A stretch of DNA of 63,128 bases, the filler included, from Sphacelaria rigidula (Eukaryota): the NCBI GenBank assembly GCA_964200075.2. It is 7 parts of 7 records of this genome, joined end to end, with 100 filler letters (N's around TTAATTAATTAA, not from the genome) between each part and the next. Parts side by side here need not be neighbours in the genome. Positions count along the whole stretch, not along the records: positions 36,133 to 45,064 come from CAXNAA020009717.1; 6 more parts are not named here. One strand, 5' to 3'. This document shows positions 1-63,128 of the stretch, piece by piece; the first letter of the stretch is position 1, and every line of letters begins with the position of its first letter. A program made the position numbers and the translations under genes. Under the pieces are notes generated by a model. That model searched no databases. It saw nothing but the letters and a program-made list of their open reading frames with translations, and was not told the origin of the DNA.

Positions 1-1641
1 CTCGGCGATTACCAAACTCTCGAGAGACTGGCATCATCGATCTTACCAGCATGTGCCAGATTTTTCATGTGCCAGAACGTCGACGTGCGGAGAGATTCCG
101 TCGTTTCTTCTTGCCTGTCCAGCTCACGAATGCGAAGATCGATTTCTCTCTGCCTCCCCTTTTGGACGGGACGCGCCTCTGTGCGCCGAAAAACATGTCG
201 TTGAAAAATAGGGCAATGTTCCCGTCACCGCTACTACTGTTCTCTGTCACACACATGCCAGGAAGGACGGTGCTGCGGCAATAACAGATGTATCCAATTT
301 GGACTTAAGGAATGTTATTCATCGTTGAGTTTCGTCGACCTCCCCCAGCCGGGCGCCCGAGCACAAGGGCCTACCACACGCCAGTTGAGGAGGGTGCATG
401 AGAGATCAAACACTTGCAGAGACTTTTTTGACATGCGGAGAGAAAAAAGATACCTATGGTGGTGACCTGACTGCTGCTAGCGTGGCGCATAGGCAATGTG
501 CAGCACACGCTGGTCGCTTGGACAGCTCCGTACAGTACGAGTAGCTTCCCACAATTAATAATTATTCCGATGTCAGGAGATCATGGATTATCACAACTTG
601 GGAGGAGAGACGAGAGTGCTCTACGATCAACCGCATGTCGTTACATTCGAGANNNNNNNNNNCATCAACCGCCGACAGCAAGGGTCTCGTGGCTTTCACG
701 CGACGCTGTCGGCAGTACGGCAGGCAAACCGGATCATAGCTATCTTTCCTTGGTCTACCGCGCTTCCTCCCGTCTGCTCAGAGGTGGTCACGGTAACAAC
801 ATGTTGCACCGAAGTCGCAACATCTATAAAAGCTAGATATTTTCATTTTTACGAAGTTCATCCACACAGTTCAAACGGCTCTCAAAACCAGAGGGAGGAC
901 GGCTTCCCCTTCCCCCAGCCAGGCATTGATGATCGAGGAAAGACTTTTGATTGGCTGATACAACAAAAATGGGGGCCCGGAGAAGTTTCTTTCCATCAAA
1001 ATCAAAAAATCAAAATCGTTGTCTCTCTCTCTGGTGATATCGTCATCGACATGCGTGTACACCGCATTCGTTAGGNNNNNNNNNNCGCAAGTGTTTCGCG
1101 TCTTCCCTGCAAAAATGAAATGCCACCTCAACCCCATATTTTGAATGAACCCCATTTTCTAGGATCCACTGTTTTCAGATGTTTTCTTTTTTTGTCCCGT
1201 CTGCTTTGTTGGTACCTCGTGGTTCTGCAGTAGGTTTCCGTCTTTTTCGGTCGTAGCGTGTGAGTCGACGGCTAGTCCACCGAATGAGGAAAATGAAGAA
1301 AGAAATAGGTGTCGTGACATATACACCGCGGGGCGCTTGATGCGGAGCTACCGAACGCCGAACCCCAGTTGCCAATTGCCAATTTCATGATGAGGGTTTC
1401 GAACATGATGCAGCACATGCTCGCTACACTTCAAAGTGATGAGCGGAAAAATATATGTGTATATACGGCAAGATTTGTCGTTTCATTGCACGACATACGA
1501 AAACAACAGCAGCAACAAACGGCAACCCGAGACCTGTAGCGAAATACTACCAAGCCGTAGGTTTCAGTACAATCGCATGCATGGTTGGAGCAGTCGCAGG
1601 GGACAGGGGATCCTGGATTGATTACCCTAATCTGTGTGGCC

Positions 1642-2185
1642 TGCGACGGTTCAAGAGACAACCAACTAGACTACTGATCAGTCGGCGCTGACTGGTCAGT
1701 AGTCTCGTTGGTTGTCTCTTAAACCGTCACAAAGTTAGTCGCTGGTTCGATTCCCGTCGGGCGCACTTTCTTGAAGAAAAAAGAGAAGAGAAAATCTCTG
1801 ATAAACAATTGGCCCCAAGGAGAGAAAACCTCTGTAAAACAATTGGCCCAAAAAGGGAAAAGGGTGGGGTATAGCGTGGTGGCTATGTTTGGAGTTGACT
1901 ACTAGGGACCCCAGTGCACACAATGTGGAAACGAGTGGGGGAGACGAGTAACTCTAGGGTACGGTGAGAAGCGACAACACTAGAGGTTCCTGATGGCAGT
2001 CGATAGAGCGCTGGAAAGGGGCGTCGCCCTCCTCGGAGTGAAAGTGACGGGGATTGAATCCCCACGACTAATATTTGTGACGATTTAAGAGATAACCAAC
2101 TAGACTACTGACCAGTCAGCTAGACCACTGACCAGTCAGCGCTGACTGGTCAGTAGTCTAGTTGGTTGTCTCTTAAACCGTCACA
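1642..2185. mobile_element. 544-bp non-coding insertion with self-palindromic terminal repeats (TRIM-like or Ginger/foldback MITE-like) inside the 5' LTR
   Basis: Terminal units 1642-1731 and 2076-2185 run TG...CA and each is an imperfect palindrome. A 4-bp TSD GGCC lies at 1638-1641 and 2186-2189. The 3' LTR shows the empty site (tgtgtGGCCcctt). Confidence 0.85.
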
Positions 2186-2540
2186 GGCCCCTTGCTGTTA
2201 GCTCGTGATGTGGTATGTTTCTGGATCACTCCGTGATGATAACAAGTGGAAAGAAAGGACTTGTCGAGCACGAGGCCAGTGCTACTGGAGGAGTCCCTCG
2301 TGAATAGTCCTCTTGTCCAGATCGTCTGGCAGACGCTACAGTATCTAGATATTATTTTTCCGCCACTCTGTTAAAGGAGTTTTGGCTGAGGAGGAAAGTG
2401 GGCAGCAGCTTAGAGCCAGTTCATCCCGAAAACAGGAGGAGATCAACTTGAAGCGCACAGCAAAGGGAGACGCTCCGTGAGCTGGAGGACGCACACGTTA
2501 GGCAGAAGTCTCTCCGTGAAGTGTTTGAGGCATAGACGAC

Positions 2541-4486
2541 ATGGCTCAAGCGGCAGTAGCGCCGCTGGTGTTAGGTAGCCACTACAGCCGCCAAAGTATG
2601 GTGAGGTATGGACAGAGGAGGCATTACGCGTGCTTTCCGCGGTATATCTTAAATACGTACAGCGTTAGAGTTTCGCGAATTCAGAAGGAATCATACGGCA
2701 TGAGAGAGTAAACGTGGGGCAACTCATTTCTGTCTACATTCACCGCTGCTTCGAAGACATGTACAACGACGGTCGGGCTATGACCCCCGATGAATTGCTT
2801 GATGCTGTGAAGCAGCATGCCGGGTATGCTACAACCGGTGGAAAGCATGACGCTACGCAGGCTGTAGCAGACCTGCGTTGGGTACTTACAATGAAGAAAA
2901 GCGATGGAAAGTTCGTGAAGGATCGTGCTATGATGGTTAGTTTAGATATGGAACGTTTTCTTGCAGAGAATCTGATGGTGCAAGCCATGTACCGGGCGGA
3001 GGACAGGACTTGGTTGCCAGGCCCGGCCGAGTCGATTTCCATAGCTTTGGTGGACGGCATTCCGCCCCCGGCATTCAAGGCGTATGCTAGAAGTGTACTT
3101 ACGTATGTTGACGGCTGGAAAAAGAACCCGATGGTGGTGTTCAAAACAATTTTTGAGGCGGCCGACCAGTGGAAGTTCATTGAAGCACATGGCCGGTGCG
3201 ACTCTGCAACAAGTGCAGGTGGTATGCGCTGCAAACAGCAACAGCAACAGGGACAGCAGCCGTCTTCGCGAGAGTCGTCCACTCGCGCGTGTTACAACTG
3301 CGGCGACACCGGACATATGATCAAGGACTGCCCCAAACCTCGCGCTCAAGGCGCGGCACAGGACAATTCACGAGTTTTGTCAGGATCGCGGGGCGATCGT
3401 TACGGTGGACGGGGCCGTGCCAATGAAGGACGCGGCCGCGGCGGCCGCGGTAGCAAGCAATCGGCGGCAGATGGTGGTTCCTCCGCTGCTGTTTCTTCCA
3501 CTACGTCATCAGGTGGTGACTCTGGATGTTATGGTTCGTCCGTAGCGGGGAGGACAGTGCACGTGGGAAATGCAAATACTTCGGCGGGGAGTGCTGGAGC
3601 GAATAGCTCGCAACACATCGGCCAGGCAGGATCCGTGTCTGGTGCATTCCCTGCTGCTGCGACGGCTGTAACAGCGTCGTCTGAATATTCCGCGACTCGG
3701 TCTGGTTGGACCGACGATTGGCAGCTATCGATGCCAAGTGCTGGAGGGCAGCGCTGGCATCAGGTAACTCTTGGGACAGAACAGGGTTCTTCGGCAGGCG
3801 TAGTACCTGTCGATCGCAAGGCTGAATGCTTACGCGCAGATTTAGCCTTGCCTGGTTCTGTGAGTTCGTTCATGGCCCGCGTTAGTCTGGATTCTAGGTT
3901 CGCACTCACGTCGATCGATGCGGCGTTGCTGGAACAGATGTCTTCGCATTTTGGCGACGCTCAGCTTCAGATTCCGTTCGAAAACGAACCGCAAACGGCA
4001 CAGACCGCCACGGGTGCTCCCGTGAGGGTTACACACAAAACGGTGCCAATTACTGTGAGCGTGCGTACGCCGTGGGGGACTGTGCAGTTGTGGCCCATTA
4101 TGTTCGCTGTCTTGCCCGGGAGGGACAACGTGGTTCTATTTGGGATGGCGACAATCAAGGAGCTTGGGATTGATCTTTATCCGCTGGCGTTGAAGAAGTT
4201 ACCTCCGTATGCTGTGCCGGTGCAAACCGGCGTGGAAAACCCCAGTTACCTCGCTGCAAGGCGTGTGATCGTATACATACGGTCATTCCAGAGCGCCAAT
4301 GAAGAGGAGGATCGTCTTGATAAAGCGGTAGAGCGCTTGGTCGATCAGGGGCCTGATAAGTTCATGGACCCAGCAGAGGAGAGAAGTGCACGAGAACGTG
4401 TGCTTGTAGATAGTGTGCGGCAGGCCGAGCAGAAGGGCCTGAGCGTTGCGCACATTTTCTGCGCGATATTTTGGCTCGTCGAGTAG
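2541..4486 (+). pseudogene. gag (CCHC zinc knuckle) plus aspartic protease of the Gypsy element
   Basis: ORF 2714-4486 contains the CYNCGDTGHMIKDC knuckle and a retropepsin-like VSLDSRF...VVLFGM segment. An upstream ATG at 2541 needs a frameshift to join it. Confidence 0.85.
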
Positions 4487-6480
4487 ATACATTTCGCCGT
4501 GCGCTGCGTGGTGATCCGCCGGCGCGCGTTGAGCCCATGAAGGTGCAGCTCAAGCCCCAGGAAAATGCGGTGAAGGCCAAGCCTCGACGCTGCGATCCGG
4601 TGAAGACCGTGTGGCTTGCTTCATGCATCGCAGTTTTGGTGGCATTTCGTTTGTTGGTTAGGAATATTCAGGCTGTGTGAGCGAGTCCGGCGATGGCGGT
4701 GCCGCAGAGAGACACAGTCCGTTCAGTCAGCGACTATCAGGCGGTGAACGCGCAAGTGGAACGGTCTCCAGGGGTGATACCAAGCCAAGAAGACATGCGG
4801 GAGTTGCTGGGAGCCCAACAACAATATCGGTATATCAGTGAACACATTCCTGGAGAGCGCATTTTTGGGGGATATTTGTTGTCTCGCTCGGTGAAGGTTC
4901 CTACTGTGCCTGTTCGTTCTGTTGCCGTGTACAGCCCGTGTGATGCCGATGATTCGCTGCCCTCGTTAGATGTGTCATTCGTACCGCGCAGCTCAAAACA
5001 GGCGGCGACGGTGTTCATTATTTTCCTACGACTTTCGGCCAATCTACTTTGGCTGACGATGGCTTGTTTCGCATGCGTGTTGGCAGTAGTGATGTTATGT
5101 GGATTCCGTCGGATGATAAGGCTCTATAAACTCGCTTGATGGTGTGCGCTCACATGCCGTCGGCTGATCACCGTGATGTGGCGCCGACTCTGTTCCGTTT
5201 GAAAGAGTACTGTGTGTGGCCTCAAATGGATTCCCACGTTCGCGAGTTCGTTCGCTAGTGTTTGTATTGTGTAGGCACTCGTGCTGGTGAGATTGTACCT
5301 CGCCCGTAAGGCGATACTGTGCATGGCACTGCGCCAGGTGAAGTTGTTCACTTTGATTTTCTGTATGTCGGAAGCAGCAGACCTGAAGGTGCTAATGGTT
5401 TGCCTGAGGAGGGTGGTTTTCGGTACGTTTTGGCTATCATGGATGATTTGTCCAATTTCGTTTGCTTGGAGCCGACCGAGACTTGCACCGCCGAGGTTAC
5501 GGCTAAGCACTTGCTCCATTGGTGCAAAACTGTGGGGGTGCCGCGTGATTGGGTTAGTGATACCGCCACGCATTTCAAGAATTGAATAATCACGCACCCG
5601 AGCGATGCGCTCAAGGTGCAACATCAGTTTGCTGTGGCGTATACCCCTTGGTCGAATGGTGCTTGTGAATTCATGGTGAAACAATTTTTTCGTGCGTTGC
5701 GGTCAATTTTGTCGGAACAGCAACGGCCGGTGTCTGAATGGGTTGATAGTTTCCCAGCCGCTATGTGGGCGTTGGATGCTTCCTTTCGTGAACGCTACAG
5801 TAGCACTCCGTATTGTGTGATGTTTGGGCGTGCGCCGCGTACAGCGTTTTCCGCGCTGGCTTCTGTCACTGGCGGTGAGTGGAACGTCGATGTCATGGAT
5901 GCTGATTCGTTGCGTGAAAAGCTTCGAGGCGTGGTTGACGAGCAAGTGCGGTTTTGTAACGAAATGCCAGCTGCTGTCGCGGTGTCTCGCGAAGCCAAAC
6001 GCAAGCTTGCTCAGGGCCAGGCTGTGTTGCCCAAGTTTGCAGTTGGCGATTTCATCTTGTATGCCCGTGTTCGGAGGCAAGGTGTGACGCCAAAGTTGAT
6101 GTTCCCGTGGACAGGTCCGTAGCGAGTGGTCGGAGCCGATCACGCTCACGTGTATTGGGTGCAGAACATTATTTCTGGCGCCGTGCACTCGGCCCATGTC
6201 GCTCGTTCACGTTTCTATGCTGACTCGCAGTTGCACATCACTGCGGAACTAAAAGATGTATTTCAGCATTCGTATTCTCAAGGTAAATGTCGGATGAATG
6301 CTTTGGTGCACGCCGCTGAGGATGGCAATGGTGATGTCACTGTTTCGGTCGATTGGGAAGGGTTCGGTGCTGAAGAACGTACGTGGGAGTCCTTCGCAAG
6401 GTTTATTTTTCTGCGCCTGAATTTGATTTGAAGGAACTGCGTAAAATGCGGTTGACTCGGGCGCTGACCAGTAAAGTAGC
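4471..6480 (+). pseudogene. pol remnant: RT N-terminus, RNase H tail, integrase (zinc finger plus DDE core), chromodomain
   Basis: RT start MKVQLKP...ASPAMAVP...VSDYQAVN; RNase H end YISEHIPGE; integrase HFDFLYVG...IMDDLSNF...VSDTATHFKN...PWSNGACE; chromodomain VSVDWEGFGAEERTWE. Several stops and frameshifts. Confidence 0.88.
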
Positions 6481-7504
6481 GTCGGAGTATAGTATTTCTT
6501 TGTGATCTGGCGCATGCGGCTATGCCTCGGTTTTGTTGGTTGCCAAGCTCGTTCGTTTGTCTTGAACTCGCTTTGGGGGTGCTGTAGCCGAACGATACCA
6601 AGCCGTAGGTTTCAGTATAACCGCAGGCATGGTTGGAGCAGTCACAGGGGACAGGGGATCCTGGGTTGATGACCCTCATCTGTGTGGCCCCTTTCTGTCT
6701 AGCTCTTGATGTGGTCTGTTGCGGATCACTCCGTGATAATAACAGGTGAGACGAAAGGGCTTGTCGAGCACGAGGCCAGTGCTACTGGAGGAGTCCCTCG
6801 CGGATAGTCCTCTTGTCCAGATCGTCTGGCAGAGGCTACAGACCACAAAATACAAGATACACTATGGCTTCTTCCCATCCTCCGCTCCTCACGGAGAGTC
6901 TCTGCAGCTGCATGCTACAGATGAATGATTCTCGAATTGCTCACCGCTTTGGATGGGGTTTTAGTGTCATGAACAACTCTCAGTTCTTCAATGTGAGGGT
7001 TCACATTCTTCACTCCCTCTGTCCCATAAGTAGAGTCCGTTATGATCATACGGACCCTTAACCTTGTCCAATGCCGAAGGTGATATATTTACTTTAATAT
7101 TCAAGTTTTTTTTAGTCAAACTGGGTTTTTGTTTTCTTCTGTTTGCGCAGCAGCCAGCGTGTCCGTAAGGCCGGTAAACGATCACTCGGCCCCCAAATGG
7201 CCATATTTCGCCCCTTCACCAGAACACAGAGAAGAACCCTGGAAACCCGAAAAACGGCAAAAATCGCGATAAAAGGGACGACAAGCCAAAAAACGCAATT
7301 TTCTCGCCTCCGGCGACACCCCCGCGAGGCCTCCTCACCAGCAGACGCGCGCGGAGAGGGGAATTGGGGCTCGCGACTTTGCCCGTCGCCATCGATGTTT
7401 TCAATCGGCGAAACCGATTCACTGAAAAATCATCGATATACGGGGCGCTGGCGCGGCCAGTCTAAACTCAACTGATCATAGCTGCAAGTTCACAGCGCTA
7501 CCGA

Positions 7505-8933
7505 TATGGGTATGAGCGTTTTATTTCAAAACGCTCCCGGCTACAAACGCAACAACACGACTGGAGTTTTCCTGACGGCAGAGATCGAGAAAAGCCTCCG
7601 TGAACTCCGTCAAAACCTAAGGGCCGGTTCGGCACGATGAAAGAGTATCCTGGTGAGATTGTTTTCAACGGCTTAAGTCGGAACCGCGCGCATGGATATC
7701 CACAGACGAGACCGTCTTCGTCTTTCTGGCACTGTGTGTAGACGACCTTTTCATACTGGGCGCCAATAAGCAAGTGTTTAACAAGCAGAAGAAGCAGTTG
7801 ATAGCAGCTAGTGGACCAGTGCGGGATAACGAATAGGTGCGACGTGTCGAGCGTATTCCGTGCGACCAACATCACCCGTGATGACAAAAACGGAACGGTA
7901 AAGACCAACCCGCAACTCTGCACGAGGGACGTGGTCGAGCGCTTCGGTATGCAGGGCTGCAACCCTGTGTGTACACCCGGCATGGAGCACGAGGTGTACT
8001 TGAACCAGGCGGGAAAAAAGGTGTTGAACATGGGGGCCGAAACAAGTGTTGAATAAACCACGGCAACGTTACATGACATGCACAGGCGTTCCGTTACGAT
8101 AGCCTGTTTGCCGTGAACCACCTGGCAAGGGCAACGTCGAAGCGCTCAGAAGCCCACACGGGAGCGACCAAGCACCCCCTTCTCTACTTGGCCGAGTCGG
8201 TGAAGTTTTTCACTACTCACGAGAGACATGGATTCCAGCTCTCAGACAAATTTGAGATCAACGAGCGGGAGCAGTTGGGCATATAGCCACAGCAACGGTA
8301 AGCCAACATCGTCACATATCGTTGTGCTCGCCAATGACCCCTTCTCCAAGGTGGTTTCCGGAACTCTTACTATGAAACCTACTGCGAAAGCAGAGCTCGC
8401 CGCGTCAGCGCTCACCATTAATGAGCCACTGCTCCACCACACCAACATGATCATGGAACAAGGCTTTGGAGAGGGATCCAGTAGCGTGCCGGAGTACATC
8501 GAAAATCGACAAAATGTCGGCGACGCACGTCGCCGACAGTCGCACCTACTCCGCTCGGAGGCTTTTGCGTCCAAGAGCTGGCGGAGGAAGGCAAGATCCC
8601 CATCCACTTCGTAAATACACAAAAATGAAGATGCAGACGCCTGCCCCAAGCACCCAAGCAAGCACCGCGCACATACCAACCTCATCGACGATTTCAAGGC
8701 CTGAGCCATTATGAGGGTAGTGTTGTTGCATGATTGGATTTCCAGGTTTAATTGACGGCATATACCGCAGTAAATGTGCCGCGGGATGCCCGTTGGTCCT
8801 TCTGACATTTATCGACGTTATGACTTACCATCACAATTGGTTTGCTCGTCGTCCTTTGTGGTTCATGTATAGTAGTCAGCGTCAGAAGTTTTCAGAATTC
8901 GTAGTCGTCCTTTTTTCTGAGTTTTTCTGGAGT
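7505..8933 (+). mobile_element. Ty1/Copia RT-RNase H remnant with the start of a 3' LTR
   Basis: FxRLKSEP-like segment, LCVDDL motif (~7730-7750), GCNPVCTPG, and an RNase H-like TAKAEL segment. Purine tract gagggtag is followed by TGTTG at 8721. Heavily frameshifted. Confidence 0.75.
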
Positions 8934-9033
8934 NNNNNNNNNNNNNNNNNNNNNNNNNNNNNNNNNNNNNNNNNNNNTTAATTAATTAANNNNNNNNNNN
9001 NNNNNNNNNNNNNNNNNNNNNNNNNNNNNNNNN
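8934..9033. other. Artificial contig linker N44-TTAATTAATTAA-N44 (also at 17967-18066, 27000-27099, 36033-36132, 45065-45164, 54097-54196)
   Basis: An identical 100-bp spacer with stop codons in all six frames occurs six times and separates contigs of 8933/8932 bp. Confidence 0.98.
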
Positions 9034-9200
9034 GTACTCATTTGTTGCTTGCCTTAGTCATTTGACCATTGACCACGCATCCCTTTCGAGACGGAGCACC
9101 AGAGACAGCCACGTCTTATACATTGCCTCATTGGTGTCTCACCAGACGGAGCAGGGGGGGGGGCGTACTCATTTGTTGCTTGCCTTAGCCATTTGAACAC
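9034..9200 (-). repeat. Two short 3'-end copies of the C-tailed LINE
   Basis: Reverse complement of gctccgtctcgaaagggatgcgtggtcaatggtcaaatgactaaggcaagcaacaaatgagtac at 9034-9100. A second copy at ~9154-9200 has a G10 run (C-tail on the minus strand). Confidence 0.85.
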
Positions 9201-9834
9201 TTCTCACGCACTCCTTCCGGAGGGGGTTTGGGGTGGTGGTATCCAGTGAAAGTCGCTCCCCCCGACGTGTGCGGTGTTAAGTCCCATCTAGACCTACGTC
9301 CTTGGTTGCTGTGATGAAATAACGTGGCTTTACTAATAGTGTCATAAACATAGTTGGATCGGTTGGTTAGCCTTCGGAGATCCAGGACCATTTCCACAGC
9401 TTAAACGTCTGGCGAGGCGCCGTGCGAGTGGAAGAACATCACCACCCAAGTGCTACACCAGACGAAGGGTAGGGTCGAACCGGTATATACAGGGTCGCCT
9501 CCCTCGCGGCGCTTGCTGGTGAAGATCACCCCATAATCGAAGCCAACAGTCCAAGTGGCTTTTACTGTCGAACGAAATTTTCCCCGAAGGCAGTGCTGAG
9601 TCTAGCGCAAACAATCGACCACCGGTATGATGCTCGTAGTGCGTCGACTGTCCGAGTAATATGCTCTCCACGGTACATTGGTGGCTGCGAAAGATAATCG
9701 CTTACCCAGTTTGCACTGTGGTATCCACCGTATAGATGTACGTGAAGGGACGTACCGAGAGCAACCGTGGTGCTTCACATCTATTGTAGCGACGTCAGGA
9801 GATTCACGTTTGGCTGCTAGACATCCTGCGGATA

Positions 9835-10035
9835 GCTCCCGAGCACCTTCTGTAAGGGTACCGGAGGGAGGTGTCGGGGCAGTAGCTGCAGAATAGTCTG
9901 CGGGGAGTTTCCGCGTGCCCTCTGGAAGGTTTTCAGAAGGAGGTTCCTGAACAGCAGCTGCGGAATAGTCTGCGGGTAGTTTCCGAGCGTTGTCCGGAGG
10001 GTTTCCAGAAGATGGTTCTAGAACCGTAGCTCAAG
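9835..10035. repeat. Short degenerate tandem repeat (~75-bp units)
   Basis: agctgc(a/g)gaatagtctgcggg...tttccg...gga(a/g)ggttt(t/c)cagaag occurs twice. Confidence 0.6.
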
Positions 10036-10074
10036 AGTTCGATACATTGATGAACGTTTGGCGAGGGAACCCAT

Positions 10075-10780
10075 TGCACACTTTTGTGGTACGCCGACGG
10101 CACATCATCTTGGAGAAGCCGTATCACCAGCTATCTGCTAGCGTCAGAGAATATTAAACACCCACTGATGGAGCTGGGACGGGCGAGTATCATCCCATTG
10201 AACATATGCTTCATCGACCTGCAGAAGGCGCACGGCTCCGTAGACTGCATGCTCATGTTAAAGGTACTTGCCCTGTGTGGAGTCTCATCGCGGATGATCA
10301 TGTTCATCCGCATGTTTCACGATGGCACACGAGCTCGGATACCGTTCGATGATAGCGAGCTATCAGAGTAGTCACGTCTGCTGGGGACTCAGGCAAAAGT
10401 GCATTTCGCCCTCGCAGCTGTACGATATGTTGTAACCAACCGTGCTCAAGTTCATCAGATCCTCGCTACAACTGATTTTCAGGGACGTCTTGACGAAAAA
10501 CGGATCCTTGTCTGGCCTTGGGGAAATATCTTGAGCACATTTCCGGAAAAACAAGGGAAAAAAACAGAGAAATATTTGTCCAGCGTTGAGAATGACCCCA
10601 ATAAAATTCGAGTCCAGTTTTCTTGACAGCGGGCCGGTTCTGTGTCGCCTGCTCTGAGGAAATTACTACTTGCTCGCAGAGATGAAGTGACACCCCGAAC
10701 ATGAGTTCGCCGCCAGTTGGGGCAGCTGGCCCTTTCGTGTCGGAATGCGGCTCGACTTCCCGTCTAGGCGTGAAGCTCGA
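10075..10780 (+). mobile_element. Non-LTR retrotransposon (RTE-like) RT fragment
   Basis: CFIDLQKAHGSVD...LKVLALCGV...IRMFHDGTRARI...GLRQKC corresponds to RT motifs 3-4; decayed. Confidence 0.8.
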
Positions 10781-12190
10781 GTCTGTAGCTTAAGGTCAAT
10801 TGTCTGTTGTCGCGGGCTGGGTGCTTGCAAAACGTTACGCCCACTGATTATACCTTCAGCTGTCACTCGCTTCGCCACAAGGAAAAACAAAATCAAGTAT
10901 GCTCACTCAGCGAATATTCAGGGATGTGTACGGAGGAAATCTCTTTTTTTTTTGCCCTGAGATCAACAGTAAACAAGTTTGACGCAAAGAAGGGCAGAGA
11001 CAACAGCTGGTGATAACGAGGAATCGAACCAGCGTGTTCGCGTTGCAAAATACGTCGTCTTCCTCCCTCAGGACCCATTTGAAGAAAAATTCCGCGGTTT
11101 GAAATCCGCGTGAATTTCGCCACGGATTACGCTGCAAATCCGTAGCAGGAGCCGTTATATTAATCCGTTCGAAGCGGAATGTGCACGGATCGAGTCCCCG
11201 TACCGGTTACTCCTTCGTGTTCCCTCTTTTATTCATTTTTCTGTTTTGTTCTGACGCTGCAGTCTTCAATCCGTAGAACAACGGTTTTATCCGTACATAT
11301 TCGGAATATTGCCCTGGTGAAGGAATAAGACAACGCGAAGGAAATATAAGTGATCTGGCAGCCCAACGCACTACCTGCATGTACGCGTATCGTTGGATTC
11401 ATGAAAGGTCGCAGTAAGAGCGTGGTCGGAGGTCAGGGATCCGTCAGCCCGCACGAAAATGATTTCCGTTTTGAGATTTTTGTAATGGAAAACATGAAGC
11501 ACGGTCGCCACCAGTCGCGCGATTCCAAAGGCTCTTCTATGATGCGTACTACGTACGCGGCCGTCCTCGCGCCGGTCGATGGGGTATGCTAGCTGGGCCC
11601 GGGGTGCTGGATATAACGTTGTCTCTCCCGTGATTGATTCATTGATTAATTGATTGTCGCACTTTTTGTCTTCCCGTGTACAGGCATTCAACATTCGCCT
11701 GCTAGAATATTCGGCTATTTTCCGATGTGTGAGGCTCTGTCGTATGCATGTCATTTGACGTTCGTGACGCGAAATGTTCTCTCCATGAAATGGTCTCCAG
11801 AAGCTTTCCGCGGAGGTGTAAAAATGGAATTTGCACATTTCCGCCTGATGTTCGTGTACCACGGGTTGTTGAGTACACGCGCCTAAAGCACCTAGCCCGC
11901 CATTTTGAGAGTCTTGGAGTGCCTTGATGTCATCATCGAATGACTGCGCAATCTCAAAGTGTTTTTGGAAGCGCCGTCGGCGTATTGTGCTGAGCTTTTT
12001 CGGCGTCATGGAGAAGGCTGAAAATTCTGCTCGACTCAAGTGTAGGACTTGGTGGGGGCTGGAATCTACCTCTCAATTTTCTTAGTGTACACATACCGCG
12101 TACTTTTCAGCATACCCGCGGAATACATTGTCCCCACGAGTTCGAGAATTGTGCGAGCAGCGCGATCTTTGAAAGAGTCGTGTCCGTGGC

Positions 12191-12949
12191 TTGCGGAGCG
12201 TTTTCGGTGCTCGGAGTTCTGAACTAAGTTTTTCACATCGCTGTGGCTGTAAACGACACTTTTCTAATACACGGACATCCTACAATTCCAAAGAACACTC
12301 CCCTGGTAACCGGCCTGAAGGCTATAATCGAACACGCAAGGGGGGTGTGACAGCAGTCGAAGTTCTAGTTGGAGAGCACGTGGCAGCAGCTGCAGCGACA
12401 GCAGCAAATACTACAGACGTGCCCACCCACTCCTCCTCAAGTTCCCCGCATGATATTTGTGTGAAACTCTGCCGAATACAGAGCAGGCGACTGTCGTCAG
12501 AAATGCACGAGGACCCGACCAAGGCTTCCGTAGAAGAGGGGCAAGAAGCTGTTGCAGGGGTGGCAGCAACTGCGGAAGCGGCTGAAACAACACCGGTAGT
12601 GGAGCCAAAAGCAGAAGCAGAGTTGAAAGCAAAAGCAGCAGCAGCAGCAGCAGAAGCAGAAGCAAGGGCGGTAGAAGAAGCCAAAGCCAAAGCAGCAGCA
12701 GCAGCAGCAGCAGAAGAAGAAGAAGCACAAACCCAAATAGCGGCAGAAGCACGAGCACGGGCAGCAGCTGACCGAAGAGATGCCTCCGATGTCGGAGAAG
12801 AGAAGGTTGAACCCGGTACATCACTGCTGTTACTACAAAGCGGTAACGGGGATAACCATACAGAAGAAGTTGACGATGACGACCACGCCCTGATGTACTC
12901 CGGGCCCGTCCGAGATTTCACAGAATTAGAGGAGATGAAGAACAAGTAG
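12191..12949 (+). CDS. Possible exon of an Ala/Glu/Lys-rich coiled-coil protein of unknown function
   Basis: Stop-free 252-codon frame with KAKAAAAAAEAEARAVEEAKAKAAAAAAAEEEE from GCA/GAA triplet runs. No recognisable domain; boundaries uncertain. Confidence 0.35.
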   Translation: MRSVFGARSSELSFSHRCGCKRHFSNTRTSYNSKEHSPGNRPEGYNRTRKGGVTAVEVLVGEHVAAAAATAANTTDVPTHSSSSSPHDICVKLCRIQSRRLSSEMHEDPTKASVEEGQEAVAGVAATAEAAETTPVVEPKAEAELKAKAAAAAAEAEARAVEEAKAKAAAAAAAEEEEAQTQIAAEARARAAADRRDASDVGEEKVEPGTSLLLLQSGNGDNHTEEVDDDDHALMYSGPVRDFTELEEMKNK

Positions 12950-14129
12950 AAGGCCATTATGGTGACGGGGGCATTCGATTGTTGCAGCAAGTCTCAGAAG
13001 AACTGTGAATGACCTGATGTGGTGTTTCGCTCCAGTCTGCCTTCTCCGACGACGGTCGATCGGTCATGCATCAGCCAGGAATAGGTAATGAGAATATTTT
13101 ACGCCCGCGGGTGTTATCGACAACGAGCTAAAATATCTAACAACTGAAGCATGCCCTTTTATTTGTTGGATAATGCGACAAGTAGATGACTGAAATGAAA
13201 ACAGATATTATTGATCCTGACTGTCATCGGAGGTACCCCCACCAACCCCAAGACGTGAACTGCTAACCCATAACCCTAGAGTAATTTGACGTGGAATCAA
13301 AATACATGAATTCGTGTGATGCCCAATACTGCTAGAGATTTATGTACTGCTAGCGATGTCCCACATGCCAAAAGTGCCACGTGTGGCTCCAAAACTTCTT
13401 GTGCCACTGGTAATGGCGAAAATAACACTTTTTCACGGGACATGATGACGTGTTTAGCGGACGAAATCATTCAAGAGTCAGTCGTTGAATATGTCGCCGT
13501 CGCAATCATGGCGCTGTCATCGCCCTTGCGAACGGTGTCAGCGACTCAGATCGTTTTGTGATCGCATTTCCTTGACGTTGATGGTTTTTGCCCCGCCATT
13601 GTCATCATCTTGTAGGGCTGTGTATTGGGACCAATTCATAGTGGTCAATGTCATGGATGAAAAGCACCCGCAGTTCCCAAGCTCCGATGGGAGACTGACA
13701 CACGGGGAGAGATAGCACCCTGTAGGACACGTCTACAGGGTTTAGCAACCCTGTACAGCATGTGCGAACCTTAGCACCTCTACCAGCATTTTGTATGGCG
13801 TTTTCTCGACACACTCACGGTAAGCAACCCTGATAGGCACTCCCCATTTAAACATTCCAAATTATTTTGTGACAAGATCTGTAGAATTCCAGTTTTCCGC
13901 ATGAAAAAATGGTGTCATCTCCGACTTTTGATCATGTCACATAGATTTCTTGTGACAGAAAATCTGCGGCAGAAGACTTCGTTTTTTGTATAATGTTGGC
14001 AGTACAACGCAGTACAGTATCATAGATAGTACAGAGAATTACACTGAACACAATACAGAAGTCCAAGAGTGTTAATAGAAAATTTTAGAACCGGCGGTAG
14101 ACTACATAAATAAAGTGCACTGCGTACAG

Positions 14130-14840
14130 AACACAGAAGCCCAACAGTATTTTCAGAGCTTTTACAACCGGAGAGTTGGTAGCTATCGAGATGAACTTCA
14201 TGAACCGCATTTAGCAGTCCCGACGGCCAATAGAAGTGTACTGCGTACACAACACAGAAGTCCAACAGTGTTTTTGGAGCTTTGTTGAACCGAAATTAGA
14301 AGTCATGGGGATGAACTTCATCAACCGCATCCAGCAGTCCCAACGGCGGGCGGGTATGTGCTTTGTACAGTGTAGGAGCGGAGAGACTGTTGCTCCGGTG
14401 CGCAGTACACTTTTCCCCCACAACCACCGCCGGCCCTTTTCCTACATCAAATGCGTTGTCGTCAAACAAACAGCATTCTGTCACACAAAAAGTAGCTTGC
14501 GAAGAACCAAGTAGTCAAGAGTTTTCCCCGTCAAGAATACACCCCAGCACCACAGCGCTAACACATACACTTTACAGTACGACTACTACTGTCTGTAGTG
14601 TTGGAGAGTTGGTAGCCATGGAGATGAACTTCATCAACCTCATTCACCAGTCCCGACGACGGGCGGGGAGGGTAGAAGTGTACTGCGTACAGTGTAGGAG
14701 CGAAGAGGCTGTTGCTCCGGTACGCAGTACACTTTTGCCCTACAACCACGCCAACACATACACTTTGCAGTGCGACGAGTACTGTCTGTAGTGTTGGGGA
14801 GTTGGTAGCCATGGAGATGAACTTCATCAACCGCAATTTG
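14130..14840. repeat. Degenerate tandem array of ~110-190-bp units
   Basis: gagttggtagccatggagatgaacttcatcaaccgcat...cagtcccgacg...gaagtgtactgcgtaca recurs at ~14170, 14290, 14605 and 14798. Confidence 0.75.
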
Positions 14841-14849
14841 TGAATTCAT

Positions 14850-15305
14850 CCTTCGTGCGGGATCATCCCACCGGACGTTGGTCTTTGGAATTTCCTGTCT
14901 TTCTCGGCCGTCAAAGCCCCCGACCGCCTATTTATTTCGTCGAGTGCTGTTGCCGCGGACACGGTGATTGGTGTTCCGCCCTACGCGTCGAGAGCTCTTA
15001 CTTTAGGCGTAGAATGCTCCTTGGTCTCGGCTGTGTACCTCATCTGGGGGAGTGCTCACTACGTCACACAGTTCCGTTTGCGGGGGAGGTGGTTCAGGTA
15101 CGATTGCACTAGTGGGGGTAGCACTACCGCGTCCGCCTTGTTCGATAGCCAATGGCACACCGGGAGACAGTTTGTACGTGTACGTCAAGACGAATCTACA
15201 AGTAGTGATCGGGGATAGTACAGGGGAACCTAGCGATAACTTGCCGGGCAACGACTCCGGCCCAAGCTCTGCCTTCCTGCGGACCCTTGCGAACGTGGAA
15301 CGACG
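14850..15305 (+). pseudogene. Second copy of the Helitron C-terminal USP-like His-box region
   Basis: LTLGVECSLVSAVYLIWGSAHYVTQFRLRGRWFRYDCTSGGSTTASALFDSQWHTG is clearly paralogous to 37271-37765(-). Confidence 0.8.
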
Positions 15306-15723
15306 TCGTGTGGCTATATATATTCACGCGTGCGAGACGCGAGAGCTTCAGTGGTTGTATACTTTATATATTTCAACTGTTTCTTCCCGTGTCTCTACTT
15401 GTTTGCCGATTATGCTCCTTTTCCATCATTACAAAGGAAAAGAAAGTTGAAAGCACGATGCAAAGCACAGCAATCCATCGTTTATTCAGCAGAAGATGTT
15501 CGAAATAAATCCTCTTCTTGCCCAATCAATTTCCCATATTGGGCAAAAAGGGGATTTGTTTCGGACAGCTTCTGCTGTATAAATCTCGTACACTGGCAGA
15601 TCTGGAATTTGTACAGCAGAAGCTCTGCTCGAAATAAATCCCCACTTCACCCGCCAATTCATCCAGAAATTGGGCGAAAAAAGAACTTATCGCGAACAGC
15701 CTCAGCTATGCAAGGCCCACATA

Positions 15724-17778
15724 CTGTTATGGGGGCGCCTGATCCCCCAAAATGAGCCAAAAAAATGTCACCGACCAAAAGCACGAACTGACCGGAGATG
15801 AAGTTCAACCTCTGAATATGCACGCCGCAAAATCCCTCAAAGTACTTGTGATTGGAGTAGGGTTTTCATTCCACGCTTTATAAGTTTTCTTGTTCCGGAG
15901 GACGAACCACGGCATGGCTCGGCTACCCACCGCCGTGTATTTTTTCTAGCTACAGTTGTACCGGTTCGTTTTACCCAAGACGTTACGGTGCTCGAGAAAA
16001 TCGCAAAAAAAACTATGTTTTCTTCACTTAATTCATTATAAAACTCGCATCCTGATAAAATAAAACATTTCAACCCGTATACTTGTAGCTGTCTTCTTGG
16101 TGCAGATGATGCAAAAACCGCATCCCAATCAATGGCCGTGGCGATGAGTAATCTCCGAGACAGATTGGGCTGTGATCGTAAACACGCACCCCCAACCCTC
16201 GCCGGTCTCAACAAAACGCGAAACCCTCACCCCTTTTGTAACGGCCTCGGAATAGATGACACCCTTGACTGACTCGTAATATTGCAGATGGTTGATACCT
16301 CGGATATGTGGAATGTTGCAGGATTTGAACCTTCGACCGAGTCCTCAGAAGTAAGAATCATCTTCGCGACCTCGCAGCAGCGGAGAGAACAAATTATAAG
16401 ACTGGCTCTAACGAAGGCATACTGAGAATCATTGTGCAAAGCGGGTGCAACGCGTTTCGTAGGCGAAGGGTGCGTTGCCAGACCTCGAATCGGCGCCCCA
16501 GGCGCCGATTTAGACAAGGACGCGTTCTGGGACGCTAGTACAATGCTGGGAGCTCAGCCCCCATGAAAGATCCGGATTTCAATTTTTACACCAAGATCAA
16601 GATTGACCGACTCACGCTCCCGAATGGGAAAGTATACTGCGCCAAGACGACACAAAGTCGTCGGCCCACTTTCGCTGAAGCCACATGGCACCGAAGCTCC
16701 AATCATGTCTTTCAGTGGACCCACCCATCCTAAGACACACATCTGTTGTATCGGCAATGGTGGGTGACGAACGACCGTTTGTTTTCATTCCTTCTTGCAA
16801 AACAACATCCTTGGAGTCAGATGAACCCCCCTAGACCGCGAGGGTAGTCCATCTGGACCATGCATACTTTTTTCAAGTGAGAAATGATGCCAATTCAGAA
16901 TGTGACCAAACCGTCGCGGTCAAAGAGCTAATTAATATCATACTCATCAAATGAAAAGCCATGCCCACGGAGCAACAAATACACTTTGAAACGCGAGTCA
17001 TTCGTCCGACAAAAGTTGTGGAATCATCGCAGGCGATAAATCAAGCTCCTCAAACCATGACGAGGTGGTGGACCAACACCCGCCCAGCTCACATACACAC
17101 CCGGTGACTATTTGTACTCCACTCGTTTGTGTAGGGCCGTCCTCGTTGAAGTTCATCAGTAGTACATCTGACTTTGTCGCATGTTGGGCACATCATGTTG
17201 ACCCAACGTCGATCCGCCCAAAAATGGTTCAGCTTCCTGGTTTCACTTACCGGCGTTGGGCTACAAATGTTCATGGTTGATATTGCTTGATTTGAGTGCG
17301 TACAACGAGAATCGGAATTTTAGTGGGGCTGACGGTCCCGTGTACTCCTCGGGTGCGCACAACGCGTTTTCGTTGAAATCTGCGCCACAGAAGCCGATTT
17401 GAGGTCTACCAAGGCCTCACATTCTTCAAACAATGTATGTACCGCCCTTGCCCGAGTGTTCACGGTGTGCGTTGGGTTGGATCAACCCAATCAGCCCCCT
17501 TGCATGCCAGGGTATCGCAAGTGTGGACGAAAGGTGACGCAGTGGCATGTAATATATGAGGAACAACGGAAATAACGATAGGGCTCTCGTTCAGACGGCA
17601 GTCCACTTTTTTTCGATATGACTTTTGAATCCATGCCGTTCTCTTCCGATGACGTGAGGCGCATTTTACTTCACGAGTCTGGAAAAGCCCCAGAAGTCGG
17701 TCTGTTCGTGTCCGTTCGTGCTTTTGGTCGGTGACACTTTTTGGGCTCATTTTGGGGAGTCAGGCGCACCCATAACTG
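15724..17778 (-). mobile_element. Tc1/mariner-type DNA transposon, decayed (~2.05 kb)
   Basis: ~70-bp TIRs (15724-15790 and 17711-17778; C(T/A)GTTATGGG(G/T)GCGCCTGA...CACCGACCAAAAGCACGAAC) flanked by TA on both sides. Weak transposase remnant (VNLDLG) on the minus strand; strand assignment tentative. Confidence 0.8.
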
Positions 17779-18066
17779 TATACTGTAATCGGCGTATGAG
17801 ATTCGAGAGGCGCAAGAAATTATTGAAAACTCATCCTTTTGCTCCCCGATTCACGTGTCACTTGGGGCAATAAGGGAATTTCCAACACAATGTGCTACTA
17901 ACAGCCGATTTTATATTTTGGGGTTCAAACAAAATATGGGGCTGAAGTGGCATATCTGTCTTTCTCNNNNNNNNNNNNNNNNNNNNNNNNNNNNNNNNNN
18001 NNNNNNNNNNTTAATTAATTAANNNNNNNNNNNNNNNNNNNNNNNNNNNNNNNNNNNNNNNNNNNN

Positions 18067-18285
18067 TGTTGTTTACTCACGTTCTCACGCTTTCCACGGT
18101 GGATATCATACACTACGAAGAAAAAACTCAACGCGTCGGGAATGGAACCCCTGTTCTCTCCACCCTAATGACGCCAGTGCTCCGTCTCGAAAGGGATGCG
18201 TGGTCAATGGTCAAATGACTAAGGCAAGCAACAAATGAGTACGCTAATGACGCCAGTCGGACAATTACACCACCGGGGCGCGGCA
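18067..18285 (-). mobile_element. 5' part of a tRNA-derived SINE (family of 51213-51540), interrupted by a LINE 3'-end insertion
   Basis: Reverse complement matches 51213-51348 (A-box TGGTGTAAT, B-box GGTTCCATTCC) once 18179-18257 is removed. Confidence 0.8.
18179..18243 (+). mobile_element. 65-bp 5'-truncated LINE 3'-end insertion with a 14-bp TSD
   Basis: TSD ctaatgacgccagt at 18165-18178 and 18244-18257. The insert matches the LINE 3' end at ~35840-35902. Confidence 0.9.
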
Positions 18286-19099
18286 CACGTTCTGTACCAT
18301 GTTAACGTCAAAGTCACGTTCCACGTCCTTCTCAACCCTTTTGAAACTCACAATGGAAAATTAGTCATTTGCAACTGACGGTTTTTGAGCAAGATATGGT
18401 TGATGGTTCACAGCTTAGACGGAACAATATTCGCTCAACGCGTATTTTCCAGACCCGTGCGTGTGGCGAGTGGAACAAAAGAAGGTTTCCTATTTTCTTA
18501 AGAAGCGGCCTTATTGCGGCGAGGTCCACGACCCGTCTGCCTTTTTTTCTGCACTCATGAGCTCCTTCCCCCGCCACAGTGCGCGGCAAGCCTATGTGAA
18601 GCATGCTTCCCGTCTAACCTTTACGCCGTTCCCGCTGCAGTTTATACTCTTTGCAGCGTCATAGCAACAAGGGCAACGCCGATGGCACATTCGTCATATT
18701 AATGAACTGGCGGTGAATTACTATTCCAGGCAGCCACCTTTCCGTGCCGCCGGGGGTGCTGCGATACTGTCCTGTACAGTACTGGGTGTGTTTACAGCAG
18801 TTTGAAGGAACTCGACTGCAGACTTACGTCATGCACAACATCGCGCTCATGCACGTTCCGACAGCACCATCTCGCCGTTTGAAAAAATGCGTAAAGGCGA
18901 CGCAGACACCATGTGCCCTGCAGTTATGCACCGTCACTGTGGTGTAGAGTCCGCGAAGTGCCGGCGCCCCAGGGGTGATGCCTTACTGCTTCGTGTAATA
19001 TCTGTATCGTGTTTTGAAAATATTTCTGTAAAACGCGAGGCATGCACAGAACTGCGCTCTGTCAAACACGTGCCGACTACATCATACTGCGGGCTGACT

Positions 19100-19900
19100 A
19101 TTACACAACGGCGTAGCGAAAGGCACAGTTGCTAATCTCCCCCTTCTTCCGATCCAAGACGTCGCCCATAATCTTCCATGGTCAGCATTCGCTGTCCAAG
19201 GCGAACGATTCGTCCGGCAAGCAGGAGTCGCCGTCTCCACATTGCCGTGTCGATGGTCTCGCAATCCGTCCTCTCGAGAGCTTTCATGTAGGGAATGGCA
19301 TTATGCGTTGATCGTGCGGAATTGTCGGATACACCCCGGTAGCAGTCGGTGGTGCGTCGCAAGTAGTTTACCGTAGTCGATTTTTTTTTTGACGGTCACG
19401 TTGAGGAGCCATAGAGTAGGACTTGCACCAGTTCGGCGTGTAGCCTCTGTCCTTGTGCACTCGATCGAACTTCCTGTACCATCACCACGCGGGTCGGATT
19501 CGGCGTCCGATCTCGTGGACTGTCCCGGCCACTCCGCTGATGGACGTTCCTATAATGGGTACACCAATTTCCCCGTCTGGTCATACCGTTTCCCCGCTGC
19601 CTTGATGTCTACTGTACCCGCTTTGTGGTGCGGTACAGGCATGCACATGATCTCCGCGTGCTTCTCCGACACGGGCAGTCCATCTGCTTCGCACTGTCGG
19701 GCAACGGTTGCCATCATCTTGGCAAGCAACCTTGCCTGTGACCCTGGCACAACCCCACCATCATTGGCGTGTAACCTAGCCCACAGCTGCTGGCAAAATG
19801 CATTTTGTCTCTCCTACTCTCCAGCAAGCATCTCTTCGTACTATGACCTACCCCGAACTGAATGGCTAACTTCAAGCGTGAATCTTCGCTTGTGGGTATG
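19100..19900 (-). mobile_element. RTE-like non-LTR retrotransposon C-terminal fragment
   Basis: LAKMMATVARQCEADGLPVSEKHAEIMC...GKRYDQTGKLVY and YMKALERTDCETIDTAMWRRRLLLAGRIVRL are typical post-RT RTE segments. Confidence 0.75.
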
Positions 19901-21006
19901 TTTTATGAGCACCTCTCCCCCCTAGTAATAACATGCGCACGCGGGGAGCATTTTTTTTTCTGCTTGTGATGCCAACCGCGCATGTGAAAAAAAAAACGGG
20001 AATGCTTTCTTCCAGGAGACAAGGATAGCAATACAAACCACTTTGTGTTGTTGTCGTGACTCTCCCATGAAAACGTCGATTTCAGAAACCTCGGGTACGC
20101 AGTGACGTGACGAAGTCACTGGATTCTGTGTACGTTGCCCTGTGATGAGTGCATGTGCACATGCGCGTGAAGATATCTGACGAGTTTGTTTTGTGCCTTC
20201 GCTTGCGCAAACCCCAGAATGGGGGGGGGCGTCCTACTGATGGCTGATGGAACAGCTCTTCATGACATTTCGGTTACTGCCGATTTCAACAGCTCTCCAG
20301 ATCAAAACAGAATAGCCAGTAGGTTAGGTATCCTGCAAGTTCGTTTATCCATTTTCATCAGCGTGTGTTTACTACACCTTCTCACCTGGATGGAATGCAT
20401 GCCTGCATCCAAACGCTTTTTCTGCGACGTGCCTGAACACTGCCGTACTTGAGCTGTACCACATGCAACATTCATACATCATGGAGAGTGTTAAATAAAT
20501 GTAGTTGTGCCTCGAGATACAAAAAAAAATGATGAAGAGAAGACGTATGTGAATCGTGTGTTTCGACAGCACAACAATCAGTGTCTGTGCTATCATGTGT
20601 TTATTGCCTTATTGTCTTCTTCCAGTTTTGCCGAAAACTATTCCGAAAACGTCGGTCCTTGTTCTTATGATTGCTCCTGTATATGTTTCAACAGTATTAT
20701 TCGAAAGGAAAAAACCTTGGGGGGTAGTGCAATGATGAAACTAACTCGCAAGCGAATTCTTTCGTTTTACTCGTTTCCGTTTTTTTCTTACCACCCCCCC
20801 CCCCCCCCTTTTTTTTTTTTTTTCTCAAGGGGGGGTTTCGTTGTTCGGGTGGGGGGGGGGTGGGGGGGGGGGGGGGTTTGGGGGGGGTGGNNNNNNNNNN
20901 GTGGTGGGACGGTAAAAATAATCTGCCTGCGAGTGCTTGCTTTTTTTTTTGTTCCGTTTTTTTTTCCCCCCCCCCCCCCCCCCCTTTTTTTTGTGGTGGA
21001 CGAAAG

Positions 21007-22736
21007 GGGACTTTGGGTGTCAGAGGTTGGAGTGGTGGGATACGGGAGAGGAGTTCGAGTGGGATCACAAGCGCTCCATGAGAATGGGCTTCACCGGTGC
21101 GTTTGTGGTGACTCCCATGTCGTTCACATGGAACCTGTTCGCCGAGTGGTGGGCACCTGGCACCACTTGGAAAGCTATCTGCAAGAAGCAGCTTGTGGCC
21201 GCGAGTGTTACATTGCCGATGGTGAGTGTTTAGATTCCTGTTTGAGGCAGTTGAGGGGGTGTGTGTGAAAAGAAACGGTGGAGTGGTTGTATTGCAAGCT
21301 TGACATTTTCACGATTTGAGGTGTTTCTCGTTTGCCACTCTTGCGGGGGGGTGACGACGAGCCAAGTTGCATGGTGGCTTTCCATCGCTTTTTACCCCCG
21401 TTTTTCTTGTGATTGCTGCTGAGTGTGCGTGTGTGTGTTATCGTCCCGTCTATTCTGCACGCCGGTCTATATCCCTAGATGTTTCCATTCTCTTGTGTAT
21501 ATATTTTCAGTACATGCATCCGCCCTGTTTATGTCCCCAGTCTGGCCCGCTGGTGCGAGTGCTCCGTCCCGAAAGGGACGCGCGGTCAATGGTCAAACGA
21601 CAAATGAGTACGCCCTCCCCCCCCCCCCCCCTAGTCCGACGAAACCCGGCGTGCGCCGTCCCGGCTTTGCAGGGATGCGAGGTGAATGAGTGCACCTTCC
21701 CCCGCTTGCCGAGTTTTTTCTTGAGCGAGTTTTCCCCTTTATTTGCTCACCTGAGTATGATGCGCCTATCTTTTTCACGACAGATGAATTCGTCGCAGAT
21801 CAGTGCATGAGAGACAATCAAAGCAATCGATTCAGCCATGGATCGGTCACTCAGCGTGTTGGTTTATGGTATATACGTGCTTGTACGCTTTTCGTAATTT
21901 CACCCCACTTTGTCTCCCTGCCATCTCATGCCTTTGAAATCTACCGCGCACGCAACCTTTTTTGGCCCTCGCCTTCCTCCCCTTATTTTTTATTTTACCT
22001 CTCATTTTTGTCTGTCTATCTGTCTCCCCCCCGCGGCCCTCAATCCCAGCTCTACGCCCAATTCTTCAGCCTGACAATGCTAGAGGAGGGCAAGACGCTG
22101 CAAGACTTCCACCAGCGCGTGGAGCGGGACTGCTTGCCCACTTTCATGAGGGGCCTCTGCTACTGGCCCTTGGTCGGCGTCGTAAACTTCAAGTTTGTGC
22201 CCGTCGTGAACCGTCCGGGCGTCAGCAGCATCGCAGGCCTGTTCTGGAGTATTTACCTGTCCCACCGCGCCAACAGCGAAATGGAGGATGATGATATGGT
22301 TGAAGTGGTCGAGACGCTCGGTCGTGCGACCGTCGTTCGTCCCTTGGAGGAATCTGCTCGGCCGTCATCGGCTGCGGCGGCGGCTATTGCTCCAGCGATG
22401 GCGGCGGAACCCTTGAGCCCCGCAGACGTGGGAAACGAACCTTCTCCGTCTTCCTCGGATATTGCTGTTCTTGCCGGTGGCCTCGCGGGTGGTAGCGTTG
22501 CCGGGTCAGATGCGAGAAGAGGAAAGGAGGCGCGAGCGGCGGGGGTGGTGGGCGGAGTAACGGCGACCGACCGCAGGGGGGTCGTTGACGTTCGAGGGGC
22601 CAATGGAGTAGTTGGAGCGGTGGCGACAGCAGAGGCAGAAGCAGCAGCAAAAGCAGGGGAGGCAGGTGAAACGACCCCTGGTCGGACGAGGAGGAAGAGG
22701 AAGGTGGTGCGGAGGACTACGGTGGTGTCCTACTGA
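21007..22736 (+). CDS. Mpv17/PMP22 family membrane protein, last two exons (~21007-21221 and 22050-22736)
   Basis: GDFGCQ...DHKRSMRMGFTGAFVVTPMSFTWNLFAEWWAPG...KKQL, then donor GTGAGT at 21222, acceptor CAG ending at 22049, then LYAQFFSLTMLEEGK...CLPTFMRGLCYWPLVGVVNFKFVPVVNR...FWSIYLS. The splice is phase-0 consistent. The 5' exon start is uncertain because it lies next to a poorly assembled homopolymer region. Confidence 0.88.
21560..21631 (+). repeat. LINE 3'-end copy with C-tail, inside the Mpv17 intron
   Basis: gctccgtcccgaaagggacgcgcggtcaatggtcaaacgacaaatgagtacg followed by a C-run. Confidence 0.85.
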
Positions 22737-25700
22737 TGATGGGCAAGGCTCCTGCGTGGAGGGTGACCTATATCTATGTAGCACCATCTTGTGTTTCAAA
22801 ATGATGGATGGGTGAAGATGTTGCATAAGCACACACAGATTTTGGGCGGGAGCTTCATTATTGTCACTGATTGGTTGGTTGTCTATTCCTTCTGAATGGC
22901 GACGGTAGGTTAAGATGGCACGCGTTCTCCATATCCATATTTTTTTCAGATCTTTTCTCTTGTCCGTTGCACGCAATTCTTTTCTTGTTTTCTTGATCTT
23001 TCGGAGTTGAGAAAAATCAATGATTCGAAGGAAAAAATCTGTGTGATGCAAAACGCAAGATGAAGATATGAGAGCGGTTGATACATCTTTTGAGTCGTCG
23101 TCGTGACAATCGACGGGAGAGGCAAGTGGGGTTGTTGTCTTTTGTTGTGGGTGGTTTTGGGGGTTCTCGTTTCGATCCTGGTGGTGGGTGGATGATGACT
23201 AGGGCAGCCGAATGCCGTGTTGTCATTGGAGTTGAGAGGAGAGAGACGAGCTTTTAGAGAGGATGTGAGAGAGTTAACGGAGAAATAATGAGGAATGCAC
23301 AACAGACAGAGTGCACATTTGGAGCGACGGAAGAAAAGGTGTGTTGCTGGGTGCTAGTCGCTTACCATAGAGGTACGTCGCATCGGCAACGGTTTTTATG
23401 GGACCAACAGACAGACTCGAACAAAACTAGAATGCGTTTTAGTGTGTGATGCCAAAAGTAGAAACGGAAAGGCCAGAGACGATCTGAATTTTTCGTTTTT
23501 TTTCTCCGTGGTAACGGGCCGTGGTCGGTGAATTGGGTAGAGGTAGGTCGACAAAGTTACGTTGTAGAATCAGGGAAGGAACGGGGGAAGAGCCCAGCTG
23601 CAATGGTATCTTGCTCGTCTAGCAATAAATCGTGCCTGTTACCTCTTGACCCCCCCTGGGATGAGTAGCAGTGATGCAGTATGTGCTGAGTGGATTAGAC
23701 ATGAAGACATGACAATAAAAAAAAAGTCAGTATAAGTTTTTTGTTACACGCTGGTGGGGAGGAGCGGGAGTTGCAGCACTGGCGAAGAACAATAGCAGGA
23801 TTCGTGGTGGATCACGATATTGTACATGTGCAGCCCAGTTTTTTTTTCCTACGAGAATCGTCATAGCACCGTTGTTCTTCCATGTCGAGCGGGGAGAAAC
23901 GAGGACAGAGGAGGATTGTTCACGAAACTGGACGTGATTCACGTTGAGCTATGGATTTCATGACGTATGTGAGCGTAGCGAATGTGTTACGCTCATATAT
24001 GTGGTTGCTCCATGGGCGCGGCACAAGAGGCCCGATTGTGTGTGTATATGCGTGTGTCCGGGAAGCATTCTTATGGTTCCATCACGCGCTTTCTTGGTCG
24101 TGATTCTTTGTGTCTGTATTTTCTATTATCCCGTTTCTTTTACCCGCGTTTTGCTTCACTTTGTTCTTCTCATGGTTTTCTGCTGGACAGTGTAAATATA
24201 TGGTTCGGTACGTGAATCGCTCGTAGTGTGCCTCGACGAAATACCAACCTAGCGGGTGTCAGTCTTGAATGCGTGTAGATCGTCATGCAGACCACTGACT
24301 GTACTGCTACCCCCTCCCTCGTGGGTGATGACTCGATTCGAATTTGTGATGGGAAGGTTTTCAGCTACGGTTGAATTCAGTCAGTCGGGGGCGGGAAGAG
24401 TTGGATATAAGAAAGCAAAGAATGGGAACGAGTCTTGTTTCACGAATCGTCCTTTTCTCGTCTTTCTTCTTCCTTTTGTCGAGAGTCATGTGCTTTTATC
24501 CCGAGCAGCGAGATGCGTTTTTGTCGTATTTGTATTTAGATGCGTGAGATCTTGGGGGAGGTGGGACGGTGGTGTGTAGATTGCGATTCTGGGTCTGAGT
24601 AGAAAACGGTCCGGTCGTTTGATTTTCCGGTGGTTCTTCTAGCTTTGGGTTAATACATTGTACAGCAGAAAAACAGCATAGCGTCCGGAAACTCTCTGCG
24701 GGATGAAATTTTTCGGGCCGGGCATTTCACTCCCTTTCCTTTTTTCTGGTATTTTGGTGTTTACAGTAGAGGAAGGATGTTTATGGATGAAGACCTCCAC
24801 TGTATTTGACCCCCGCCCCCCCCTCTATTTTTCGAGGTTCCGTGTTCCTGCAGATATCTCCCTGATTGACGGCGTTTGCTAGTAGTGGACCTATCGGTCT
24901 GGACAGATTGGTTCGAGAACCAACCTTTTGTTTTCCACTTGGAACACTAGAGATAGTCATGTCTCATCACGACCATCCACGGGTCAGCCGTTCTGTTTTG
25001 TCACGGTGAATGAAACAAGAGCCGGGCAGCTGTCGGGGGGGTTCGGTGTTGTGCCTTATCTTATGAAAAAGGGGCGGTTTCGTTCGTGTGTCGCGCGCGC
25101 GTGTGCGTTCACTGTGTGTGTGTGGGAAGGGCGGTCCACACGAAGCTTTTTCATTTTCTGTGAACGTATAGACACCGAAATTCGTACATGAACAGTATAT
25201 ACACACATACATGCATACATACATATATACGCGAGCAATACCTGTCTTGTTCTCGAGTGCACTGGCAAAAAACGAAAAAAATACCGCCGATTCGACTGAA
25301 TTCAGGTACTCGTTCTTAGATTTCCCGAGTGTTGAAGCTTCTACGTGAAGCGACGAGGGATTGACGAGGCCAGTATTACAACAGTATCACAGGGGATTTT
25401 TTTCTGTTTTTTTGTCTTGTTTTGTTTCACGTATACGATATGATACGTATTTTGGCTCAAAGTAGAAATGTGTCATATTTGAAGTTGTCTGTCGGATGTG
25501 CGTGGCATGAGAAGAGGCGAACGCTCGCGGTGTTTCGTCGTTTTGAATTTCCTAAAAGTAAGAACGGTGGGAAAATGCAAGAAACTCACGGTGCTATAAA
25601 GCCCGTGGTGATTTTCCCCTGCGTTTTACGTTGATGCCTGATTGGTTTGAAGGTGCTAGCCGTCCTTCACGGACTACGGGGTTAGCAGTATGAGTAAATT

Positions 25701-27179
25701 AAAGTACCGACAGTATGGTGGTCGGTTGTTCGCAGTAGAAGTGTTATCTGTAAGGTGTCGCGTGAGTTGTGTACACAAGTACTGTTGTTGATGGTGATGC
25801 CCTCTGTTGTGGCTGTTTTATACTTATCTTAAACTGAACACCCCCAATCGTGGGGGCCGTTTTTTGAAGAATGCATGCCCCCACATCTCCAGCATATAGT
25901 ACGCGGACTGCCAACTACACGGTGGATGTGCATTGCAGCTATCCAGTGTCGTTGTGATGAGGTCGCCAAGCATGACGTGTCTCTTCCGAATTCGACTGAT
26001 GGCAACGACCACAACCATTACACAAACGCTCGGCCTGGGCCATATTGTACCTCTTACGGTGCCGTGTGTGCTGACTTCCTCATTTTTCTGGACATGGCCA
26101 ATCGTAGAGAGACCTGTTTGAATAATGCACGCGTCCCCCCTCACCTCCAGCATACACGGACTACGCAGTGGACCATGCATTGAGGAACTGCGGCTTCCCT
26201 GTCCTCCCTGCAGTTATAAAAGAAGGACGACAGAGTTTTTGCAATCGCGTATAACATTCGCGGGGAAACATGAAGGCTCTCCTCTGTGAAATTCCGCGTT
26301 TTCCAACCTGCAAACCGTTGAATGCCCGTCGCTTTCTAATAAGAACGTTAAACTATCAATTTCTGTTCCATTTTGTACTAATTGCGATATCTCCATGTCA
26401 GAAAAGTTTGGTGTTGTGATGACAGTATCTTCGCACGTGTGGACGGACCCAAAGCGGCCACTTTCCCTCAAAACACTGTTAAGAGTCATCTCAATCATGT
26501 TTATGTAGTTGGGAAAACCGAACTGTTTTGCTTTTACAGAGGTTGCGAAATTTGGTACATGTTGCTACGCCGGGCGACCTCTGTGCAGACGCCAGTCAGT
26601 CCAGTAGAGCGACGAAAGCTAGCTATGATCGGGTTTGCCCTCCGGACTGCCGCCAGCGTTGCTTGAAAGCCACAAGACCTTTGCGGTCAGCGGTTGATGT
26701 CGTGGGTGTGAAATGCAACAAGTGGTTGATCATGAACACCCTTGTTCTTCGTGGGATCACATGTCCCAGGTTGTAATGCGTGACCTCGTCACATCGGAGT
26801 TAATTCTTGAAAGCTACTGTACCGAGGTGTTCACGCAGCCAGCGCGTGCTCCAGATTGCAGCATGGACGCACCCCTCTGCACCACGCTCGCAACGGTTAG
26901 ATCACTACCATAGGTATCTTTTTCCACTCCGCATGTCAAGAAGGTCTGCACAAGTATTTGATGTCTCATACACCCCCCCCCCCTCCCCAACTGGCGTCTN
27001 NNNNNNNNNNNNNNNNNNNNNNNNNNNNNNNNNNNNNNNNNNNTTAATTAATTAANNNNNNNNNNNNNNNNNNNNNNNNNNNNNNNNNNNNNNNNNNNNG
27101 GTTGATTCTCATTTCAAAATACGTTCTCATTTTTCTGGCAACCCTGTTTTGTACTGAGGCCACTTCTTATATGTCCAAA

Positions 27180-27870
27180 ACATCTATTTGAAAACAGCCT
27201 TTTTGGCCTCTCTTTTACCCGAGAAGAGGGCTAGCCGGATGTCGACACCTTGGAATGACTTGCCCTACTCGGTGAGACCATTCCAAAGCGTTGCATTTCC
27301 CATGAGACAGCAGTTTTGGTTTTGGCCAAACTTGAATTTCAACTATCAACTGTCAAGTGAATAAAAAACAAGGGAGATACGTTTTCATTTTTCATGAGAT
27401 ACAATTTTGACATTTTTCTTTTCAACATAAGAAGTTACCTGAGGCCGCCTTTCATGACAAAAAAGAGTAAAAATCCGGGAAACTAAGTTTTTGGAGCTTG
27501 CGTGACGCCCTGAAAGAGGGCTAGGCGGATTTTCACGAGTTGGAATGCCTTGCTGTACTCGCTGAGATGGTTTTGGCACACCGATGCTTTTTTCTTGGCC
27601 ACACTTATGTTTTTCTTGGATACCGCTCATTTTTCCCGGGGACCGCTCATATTTCTCGGAGACCGGTCAAACGAGAAAAATGAGCGGTCTCCAAGAAAAA
27701 TTCAAGTTTGACAAAGAAAACAATTGCGGCCACCGGACAACGCACAGGTGTATTGGAAAGGTATCACCGAGTACGCGAAATGCATTCCAAGATGTCAAAA
27801 TCCGCGTAGCTCTCTTCTAGGGCGTAAAACGACGCAGAAGCTCCGAAAAGACAGTTTTTGGTCTTTATGT
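27180..27870. repeat. Degenerate direct plus inverted repeat cluster (foldback-like)
   Basis: The unit gaagagggctag...ttggaatg...tactcg(g/c)tgaga...ttggcca occurs at ~27222 and ~27512, and inverted at ~27670-27830. The centre is near 27650 (ccgctcatttttc / gaaaaatgagcgg). Confidence 0.6.
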
Positions 27871-29249
27871 CCTTCTTTGCCATCAGAAGCAGCCTAGTTC
27901 AATGCTTCGAAGTATGTGATAATATCGTGCCATCGCACCGAAACATAGTTCGGGAAATCCAGGTCGTGACTTTTTTTCGAGATCCTGGGGCATACATCTG
28001 GTATCATGCAGTTTTGACCTGAACCATGGGCGATTCAGTCAAGGCACCCTGAACAAAGGTCAAGGCCCTCGCTCGTAGAAATGATATGCTGGGCCTACTG
28101 TTACAATTAATCACATCCGACCAAGTTATTGAGTTTCAAACACGAATTTGGTCAACTTGCCGATATTGAAGAGACTGTAGAAACTTCGCCGGATGTTGTC
28201 GGATCGACGACGTAGACGCAGTATATTGGTCCCATAAGCGAGCGCTTCAATCAATGTTTGGGGTGCATAGGCTATACCGTCCTTCAGTTAGGGTTGGATA
28301 CTGAAAACCGTACACGTTCTGAAAACAATGTCATGCTCTGGATTGCACTAGAACGTCGTCACCGGTTGTATATACAGTCGATAGTGGACAGAGCTCGCCG
28401 CGATCTAGTGGCGCGTTTCACCCACCGTGCATATCGGTATTAAATATTGGTTGATGTTGGCGGAGATCGTCGCTACTTACTGGAGCGAAGATGTCTTTGT
28501 AGCCCTTGCACTCTTACCATGCACCATGTAGGCCTGTCACAACTGCTCAGGGCGAGTTTGCTGAGCATACCTAAACCCATCTTAAACATGACACCCCTTT
28601 GTCCTCCCACGCTTGTCCACACGAAATCAGACGTTGATACCGAGGAACACATTTCTGAGCTCAGTACAACACGTACTACGCTCTGTTCCTGACCACTCCA
28701 AGACCCTCCAGGACTTTCACCATACGGTAATATGGCCGTGTCTAAATTGATATGCAGTTACACTCACCTTTCACAGCGCTTGAGGTACACATTGTATTGA
28801 ACAAGAGTACGAGGAGGCCGACGCGATATAGAAAGGTAATGGTCTCTGGACCTATTTCCGAGGGCCCAACCTTCATGACCTGTTGCACTGCATGCGTTGA
28901 CCGGTAGCCACAAAACGAAGTGGTCAGAGTAGATTCCTTCTTTTTTCTTTTATTATTATGTTCTTGTTTCACTGCTCCTGACCACGGGCTGGATTGTTGC
29001 AACCAGGTAATGTGAGATAATCAATCAATTGATCAACCAACGCACCTGATGACCATCCCAGCAATACCGTACTTCGCAGAATGCTGGCTGCTCTTCACGG
29101 TGGTTTTGACTATCACAGCACTCGTTTACTCAGAACCCAAGGCACCTCATGAGTTGATAAGCTGACACGTTAGTTACAGATGGCGAAGAGACACACGCTG
29201 GCAATTAAAATATCCCATCATGTTGCACGTCGAACCAAGCGCTGAGTTG

Positions 29250-29680
29250 TACCAAGATATTACATTAAAAAATGAGGTTGAACATTCAAACGAGGTTCAA
29301 CTAAAAAAAGGTGCTCCCCTCACCTCAAGTAATCACGTATGATATTTTTATGGACAACCTCATGCTTCCCGACCTCCCTGAAACTATTATTGCTGGAGGT
29401 TTCACGTCTTTAGTACCCCCCAAAGGGTGTGTGCGAAATCCACCTTTTGCCTCGACTTTGGGGTGAAAAAAGGGATGCTTCAATCCAGATATGATGCTTT
29501 CGCAGGCACCCTTAGAGGAACCGAGAAACGGGAACTCCCAAGAATAATTCCCGGGACGTCGGGGGCATGAGGTCGTCCATACAAAGGTGATTTGTCATGA
29601 ATTTAGGTCGAGGGGAGCTGTTTTGAGTTTAAACCTAATCTTTCATGGCCAACTTCGTTTGTTGAAATAATCTGTCAACC
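29250..29680. mobile_element. Old foldback/MITE-like palindromic insertion within the viral fossil
   Basis: atggacaacctcatgcttcccgacctccctgaaactattatt (~29350) is inverted at ~29540-29580. The arms extend further but are degraded; ends approximate. Confidence 0.65.
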
Positions 29681-29953
29681 TGTGAAGTATTTGTGTCTGG
29701 CCACTTGTTTGAAACGAGCATATTGCCTCCAATTTGACCCTGTCAAACGCGGTGACTCGACTCGTCACCTTGCAAACAGATCAGCCAGATTAGCGATACA
29801 ACCGATCAGAAAAAAGGCGTGGAGCAAAGCCAGCACCGACCAAGGAAGCAAGAATCCCACGCCAGCACGCAGAGGTCAGCACGAGAGGCTAGGTGGGTCG
29901 TGATACGCCTACAAGGGTTGACACGTGCTTAACTGGTGGTGTTGTCGACATTG

Positions 29954-30397
29954 AACAGCCGATCATCGCAAATGAGGATGGAGCTTTTCATTGAGGACGA
30001 GAGCCGGGGTAACCAAAATCTTCGTATCCACACCAAATACTCGGAATATGCTTCTCTTCCTCCACCTACCGATAGCTACTGACTACTACTACAAGCCATA
30101 TAAAAGTGGATTTCGATAACCGAAATATTGGGGTCCTAGGTCACGAAGAGGCTTTAGAGAATTCAGGAGATCCGATCGGATCGCCGAAATTCCCCAAAAT
30201 TGTTTTTTCACCGAGGACCCCAACATTTCGGTTATCGAAATCCAAACTTGTACGGCGTGTGGTAGTTGTTAATAGCTACCAGTAGGTGAAAGAGTGGAAC
30301 CATATTTCAAATATCTGCTGTGGATACGAAGATTTTATTTTTCCGGTTTCTCATCCTGAATGAAAAGCACCACCGTCAATTTCGATGATCGGCTGTT
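29954..30397. mobile_element. 444-bp palindromic foldback MITE, copy 1
   Basis: AACAGCCGATCATCG...CGATGATCGGCTGTT, near-palindromic throughout with centre gatccgatcggatc. 4-bp TSD ATTG at 29950-29953 and 30398-30401. Confidence 0.9.
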
Positions 30398-31390
30398 ATT
30401 GGCCATTCATTCAAGTCACGTTTGCTAAGATATGGACTTTCCTTTGTCGTGATACATCATAGAGCAACATCCATTTATCTCTCTATGTATATTTGAACTG
30501 CGTACGCTGCCTTTGAAAGACCTTGGTCACAATCACGAAATTTGGTCGATAAGAACTCACCTGTGAAGCTACAGAGAAGCCAGACAGACTCATTGGATGA
30601 GAACGTACTGGTACCGCCGCCGTCTGGGCGCGAAGCGTCTCGTTACAGTGCCAGGCGAGTGTTGTAGGAATGGTAGCCTAAGTTCGTGCGTGGGCTCAAT
30701 CCTGCTTGCAGTTGTACGCATTGAATTATCTTCTAGCTCGTATACGTCCCTCTTCCCCGCTTCGGGATGCATCAGTTCCACTCCCAATCCGCTGCGCGTT
30801 GAAAAAAGCGATTTAGAGCGCAGAATGAATACCGTAGTTGAATGAAAGTAAAGCAAAACCGACTGCGTAAATATTAGCTCTTGTCTATCGCTAGATCTTG
30901 CCTACTGCCTTTGATGCCTAGACGTGTTGTATACTATGAATGCGAAAAGTGTAGGCATACTGCCCGTCTCTTGAGTGGAGTGCGCTTTGTCGATATGTTT
31001 TTTTTAATGACCAAAGTTGACTCTACTCTTCGAGCTGAACGCATGTCAGGATCTCCACCATATGAGCCATCTGGAGCCAAGCTCCTCATAGTAGACTAGT
31101 GCCACGAAGTATGATATGGGTCTCGACGGCGCTTCCAGTGTGCCGTTGAAATGGTTCGCGTAAATTTGTATTGCGTAGTCACGACTTCAGCCAAGCAATC
31201 AAGTTGCCCGTGCTAGCACCCACGTGCTATGCGGATCCATGGGGTCGACGGAAGTCCGAAGTATCAGGTGGTCGTATGACTCACCATGGGTTCAGCGTTG
31301 ATGTGTGCTCCGTGCAAATGTTGTCTCAGAGTTTACATGTATTGGAATCTCCTTATCTTTTCTTTCAGAGAAGTCTTGAGAATGATTAAA

Positions 31391-31837
31391 AACAGCTGAT
31401 CATCGAAATTGAGGATGGAACTTTTCATTGAGTATGAGAACCCGGAGAATCGAAATCTTCGTATCCACAGCAGATATTTGAAATATGGTTCCATCCATTA
31501 ACCTACTGGTAGTTATTGACAACTACCACATGCAATACGAATTTGGATTTCGATAACCGAAATGTTGGGGTCCTAGGTGGAAAACCAATTTCCGGGAATT
31601 TCGGTGATCCGATCGGATCACCTAAACTCTCCAAAACTGTTTCTTCACCCAGGGGGCCCCCAACACGTCTGTTATCAGAATCCAAATTTGTATGGCGTGT
31701 AGAAGTTGTCAATAGCTAAAGGTAGGTGAAGGAATGGGACCATATTTCGAATATTTGGTGTGGATACGAAGATTTTAATTCTCCGGGTTCTCATCCTCAA
31801 TGAAAAGCTACATCCTTAATGTCGATGATGGGCTGTT
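31391..31837. mobile_element. 447-bp palindromic foldback MITE, copy 2
   Basis: Same family as 29954-30397. 4-bp TSD TAAA at 31387-31390 and 31838-31841. Confidence 0.9.
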
Positions 31838-33205
31838 TAAAGCATGGCCCTTTTTCGGCCGACGTTTATTTCTGGTGCCGCGCGCACGTCTGGTGAAAGT
31901 CGTAGTTTATTCCATATGTAACAGTTCATCCAAAGAGCAGAAAATGTGATGGGATATGGTGAAGTACCTCTGATGGCGTAACGTATTTGTCTTGTGAAAC
32001 AAAGGACGCATGCCGTATAATCAACATATGCTTACTGCGGCACCTCGACTACGCGAAATGTATGCGCAGAGAGGTTGGTCACAGGGCAGATAAAAGTGGC
32101 AGGAGGTATGTGGATCTGGACCAAGCTCTTCTTGCAGTGGTACCGCTATGGAAAGCCGAGGTGAGACTTGATTGCTACATAGCTCTCCAATGTGATGAGG
32201 GCTGCAGTTGTTATGTCTGGATATGACCAGCGGGTACGAGGCGTGTATATCTTGGGCGAATAATTGAGCGCTCGTCTGATCATCAGTCCGTCAGCTCTTA
32301 AATGTTTCGAGTACGTCATTGGTCGCTATTGTGTTGGATGACGTGGAATGATACAGTTGAACGAAAAGCCATGTGCGCATTCGGGGGCTTGAGGCAGTTG
32401 TGTTGCACTGATTTGTGTGTGATGACTATTCAAAAGCGTGTGGTTTCCGTAGGATGGTGGTTCGGGAAGCAACATATTCACCGATCAATCGCTCTGTCGC
32501 CGTCACATTGGATTTCAAGAGTACAATAGAGATTAATCGAACACTTCTCCAAGCGTCTGACACATCTGCTGCCCATCCAGCTACCTTCTGCTTTGGTGAC
32601 CGGGCTCTCAAGAACTAAACCATTCAGTACGTTGTTGAGTGTATTTTAGACTTTTGATACGACTCTGCTCCTACCTTTTAATGGACATTGATATATAACA
32701 CTCCCAGCATACACAACTCGCATGCTTGCAGCAGCCAAAGCTTGATCCTGGGGAGGATATCACTCCACTATCTCGAGCAGCTAGGGTAACAGCCTTTTTT
32801 TTCACTTAAAATTTGGGGCTTTCAGCTGGACCTTGTCTTTGCATTGCTTGTTCGAGTTGCTGATACCTCTGGTGTTCTGAACTGACGTGAGGCCAGTTCA
32901 TTGTTTCGACTGCACACGCAACCAGGCCTCAGTTTTTGTTTTTGTTTTCTGGGTGTCCTGCGTCCGGCCCTTCTCGATTTGATTGTACACAGATATTGTG
33001 ATGAGTAACGATGTACCACGTGATCTCAATTCAAACATCAAAGCCCGCCTACGCCGCCTACGTCGTGAACGCATGCGGTCTTTTGCGTTTGCTACGCAAC
33101 CGCATGCACGTGTCGCCGCCACTCCCGTAATACTGCTTTAACGGAGACACCTGCTACCGTGTCTCCCTACTATGTTATATACTCCATCAATCACGTTTCC
33201 GTACC

Positions 33206-35930
33206 AAACGCGGGCAGGAGCAAATATTATAGAGGGATAGGAGCAGTTGGTCAAGAACACAGTAAGTGAAGCCATGGGGAAGAACCTCATCGTATGTTAC
33301 AACGCAGTGAAATGGTGGGATGAGGAAGTAAAAAAGGCTATAGGAGTAAGAAGGAGGTCCACGCGAGACGCATATCGAGTAAAACTACGGCAGGATGGGA
33401 GGAGTACACTAAAGCTCAAAAGGAAATAAAGATGGTACAGCAGAAAAAAAAGAGAGTATGAAAAGATGTGGTGAACCCCCCCCCGAAGATTTCGATGGCG
33501 CGATGACACACATGTAGGCAGGTATAAAAGGGATAACGAGAAACCGGGCAGGAGAGATGGACGAGGGGATAGCCACACTCCGGGCACACAACGGCAAAAT
33601 GGTCAGCACTTCGGAGGGGGAGAGAGAACTGCTAGTCGAGCACTACCGTAAACTAGGAACACCAAAAACAAACACGTAGTTCGACATGAAATTCGAAAAA
33701 GAAATTAACGCGTGGGCAGGGGCATATATTGAGACGTCAAAACGGGAGGATAGAGACTTGAAAGAATTACAGGGAGAGTTTACCTGGGATGGAGTGAATA
33801 ACTGCATGGCTAAACTCAAGAACAGAAAGGCAGAAGAAGCAGACGAAGTAGTGAATGAATTTCCAAAGTATGGGGGGGAGCGAATGATTACTATCATGAT
33901 TATGCTGTTCGACTGAATCTGGGAAAACGAGCACACATCCAAGAGATGGGGAGAAGAAGTAGTCGTCAACCTTTTAAAGAAAGAAGACAAGGTTCACCCA
34001 GGGAATTATAGAGGGATAACGCTACTGAGCACGGTAGGGAAAGTATTCGGTAATATTCTGAACGATAGAGTAGGAACGATGCTAGAAAAAGAAGAGAAAA
34101 TCAGCGAGGGGCAAGCAGAAATTAGACCGTGTCGTAAATGCGTAGACCAAGTGTACACACTAGGTAAGATTATTCAGGGTAGGCAGGACACCGGGCTGAC
34201 AACGTACTGTTTCTTTCTGGACGTGCAAAAGGCTTATGACACAGTGTGGAGAAATGAGTAGTGGAAAAAGTTGTGAGGAACTGGGATCAGAGGAAATATG
34301 CGGAAAATGGCGAAGAAGATGGCAGAATGTGCCAAAAGTGCTATTATGCTAGACGAGGAAATATCGAAATTTCTTGATATTTTACAAGGAGTTGCACAAG
34401 GATGTACGTGATCACCCACTCTGCTCAAGGTATTCATTAATGACTTGATAATAGCAATAGAATCGGCAAAGCAAGGGATCAAGCTGGGTAAATATATGGT
34501 GTCAGGATTGACGTTCGCGGATGATTTTGTGGGGACTTCAGGAACACCAGAAGCACTGCAGAAATAGGTACACAAGGCACTAGAACACACTGGGCAATGG
34601 GGAGTGACAGCGAACGTTAACAAACCCGCGGTACTTTTCTGTAACGAAGAAAGGAAAATCTGGCAGAGTTCAAATGAAAGTCGGGAGAAGAGGGATTACC
34701 GATCGTCGACCAGTATGAACACCTTGGCGTAGAAATCGAAAAGCACTGTTCTTGGTATGCACACAAAACAAAGTAATAGAAAAGGGTAAGGCCCAGATAG
34801 GCAGGATGGACGTGATCCTCATAGACTCGCACGTAGACACTGGGATCAAGATATTGTATGTATCCTGATGAACGTGATTGTACCATAGCTGGAATATGCA
34901 GGAGAAGTATGGGAGGGGAACGTGAGGTTGGTGGAGAAGTTGAAAACAGTACACATGGCAGCAGCTAAGAAGACACTTGGATGCTCGAATACGACAAGTA
35001 ATACAGCTTTGAGAGCAGAGTTGTGAATGTACTCACTTAAAACAAACAGCGAGGCGAGAAATTGCGATGACAATATAGCGTAAAGGGCATGCAGGGAACG
35101 AGATCGCCAGCTATAATTGAAAGGGCTGTTTTAAAAAAATTACGAAAGGGCGGGCTGGAATAAGATGGGGTGAAGAAGTCGAGAAGCTATGGAAGGAGAT
35201 AGAAGGAGACCAAGACGAAATCCTGTGCATAGATGAAGGCGCGGGGGCCGAGACAAAAGTAAGAGACATGCTAAAAATCAGGGGGAAAGGAGCGCTCAGA
35301 CGCAAAGTAGACGAGGAAGAACACCTGAAGACGTGCGTACTCATTTGTTGCTTGCCTTAGTCGTTTGACCATTGACCATGTAAGGGGTATTGAGAGGGGA
35401 TAGGGATGAAAAGATATTTGCATGGCCCAATGGACGCGGCGAAAAGCTTACAGCTGCGATTCCGGGTGGGGGGCCTGGACCTGCCGGAAAGAAGAAAGAT
35501 ATTTACCAATCGTCGAGAAGAGGAGAAACTAGATGCACACAACTGTCCCTGTGGCAAAGGAATAGAGAGCGCAAGTCATACAGTGGCAGAATGTGATTTA
35601 TTTAAGGGGCAACGAGATGGGCTAAAGGAAAAAATGGGGGATGTGAACGAAGGTGGCATAAAATCGCTTGATGTATTAGACAATAAGAAAAAACGATGAT
35701 TATATTAGGAGATAGATGGCGGCCACAGACGGCGAAACAGGGCGGGGATAAGATATGTGAAAGATTTTGTAGAATGTATCGAAAAAACAAAATGAACGCG
35801 TGAATGTTGGAGGTGTCTCTATAAAGAGTAGGGACGGTGCTGGGTCTCGAAAGGGATGCGTGGTCAATGTTTAAACGACTAAGACAAGCACCAAATGAGT
35901 ACACCCCCCCCTCCCCCCCCGCGCCCCCCT
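33206..35930 (+). mobile_element. 5'-truncated LINE (RT plus C-terminal Cys/His motif), decayed, ending in an oligo(C) tail
   Basis: YRGITLLSTVGKVF, FFLDVQKAYDTVWR, QGVAQGC*SPTL, LTFADDFV, CPCGKGIESASHTVAEC. The 3' end reads ...aagacaagcaccaaatgagtacaCCCCCCCCtCCCCCCCC. A minus-strand copy of its own 3' end is nested at 35335-35378. Confidence 0.92.
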
Positions 35931-36132
35931 CACCTCTAGACTCTTGGGTTGGCGTCGAGTGGCAACGGCGCTGTAAAAAAAGCCACCAAAACCTAGACAA
36001 ATGTACAGACTGCCACCGTACATATATCGGGGNNNNNNNNNNNNNNNNNNNNNNNNNNNNNNNNNNNNNNNNNNNNTTAATTAATTAANNNNNNNNNNNN
36101 NNNNNNNNNNNNNNNNNNNNNNNNNNNNNNNN

Positions 36133-37080
36133 TCAACAATACAATACATCTTTTTCTCCAGAAGCCACGAGTCTATCAACACACGATCCGTACGGCTCCT
36201 GTCCTAATCAAGCCCCGAATAAATGCCACTTCGCGTCAATGTGCTTAGTATGACCTGAGCTAAGAGGGTTGTCGGCCAGGGCCTTAGCCCCCTCGTCGTC
36301 CTCATAAAGAACAATATCATACTCCGCCTTTCGCCCCAGCACAACCCTTAGTCGTAGAAAAGAGAGGACCGACCTGACAACATACACTCCTTAGCCCCTT
36401 CGGCCTTAACCACGTACTCGGCCTCGGTGGTTGATACGGTCACGTAGTGTTGCGTTCGGCTAGTACTCGACACTGCTACCCCTCCATACATCACCGCTAC
36501 CCCTGAAACTGGTCGCCTGTCTGTCTCTTTCTTCGCCTTGTCAGCATCGCAGTACACTAAAAGCACATTTTCTCCTGAACTTCACGTCAGGCCGCACGTT
36601 TTAGTCATATTCAGGTAAGCTGAGAATTTCAACACTCCTCGCCAATGTCTTTCGAATGAGTCACGGGATCGTCGGGCCAGGTACCGGGCTGCATTGGCTA
36701 TATCAGGCCTGGTCACCCCAGCAAACCACATCACCCCCCTACTGCACTCCGGTATGGCCTATCCATCACCGTGTCTCCCTGCATGACCGGTCCTAAATCT
36801 GCTGATACTGAGGAAAGAATGTCAGAAAAATCCGTGACTTCAAATCGTTTCAACAGGGTGTCGATAAAGGTCGTCTGGTTCATGTACACACGATACCTCT
36901 TTTTCAGTTCCTTTCCATGGTACACCCCATGTACCACTGGACTCCACCTAGATGTTTTGCTGGGGATCTCTTGTTGGGGATGTTACACACTTTTTCGACT
37001 CTTTTTGTTTCTCCCCCGATGAAGATGTCGTCTACATGTGCCACTATTATGACACATAGATTGCCCTGTGTCCAAGGCGC
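36133..37080 (-). mobile_element. Ty1/Copia RT-RNase H remnant
   Basis: IVAHVDDIFIGG, YMNQTTFIDTLLKRF, PYRSAVGG, VYCDADKA...DRRPVSG...STTEAEY. A possible 3' LTR starts (TGTTG) near 36181. Confidence 0.88.
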
Positions 37081-37881
37081 TTCCAATTTCAATTTATTTC
37101 GGTGTTTGTGACGGGCCGATTGGATTTCGGCGGTGAAACCGGAGTGGTCTCGGCTGGGCCCGTGTACTGTATAATGAAGGTTTACCGCACGCACTTGGGA
37201 TATGGTGATGTGTCGTTGCACTGAAGCATAAAGTTTTATTGAATCATAAGTTGTGTTCGTGTCATCGCGGTCATCGCGGTCGCGCTACATTCGCAATGGC
37301 CCGCAGCAATCCGGCGCTGAGACGCGCGCCGTTCCTTGGCAAATTCTTTCCAGGTAGTCCCGCACCAGTCCCAGCCACTACCATCCTTGTTTTCAAGTAC
37401 ACATATAGGATTTGCTTCCCGGTATGCCACAGACTATCGAAGGAGGCCGACGCGGTAGTGCTACCCCCATGCGGGCAATCGTATTTGAGCCACCTTCCTT
37501 GCAAACGGAACTGCGTGATGTAGTGGGCGCCGCCTCTGATGAAATACACAACCGAAACCAGGGAGTACTCTGCGCCTAAAGTGATAGTCGGGGATACGTC
37601 CGGGGTGACGCCAGCTTGTTTGTACACGTAAATAGCGCTCGACGAAAAGAAGAGTTGGTCGGGGGCGTCGTTGGACCATGGGAAAAATTCCAAAACCAAA
37701 AGTCGGAAGGGACGATCCAGTACGAAGGACAAACTCCCGTCCCTGGGGAAGAGAAATGGAGACAAGAACCTTCAGCGAACAAACCATCTAGAGCTACCTG
37801 CAGGGTCCTGGGAATACCGTGAGGAACCATGAAGATGGCGGGGTCACGCCAGGTGGCATATTGTTCGGGCGTTACTGGCAC

Positions 37882-38230
37882 GAGGCGATTCACACGCGGC
37901 CATTTGGCTACACCCCAAAATGCCTCCGGAGGGATGCGCGACCCTCCAGGGGGAAAACAAGCCTCCGGAGGCCTTCCATCCCTCTGGAAGAAGCCAAACT
38001 CGACCGACCCGGAGGGCCGCGCACCCCTCCGGAGGAAGTTTGGGTATGCGCGGCCCTCCAGAGGCAAGAATAAGCCTCCGGAGGCGTTCAACCCCTCTGG
38101 AGGAAACCAAAACATTTCCTCTGGAGGGCTGCGCACCCCTCCGGAGGCGTTTCATTCTTCTGGAGGCACGAAAAGTGTACCCACCTGGAGGAGTTCTGGA
38201 GGTAGCCAAATGATCGCGTGTGTGCGCCTC
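37882..38230. mobile_element. ~350-bp MITE inserted in the USP-like domain
   Basis: TIR cacacgcg(gc/at)catttggctac at 37891-37911 and 38202-38222, extendable to GAGGCG...CGCCTC. The interior is made of repeated cctccggagg palindromes; no clean TSD. Confidence 0.75.
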
Positions 38231-40113
38231 TATCGGGCAAGTTACCATTCGCGTCCCAAACCCAGCGATTCACTTGTTTGAATTAATAGTTGTTGGAGCC
38301 GTTGTTGGTGTGTTTCCGGCCAGCTCGCTGGCGAGTGTGCCTCGTGTCGCTTGCAAACGGCTTCGAAGACTCTGGCGGTGTCACCCATGGCATCTCCGCC
38401 ACCCGGTAGGCCTCCGTTCGTCATGACGAAGTCACACGATCCCGCTAGTTGCACCTGGTAATGATGGTGCACAAGTGCGATAAGGCAAGGGCTGAGAGGG
38501 TTGCAGAAAATGGAAAGCAGGGTCAAGGTGCGGAGGGTAGATGAATGCATGCCGCGTTTACAAGACACGAAATGCAAAAGTCTCACCAGGATTTCGACGG
38601 GCAGGGCGCCGGTGTGCATGTTTTCGCAAACAGCATGGACGGCAGAGAAGAACACTTTTGCCGAAGGTGCAGACGATTATTCGGGTAGTAGAGGTTGACC
38701 GTCGTAGGCAGCAAGAGTACAGGCGATCGCGGCATTGTGGAAGCAGTTCATTTGAGAATTGAGTACCAAAAAAGCAGGCGGGGAGACGGGAGCATTGCTC
38801 TCGTCGGTAGGAGGTGCAGATCGTTCATGATTGGCACCAATATCGGAGCCACCACTGCTGACGGTGTCATCGGTGTCATCATCGTCTTGAAGGTGACCAC
38901 CATTTCGAGGGTGATATGTACGGCCCGATGTCCTAACCATGACCAGAATAAACTCGGAAGGGTTTGCAAGGAACGCAGAGAGAGTGGCGTCTCCGAGGCG
39001 GTCAGGGAAGTCCAAGGTGGCCGGTTCGATCATGAACAAGTGCTCTACAGCAGTCGCCCGAGATAAAGTCACGTAAGCTGCACGTTCATCAATGGTTCTA
39101 TCGACAAGCTGCTTCATGCGTAGTAGCAAGGTTTGTATGGTTTCTCCCTAGTTGAATGGGGGAGGAAGTAGACCGGAAACGGGTGTAGGGGTCAAAGTCA
39201 GAAAGAAGGTCGGAAATAGGAAAAAGGCAATAAAATGGACCGGAAGTGGGAGGTTTTTTTTTTTTCTGTGAGAATCTCACCTGAGCCCGATAGACAGACG
39301 AAAGGTTTCCAGGCAGGAGGGGCAACTGGGCACGTGTGAAAGAGTAAATTCTTTCGTGCAGTTCGTTGACGTCGAAGTTCCGGCTCTCGACACTGACGGC
39401 TATTTCACCACGTCTGAAAGGGGCGATGTGGAGACCGCCGTCGAAGGCTGACTGAAGGAAGATGACGACCCGAGTGGGACGATATACCAGATGTACCACT
39501 CGTTAACCCGCTGACGTGCTGTTGAGGGCGACCTCGCGTTCATCTAGATTGATGCTGACGATCGTGCCTGAAAGGAAGAGTACAGAGGGTTCTTGAAGCG
39601 AAGCAAGAGGAGTGGGACTAGAGGGTATTCAAAATTGACATGTTGGATAGTGTAAACGATGAGTACTGCAGTAACAAATGCATAACAGTAGCCTCACCGT
39701 CCGAATTGTTGCATACCCCCACGGCGAGAAGTTGTCCGGCAGGTTTGTTCAAGACGATGGGCAGCCCGATGCCAAGGCACACAATTCTTGGTAGATGTGC
39801 TGTTTTGGTCTCCTCCAACTTTTGCACGCCTTCTCGCAAGCCATGAGGCCATCCGGCGGTGGGGGAATGCGGCTGGAAGAAGGGAGTGACCGATCAACGA
39901 CACGAGGTAACGTGCAGAGGAGCAGTAACGTCAAAAAGGAATTTAAGCGAGACGACAACAAATTGGCAGTTGAAGCGGAAAATACCTTATTTTGATATTT
40001 GAACCCCGAACCGGTGAAGATACCGAGCGCCGTCGTGAGCTACAGTACCGTGCCTCTAGCCTCGCAGAGAGAGCGAGTAGTGGGTAGGGTCAAGGCTTGG
40101 GTACCCTGACATA

Positions 40114-41117
40114 CCGTAAAAGTGCGAGAGATGGCACCGGTCGGGGAGCTGGCACAGGGGTGCGCATAAAAGGTGGAAGTGGCATGATTTAATTGAATTT
40201 TTGCACCGGGGTCGGTAAGATCGCACCGGGGGGCGATTGTACCGACCCGGAACCCAACTTTGAGGGTTCCGCGGGTGGAGCAGGGCCGCTCATGAGCTGC
40301 TGTATGTACACACATGGGTACCTTTCACGTGTGCAGTGTTGCCAGCATGTTGTCGGGGCAACCCTACTCTGCGTATTGTCACGGTTCAAGCAGGATGATG
40401 TCTGTTGTTTCCATGTAATCCGCATGGAAAATCGCTCATTCCGTCCGAACAAAGTACGGTACACACCCAAATGAAGTAGCCGAAGTAGGAGCAGCAGTAG
40501 CAGCATTGCCACTGGGCTGTGAGGAGGTGGTTTGGGCACCTGCGTCCTCTGACATGGTTGGGGTTGTGTGTGTGCTCTGCGGTACGACACAAAACAAATC
40601 GGCGGGACCTTGGCGGGAGATCTTCCTTTTTTCATCTATTTCGCCGCCTTCTCTAGTTCGGGTTGTTGTGCGCGGTGTACAGCCAGCGGTGTAGATTTGT
40701 CTGGTGTGTGCTTCCTGTTTCTTCCCGTTATTACATCACACCTTTATCTGCTCGTACAACGGTACCGATGAGTTGCTGTAACGCGGTATGGAGTGCGGTG
40801 ATGGTGCGAGAGATGGCACCGAGGTGCCGGCTTTCAGCACTGCTGTAGCATGATCAGTATGTACGTAGGCCACGGTTTGCATTTGTTTGGGCATCGCACC
40901 GGTCGGAGAGATGGCACCCGATTGCGTTGAATAATCCAGAAATAATCATCTAATAGAATTTTGGCACCGGAGTCGGGGAGATGGCACCAGTCGGGGAGAT
41001 GGCACCAGTCGGGGAGATGGCACCAGTCGGGGAGATGGCACTGGGGTGCGAAAAAAATCCGAGAAAAAACCTTTGAAAAATCGATCGCACCCGGTGCCAT
41101 TTCTCGCACTTTTACGG
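40114..41117. mobile_element. 1.0-kb non-autonomous Tc1/mariner (pogo-like) element in a Helitron intron
   Basis: TA|CCGTAAAAGTGCGAGA(G/A)ATGGCACCGG TIRs with 1 mismatch and a TA TSD. Internal copies of the gagatggcacc motif include a 4x18-bp tandem at 40971-41041. Confidence 0.9.
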
Positions 41118-44100
41118 TATACGGGGAAACGGGGTTGACGTTGGATGGAACACGGTGGGACGCGAAGTACCAGGAAAGAAGAAGGAAGGGCGGAAAACAC
41201 ATGAAGTATATTGGTTGTTGGTGTACCTTATTCCGAAAAGTGATGGTTTGAGCCATCCAACCATTTTTCATTGCGAGTTTGCCAGGTGTCCCGTCCTGCA
41301 GATGAACAGGACTGTTGATCACCCGAGCATTGATCCGTGCCAAGTCCTCGGTTATGCATTCTCATAGCACCCGGTCCATGATGGGAGCATATCTGGGAGA
41401 GAATATGTTAGTTTCATCTAGCACCACTGATGTATTAGAAGCCCAAACGTTGGAGCGTCCGATACGTTCCGTACTCGAGAGGTTGCTCAGGAGCGTCGTG
41501 TTTGATGCGCCATAAGAGATCGACATGGCGCCCACGGGATCCAGCTTGGGCTCAAGAGAAACGGCGATCAAAACTACGAAGAAGGAGATGGGGGCGTGAT
41601 TAGGGAGCAGGGATAGGTTAGGGTTTCGTCTTTGATAGTGAGAACATCGATGTGGGTTGCGAGGTGTCTGGATATTTACGCGCCTGATTCATGTCGCCGA
41701 GGGTGATGCACATGAAACCGGCGAACGGAAGGCTGGCAGCGGAGGGTCTGACAGAGGCAGCCGCTTTTTCCATACACCCTTGGAGCCTGCAGCTAATCAT
41801 CGAGATTTCTTCCATGGCTATCGCACCGTCTTTGATCTGCGCCCATCTCTGCGCTTTCTTGTCCGACAAGCTGTCTTGACCTTCCTTGCTGTCCACCATT
41901 CCGTTGTTGTGGTTTCCAGCGTCGCACACGGAGTGCACGGTTGTTTCTCCTACGCTTGCTGCCTGCTTCCCCTGGAAAGCGACCGTCAACATACCTCCAG
42001 GTTGTACCACACGTTGAAGTGCCGGGCATTCGATCAAACTAACAATGGCCTGTAGGTAACATACCGCCAGGTAGCGAAACAAAACACCGTAACGCGAGGG
42101 AGTATGTGATCCTGGCTGGCCATGTGAAACAAAATGACGTGATTTAGGGTGACTGTGGCCTTTGTCAAGAAGTAAACCATTCGCACTACAGGTTTCCGCG
42201 CAGATCTCGAAACGCAAGAGGCTCGGTTTTCGTTGTTTGGCCAAAAAATGAGAATGAAAAAATACGTACCAAAACAGAATTATTTTAAAGCTGAAGTGTA
42301 CACAGCAGTCCTCCACACAAGGTTGCTAGGCGGTGGCTTACCCGCAGTACAACACTTTTCACACTCCCGGCGCCCCCTGAAATGTGGAGACGGCAGGCGT
42401 TCGGGTTTGGAGAACCGTCCCTCGCGAACCACGCGTTAGCGAAGATGAAGAAGGCCAGCCGCTGCTTCCTGTTGAGGCCATACACCTCGGCTGTGCAGAC
42501 GACTGCGTCATGCCGGTGAGCCGAAGCCCGGCCGACGTCGGTTGCAGCAACTCGTGCGTTGGTCGCTGTCCTCCTATTCAGTTAGAGCTTGGCCGCGTCC
42601 GTCAACCCTGATTGTGACTTATTGCGAAGATGACGTATGTACGGCTCCATAGCGGCTTCGTCGTATGATGAGGTGGGACAAACAGGCGGCGTCTCCTCGG
42701 GTTCTGCGGTGTATGCTTTGACGTCGGACAGTCCGAGCTTGGCCGCAAATTCTTTTTTGAAGATGTTGGCTTCTTTCTCGCCCTTCCACAAACACACCTG
42801 GCCCAAATTGGCGTTGACTTCGTCGGGTGTGCAGCCACTTAACAAGGTCGCCGATGGTAAGCCTGGGGTATTGGTAGGGCTGGGGATATCGCAGGAGCTG
42901 AAGCCTGCAGCAAGCAAGTTGTCGACTGCATCGTTGGAACACAGTGGGCGTTTTTGGCGGGCGGCAAGACATTGATGCCGCAGGTGTAGTTCTCGTCGCA
43001 GTCCAAGTTAAAGATGTCCCCGTTGCTCGTCGGTGGAACCGCCGTCGTCGCTTGTTCGCGCCGCGAGAAGCTCGGCTTGCCGCCACGTCAAATTTTCATC
43101 AGCGTCCCGGCGTTGTGTGAGCAAGGCGCGGATGTTCTATCTCATCGTGATGGAGCTAGGGTGCCATCCATTGGAGTCCTGCGTACGCTGAAAAACATCG
43201 GCTCACGTTTTGTCGTCCGAAATGCGAAGGTCACCGATGGCGAATATGGGCTTGAACATAAAAATCAGCAGCAGCGCGTGTCGCTGCTGTTGAGTGTCCT
43301 GCTTGGGAATGTCTCATAAAAGTTTTATCGATGTGGATCGTTTGCGCGTAACCTGAGCGAATACCAACAGCGAGAGAAAGCTATTGTAAGTAAGCGATTA
43401 TCACTGCTAGAGGAAATACTATTTTGGAACAACATATAGAGGTCTATTTTTCAATGTACAGCAAGTACACTTACCTGTCATTTGTTGAGCTTGGGAACAC
43501 CGACGAAATCGAATCGATCGGACGAAGTGCAACCCTTTTTATGGGAAGCTGTTGTAAGGTCACCGGTGTCGTCGCAGCAATTTCCGACATAATCTCCGTC
43601 AGGTTCGCCGTTTTCGGAGTTGTCGCCGTCGGAGTTGATGCTGTCGGAGTCGGCCCGGGCAGGCGTTTTTGACGGGGAACATGGTTCGACTCGAACCAGA
43701 CGCATCCACACCACGTCGTACATGCTGTGGTAAGGGTGGCTAGTGTCGTCTCGATGGCATCGCCTCAGGTAGAGATGGTGCATGCAGGTGGCGGCGCTGA
43801 TGACGGCATGGGCTCCGGTGTCGACGCCGTTGTCATCATCGTCGTCGTAGTCGTCGGGTTGGGGTTCGTCATCGTCGGCGTTTCCAGAAGACGCAAGCCT
43901 TGCGGCAGCGTCGTCAAAGGCTGCTGATGCTTCGTTGAAGATGAGTCACATCGGACAGTTTATTTCGTCCGTCGAGCACTTGTGTTCAGTGTACCCTAGT
44001 ACCTTGCTCGCGGCGGCAGGCGCACCGAGGCTCAGGTGAGCAACCGTTTTGAAGGAACACGATCTTACCAATGCAGCTGCAACGGCTACCGCTGGGGCTC

Positions 44101-45164
44101 TGTTGCCCCGTCTTTGATTCGCTCCACCACGGGAGCCAAGAGGTTGAGGGGTGCGTCCATGGTCGTCTCGGTCTTCGTGGTGTAATTGAGGATATCAAAT
44201 ATGGCTCCTCGCGCATCACTGTCTCAAAGCAATATTTTGATGTCCATATTACTACGAGTGCAATACTGGATGATGGGGTAGTAGCTGTTGAACATTGGTT
44301 GCTCCCGTCAGGGGCGAAATTTTGTTTTCCGCTCGAAACTTCCTCAGCATTGCTGTCAAATTGCTGCCTCATATTTCGTTCTTGTTCCTCGGCGGATTTG
44401 GCGGCAGAAACAGCTGCGGCACACTGTCAAGCAGGGTACAGGGCACTTCCAACCATGCTGTCGCTGTCAAGACGTATCATTCGGAAACCGCGCTGCACGG
44501 AAGTCCGATCGACAAGCGGTTTTCCACCCCCATCGAAACCAAATCTGATCAGAAGCGAAGGGAGGGTCGAAACTAAAGGGCGCCAATGGAATGGCACCAT
44601 TAGAGTTGATACAAATGAGATGCGTGAAGTAGATGCAGCACAACATCGATCATCAGAGAGGTTTAAATACCGGCATGAATTGGCGTGGACATGTTTGTGG
44701 CAGGTGAACGTGCAGGTATGCGTGCTTGCCGTCGAGGTGATGTGTGCCGGATTGGCGTGGGAGTCGGCAAGGTGTTTGTCTTGGGCGACGACGTCAGGTT
44801 CGATTCCGGGCGGAGGGTAGCATGCAGATGGTGGTGGAACGGCGACGCACGCTGTAGCCGGTCGCTCCAGGGGGCTGTTAGAAGGTGGAAGGTGATCCGA
44901 CTTTGCACCTGTCGGAGACGCCACTTGGGAGAAGATAGTACGGCTTAAGAACCTGGCAAGTTATTGGTAGCTGTCGGGGGTCTTATCCACCGTCTCTCTC
45001 AAGCTCGAAAAATCTTGATATCCGACGACCCGAAGAAGGAGGAGTCATCCTACGATAGGGGGGGNNNNNNNNNNNNNNNNNNNNNNNNNNNNNNNNNNNN
45101 NNNNNNNNTTAATTAATTAANNNNNNNNNNNNNNNNNNNNNNNNNNNNNNNNNNNNNNNNNNNN

Positions 45165-45404
45165 GTGTACTAGGAGATGGATGGTGGCCACAGACGGCGA
45201 AACAGGACGGGGATAAGATATGTAGAAGGCTCTTGTGTGATGTATGGAAGAAACGTTCTGAGCTACGGAAGAAGCGTCATGAGCGCCAGAATGTTGGAGA
45301 TGTCTCTATTAGGAGTAGGAGCGGTGCTCCGTCTCGAAAGGGATGCGTGGTAAATGGTAGAACGACTAATGCAGCAACAAATGAGTACGCCATCCCACCC
45401 CCCT
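45165..45404 (+). mobile_element. 3' portion of the C-tailed LINE
   Basis: Colinear with 35700-35920 (ggccacagacggcgaaacagg...gtctcgaaagggatgcgtgg...aatgagtacgccatcccaccccc). Confidence 0.9.
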
Positions 45405-45939
45405 GCTTCAAGGAGATTTGTGTCAAATTGTTGAGGCATTATCCAGAGGCCGGGGTTCCGATCTCTGAGCAGCGTACATACCGCTATTTTTATGCTAAGC
45501 ATTGCCCGTTGCTTCCTGTTTGGGATTCTTGGTTCTTCGAAAGTATCATGCACTTTGCGACGTGAAGTAATAAGCGCAACTTGCGGTGTTGGTGTTTTCG
45601 GGTGCACGAGGCAAACCTTGACCGTGGTCTGCGAGAGTCAGGGCACCCGTCCCCGCCACTTTCACCTGGCCTCCCTTGTCCGCGTGTGACTGCTGCAAAC
45701 GGCAATTCCGACATTTTTGCTCGACGAAACTCGGCGGAAACCTCGACGTATTTTTACTCGCATTGTAGGTCCCACGTTATACAGCTAACCCTTCACTCAT
45801 CTCCCCACCCCCTACCCCCTCTCTCTATATATTCCATGATTGTTGCAAGTCCTCATGCAGATATCTTGAGTTTTTCAACCCCTCGCTCTCCCCCCCTCCT
45901 CTGGCACGCCTCCTCCTACCCCATCGCTAACCCCTACAG

Positions 45940-48900
45940 GAACGCGAACACGCCTTTTGGATGGACTTTGAGAAAGGACGCGCCGTCTGCGCCCCGGTTC
46001 CTCCACCCACTCCCACCTCACCCACATCAGGCGCTTCTCGTTCCCGGGCAGTCGCGCGCGAGCGTGCGGGCGTGGTTCTCCTGAACCGTTACTGGGGCGC
46101 TCTGGAACCGCCGATTGTTCCCGGAACAGATGACACCACCGTCAGCGGTGGCCGTGGGGTCAGCAGGCCCCTTCCCTGCCGCCCGCCCCGGCCGGAGTCT
46201 TACCGCGAAGACACCGCCGCGGCGCGCGGAATATGTGCGTGCAACAGGAGGACACAACCCCGCAGCGGCGACGGTGGTGGTAATTGCGGGGACGGGGTTA
46301 AGGGAGACGGGGACGGGGCTGGGAGGGTTGGTGTTGGACCGGACGGGATTTGTCACGAGCTTGCGGCAGCGGCCGAGTCGGGTTGGGATTTCAGTTCTCG
46401 GTGGGGGGACGGCGGCCGGCGTGATGCTCTCGCTGCGAGCGCTGCGAGCGCTGCGAGTTATTTGGTAGTTTTGGAGGAGATGGAGGGTGGCATGGGGGCA
46501 ACGGGCGTTGCCGGGGGAGGTGGCGAGAGTGATGTAGCTGCGGGTGGTCGTATCGGTAATGAATCTGGCTGTCAGAGGGAGGGGAGTGAGGAAGGAAACC
46601 GTGGTAACGGAAGTGTTGGGGCAGGGTCGTCGGAGGACGAGTCCTTTTGCCTGTGCGACACCGCGACGACAGCCGTCGTGCCCGCCGACTTGAACGCGTT
46701 CATGCATCGGGCAGAGCTAAATATCGCGCGGCTGCACCACGCACACCACGTGGCTTCTGTCAACGCGGCCTCTTGTTGTGATGTCTCGGACGAACCCGAT
46801 CAAGATCCGCCGCCTGGTTCAGCGGCCGTGGTGGGTGCGCACGCAGTAACGACAGCACGGCACGATGGACACGATGATCCCGAGGCGAGAACCAGGGAAA
46901 ACACGAACAGCAGCAGTCGCGGGCGTCGTTCTTCTTCCTCTGCCTCGACAACGACCAACGCCACCCCTCCGCCGCCACCGGCGCTGTTGACGCTAGATGA
47001 AATCCAGCGCAGGTATCTCTCGCGCGACCGCCGCGTCTACGGGTCGTCGTCCGGATTTGTCACACTCGACTGCTTGCCGCCGGAGATCGTCGGTGGCGTC
47101 GATGCTGCCGCTGCCTCGGGAGGCGTTGATGGCGGAGGCAACGGAGGCAACGGTTCGACCGCCATGCGGCAAGATCGAACTTATAGTGACGACTGCGAAT
47201 CTTCTTCCGAGGCCGGCGTGGGTGTGACCGCGGGTGGTTTTGGACTGGGATCGGACGTGCGTGCTGTGGTGCGATCACGGGGGGCGTTGTGCCAGAAGGC
47301 GATGTTGCTTCTGGCGGCGGCGCGGGCGCGGGCGAAGGCCATCGAACAGACCATGTGGGATGATGACCAAGCGCTATGGAGGGACCTACTTCTGCCGACG
47401 GGTCAGTTCGCGTATGCTCTCTTTCCTACTTTCTGCCGTACTCTTTCTCTCTCTCTCTATATATATATACATGCCCATCGTTTTGATTTCAATTTTTCAA
47501 AGCAACGAGCAACGAAATAAATACCTTCTGTACAACATATACGGGCGAATGAGGTCCAACGCTGTGAGTTGCGCGCTCGGCCCTGCTCCTCTTTTTTTGT
47601 CGCGCTTCGAACTGCTCCCCCTACTCGGGCTGAGTCCGTGGTCTCAAGGGATCAGCCCATCTCTTCCCGGTACATGCTTCGCATTGTGGTCTCAAGGGTT
47701 GGGTCAGAACTCCTGCACCGCGTCAACTCATGTCAAATAAACTCAGTCGACTATTAATACTTTGCTGCGCCGCAGATTTCTCGTGACTTGAGAGAATGTG
47801 CGTGTGCTTCCCTTCTCTGCCGCAGGAATTTCTGGACGGTTTGCTGCTGCCGAGCGACGGTTAATTCCTTGTTTATTGCCACTGAATTCGGCAAAGTCTG
47901 ATACGGTGCTCGATTTGACCTTCTGGTTGGTACTTTGCCGACGGATTGAGATCACTTTTTGAACCGATCGCACAACTTTTGAACTGACAAGATAGTGACC
48001 GGTGGTCGTATGTGTCCATGAGTTCCACTGAATATCCGGATTGACCAAATTCGCTCGGATTTCTTGCGAGCATCCATCCGTGAGTTTGTTATCTGCAGGA
48101 TATCGAAACACCGAAAAATCCAGGCCAGCTGCTTCTGCTTCAACGTATTTAGACAACTACTCGAGAATTGAAAACGACCTGCATCATGGATAGCAATACC
48201 TCAAAACGACTAGTGAAGCTGGAGTTGGGCGTACTCAATTGTTGCTTGCCTTCGTCGTTCGACCATTGACCACGCATTCCTTTCGAGACGGAGCAAGGCG
48301 GGGGGGTGCCTGGGTCGACAAGAAAGAATAATAGAAACAGCTGTTTACGGAGGTGGTATTCACCGTATCGTTTTTGCCCACGGTAGACCAATGGCGACAA
48401 TCCCGCTGCATGTTTCCGATCGAAAAAAGCTACGCTTTGGCATGGTCTCAACAGCGTCGAGCTGGCGTTGACCCATAAAAATAACATCTAGGAAGAGTGG
48501 AAATAATTACCCGTTTACTCCTTAGTGGGCACATAAGTAGTGCTCCCCGCCTTCTCCCAACATGCTCATCGGGGGAGCGGGGTGGTATATTACTGCATTG
48601 GCCTGTGACACACTGGTACCAACAGTGATTCCCCTGAATGTGCATGAGGCATCACCAAATCCCCTACATCCTACCCTGCTGATTCACGACAACCCTCCAC
48701 TCCGGGGACGAAATCACTTTTTGGCTGCCCCTCAAGCATGCTCGGGCGATGTTCTCCGCCATTTCGGCCCGTGACGGGCGAATGGCGATGCATCTGGACA
48801 CGAAAAGGTACCACAAAGACCCACACATCCTACCCTATGTATGTTTTACGTCCACACGCCTTCCACTCCGGGGGTATATTTCCTGCCATCCCCTCTTCGG

Positions 48901-51874
48901 AAAAGCTAAGGACCTGCAATCTACCGTTTTGCCCTGTAAATGTACGAGCGGCGATGCCCCTGGGGTTTCGGAAGGCGCCATCAAGACGCACAGACGTTAC
49001 CCTATCGATGCAGGGCAACCGCCCACCCCTCACCTCTTCAGTGTGAAATCATTTCCTACCATCCCCAAGTGTGGTAAGGGGGTATTGTCCATCAGTTTGA
49101 TCTACAGCCTACGAATGGTGATGCTCTGAACACGTGACATCAGTTAGACGTCCACACCGTACCGTGCACCTCCAAGAGATCTCGATTTATTTAGAAGAGG
49201 TCAAGACGATCACGCCCTTCGCCCGGCGCGGCTAGTTCTCCATCCGCGGACGAACCATCCGCCCGCCTAACCGCAACACAGCGTTCACCGATGTTGTCCA
49301 ATAATACGTGCCTACATGTCTATTGAGTGAACTCAATTTACGCTCTTCCGTGAGGTCTTTGAGATCATTGAAATGCGGCAAAACAAAAGCGTGCAATGCC
49401 GCAGGCTCATTTTACCCCCGATGCTGTACGAAGTTCAAGTGAAGTGTTCGGGACCCGTTCGACCAAACGGTTGAGTGACGCCGCGATAGCCCTCGCTCAA
49501 TTATCATCATCATTATGTGAAGACCATACATGTATGAGCGTAATGAACATCCAATTGCACATGTGAGCCGGAGAGACAGTCCCAGGGACGGAGTCCGCCA
49601 GTGACACACATGAGCGGACTCGAAACGTTCAAACCTGTGAAGCTGGATCTCTAGCAACCTAGGCAACAGGATCTTCTGTATAAAAACTCAGAACAATAGG
49701 AGTCACCGCATGAATCCTGGATGAACGGGACCGGTACAGCCGTACCGACCCGTTCACTCGTTCTTCTTGCCTACCCTTGACCACGGTCGAATCCTTGCCT
49801 AATCGTCAACGAGAAAATCACGCCTCGCTTTGGAGATCCTTCGGCAGCAGGGTACGACAACGTTATGCTGCCTCACCTCGAGCGAAGCCAGTTTCACAGT
49901 TACCTCATAGTTATTTTTTTTTATTATCATGATTATCATCATGATTATTTATTATTATTCATCACTATTTATATTTTTTTCACTATATATTACTAATTTT
50001 TATTTTATTTATATATTTTTTCCCACGCAAACCAGCCCCAATTTTTTCACTGAATGTAATGGTAATGCGGCGCGTGATGGCTGGTTTCAGACTGCGTGAC
50101 GTGACTCATGTAGGCGTCATTGACGAAGACGATCCCAAGCGTGGGAGAGTTCCCGGCTACTCGGTGTGCTCGGCTTTTGTCATTCTGATTTGCATGTAGG
50201 TTTGCCTCCTTAAACCAGTTTCTTTTCTGGGGGGGAGTGTGGCTGTCGCGGCATCACTCAGCTGAAACTTGCATCCGGCGTTGCAGTGGCTGGTGTTAAC
50301 CCAGTTCGTAGGGAAAGGCGTGTCTACCCCGCCTTGAATTGATGGCGACATCTCCATCTCCGGGTTGGGAGTTTGGATCAGCTTGCCTGCGACAGGTCGT
50401 ACTTGAAACGTGGTGAAAGCGCGAAATGCTTTCAATTGTTCTTTGTTATGTTATACGTCGGATTCGGTGCCTCTACCGAATGTCCGATCGGAATATACCT
50501 TAAACTGGTGTCAAGTGAATGGAAAATTGCCAGTGTAGTGTAATGCTCTACTCGTAGTAGCCTATTGATGATCACAGGATTTATTTCCCTGTTCTTTGAC
50601 TTTTTTTGTGCGTAATATTTTCCGTGCTTTCCTTCTGGTAGTCATGACTCCGCCCCCAACGTGGAGTAGGAAGTCGTTCTCGAAAGTTGAAGTGCTGATT
50701 CGATGCTACATGTCGGTCAGTTCCCTGGCTGTCTTTTTCCACAAGAAGATCGCATTGTCGGACGAAAAAGACCCGCAACTAGTATACCCCCCCCCCCCTC
50801 CCCTCCCCCTAAATGCCCTACATGCCCTAAATGCCACCCCTCATTGATGCGTTTTCGGCTTATCATGCGGCCCTATACCGGCACTTCTGCGTCGAGTTAC
50901 GTCGTACCTCATCGACCCTTATGTACTGCTTCCAAGTAAGGCGTTGCGTTTAGAGGTGAAAACAAAGGCACGACACCCCTTGAAGTTTTATTTTCGAGGA
51001 AATAATGTATGTACTTGGAGTCCTTGTGAAGAGAAGCAAACCTTTTTTCGATAAAGAAAATAACATTTGGTTCAAGTTTGGCGGGAGGGGGGGGGGAGGG
51101 GGAGGGAATACCTAAACCGTCAGATTTTCCACCTGTTACCCCACGGCTGATGAGTTTTCGGATCCAAAAAAGCCATGACACCAGAGGCAGTATACATAAT
51201 GATGTATGTGTCGCCGCGCCGCGGTGGTGTAATGGTCCGACTGTCGCCATTAGGTTGTGGAGAGAACGAGGGTTCGATTCCCGAGGCGTTGTTTTTTTCT
51301 TCGTAATCTCTGATTTCCACCGTGGAAAGCGTGAAAGCGTGAGTAAACGAAGTGGTCAACTGAGCTTGTTTGACTTGAGTTGACGCGGTGCGGGAGTGCT
51401 GATAGTCATGACCCAATCCGCGAGACCAAAATGCAAGGCGCGTGCCGAGGAGAGATGGGTTGATCCCTTGAGACCACGGACTCGTCCTGAGGAAGGGGAG
51501 GGGTTCAAACTGCGCCAAGTAAATGAATAATGAAATAAATATGTCATCTGGCAGGTATAGAAGTAGGAGAACGAACCAGGGTCCAAGTCGAGGTCTACCT
51601 AGTTGGGGAGACGGTGGATGACGTCCCAGTTTGCCGTAAACAGGAACTCTGATTCGTCCGTATCACCGTATATTACTGTCCTTGTCTTTCAGGAGGGCAA
51701 TCCACCAGCATCACGCCGGCTTGCTACATTCCGCTATGGGCCGGCCTTCCGTGGCCAAGGGCTCAGGATGGTGCGAGTGGTCGCGAGAGCGCCGGCGCGC
51801 GGCTGGCGCGCTCCGTTGCTTCGCTGAGGAGCAGTGGCCTTGTGCAAGCTGGTGGGGTATGCACATCTCTACAG
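45940..51874 (+). CDS. Trehalase (glycoside hydrolase family 37), internal exons 45940-47401 and 51693-51874
   Basis: EREHAFWM...LNRYW...PRPESYRED...ELAAAAESGWDFSSRW...VVPADLNAFM...AIEQTMWDD; donor GTCAGT at 47402; acceptor CAG ending at 51692; then PACYIPLWAG...SGLVQAGGVCTSLQ and donor GT at 51875. Phases are consistent. Confidence 0.92.
47597..47752 (-). repeat. 3' body of the tRNA-derived SINE (copy of 51355-51517)
   Basis: gagtccgtggtctcaagggatca...caccgcgtcaactca(t/a)gtcaaa matches the reverse complement of 51355-51517. Confidence 0.8.
48226..48295 (-). repeat. LINE 3'-end copy
   Basis: gggcgtactcaattgttgcttgccttcgtcgttcgaccattgaccacgcattcctttcgagacggagca. Confidence 0.85.
51213..51540 (+). 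mobile_element. tRNA-derived SINE (~330 bp)
   Basis: A-box TGGTGTAATGG (~51225), B-box GGTTCGATTCC (~51271), a body shared with 18067-18285 and 47597-47752, and an A/T-rich 3' end (aatgaataatgaaataaat). Confidence 0.8.
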
Positions 51875-52838
51875 GTGGGCAATCCGTTCTGTTATCGGTC
51901 AAGGGTGGCGGTGGTTGGCCGTAAGGTGGAGACCATTTTGCTGCGCGGTGGAGCGACGCGCTCGGGCTTCGCTGTGTTGGTGACGGGTAACAAGCTCGCA
52001 CTTTACGAAACCGCCAAAGATATACCGGCTGGTTCAGGGTGAACAACCGGAATTGTACTCCCCAGTGATTGCTCGGGCTGTTGGTGCGTTGAAGTATACA
52101 GATGTACGCGTAACCCCCCCCCCCCGCGCTCCTCCCTAATTACTTGATTATAGTATGATACCGACGTTTTCCTTGTTCGCTTGAACTTACACGACCGTTT
52201 GAGATGAGATTTTCGAGTTACGGACCGCGAATTCGTACAAATCTTTATTGGACTCTTTCGGGATGAGCTCCATTTGGATTTGTGATCTTTGAGCAATTTG
52301 TACTCGTTTTGGGGATGTTTCACGCTGGGACCCCCCGGAACCTAGTAGAAAGCGGATGATTTTTGAAATTTTCTTTAACGGTGTTGTTTCCCACTCAGAG
52401 CACCCGTAACTCCCAAACGGGCAAGTTTGACGGTGATCTGAGCTTTCCTATGAAAGTCACAAGGGAAAACGTCAAGAGACTTTTGGGGTCTTGGATGCAC
52501 CTTATCGGTTAAAATCCGACGACACAAAAATCCTACATCATCGAAATACCAGATTTTGGGGTGTAACTCGACCCCACACAAACCGTTTTCAAGTCGTTTT
52601 TTTTTGCGTTAGATTCCCCACGAGTAGCTGATGGCGGTCACAGAGGTTTGATTCGTGACGAGATTGGGTACAAATTGAGTTTGGAAATTCGCATTTTTTT
52701 ACGTCATAACAATTTGAAGGCCGGTGATTGATTGGCCGAGACATACTTTTCACTGCCAGCGCCACGGTAAAGGACGCAAAAAATAAATAAATCTGGTCAT
52801 GTCGCACTGTTCGCTAGCTCGTGGGGATCACTATGATA

Positions 52839-53155
52839 CAAGGGTCGGACGAATCAATGATTCGTCTGGAAATCACTTGATTTCAGTGTGAATGATTCGT
52901 ACCGGACGAATCAATGATTCATCTAGAAATCACTTGATTTCAGTGTAAACGATTCGTGCCGGATGAATCAATCCTCTATCTTTTGATTTCAGCGTTGCAA
53001 CACAGGTACACGCGGCCCCGGGACGTGGAATGGCGCAAAAGTTGCATGGAGACCTGCTTGACCAGCGGTCAAAGTTTTTCTCTCTTTCGAGCAACCGCAC
53101 CTGAAAAATCGTAGATTTAGTGATTTGAACTGGCGATGATTCGTCCGGACCGTGC
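52839..53155. repeat. Small TIR element with internal ~58-bp tandem repeats
   Basis: ggtcggacgaatca and tgattcgtccggacc form inverted ends; gacgaatcaatgattc...gaaatcacttgatttcagtgt occurs twice. Confidence 0.55.
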
Positions 53156-54381
53156 TACGATACCACTATATACACAATGAAAATCCGAAGTGCATGTTGT
53201 ACTGCAGCGTTAGTGTGAGTGGTGTCGGTGTTTGTGTCTTCCTCTAGACTTGACACGACTGGAAGTGTTCGTGCCTAATCGTGCGGTTTATGTATAGCTG
53301 ATGGTCGCAACCCTTTGCGGCGGTGCTGATTCTCGCCCGGCCTCCTCATCTGGAGTCTCTCGTGGGGTCTGTCGGGTTTTTCTGGGGAACGGAATGGTCC
53401 TCGTTCTCAGCCTGGCGTCTTTTGTCAGTTCACTCTGTAGCGTGACCGCGGGTATGGATTCGTAGAGGATCAGTTAGTGCGCGGCAATAAATCCATTTCG
53501 TAATCATTCAATGCGATTATCACCACTCTACCCGTGTGCGTGTGTTTTGGGTTGCTCTTGGCGCATATTATTATGGTTGATTGGTTGTTGATTGCTTGTC
53601 GCACGTCAACTAATCCCCTGCAAGTCATGATCCAGCCGTGGTCACGTTGTGGACGTAGCCGATAAAAAATAAAGATGAAACACTTGCTGAAGGAGCGTTA
53701 TTCCGTTAATGACCTCTACGATATATATTTTCGGGTTCATTGGGCCATATTTGTCGGGAATTTGACTTTTTCTAGGGCTGTGAACTAGCTGCTCTGGCCA
53801 GTCAAGTTTAAACTGGCCGCTGGCGCGGCGAGTACGTCGATTGTTTTCCAGTAAAGCGCTGCCGGAGGCGAGAAAAATTGCAGTATTTGGCTTGTTTTTC
53901 ACTCAAAAATGTGGAAAATTGTAGAAAATGTGACCCTTCACACTGAGGAGCTGAAAGCCTTGGGTGACACAGAAGTGCCCGACAAAAAACCCTCCGAGAT
54001 CCCATGTACCTCCCCCCCCCCCCCCCCCCCGCGCCGCGCAGCGGCCCGCGCGGCTGCCCATCGCAAGCTACCGTCCCGACTAGAACAGCCAAAAGANNNN
54101 NNNNNNNNNNNNNNNNNNNNNNNNNNNNNNNNNNNNNNNNTTAATTAATTAANNNNNNNNNNNNNNNNNNNNNNNNNNNNNNNNNNNNNNNNNNNNCAAT
54201 GTCCGAGGTAAGAGTTTTGCCCATTAATGATGCAGGCATAACCGGCCACTGAATCGAATGAAAAGGCTCCTCTCAATCGTATCGTAGGCTCTCAATCTTA
54301 CGAAACTACTTATATATGTTGGCGCACCAGCCGGAGTCACAGAGGAGGAAAGCCAGCACAGGAGGTTTTTCTTTCTTGTTT

Positions 54382-54638
54382 GAGTGATGCTACGGTAGGG
54401 GTACACAAATATTATCCGAGGTTAGAATTGTTAGGAGCCCTTGATCTCATCCAAAACACGCCTTTTGAAAATATGCGAGAGTACGCCAGGATTACTATTT
54501 TAATGTGCTTGGGATAGTCCGAATAAATCTGCAAACGGGGATACCCTGGCCCATATTCTTGTGCGTCCAGGATCGTTGGGAGCGCCTGAACCAGACAAAA
54601 TTTCGCGAAAAAAGTGCACCCTTACCGTAGCATTGCTC
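54382..54638. mobile_element. 257-bp MITE with GAG...CTC termini and a 4-bp TSD (Sola2-like); a second copy begins at 63065
   Basis: TIR gag(tg/ca)atgctacggta(g/a)gggt(a/g)cac. TSD GTTT at 54378-54381 and 54639-54642. 63065-63128 matches the reverse complement of ~54575-54638. Confidence 0.8.
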
Positions 54639-54649
54639 GTTTGTCTCTA

Positions 54650-54876
54650 GTACTCCACCTTCCTTTTGCGGTGCTTGCCTTTATTTTTCATCGCGAGAGG
54701 GGTTCAGCAGTCTCTTCCCCTCGTCGACCTTCAAGTCGATTTTTGTGTGCCCAGGACATTGTCGCTCTCCACTGTTGGGCATGGTGTGAGAAAAAATCCC
54801 ACATCACTCTGAGATTTGAACCACGACCCAACCGTCGGAAGGTTTCCAGCTCACCGACTGAGCCACCGAGGCGACC
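54650..54876 (-). mobile_element. Second tRNA-derived SINE-like element
   Basis: The minus strand begins ggtcgcctcggTGGCTCAGTCGG...GGTTCAAATC (A and B boxes), followed by a non-tRNA body. The 3' limit is approximate. Confidence 0.6.
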
Positions 54877-56403
54877 GGCAAGGTGAGTGAAGGAAGAAAA
54901 GGCTTCGCAGGTACAAGTAAAACGTGCCGAAGAAGTCTCCGCAACGAACGCTGTCCACCACTTTTGCAGAAGACTACTCTCAAGCCCTATCCGAACGTAT
55001 GCGAGCACCGAGACCTGGGATGAAACAACGTTTTCTAGATCTACACACCCCACCCCTAGTTCAGCGTTCTAAATATACAAAGCATGCAACTTTAGGCGTG
55101 TGATAAGTGAGAGAGCGAAACATGGAGACTACCCATGAAAACCCTTCTCAACTAACTTCAAGCGTAGCAGCATCCATGCAAGAGACGGGGTATATTCATT
55201 CAACGATCTTCGACATCCACGACATCGTTGGGCCGAACGCGAGAAACCTTACTTTGTCGCATGAATACATCCCAGTATCGAGTGGCATCAGAAAGAGACA
55301 AGATGACAGTACAGGATCACCAATCAAGCGAAATGTTATCTCAGCAACCCCTCAAACGGACAAAGGGGTGTCCTAGAGATGATGCCTGGTCTAGTACCTT
55401 GTGCTCAGAAAACGGTGTCATCCATCCAACGGCCTTGACGGGGAAAGGATGCATCCACACTTCCTGGCCAACGTTTCTTCAGTCGGCTCAGAGAAACCCA
55501 GAGTGCTTGGGGAAAGCGATTCACAAAGCAAAACTTGTTGTGGTTTGTTGGAACTGTCACGGCATCAAAATGCACCAACTGACTCACCTCTGATCGCTGT
55601 CTCAGCTCCCGATCTGCCTCCAAAATAACCACAAGGGGAAAAAAACGTTGGTCGGATCACATCACCAACACCACATGATCCACACTCGACATGCAACGTG
55701 CCGACACCATCCCGCCGACCCAAGGTATACAGTAGCTGGGCAAAGTATGCATGCACGACGAGCAACGCCCGCCTTCACAAAACTACGATCAAGGTGAAAA
55801 AACCTGTCCCTCGCTTTACCGGCGTCGCTGCTTCTTTCAATCACCTTGTCTTCACGACGTCGCGCGACGGCCCACCAAAAAATCACGTCGCACACATGCA
55901 ACAAAGAGAGCACAAAATAATCTGCACTCTCCCCCCCCCACACTCACACCGTGCGCGCGGCAGCTTGGACCCGTAGTACATACCAAAAAGCATCTTGACG
56001 TCATCTCGCGACCGCGGGACAAATGGTGGACAAAAACTGTGCGGTATGTGTGATATTTACACACCTCGTTGGCAAATAGAAAAACCTCTCAATATCTCTC
56101 ACGCATTTTACACACTACACGTAGCGGGTAGTTTTTCATCGGCCAAATAACCACATCGCCCCCTCGGTACGGATTTGTTATACAGGTAATGCGTGTTTGG
56201 TATTTATTGAAAACAGTGTATCATACTCTCGACTACAACATCATTCCTGAATGTATCATAAAGATTCAAACCCTGTTCACGGTGAATGGGTACAGCCCCG
56301 CCCCCTTCCTCCCAGGGCACTCGTCCAAGTCACTCTTACGTCCAACCACGACACTCTTACCCCCCACCAACAACACAAGGGTGAAATGAAGACGTTCTAC
56401 AAG

Positions 56404-59400
56404 CTAGCCCTGACCCGCGAGCACAGGTGGCGCACGTCGACCCGACTCGAACAGCTCTGAGCCGATCTCCTGGCTCCCGCTAACATCCATCAGTAACGAA
56501 CTCGCCTGCTCCAACCGGCACTCTCCTCCCCTCACCGTGTCCACTGCGTACGAGTACAGTATCCCTTCACTTGTAACGACCAACAATATTTCCCCCTCCC
56601 CTTCCTCCTCCTCATCCCCGCCCACTCCACTCCCCACCCCCCTTGCGCTGTCGTCACCGTTTCTATTGTCATATACATTCCTCACACTCCGGCCGCCCGC
56701 CCCCCCACGCGGACCCCAATCTCCGACGTCACCCGCTGGAATCAACGCGCAGATACTGCGACCGGCACTTCCTCGCAGTCGGACGCTTGCGAAGGATCGG
56801 TTGCAATCGACGTAGTCCTGCACGCTCTTGGTAACACGATTCGGCAGCAGGCCGACCACAGACCGGAGGCCGCTCGCCAGCCCACCCCCACTGGTCTCTC
56901 TGCTGTGGTTGTGGTTACCCCCCCAACTGCTACTGGTTCCATCTGCTGTGAGACCTCCCTGTCTGACAGAGTTTTGGTCTCCGCTGTTACCACCACCATT
57001 GCCGCCGCCGCTTTGTTCAAATTCTACTCCCTGTCTGATTCCTTTGTCGGCTCCGGTGCCGCCAGCACTACCACCACTAGCGATATTGAGTTGCTGCTGC
57101 TGCCCTGCGCTGTTTGCGCCAGTCCTCACTCTAGATCGCCCCCGCTCTCTACTCCCGCCGGCGGCACCTCGCTCACCGGCGTTTGCGGAGACGTCGAATA
57201 TGTGTATCGTGCGGTTCGAGCTCGACACGGCGAGGCGGGTGGCGGCGGCATTGAACGACATGGAATAGATTCCGCAGCTCGTGGTACCTCTTCGAAGCGT
57301 GTACGTCTGTAGGTGTATTGTGAGGGCGATGCGGGGTACGGGATTATTGACAGGTGTCAACACAGAAAATCACGGGGGCGCGGGTACAGGCGACAATGAG
57401 CAGACATTCATCCAGGACCAGGGCGCGATAAATCCTTGCACAAAAAGGAGGAAGAGCAGATCGTGGCACTGTTAATGTCAACTCCACGGATCGTTGTCTC
57501 CGTTGCCACAAAAAACGTGAGAGAGTCGCAGAAACAATAGCCATGAAAAGCGATGAAAAATGACTTGCTCGAGGTGGACGAGGATATCTTCAAATTTACG
57601 GTTCATTGCTGGTCAACGCTACAACACAGTGACATTGAAAGGCCGTGCGTGGGGTAGAATAGACTCATTATTTGCATGCATTACCTGTCAACCCGTATGT
57701 ATATCATGGATCTTGACGAGATAAATAAACCGCCACGACTTCCATCAGAATTTTTTCATAGCTCACTACTTTGTCGCATTAAAGCTCCTCCATCTATCTT
57801 CAACACGACCTCGAAAAGCGGGGGAATGGACACCCCACCTACAACACAGCACAGCATTGAGCGGGTCAAACTGGGAAGCGCCTACGGTATCTGTGCCTTT
57901 CGTCGATTGTTACCTTCACCGCGGCCGGCACCGTGAATATCCGGATGACCGTCCCCTGCTCCGACGCTGTGGCAAGGAGCTTCCCATCGCGACTAAAGCT
58001 AACCGCGACCACCCTGCTGCGGCAGGCTACCACCTTGTTCATAACCTTCAGGTCTAGCGCATCGTACAAGATTACCTGACGCGATAAAAGTCATCAGAAC
58101 AAAATGCACAGGAGAGCGGTTTGGCCTAACGGTCACCGCCTCAATAGTCAACAAAACTCCCGTATACCCATGACACGCTAACGCGTGTATGGTTCGGGGA
58201 CCCCCTGACGCCCCCCCTCCGTCACTGAAGAAGGATTCGAAAGACGAAAATCTATGGTCAAGCGCGAAGTCGCTGACACATGAAACAGACAGCATTTTTT
58301 TCGCGAGCGTGCCAAGCACCGCCAACATCAAGTCGTAGTTGCGGAAATCAAATGAAGCGCAAAGCAAGAAGAATGGGGTAGGGGGGGGGGGGTCACTGCG
58401 CGAGCACGATCAAGAAAAAATGGAGCAAAGGAAAGATGAAAATCGAACGGAAAGAAGTAACTCATGCCACGAGCAGCATACAAAGGCCAAGCCACATAAG
58501 CGCACCCCTGCGGGAACTAAACGAGAGAGTTCATGGCAAACCACGGGTTGGTCGGGAAAACGAAACGGAACATGAATGTTCAGATTACAAGCCTATTTTC
58601 CAGCCTTTTTTTCGCTGGCACCCCCCCCCCCACAACCCAGCTCGCCTCCAACCACCCCGTCAATCGGGCGCACTCGAGGCATCACACCATACCCCGCCCT
58701 CTCCTCTGGCGTGCACTCCGGCCAGTCAGGGAGTCTAAAGTACACACGGCTTCAGCTCGGCTCAGCGGCACGAAAAATAAAGTAATATTAAAAGTGAAGC
58801 AAGCTGAGAAGGGGTATTCAGGGTCGGGGCCCAGCATGGCGAAACAAAAACAAGAGTAAAAGTCGCACGGAAAGCTGAAAAAAAAAACGTGCGAGGCACG
58901 TACACTTCTTCACACCCTGGACAATCGATTATATGCTCAAAAAATGTACTGTTTACAGTATGGAACATTTTGTCTGTTGCAACGGGCGCGATAGGCGCAA
59001 TAGGCGATACTGTGCACAGTACAATTTTTGACGGCGTATTCTTTTGTCATTATCCAGGGTGTGCACTTCTTTTGGTGACAGACTCGAGCGCAATCAAGGC
59101 ATAAGAATGCCTACACCACATTTTCAGCACAAACCGTGCAGGAGTTGTCAAACGAGGCCGCCGAGGAGTTTTGAGTGTGCACGGATACTGGCCCCTTGCA
59201 ATACCTAACGATAGAAGGCAAAGACACCCTTTGTATACTCCACTGCACCCCAAACATATATTCAGCACCAAGTATACGCAAGGCATATATGACAGCTACA
59301 ACGCTCTTGAACGTCAAGAAAAAAATCATTTGATGAATGGAGCTGTAGCTACCTGCCTCTGCTTATTTCCTGGTTTGGTGAACGAACGACAGTCAACTAC

Positions 59401-61065
59401 AGTGTAGTCCTCCAAGCCCTCTCACGGCAAGTATAGGGTATACTAACAAACAAACAAAAAAAGCTTCACCTCTCCGCCTCCTCCTCCGCTGCCCCCCCCA
59501 TTCCCACCGTCCGAAGAGCCCCCTCTAGCGCCGTCTGGAAACGCCAGATGACAGTTTTCCTCGTTGGGCGACAGCGCCATCACCCCGTCAGGATTTGGGG
59601 CGGTTTCCAGCGTGCGGAGACATTTCATGTCGGAGATGTCGAACACATGCAAGGCCTGCTTGAGGCACACGGCGACCCGCCTTCGGTTGAGCTTGACGGA
59701 GAGCACCGCCGTGTGAAAGTTGACCTCGCAAATGGAGTGGTCCTTCTTCGTGTTCCACAGTCGCAGTCGGCGCGGACTGTGTTCAACGGGTGCCGTTGTG
59801 TGTGTATGTGTGTGTGCCCGCGCGCGCGCGCGATGGGAAAGAGACGAGGTATACGTTCAAGAGGGCGGTTTTACGCTAGTGTGTCGTCAAGTCACCATGG
59901 CTGATGCATCCTGAATAGTCCTTCAACCCTGATCCCAACCCCAACGCGAACTCAACGTACGCATACGGTATTCGAGGTAACGCGTGCGTTGGCAGACTTA
60001 CAATCGGCGCCGTAGGCACAAATTTGAACAAAAAGCAAGAGTTACGTACGATGGGAGCACCTAGGACTTCTAGCCCTTCGAAGACCTGACCTGATGGTCC
60101 TGCAGCAATCTCAAGTTTTTTCCCACCATGGTGATTTTATAACAAATCCGCGTGAGCTCTACTGGCATTGAGTATCTTTTGCGGGGTGGGGGGGTGGGGG
60201 GGGTACTCATTCGTTGCTTGCTTTAGTCATTTGATCTTTGACCGTGCATCCCCTTCGAGATGGAGAACCGTTCCTGCTCGTACTAGAGACACATCCAACA
60301 TTTGGGGGCCCATTATGATTTGCGCGCGGGGGAGGACTAGTGGGGGGTAGGGGTCGGCCAAACAAGCCAACGGACAAAACACGGCTGTTGACTTTCCCGT
60401 GTCATTCAAGGTGCTTCGATACCGTGCGTACATGTGTGCACTTCGGGTAATGTTACGCCTGCCTTCCTCTGTCTACTCTGCGACAGGTACACTGCAGGCT
60501 TAAGAGAAAACAGACGCAAAACGGATCAGTCTTACCATCCTCCCTCCCTCTTTCTCCCTCATTATTCCTCGGCACACACACAAGTGTTCGATCGGGTTGA
60601 CACCCCCCCCCACGATGCTCCGTCTCGCAAGGGATGCGCGGTCAAATGACCAAGTTAAGCAACAGATGAGTACGTCCCCTGCCCCCTCCCCCCCCCCCCC
60701 CTCCCCAAACGTCTGTCATGGTTGATTTCCGTGGAAGGAGCAACCGAAGGATGTCGCCAACGAATCACACGTCAGATGGTGACGCTCGAATTTACAACAT
60801 GAGACACCACAAAACGACCGGTCAAGTTGGTGGGTTAAAACAGGGATTTTGTACGGCGCAATATTTCCGCCTCCCACATTCGCTTTTCGTTTAGTCACCT
60901 GAAGGCTGGTCGATCGCCGCTCCCGACGAGGGCGACCAAGCTAGAGCTGAACAGCATCTCGGCCCGTCCTATCCCGCCATCCGTCATTGAAAAACACTGC
61001 GCGAACGGCCTGCACGTGTAGATTCGATAGCCAGTGCGTAAACCCACGGCTAGACATGACGCGTC
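56404..61065 (-). CDS. ATG18: Autophagy PROPPIN (ATG18/WIPI family WD40), exons 60899-61065, 59470-59776, 57914-58075, 56404-57306; first exon not identified
   Basis: DASCLAVG...[13 protein letters not shown]...[11 protein letters not shown]...[13 protein letters not shown]...[10 protein letters not shown]...|VILYDA...[18 protein letters not shown]...|TYTLRRG...[13 protein letters not shown]...GGECRL. All GT-AG junctions are phase-consistent. The exact paralogue (ATG18 versus WIPI3/4) is unresolved. Confidence 0.93.
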
Positions 61066-61170
61066 CTGTGCAGTGGGGGTCCGGGGTTGGGGGCGGGGCG
61101 GGGAGGGGGACTCATTCGATGTTTGCGTTAGTTGTTTGACCTTTGACCACGCATCCCTTGCGAGACGGGG
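60182..61170. repeat. Three LINE 3'-end copies in ATG18 introns: 60182-60305(-), 60613-60706(+), 61075-61170(-)
   Basis: Each carries the (c)gtctcgNaagggatgc...ggtcaa...atgagt(ac) core plus a C-rich tail. Confidence 0.85.
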
Positions 61171-63128
61171 CTTGTGGGGGGGGGGGGGGGGAAAGCTCCG
61201 TGAGAAAAGAGACTGCAGCAATCGAAAGCGTAAAGAGAAAGTTGTACGTGTCGTGTGTGCCACATCGAAGTGCCAAAAGCGGCTCACTGGTGCGTACAAA
61301 CGCCCATGTACATCGCAGAAGGCAAGACGTAAGATTTACTCCAGTGGAAGGATAGCAGAGAAACTCGAGTCGAAGGAGCCTCTGGCGTACGGTGCCTGAC
61401 ATTTCTATCAACGCTCCTAGTCTTCGAGATTTTGATCCTATCGATCTGTCTCAAACTGACGAGTCGCCGATTCCGATGCTTGGACGTGTGAGGGCATTTT
61501 TGTTTCGCCTGCCATATAGTACCACGAGATGAGGTTGCACCACTCTTCTCGTGCTCGACAACGTTGGAGAACAACTTGCGTCGCAAAGCTTACAAACCTT
61601 GAAAAAAAAAAATCAAAGTACGAAAAAAGTCGGCGTTTTTGCTGACCGCGAGTCGAGGTTTGTGATACGTCTACGGGAGAGGCCCAACTTTGACCTCGCG
61701 TGGGCGCGCTGCCCCGTAAACTCTACATATTCCCGATGCTACTTGTGCATACACGAGACAGCCACATCACAGATGTCAGCCGTGCGTTACTCCTTGATCT
61801 AAAGCAGCTGCACTCTCATTACAGACAGCTGGAATTACGTTGAGACAAATGTTTTTTTCGGGTAATTCTGATACTTCCTCTGTCTGATAAGTCTGGGCAC
61901 TTATGGGCGTTTAATCGTTTGGGTACTTCAACGTTGAAGATCATCCTATGCTTGGGTTCGTTAGAGAGGAAAAGCGCGGACGAAGCTGATGAAAAAAAAA
62001 ACGAGAAGGAAAATGTCTTCACTAAAATCATGTCAATATATACCCCATCATTGACCGATTTTAGACGTTTTCACGTCGAGCACTAGCAATTATTACATGC
62101 TAACAAATGTTGGACGGGGCGTGCGTAGGTTAACATCACGGACATGTCTAACATCGATGGTGGTTTCGCGATCTTCACATTTTTGGCCCATTTTTTGCGA
62201 TTTTTCGTGTTCCCGGTTCTCTCATGTTTTCCTGGAAAAACGGGCGAAAAATGGCCGTTTTTCGACCGACCTACTCTTTATCGGCCGCGCAGCTGCATGG
62301 GTCAAGCACCCACGTCTTAAAAACAACGTCTTCAGCTAAAAAAACGCCGATGAATTCGATACAAAGATCGAAAATCAAATATCACACCGTGAATAGCTTG
62401 TACAACCAACCATGAGTGACCGGACTTACGGAATAGAGGAAGTATATCTTCAATATACATCTATACACTTCCTATACACACGTATACATGCTTGTAAATG
62501 TACCTTTCACTCGTGACCGGAATTTGTGCGGATTCCTCACAAATGCTCGACACAAGTGTGAGTGCGGTGAATAGAGACTGCCCCTGCGCGCCGACGCGCA
62601 TCTCGTACAGCTTTCCATCAAACACCAACACCGCCGGCAACCCATCAGCTGCGTCCTGTGTCTAGAAGTTAGTTATTGAAGCAAAGTACTGTGCTCGTTG
62701 GAACACGTACGGCGATGATATCCCTCCCACAGGCCCCTTTCCACGCACGCGCGCAACTAATACGCCAGTTCCTACACGCATACATAAATATATACATGAT
62801 GATCCCGGAGTGCGCATGTGCGTTTTTTTCCCGTAGCCCATGACTTCCTCTGTGCAGGCTGAGCGTGCTCCGTAGCGATGAAAACATTTGTGGTACCTGT
62901 GATACTTATGATACAAGCCAATTAGGGTCCTGTTTATATGGGTTCCCTGCTGGATGCCCCGATGAGGCACATGGTTTAGAATCCCCTAGAATTACCTCTC
63001 CATTTCGTTCGACAACGAAGGTGAACATGTCTGCCAGGGAGACGACGTCGGCATTTACAACTGGGAGCAATGCTACGGTAGGGGTGCACTTTTTTCGCGA
63101 AATTTTGTCTGGGTCAGAGGCTCCTAAC

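Follow-up and report, generated by a model that had tools for sequence, protein, structure and literature searches.

A decayed Pif1-like helicase gene of Sphacelaria rigidula and the probable USP-fold domain of its ancestor

A locus on the minus strand of a 63,128-nucleotide stretch of Sphacelaria rigidula DNA (here called the window) raises the question of whether a Helitron RepHel has become fused to a USP-type (C19-like) deubiquitinase, as the original prediction for this DNA proposed. Our analysis indicates that region 37274-43394 (minus strand) is probably a decayed, intron-containing gene of a multi-copy, mobile-element-like family, whose ancestor would have encoded a Pif1-like helicase with a divergent C-terminal USP-fold domain. 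The USP fold, the continuity with the helicase and selection on the last exon are borne out below, whereas the RepHel label, conservation of the Cys box in the family and the novelty of the domain are not.

The broken gene and its partial second copy

The pieces of the gene are collected in table 1. All the motifs on which the prediction was built lie on the minus strand where it had placed them. The stop-to-stop ORF 38677-39147 (156 amino acids) passes in one frame from helicase motif VI through a linker (acidic and Asp-rich, as read from the translated ORF) to a Cys-box-like motif; the Cys-box piece itself is 38701-38781. Motif VI and the deubiquitinase-like domain thus share an ORF that is uninterrupted through the Cys box, as had been claimed, and this continuity is an observation on the window copy. 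Further downstream, ORF 38242-38676 contains a Q-x-D-like box (at about 38365-38391), and ORF 37271-37771 contains the His box, a Y-D-C triplet and the C-terminal aromatic motif, with its stop at 37271-37273.

Table 1. Features of the minus-strand gene and of the second copy (window coordinates)
Feature	Position	Strand	Basis
N-terminal non-helicase region into Walker A	42342..43394	-	tblastn of relatives P0069-P0076, 40-55% identity
Pif1-like helicase exon, motifs Ia to III	41684..42055	-	58-76% identity to 8 relatives bearing PF05970 PIF1
Helicase middle part	41104..41592	-	tblastn HSPs to P0070, P0072 and P0074; in-frame stop at 41362
Putative helicase exon (2B/SH3-like part, start of motif V)	39284..39502	-	ORF reading; GT donor at end
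End of motif V, motif VI, helicase tail, Asp-rich linker, USP-style Cys box	38701..39147	-	one uninterrupted ORF
Putative thumb-helix piece, frame differing from that of the Cys box, GT donor at end	38587..38676	-	sequence reading only
Thumb exon with Q-x-D-like box	38245..38475	-	local phmmer, 7 relatives, E 1e-14 to 4e-4 (computed in a set of 76 proteins)
MITE-like insertion splitting the finger-coding region	37891..38222	.	palindrome-rich, inverted repeats at both ends
Finger-region piece at the CPxC position	37681..37923	-	family HMM E=5e-17, HMM positions 27-112
Palm piece: His box, Asp, C-terminal aromatic motif, tail to stop	37274..37690	-	family HMM E=1e-50 (match 37373-37690)
Partial second copy, last exon only, frameshift near end	14817..15309	+	tblastn, tblastx, family HMM E=7e-49

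In the window copy the pieces are not in one open frame, being set apart by GT-AG introns, by the insertion 37891-38222 and by frameshifts near 38690, 38245 and 37684; the last of these, of one base, links the finger and palm pieces, whose boundaries overlap by one base. The advice to splice the region and remove a MITE before reading it was therefore sound, as the insertion and the introns interrupt the reading. One inverted pair of the insertion (I3) has 43-nt arms that are 72% complementary, with an exact 11-nt inverted core inside, and the sequence of the relatives is unbroken across the insertion point.

The helicase assignment comes from eight relatives, all of which carry PF05970 PIF1; the window helicase ORF itself matches PIF1 at E=0.0025, under the Pfam cut-off. 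The non-helicase region that precedes the helicase has no Pfam family in the relatives. The putative 2B/SH3-like exon lies outside every relative's gene model and is read from sequence, as are the splice signals beside it (donor 39283, acceptor 39148). The putative thumb-helix piece was matched by none of the 76 relatives searched.

The window copy is a dead pseudogene, with six in-frame stops, frameshifts, an altered Walker A and the MITE-like insertion of about 330 bp, and a function therefore cannot be ascribed to the locus. Five of the stops (43314, 43203, 43137, 43008 and 42582) are in the N-terminal region. In Walker A, which is intact in all relatives whose alignment reaches it, Gly has become Val, and in the finger piece the second CPxC Cys is substituted.

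The second copy in the window is 71% identical to the first in nucleotide sequence. The two can be aligned over the last exon only and diverge immediately past the stop codon. Over 89 codons of this exon dN/dS between them is 0.23, which shows that the last exon has been under purifying selection, in agreement with the original prediction.

Fold and catalytic residues of the C-terminal domain

An exhaustive search of 1.84 billion representatives with the His-box ORF found 67 proteins at E<=1e-3, of which 65 are true relatives; P0056 and P0066 were dropped as LysM and repeat false positives. Most of the 65 are short models (59-440 amino acids) without a helicase, and the gene models of most begin downstream of the Cys box. 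Conservation of the catalytic His and Asp/Asn is found in the family alignment, whose rows behind the following two counts are mostly decayed gene models: of the covered rows, 58 of 65 retain the His and 53 of 61 have Asp or Asn (47 Asp and 6 Asn). A Trp precedes the Asp/Asn in 52 of 61 covered rows, the Gln is present in 61 of 64, and of the two cysteines of CPxC one occurs in 36 of 38 and the other in 35 of 43 (alignment A1).

The USP fold of the remainder of the domain was recognised in these relatives. AlphaFold models of P0016 (pLDDT 73) and P0006 (pLDDT 82.9, pTM 0.80), both without the Cys-box helix, were compared with the PDB by Foldseek, and every PDB row listed for either model is a USP-fold protein (USP7, 15, 18, 2, 1, 30 and 46, Ubp8, Sad1 and PAN2). 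The E values of these matches are near 1e-6 and the probability is 1.00; at E<=1e-3 there are 184 matches for one model and 231 for the other. Their TM-scores are low (TMq 0.27-0.52), the rmsd is large and identity is 9-17%. A family profile run against PDB sequences gave 28 matches at E<=10, all of them to USP7 or USP46 and aligned at the His box (the best, E=0.18, is not significant), and in it the family His and Asp coincide with H-Y-V and F-D-D of the USP7 His box. UCH is also the most frequent Pfam match among the members (5 of 67 at E<=1). All 67 members and the window pieces stay below its gathering score of 23.9 bits (the best relative has 19.0 bits), no UCH match at E<=1 was found for 15 window ORFs, and a phmmer comparison of the His-box ORF with PDB sequences found no USP among its chance antibody and ribosomal matches (E>=0.66). 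The C19-fold match that the original prediction called for is thus found among the PDB rows listed by Foldseek, which contain USP-fold proteins only, and the profile search is a weak companion to it. These models and alignments support assignment of the domain after the helicase to the USP (C19-like) fold, rather than to OTU or VTD.

The Cys motifs of OTU proteases resemble the Cys box, and a USP likeness confined to motifs could in principle belong to an OTU or VTD (herpes-tegument-like) protease. OTU and VTD are the Helitron deubiquitinases described in PMC9741609, but neither appears among the Foldseek rows listed, the PDB profile search returned only USP7 and USP46, and the catalytic order here is Cys, His, Asp, whereas Asp comes before His in VTD (PMC9741609). 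We give this alternative practically no weight, and reject OTU and VTD identity because of the listed fold matches and the catalytic order.

Compared with USP/UBP enzymes (MEROPS C19; PF00443; for example USP7), the USP-fold domain has its Cys box, Q-x-D, finger CxxC, His box, Asp and C-terminal aromatic motif similarly ordered and spaced, in addition to the fold match and the correspondence of its His and Asp. It differs from them in its low identity (9-17%), in falling below the Pfam cut-off, in being compact, in its C-terminal position on a Pif1-like helicase, and in having a Cys box that is known from the window copy only.

That Cys box deserves separate treatment. When the whole window is translated in six frames (126,256 residues, 4,495 of them Cys), the pattern N-x4-C-[FYW]-x-N-[SA]-x-[LIVM] occurs once, at the Cys-box site, and its core from the Cys onward likewise occurs once. 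Because the pattern is unique, because the family HMM, built without any window row, matches the palm and finger pieces as strongly as it does (E=1e-50 and 5e-17), and because the His-box ORF has 67 matches, the motif set goes beyond what chance would give. Cys-box conservation, which had been anticipated for the family, was not seen, with none of the 76 relatives searched matching it. Searching by words for homologues of the Cys-box exon gave no match, nor did the Cys-box piece alone match in Pfam or, by phmmer, in the PDB. The helicase tail and linker of the exon do align with P0074 (E=1e-25); the alignment of the P0074 N-terminus with the Cys box is not significant (E=1.3) and would put Ala at the Cys position. 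Of the atlas clusters listed for the Cys-box piece, those of UCH/UCH_1 (scores 0.80 and 0.79) alone carry a Pfam domain, and these are mostly viral; we treat both points as leads only.

The domain could accordingly be read as a non-catalytic module, for ubiquitin binding or as a scaffold, like the pseudo-USPs PAN2 and Sad1, which share its fold and are among its matches; the empty search of the 76 relatives and the Ala in the weak P0074 alignment point the same way. PAN2 and Sad1, however, are without catalytic residues, whereas the family keeps its His and Asp/Asn although the rows are mostly decayed models, and the window copy has a Cys in a USP-like register (Asn at -5, Cys, aromatic at +1, Asn at +3). 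We consider a non-catalytic domain unlikely. As a side observation, a predicted complex of the Cys-box piece with residues 31-320 of P0016, run without an alignment and without controls, scored 0.01, a value that weighs on neither side.

The tie between the domain and the helicase also bears on whether the USP-like exons are integral to the element family or are a captured or neighbouring host gene fragment at one locus. The domain has introns of its own, its relatives are mostly stand-alone short gene models, and HELIANO regards such domains as gene captures (PMC11417382). P0002, which comes from another genome, nevertheless has this helicase tail and linker ahead of the domain, with the Q-x-D-like box and the His box following; it is the sole relative linking helicase tail to His box, in a chimeric gene model that includes reverse transcriptase. 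Moreover, a single ORF holds both motif VI and the Cys box, the members of the domain family are numerous and decayed in the manner of transposon copies, and the divergence from host USPs is too great for Pfam, which argues against recent capture. A host fragment is therefore quite improbable in our estimate.

Relation to Helitrons and to other deubiquitinase-bearing elements

The label "Helitron RepHel" is unproven because no Rep/HUH domain was found; only a Pif1-like helicase has been demonstrated. Rep/HUH (Helitron_like_N) was not matched in 15 window ORFs or in 81 further long window ORFs, Helitron_like_N and other Rep domains were not matched in 12 minus-strand ORFs of 43328-45776, and Rep/HUH is absent from the Pfam domains listed for the eight helicase relatives. 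The two window copies define neither element termini nor a target site, the 5' side being lost at a run of N upstream of the element (45065-45165).

It is possible, though we lean against it, that the locus is a true Helitron-like element, probably of HLE2 type, whose Rep/HUH exons are either on the far side of the upstream gap or no longer present in this truncated copy. The upstream window sequence does stop at that run of N, and HLE2 elements with Pfam UCH have been reported: in PMC11417382, UCH (PF00443; Table S11, row UCH PF00443.33) is among the domains stably carried by HLE2 Helitron-like elements. In the atlas the helicase N-terminal region gave unnamed clusters only; the Pfam-bearing cluster nearest to the first 300 residues of P0072 has Helitron_like_N in 25% of its members (score 0.78), which is a lead only. 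On the other side, besides the ORFs and relatives without Rep, all eight PDB matches of P0072 are cellular PIF1 and none is named Helitron transposase. The HELIANO UCH, as that paper describes it, lies in vertebrate HLE2 subgroups in an ORF separate from RepHel without helicase fusion, and is over-represented in subgroups c and d of HLE2, chiefly of lungfish and axolotl.

Deubiquitinase domains on such elements are known, and the novelty supposed for one other than OTU does not hold: besides the UCH of HLE2 (PMC11417382), PMC9741609 describes both OTU and VTD deubiquitinases in Helentrons and demonstrates VTD activity on ubiquitin and NEDD8. What is added here is a very divergent USP-fold variant in frame with a helicase, in a broken copy. 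In the literature searched (subscription journals were outside its scope) we found no description of an in-frame helicase-USP fusion, and UCH in Helitron-like elements only in PMC11417382. Like the HLE2 UCH, the window domain belongs to a USP type tied to a Pif1-helicase mobile element, stably so in HLE2; the HLE2 domain, according to that paper, is detected by Pfam and lies in another ORF, whereas the window copy fails Pfam, lies in the helicase frame and is accompanied by no Rep that we found. The Helentron VTD (C76-like) and OTU domains are similar to it in being deubiquitinase-type cysteine proteases within a helicase-bearing transposon protein, and unlike it in fold and catalytic order; Helentrons, moreover, carry Rep and AP endonuclease and come from animals (PMC9741609).

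Possible role of the intact protein

The intact ancestor would have been a Pif1-like helicase extended at its C-terminus by an acidic linker and, after it, a USP-fold (peptidase C19-like) domain some 330 residues long. This domain would have comprised a Cys box, a thumb bearing the Q-x-D-like box, a zinc-ribbon-like finger (CPxC) and a palm that supplies His and Asp. From the analogy of the Helentron VTD deubiquitinases, which have been tested, we infer that in active copies it would act as a helicase-tethered deubiquitinase. By stripping ubiquitin from the protein of the element itself, or from host factors at the transposition intermediate, it might keep them from being lost to the proteasome.

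If intact copies do encode an active tethered USP, they would support escape from ubiquitin-dependent degradation or signalling as a recurrent requirement, and would add a divergent clade that domain libraries miss and that Pfam-based surveys under-count. A further step, about which we are rather doubtful, is that this Pfam-invisible clade of USP-fold deubiquitinases is built in frame, as an integral domain, into the C-terminus of a Pif1-helicase mobile-element lineage that lacks Rep or is only distantly related to Helitrons. If it is, helicase-based elements would have acquired a deubiquitinase on three or more separate occasions (OTU, VTD and USP), which would suggest a general need to counter host ubiquitination during element replication.

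Deubiquitinase domains recur on helicase-bearing transposons and on large DNA viruses. The USP-like proteins of giant viruses (Nucleocytoviricota) have 9-14% identity to the window family, are without helicase fusion and give no sign of direct kinship, but among viral proteins they match its fold best (E 5e-7 to 1e-5, TMq 0.37-0.48); in the Foldseek comparison with BFVD several rows are unnamed, and the top named ones are giant-virus USP or ubiquitin C-terminal hydrolase.

A decayed helicase gene and its C-terminal extension

Our analysis of the minus strand between 43394 and 37274 shows a Pif1-like helicase gene with an unannotated N-terminal region of about 300 residues, several introns and a C-terminal extension. 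Eight relatives of its helicase ORF (P0069 through P0076; 58–76% identity, all with Pfam PIF1) align to the window over 43394–41104 and then again at 39147–38899. The motifs named in the original prediction do lie on the minus strand where it had placed them, in three ORFs (see table), and the extension, assembled here from window frames and relatives, consists of pieces totalling about 330 residues, as is usual for the core of a USP. Short tandem or dispersed repeats, with a repeated hexapeptide in one frame, are present on this strand at 40893–41120 and 40128–40243, within expected introns of the helicase gene.

The gene at this locus is a pseudogene, and the window copy is dead. Segments aligned to relatives contain six in-frame stops (43314, 43203, 43137, 43008, 42582 and 41362). 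The frame changes near 38690, 38245 and 37684, and Walker A is altered (it is canonical in all relatives whose alignment covers the motif). In addition, a 332-bp insertion at 37891–38222, single-copy in the window, contains nested palindromes around a CCTCCGGAGG core and lies between inverted repeats whose 11-nt inverted core is exact; the relatives' sequence is uninterrupted at that point, in agreement with the earlier suggestion that a MITE would have to be removed from this region.

Features of the helicase-USP locus, the second copy of its last exon and other ORFs and fragments
Feature	Position	Strand	Remarks
ORF with helicase motif VI, Asp-rich linker and USP-style Cys box	38677-39147	-	single uninterrupted frame
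ORF with Q-x-D-like box	38242-38676	-	box near 38390
ORF with His box, Tyr-Asp-Cys triplet and C-terminal aromatic motif	37271-37771	-	aromatic motif before stop
Cys box	38701-38781	-	
Putative thumb piece	38587-38676	-	
Thumb exon with Q-x-D-like box	38245-38475	-	7 relatives matched, E 1e-14 to 4e-4
Finger piece	37681-37923	-	CPxC position
Palm piece	37274-37690	-	up to stop
Second, isolated copy	14817-15309	+	last exon only of USP-like domain; 71% DNA identity; frameshift near end
RVT_1 reverse-transcriptase ORF	33917-34258	+	non-LTR-type fragment
Non-LTR-type RT fragment	10054-10371	+	tblastn match to RT part of chimeric P0002
Non-LTR-type RT fragment	19138-19792	-	tblastn match to RT part of chimeric P0002
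CCHC zinc-knuckle ORF	2669-4483	+	605 aa

A USP-like domain and its putative catalytic motifs

A search of 1.84 billion cluster representatives with the His-box ORF gave 67 protein matches at E<=1e-3 (two of these matches, P0056 and P0066, are LysM and repeat proteins and were removed). An HMM of 63 relatives, built with the window rows excluded, recovers 37373–37690 (E=1e-50), 37681–37923 (E=5e-17) and, at the second locus, 14850–15185 (E=7e-49). The palm exon is under selection, with a dN/dS of 0.23 over 89 codons between the two window copies of this last exon, and in the family alignment the His is conserved in 58 of 65 covered rows, the Asp/Asn in 53 of 61 and the Gln that follows it in 61 of 64; the finger cysteines are present in 36 of 38 (first) and 35 of 43 rows (second). 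Tandem-like repeats lie just upstream of the second copy (about 14079–14845).

By sequence the extension may be assigned, weakly, to the USPs. Pfam UCH matches no window piece; it is the commonest Pfam family among the 67 members, yet reaches E<=1 in only five (the highest score, 19.0 bits, falls short of the 23.9 cut-off), and USPL1-type C98 comes second with two of 67. The family profile gave 28 matches at E<=10 among all PDB sequences, all of them USP7 or USP46 (best E=0.18), in alignments that cover the His box and C-terminal aromatic motif. The predicted fold is clearly that of a USP. AlphaFold2 models of two relatives made from the family alignment (P0016, pLDDT 73, pTM 0.66; P0006, pLDDT 82.9, pTM 0.80) gave 184 and 231 Foldseek hits, respectively, in the PDB at E<=1e-3. 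All of those listed are USP-fold proteins (USP7, USP15, USP18, USP2, USP1, USP30, USP46, Ubp8 and the pseudo-USPs Sad1 and PAN2), at E of about 1e-6 and probability 1.00 with modest TM-scores of 0.27–0.52, and no OTU or VTD entry is among the fold matches listed. The highest named entries from a viral fold library were giant-virus USP-like proteins, with coronavirus PLpro-bearing polyproteins lower.

The Cys-box pattern (Asn at -5, Cys, aromatic, x, Asn, Ser/Ala, x, aliphatic) occurs once in the six-frame translation of the window (126,256 residues, 4,495 Cys), and its core alone is likewise single, at the same site; the motifs at the locus are not a chance occurrence. The Cys-box piece and the piece after it matched none of the 76 relatives compared, and the Cys box is seen in the window copy only. 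A word-based homologue search with the Cys-box exon and phmmer of the piece against the PDB also found no match. Most relatives' gene models start at the exon following the Cys box, which is absent from both structural models (the P0006 model begins downstream of it, and in P0016 residues 1–30 have pLDDT <50). In a protein-cluster atlas, the only Pfam-bearing clusters listed for the piece were UCH/UCH_1, with scores (0.80 and 0.79) below trust level. The N-terminus of the helicase relative P0074 aligns to the Cys box non-significantly (E=1.3) with Ala at the Cys position; in support of the Cys box are only the uniqueness of its motif in the window with its USP-like register and spacing, and the atlas lead. 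In gene models from a related genome, P0074 (residues 1–200) and the relative P0001 (residues 1–70), the Q-x-D-like box comes immediately after a zinc-finger-like segment that is rich in Cys and has several CxxC pairs. Ahead of this segment P0074 has a faintly Cys-box-like stretch that has no Cys. These may represent a subfamily whose thumb has gained a zinc finger by insertion.

Fusion to the helicase and the relation to Helitrons

The locus has a helicase-linker-USP-fold architecture with conserved His and Asp/Asn, and in the window copy the Cys box lies together with motif VI in a single OR­F, a direct fusion. Alignments of the helicase tail plus linker are found with P0074 (E=1e-25) and with the relative P0002, where a matching tail and linker are followed by Q-x-D-like and His boxes (P0002 is a chimeric gene model that also contains a reverse transcriptase). 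The other relatives are mostly short fragments without helicase, so the fusion rests on the window copy and one or two relatives.

The original prediction of a Helitron RepHel joined to a USP-like deubiquitinase is partly supported, for the USP fold and the fusion in the window copy and not for RepHel or a conserved Cys box. Twelve ORFs upstream of the helicase, a set of 15 tested ORFs and 81 other long window ORFs gave no match to a Rep/HUH domain (Helitron_like_N), nor is one among the Pfam domains listed for the eight helicase relatives, and all eight PDB matches of the relative P0072 are cellular PIF1. An atlas cluster with Helitron_like_N in 25% of members scored 0.78, too weak to use. 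The upstream sequence is interrupted by an N run (45065–45165), and element termini cannot be defined because the two window copies align over the last exon only.

Most non-viral homologues of the VTD, a herpesvirus tegument deubiquitinase, lie inside Helentron RepHel proteins, 121 of which also have OTU domains; substrates of both ubiquitin and NEDD8 are cleaved by VTDs of zebrafish Helitrons, and the authors proposed that the domains shield transposition proteins from degradation (PMC9741609). Helitron-like elements with a USP-type domain have already been published, since PMC11417382 lists UCH (PF00443) among 20 domains stably borne by them. There it is almost exclusive to HLE2, is enriched in subgroups c and d (mostly lungfish and axolotl), and is counted among domains in ORFs separate from RepHel. 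The novelty implied earlier for a USP-type deubiquitinase on Helitrons was accordingly overstated, and the accessory domains then named (OTU, AP endonuclease and RPA) formed an incomplete list. In the literature searched we found no report that a USP is fused in frame to a helicase, or that such elements carry a USP clade which Pfam fails to detect.

Our tentative reading is that in active copies the domain would be a cysteine deubiquitinase, held beside the helicase by a flexible acidic linker. Its targets would be the protein of the element itself or host replication/repair factors present at the transposition intermediate, which it would stabilise by removing ubiquitin or a ubiquitin-like modifier. 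A non-catalytic, ubiquitin-binding role for the domain is unlikely, and self-processing of a polyprotein is quite improbable.

Other features of the window

The window is eukaryotic, with abundant transposon remains and GT-AG introns. ORFs that on reading of the sequence resemble Copia-type polymerase/RNase H (36348–37284, minus strand) lie directly against the USP-like exon at its 3' end; a Pfam search of 36907–37284 yielded no match at E<=1e-3. Short repeats of about 70–240 bp occur at 45168–45403 and, in similar form, at 35703–35917, 9034–9100, 18177–18244, 48228–48295, 21559–21626 and 60613–61171; several copies adjoin N runs (558 N in total), which suggests that assembly gaps fall within one repeat family. 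Host-type exons (trehalase, with a long Gly/Ala/Ser-rich stretch, Mpv17/PMP22 and PROPPIN) are present across 45931–47517 (plus strand), 21690–22733 (plus) and 56407–59856 (minus).
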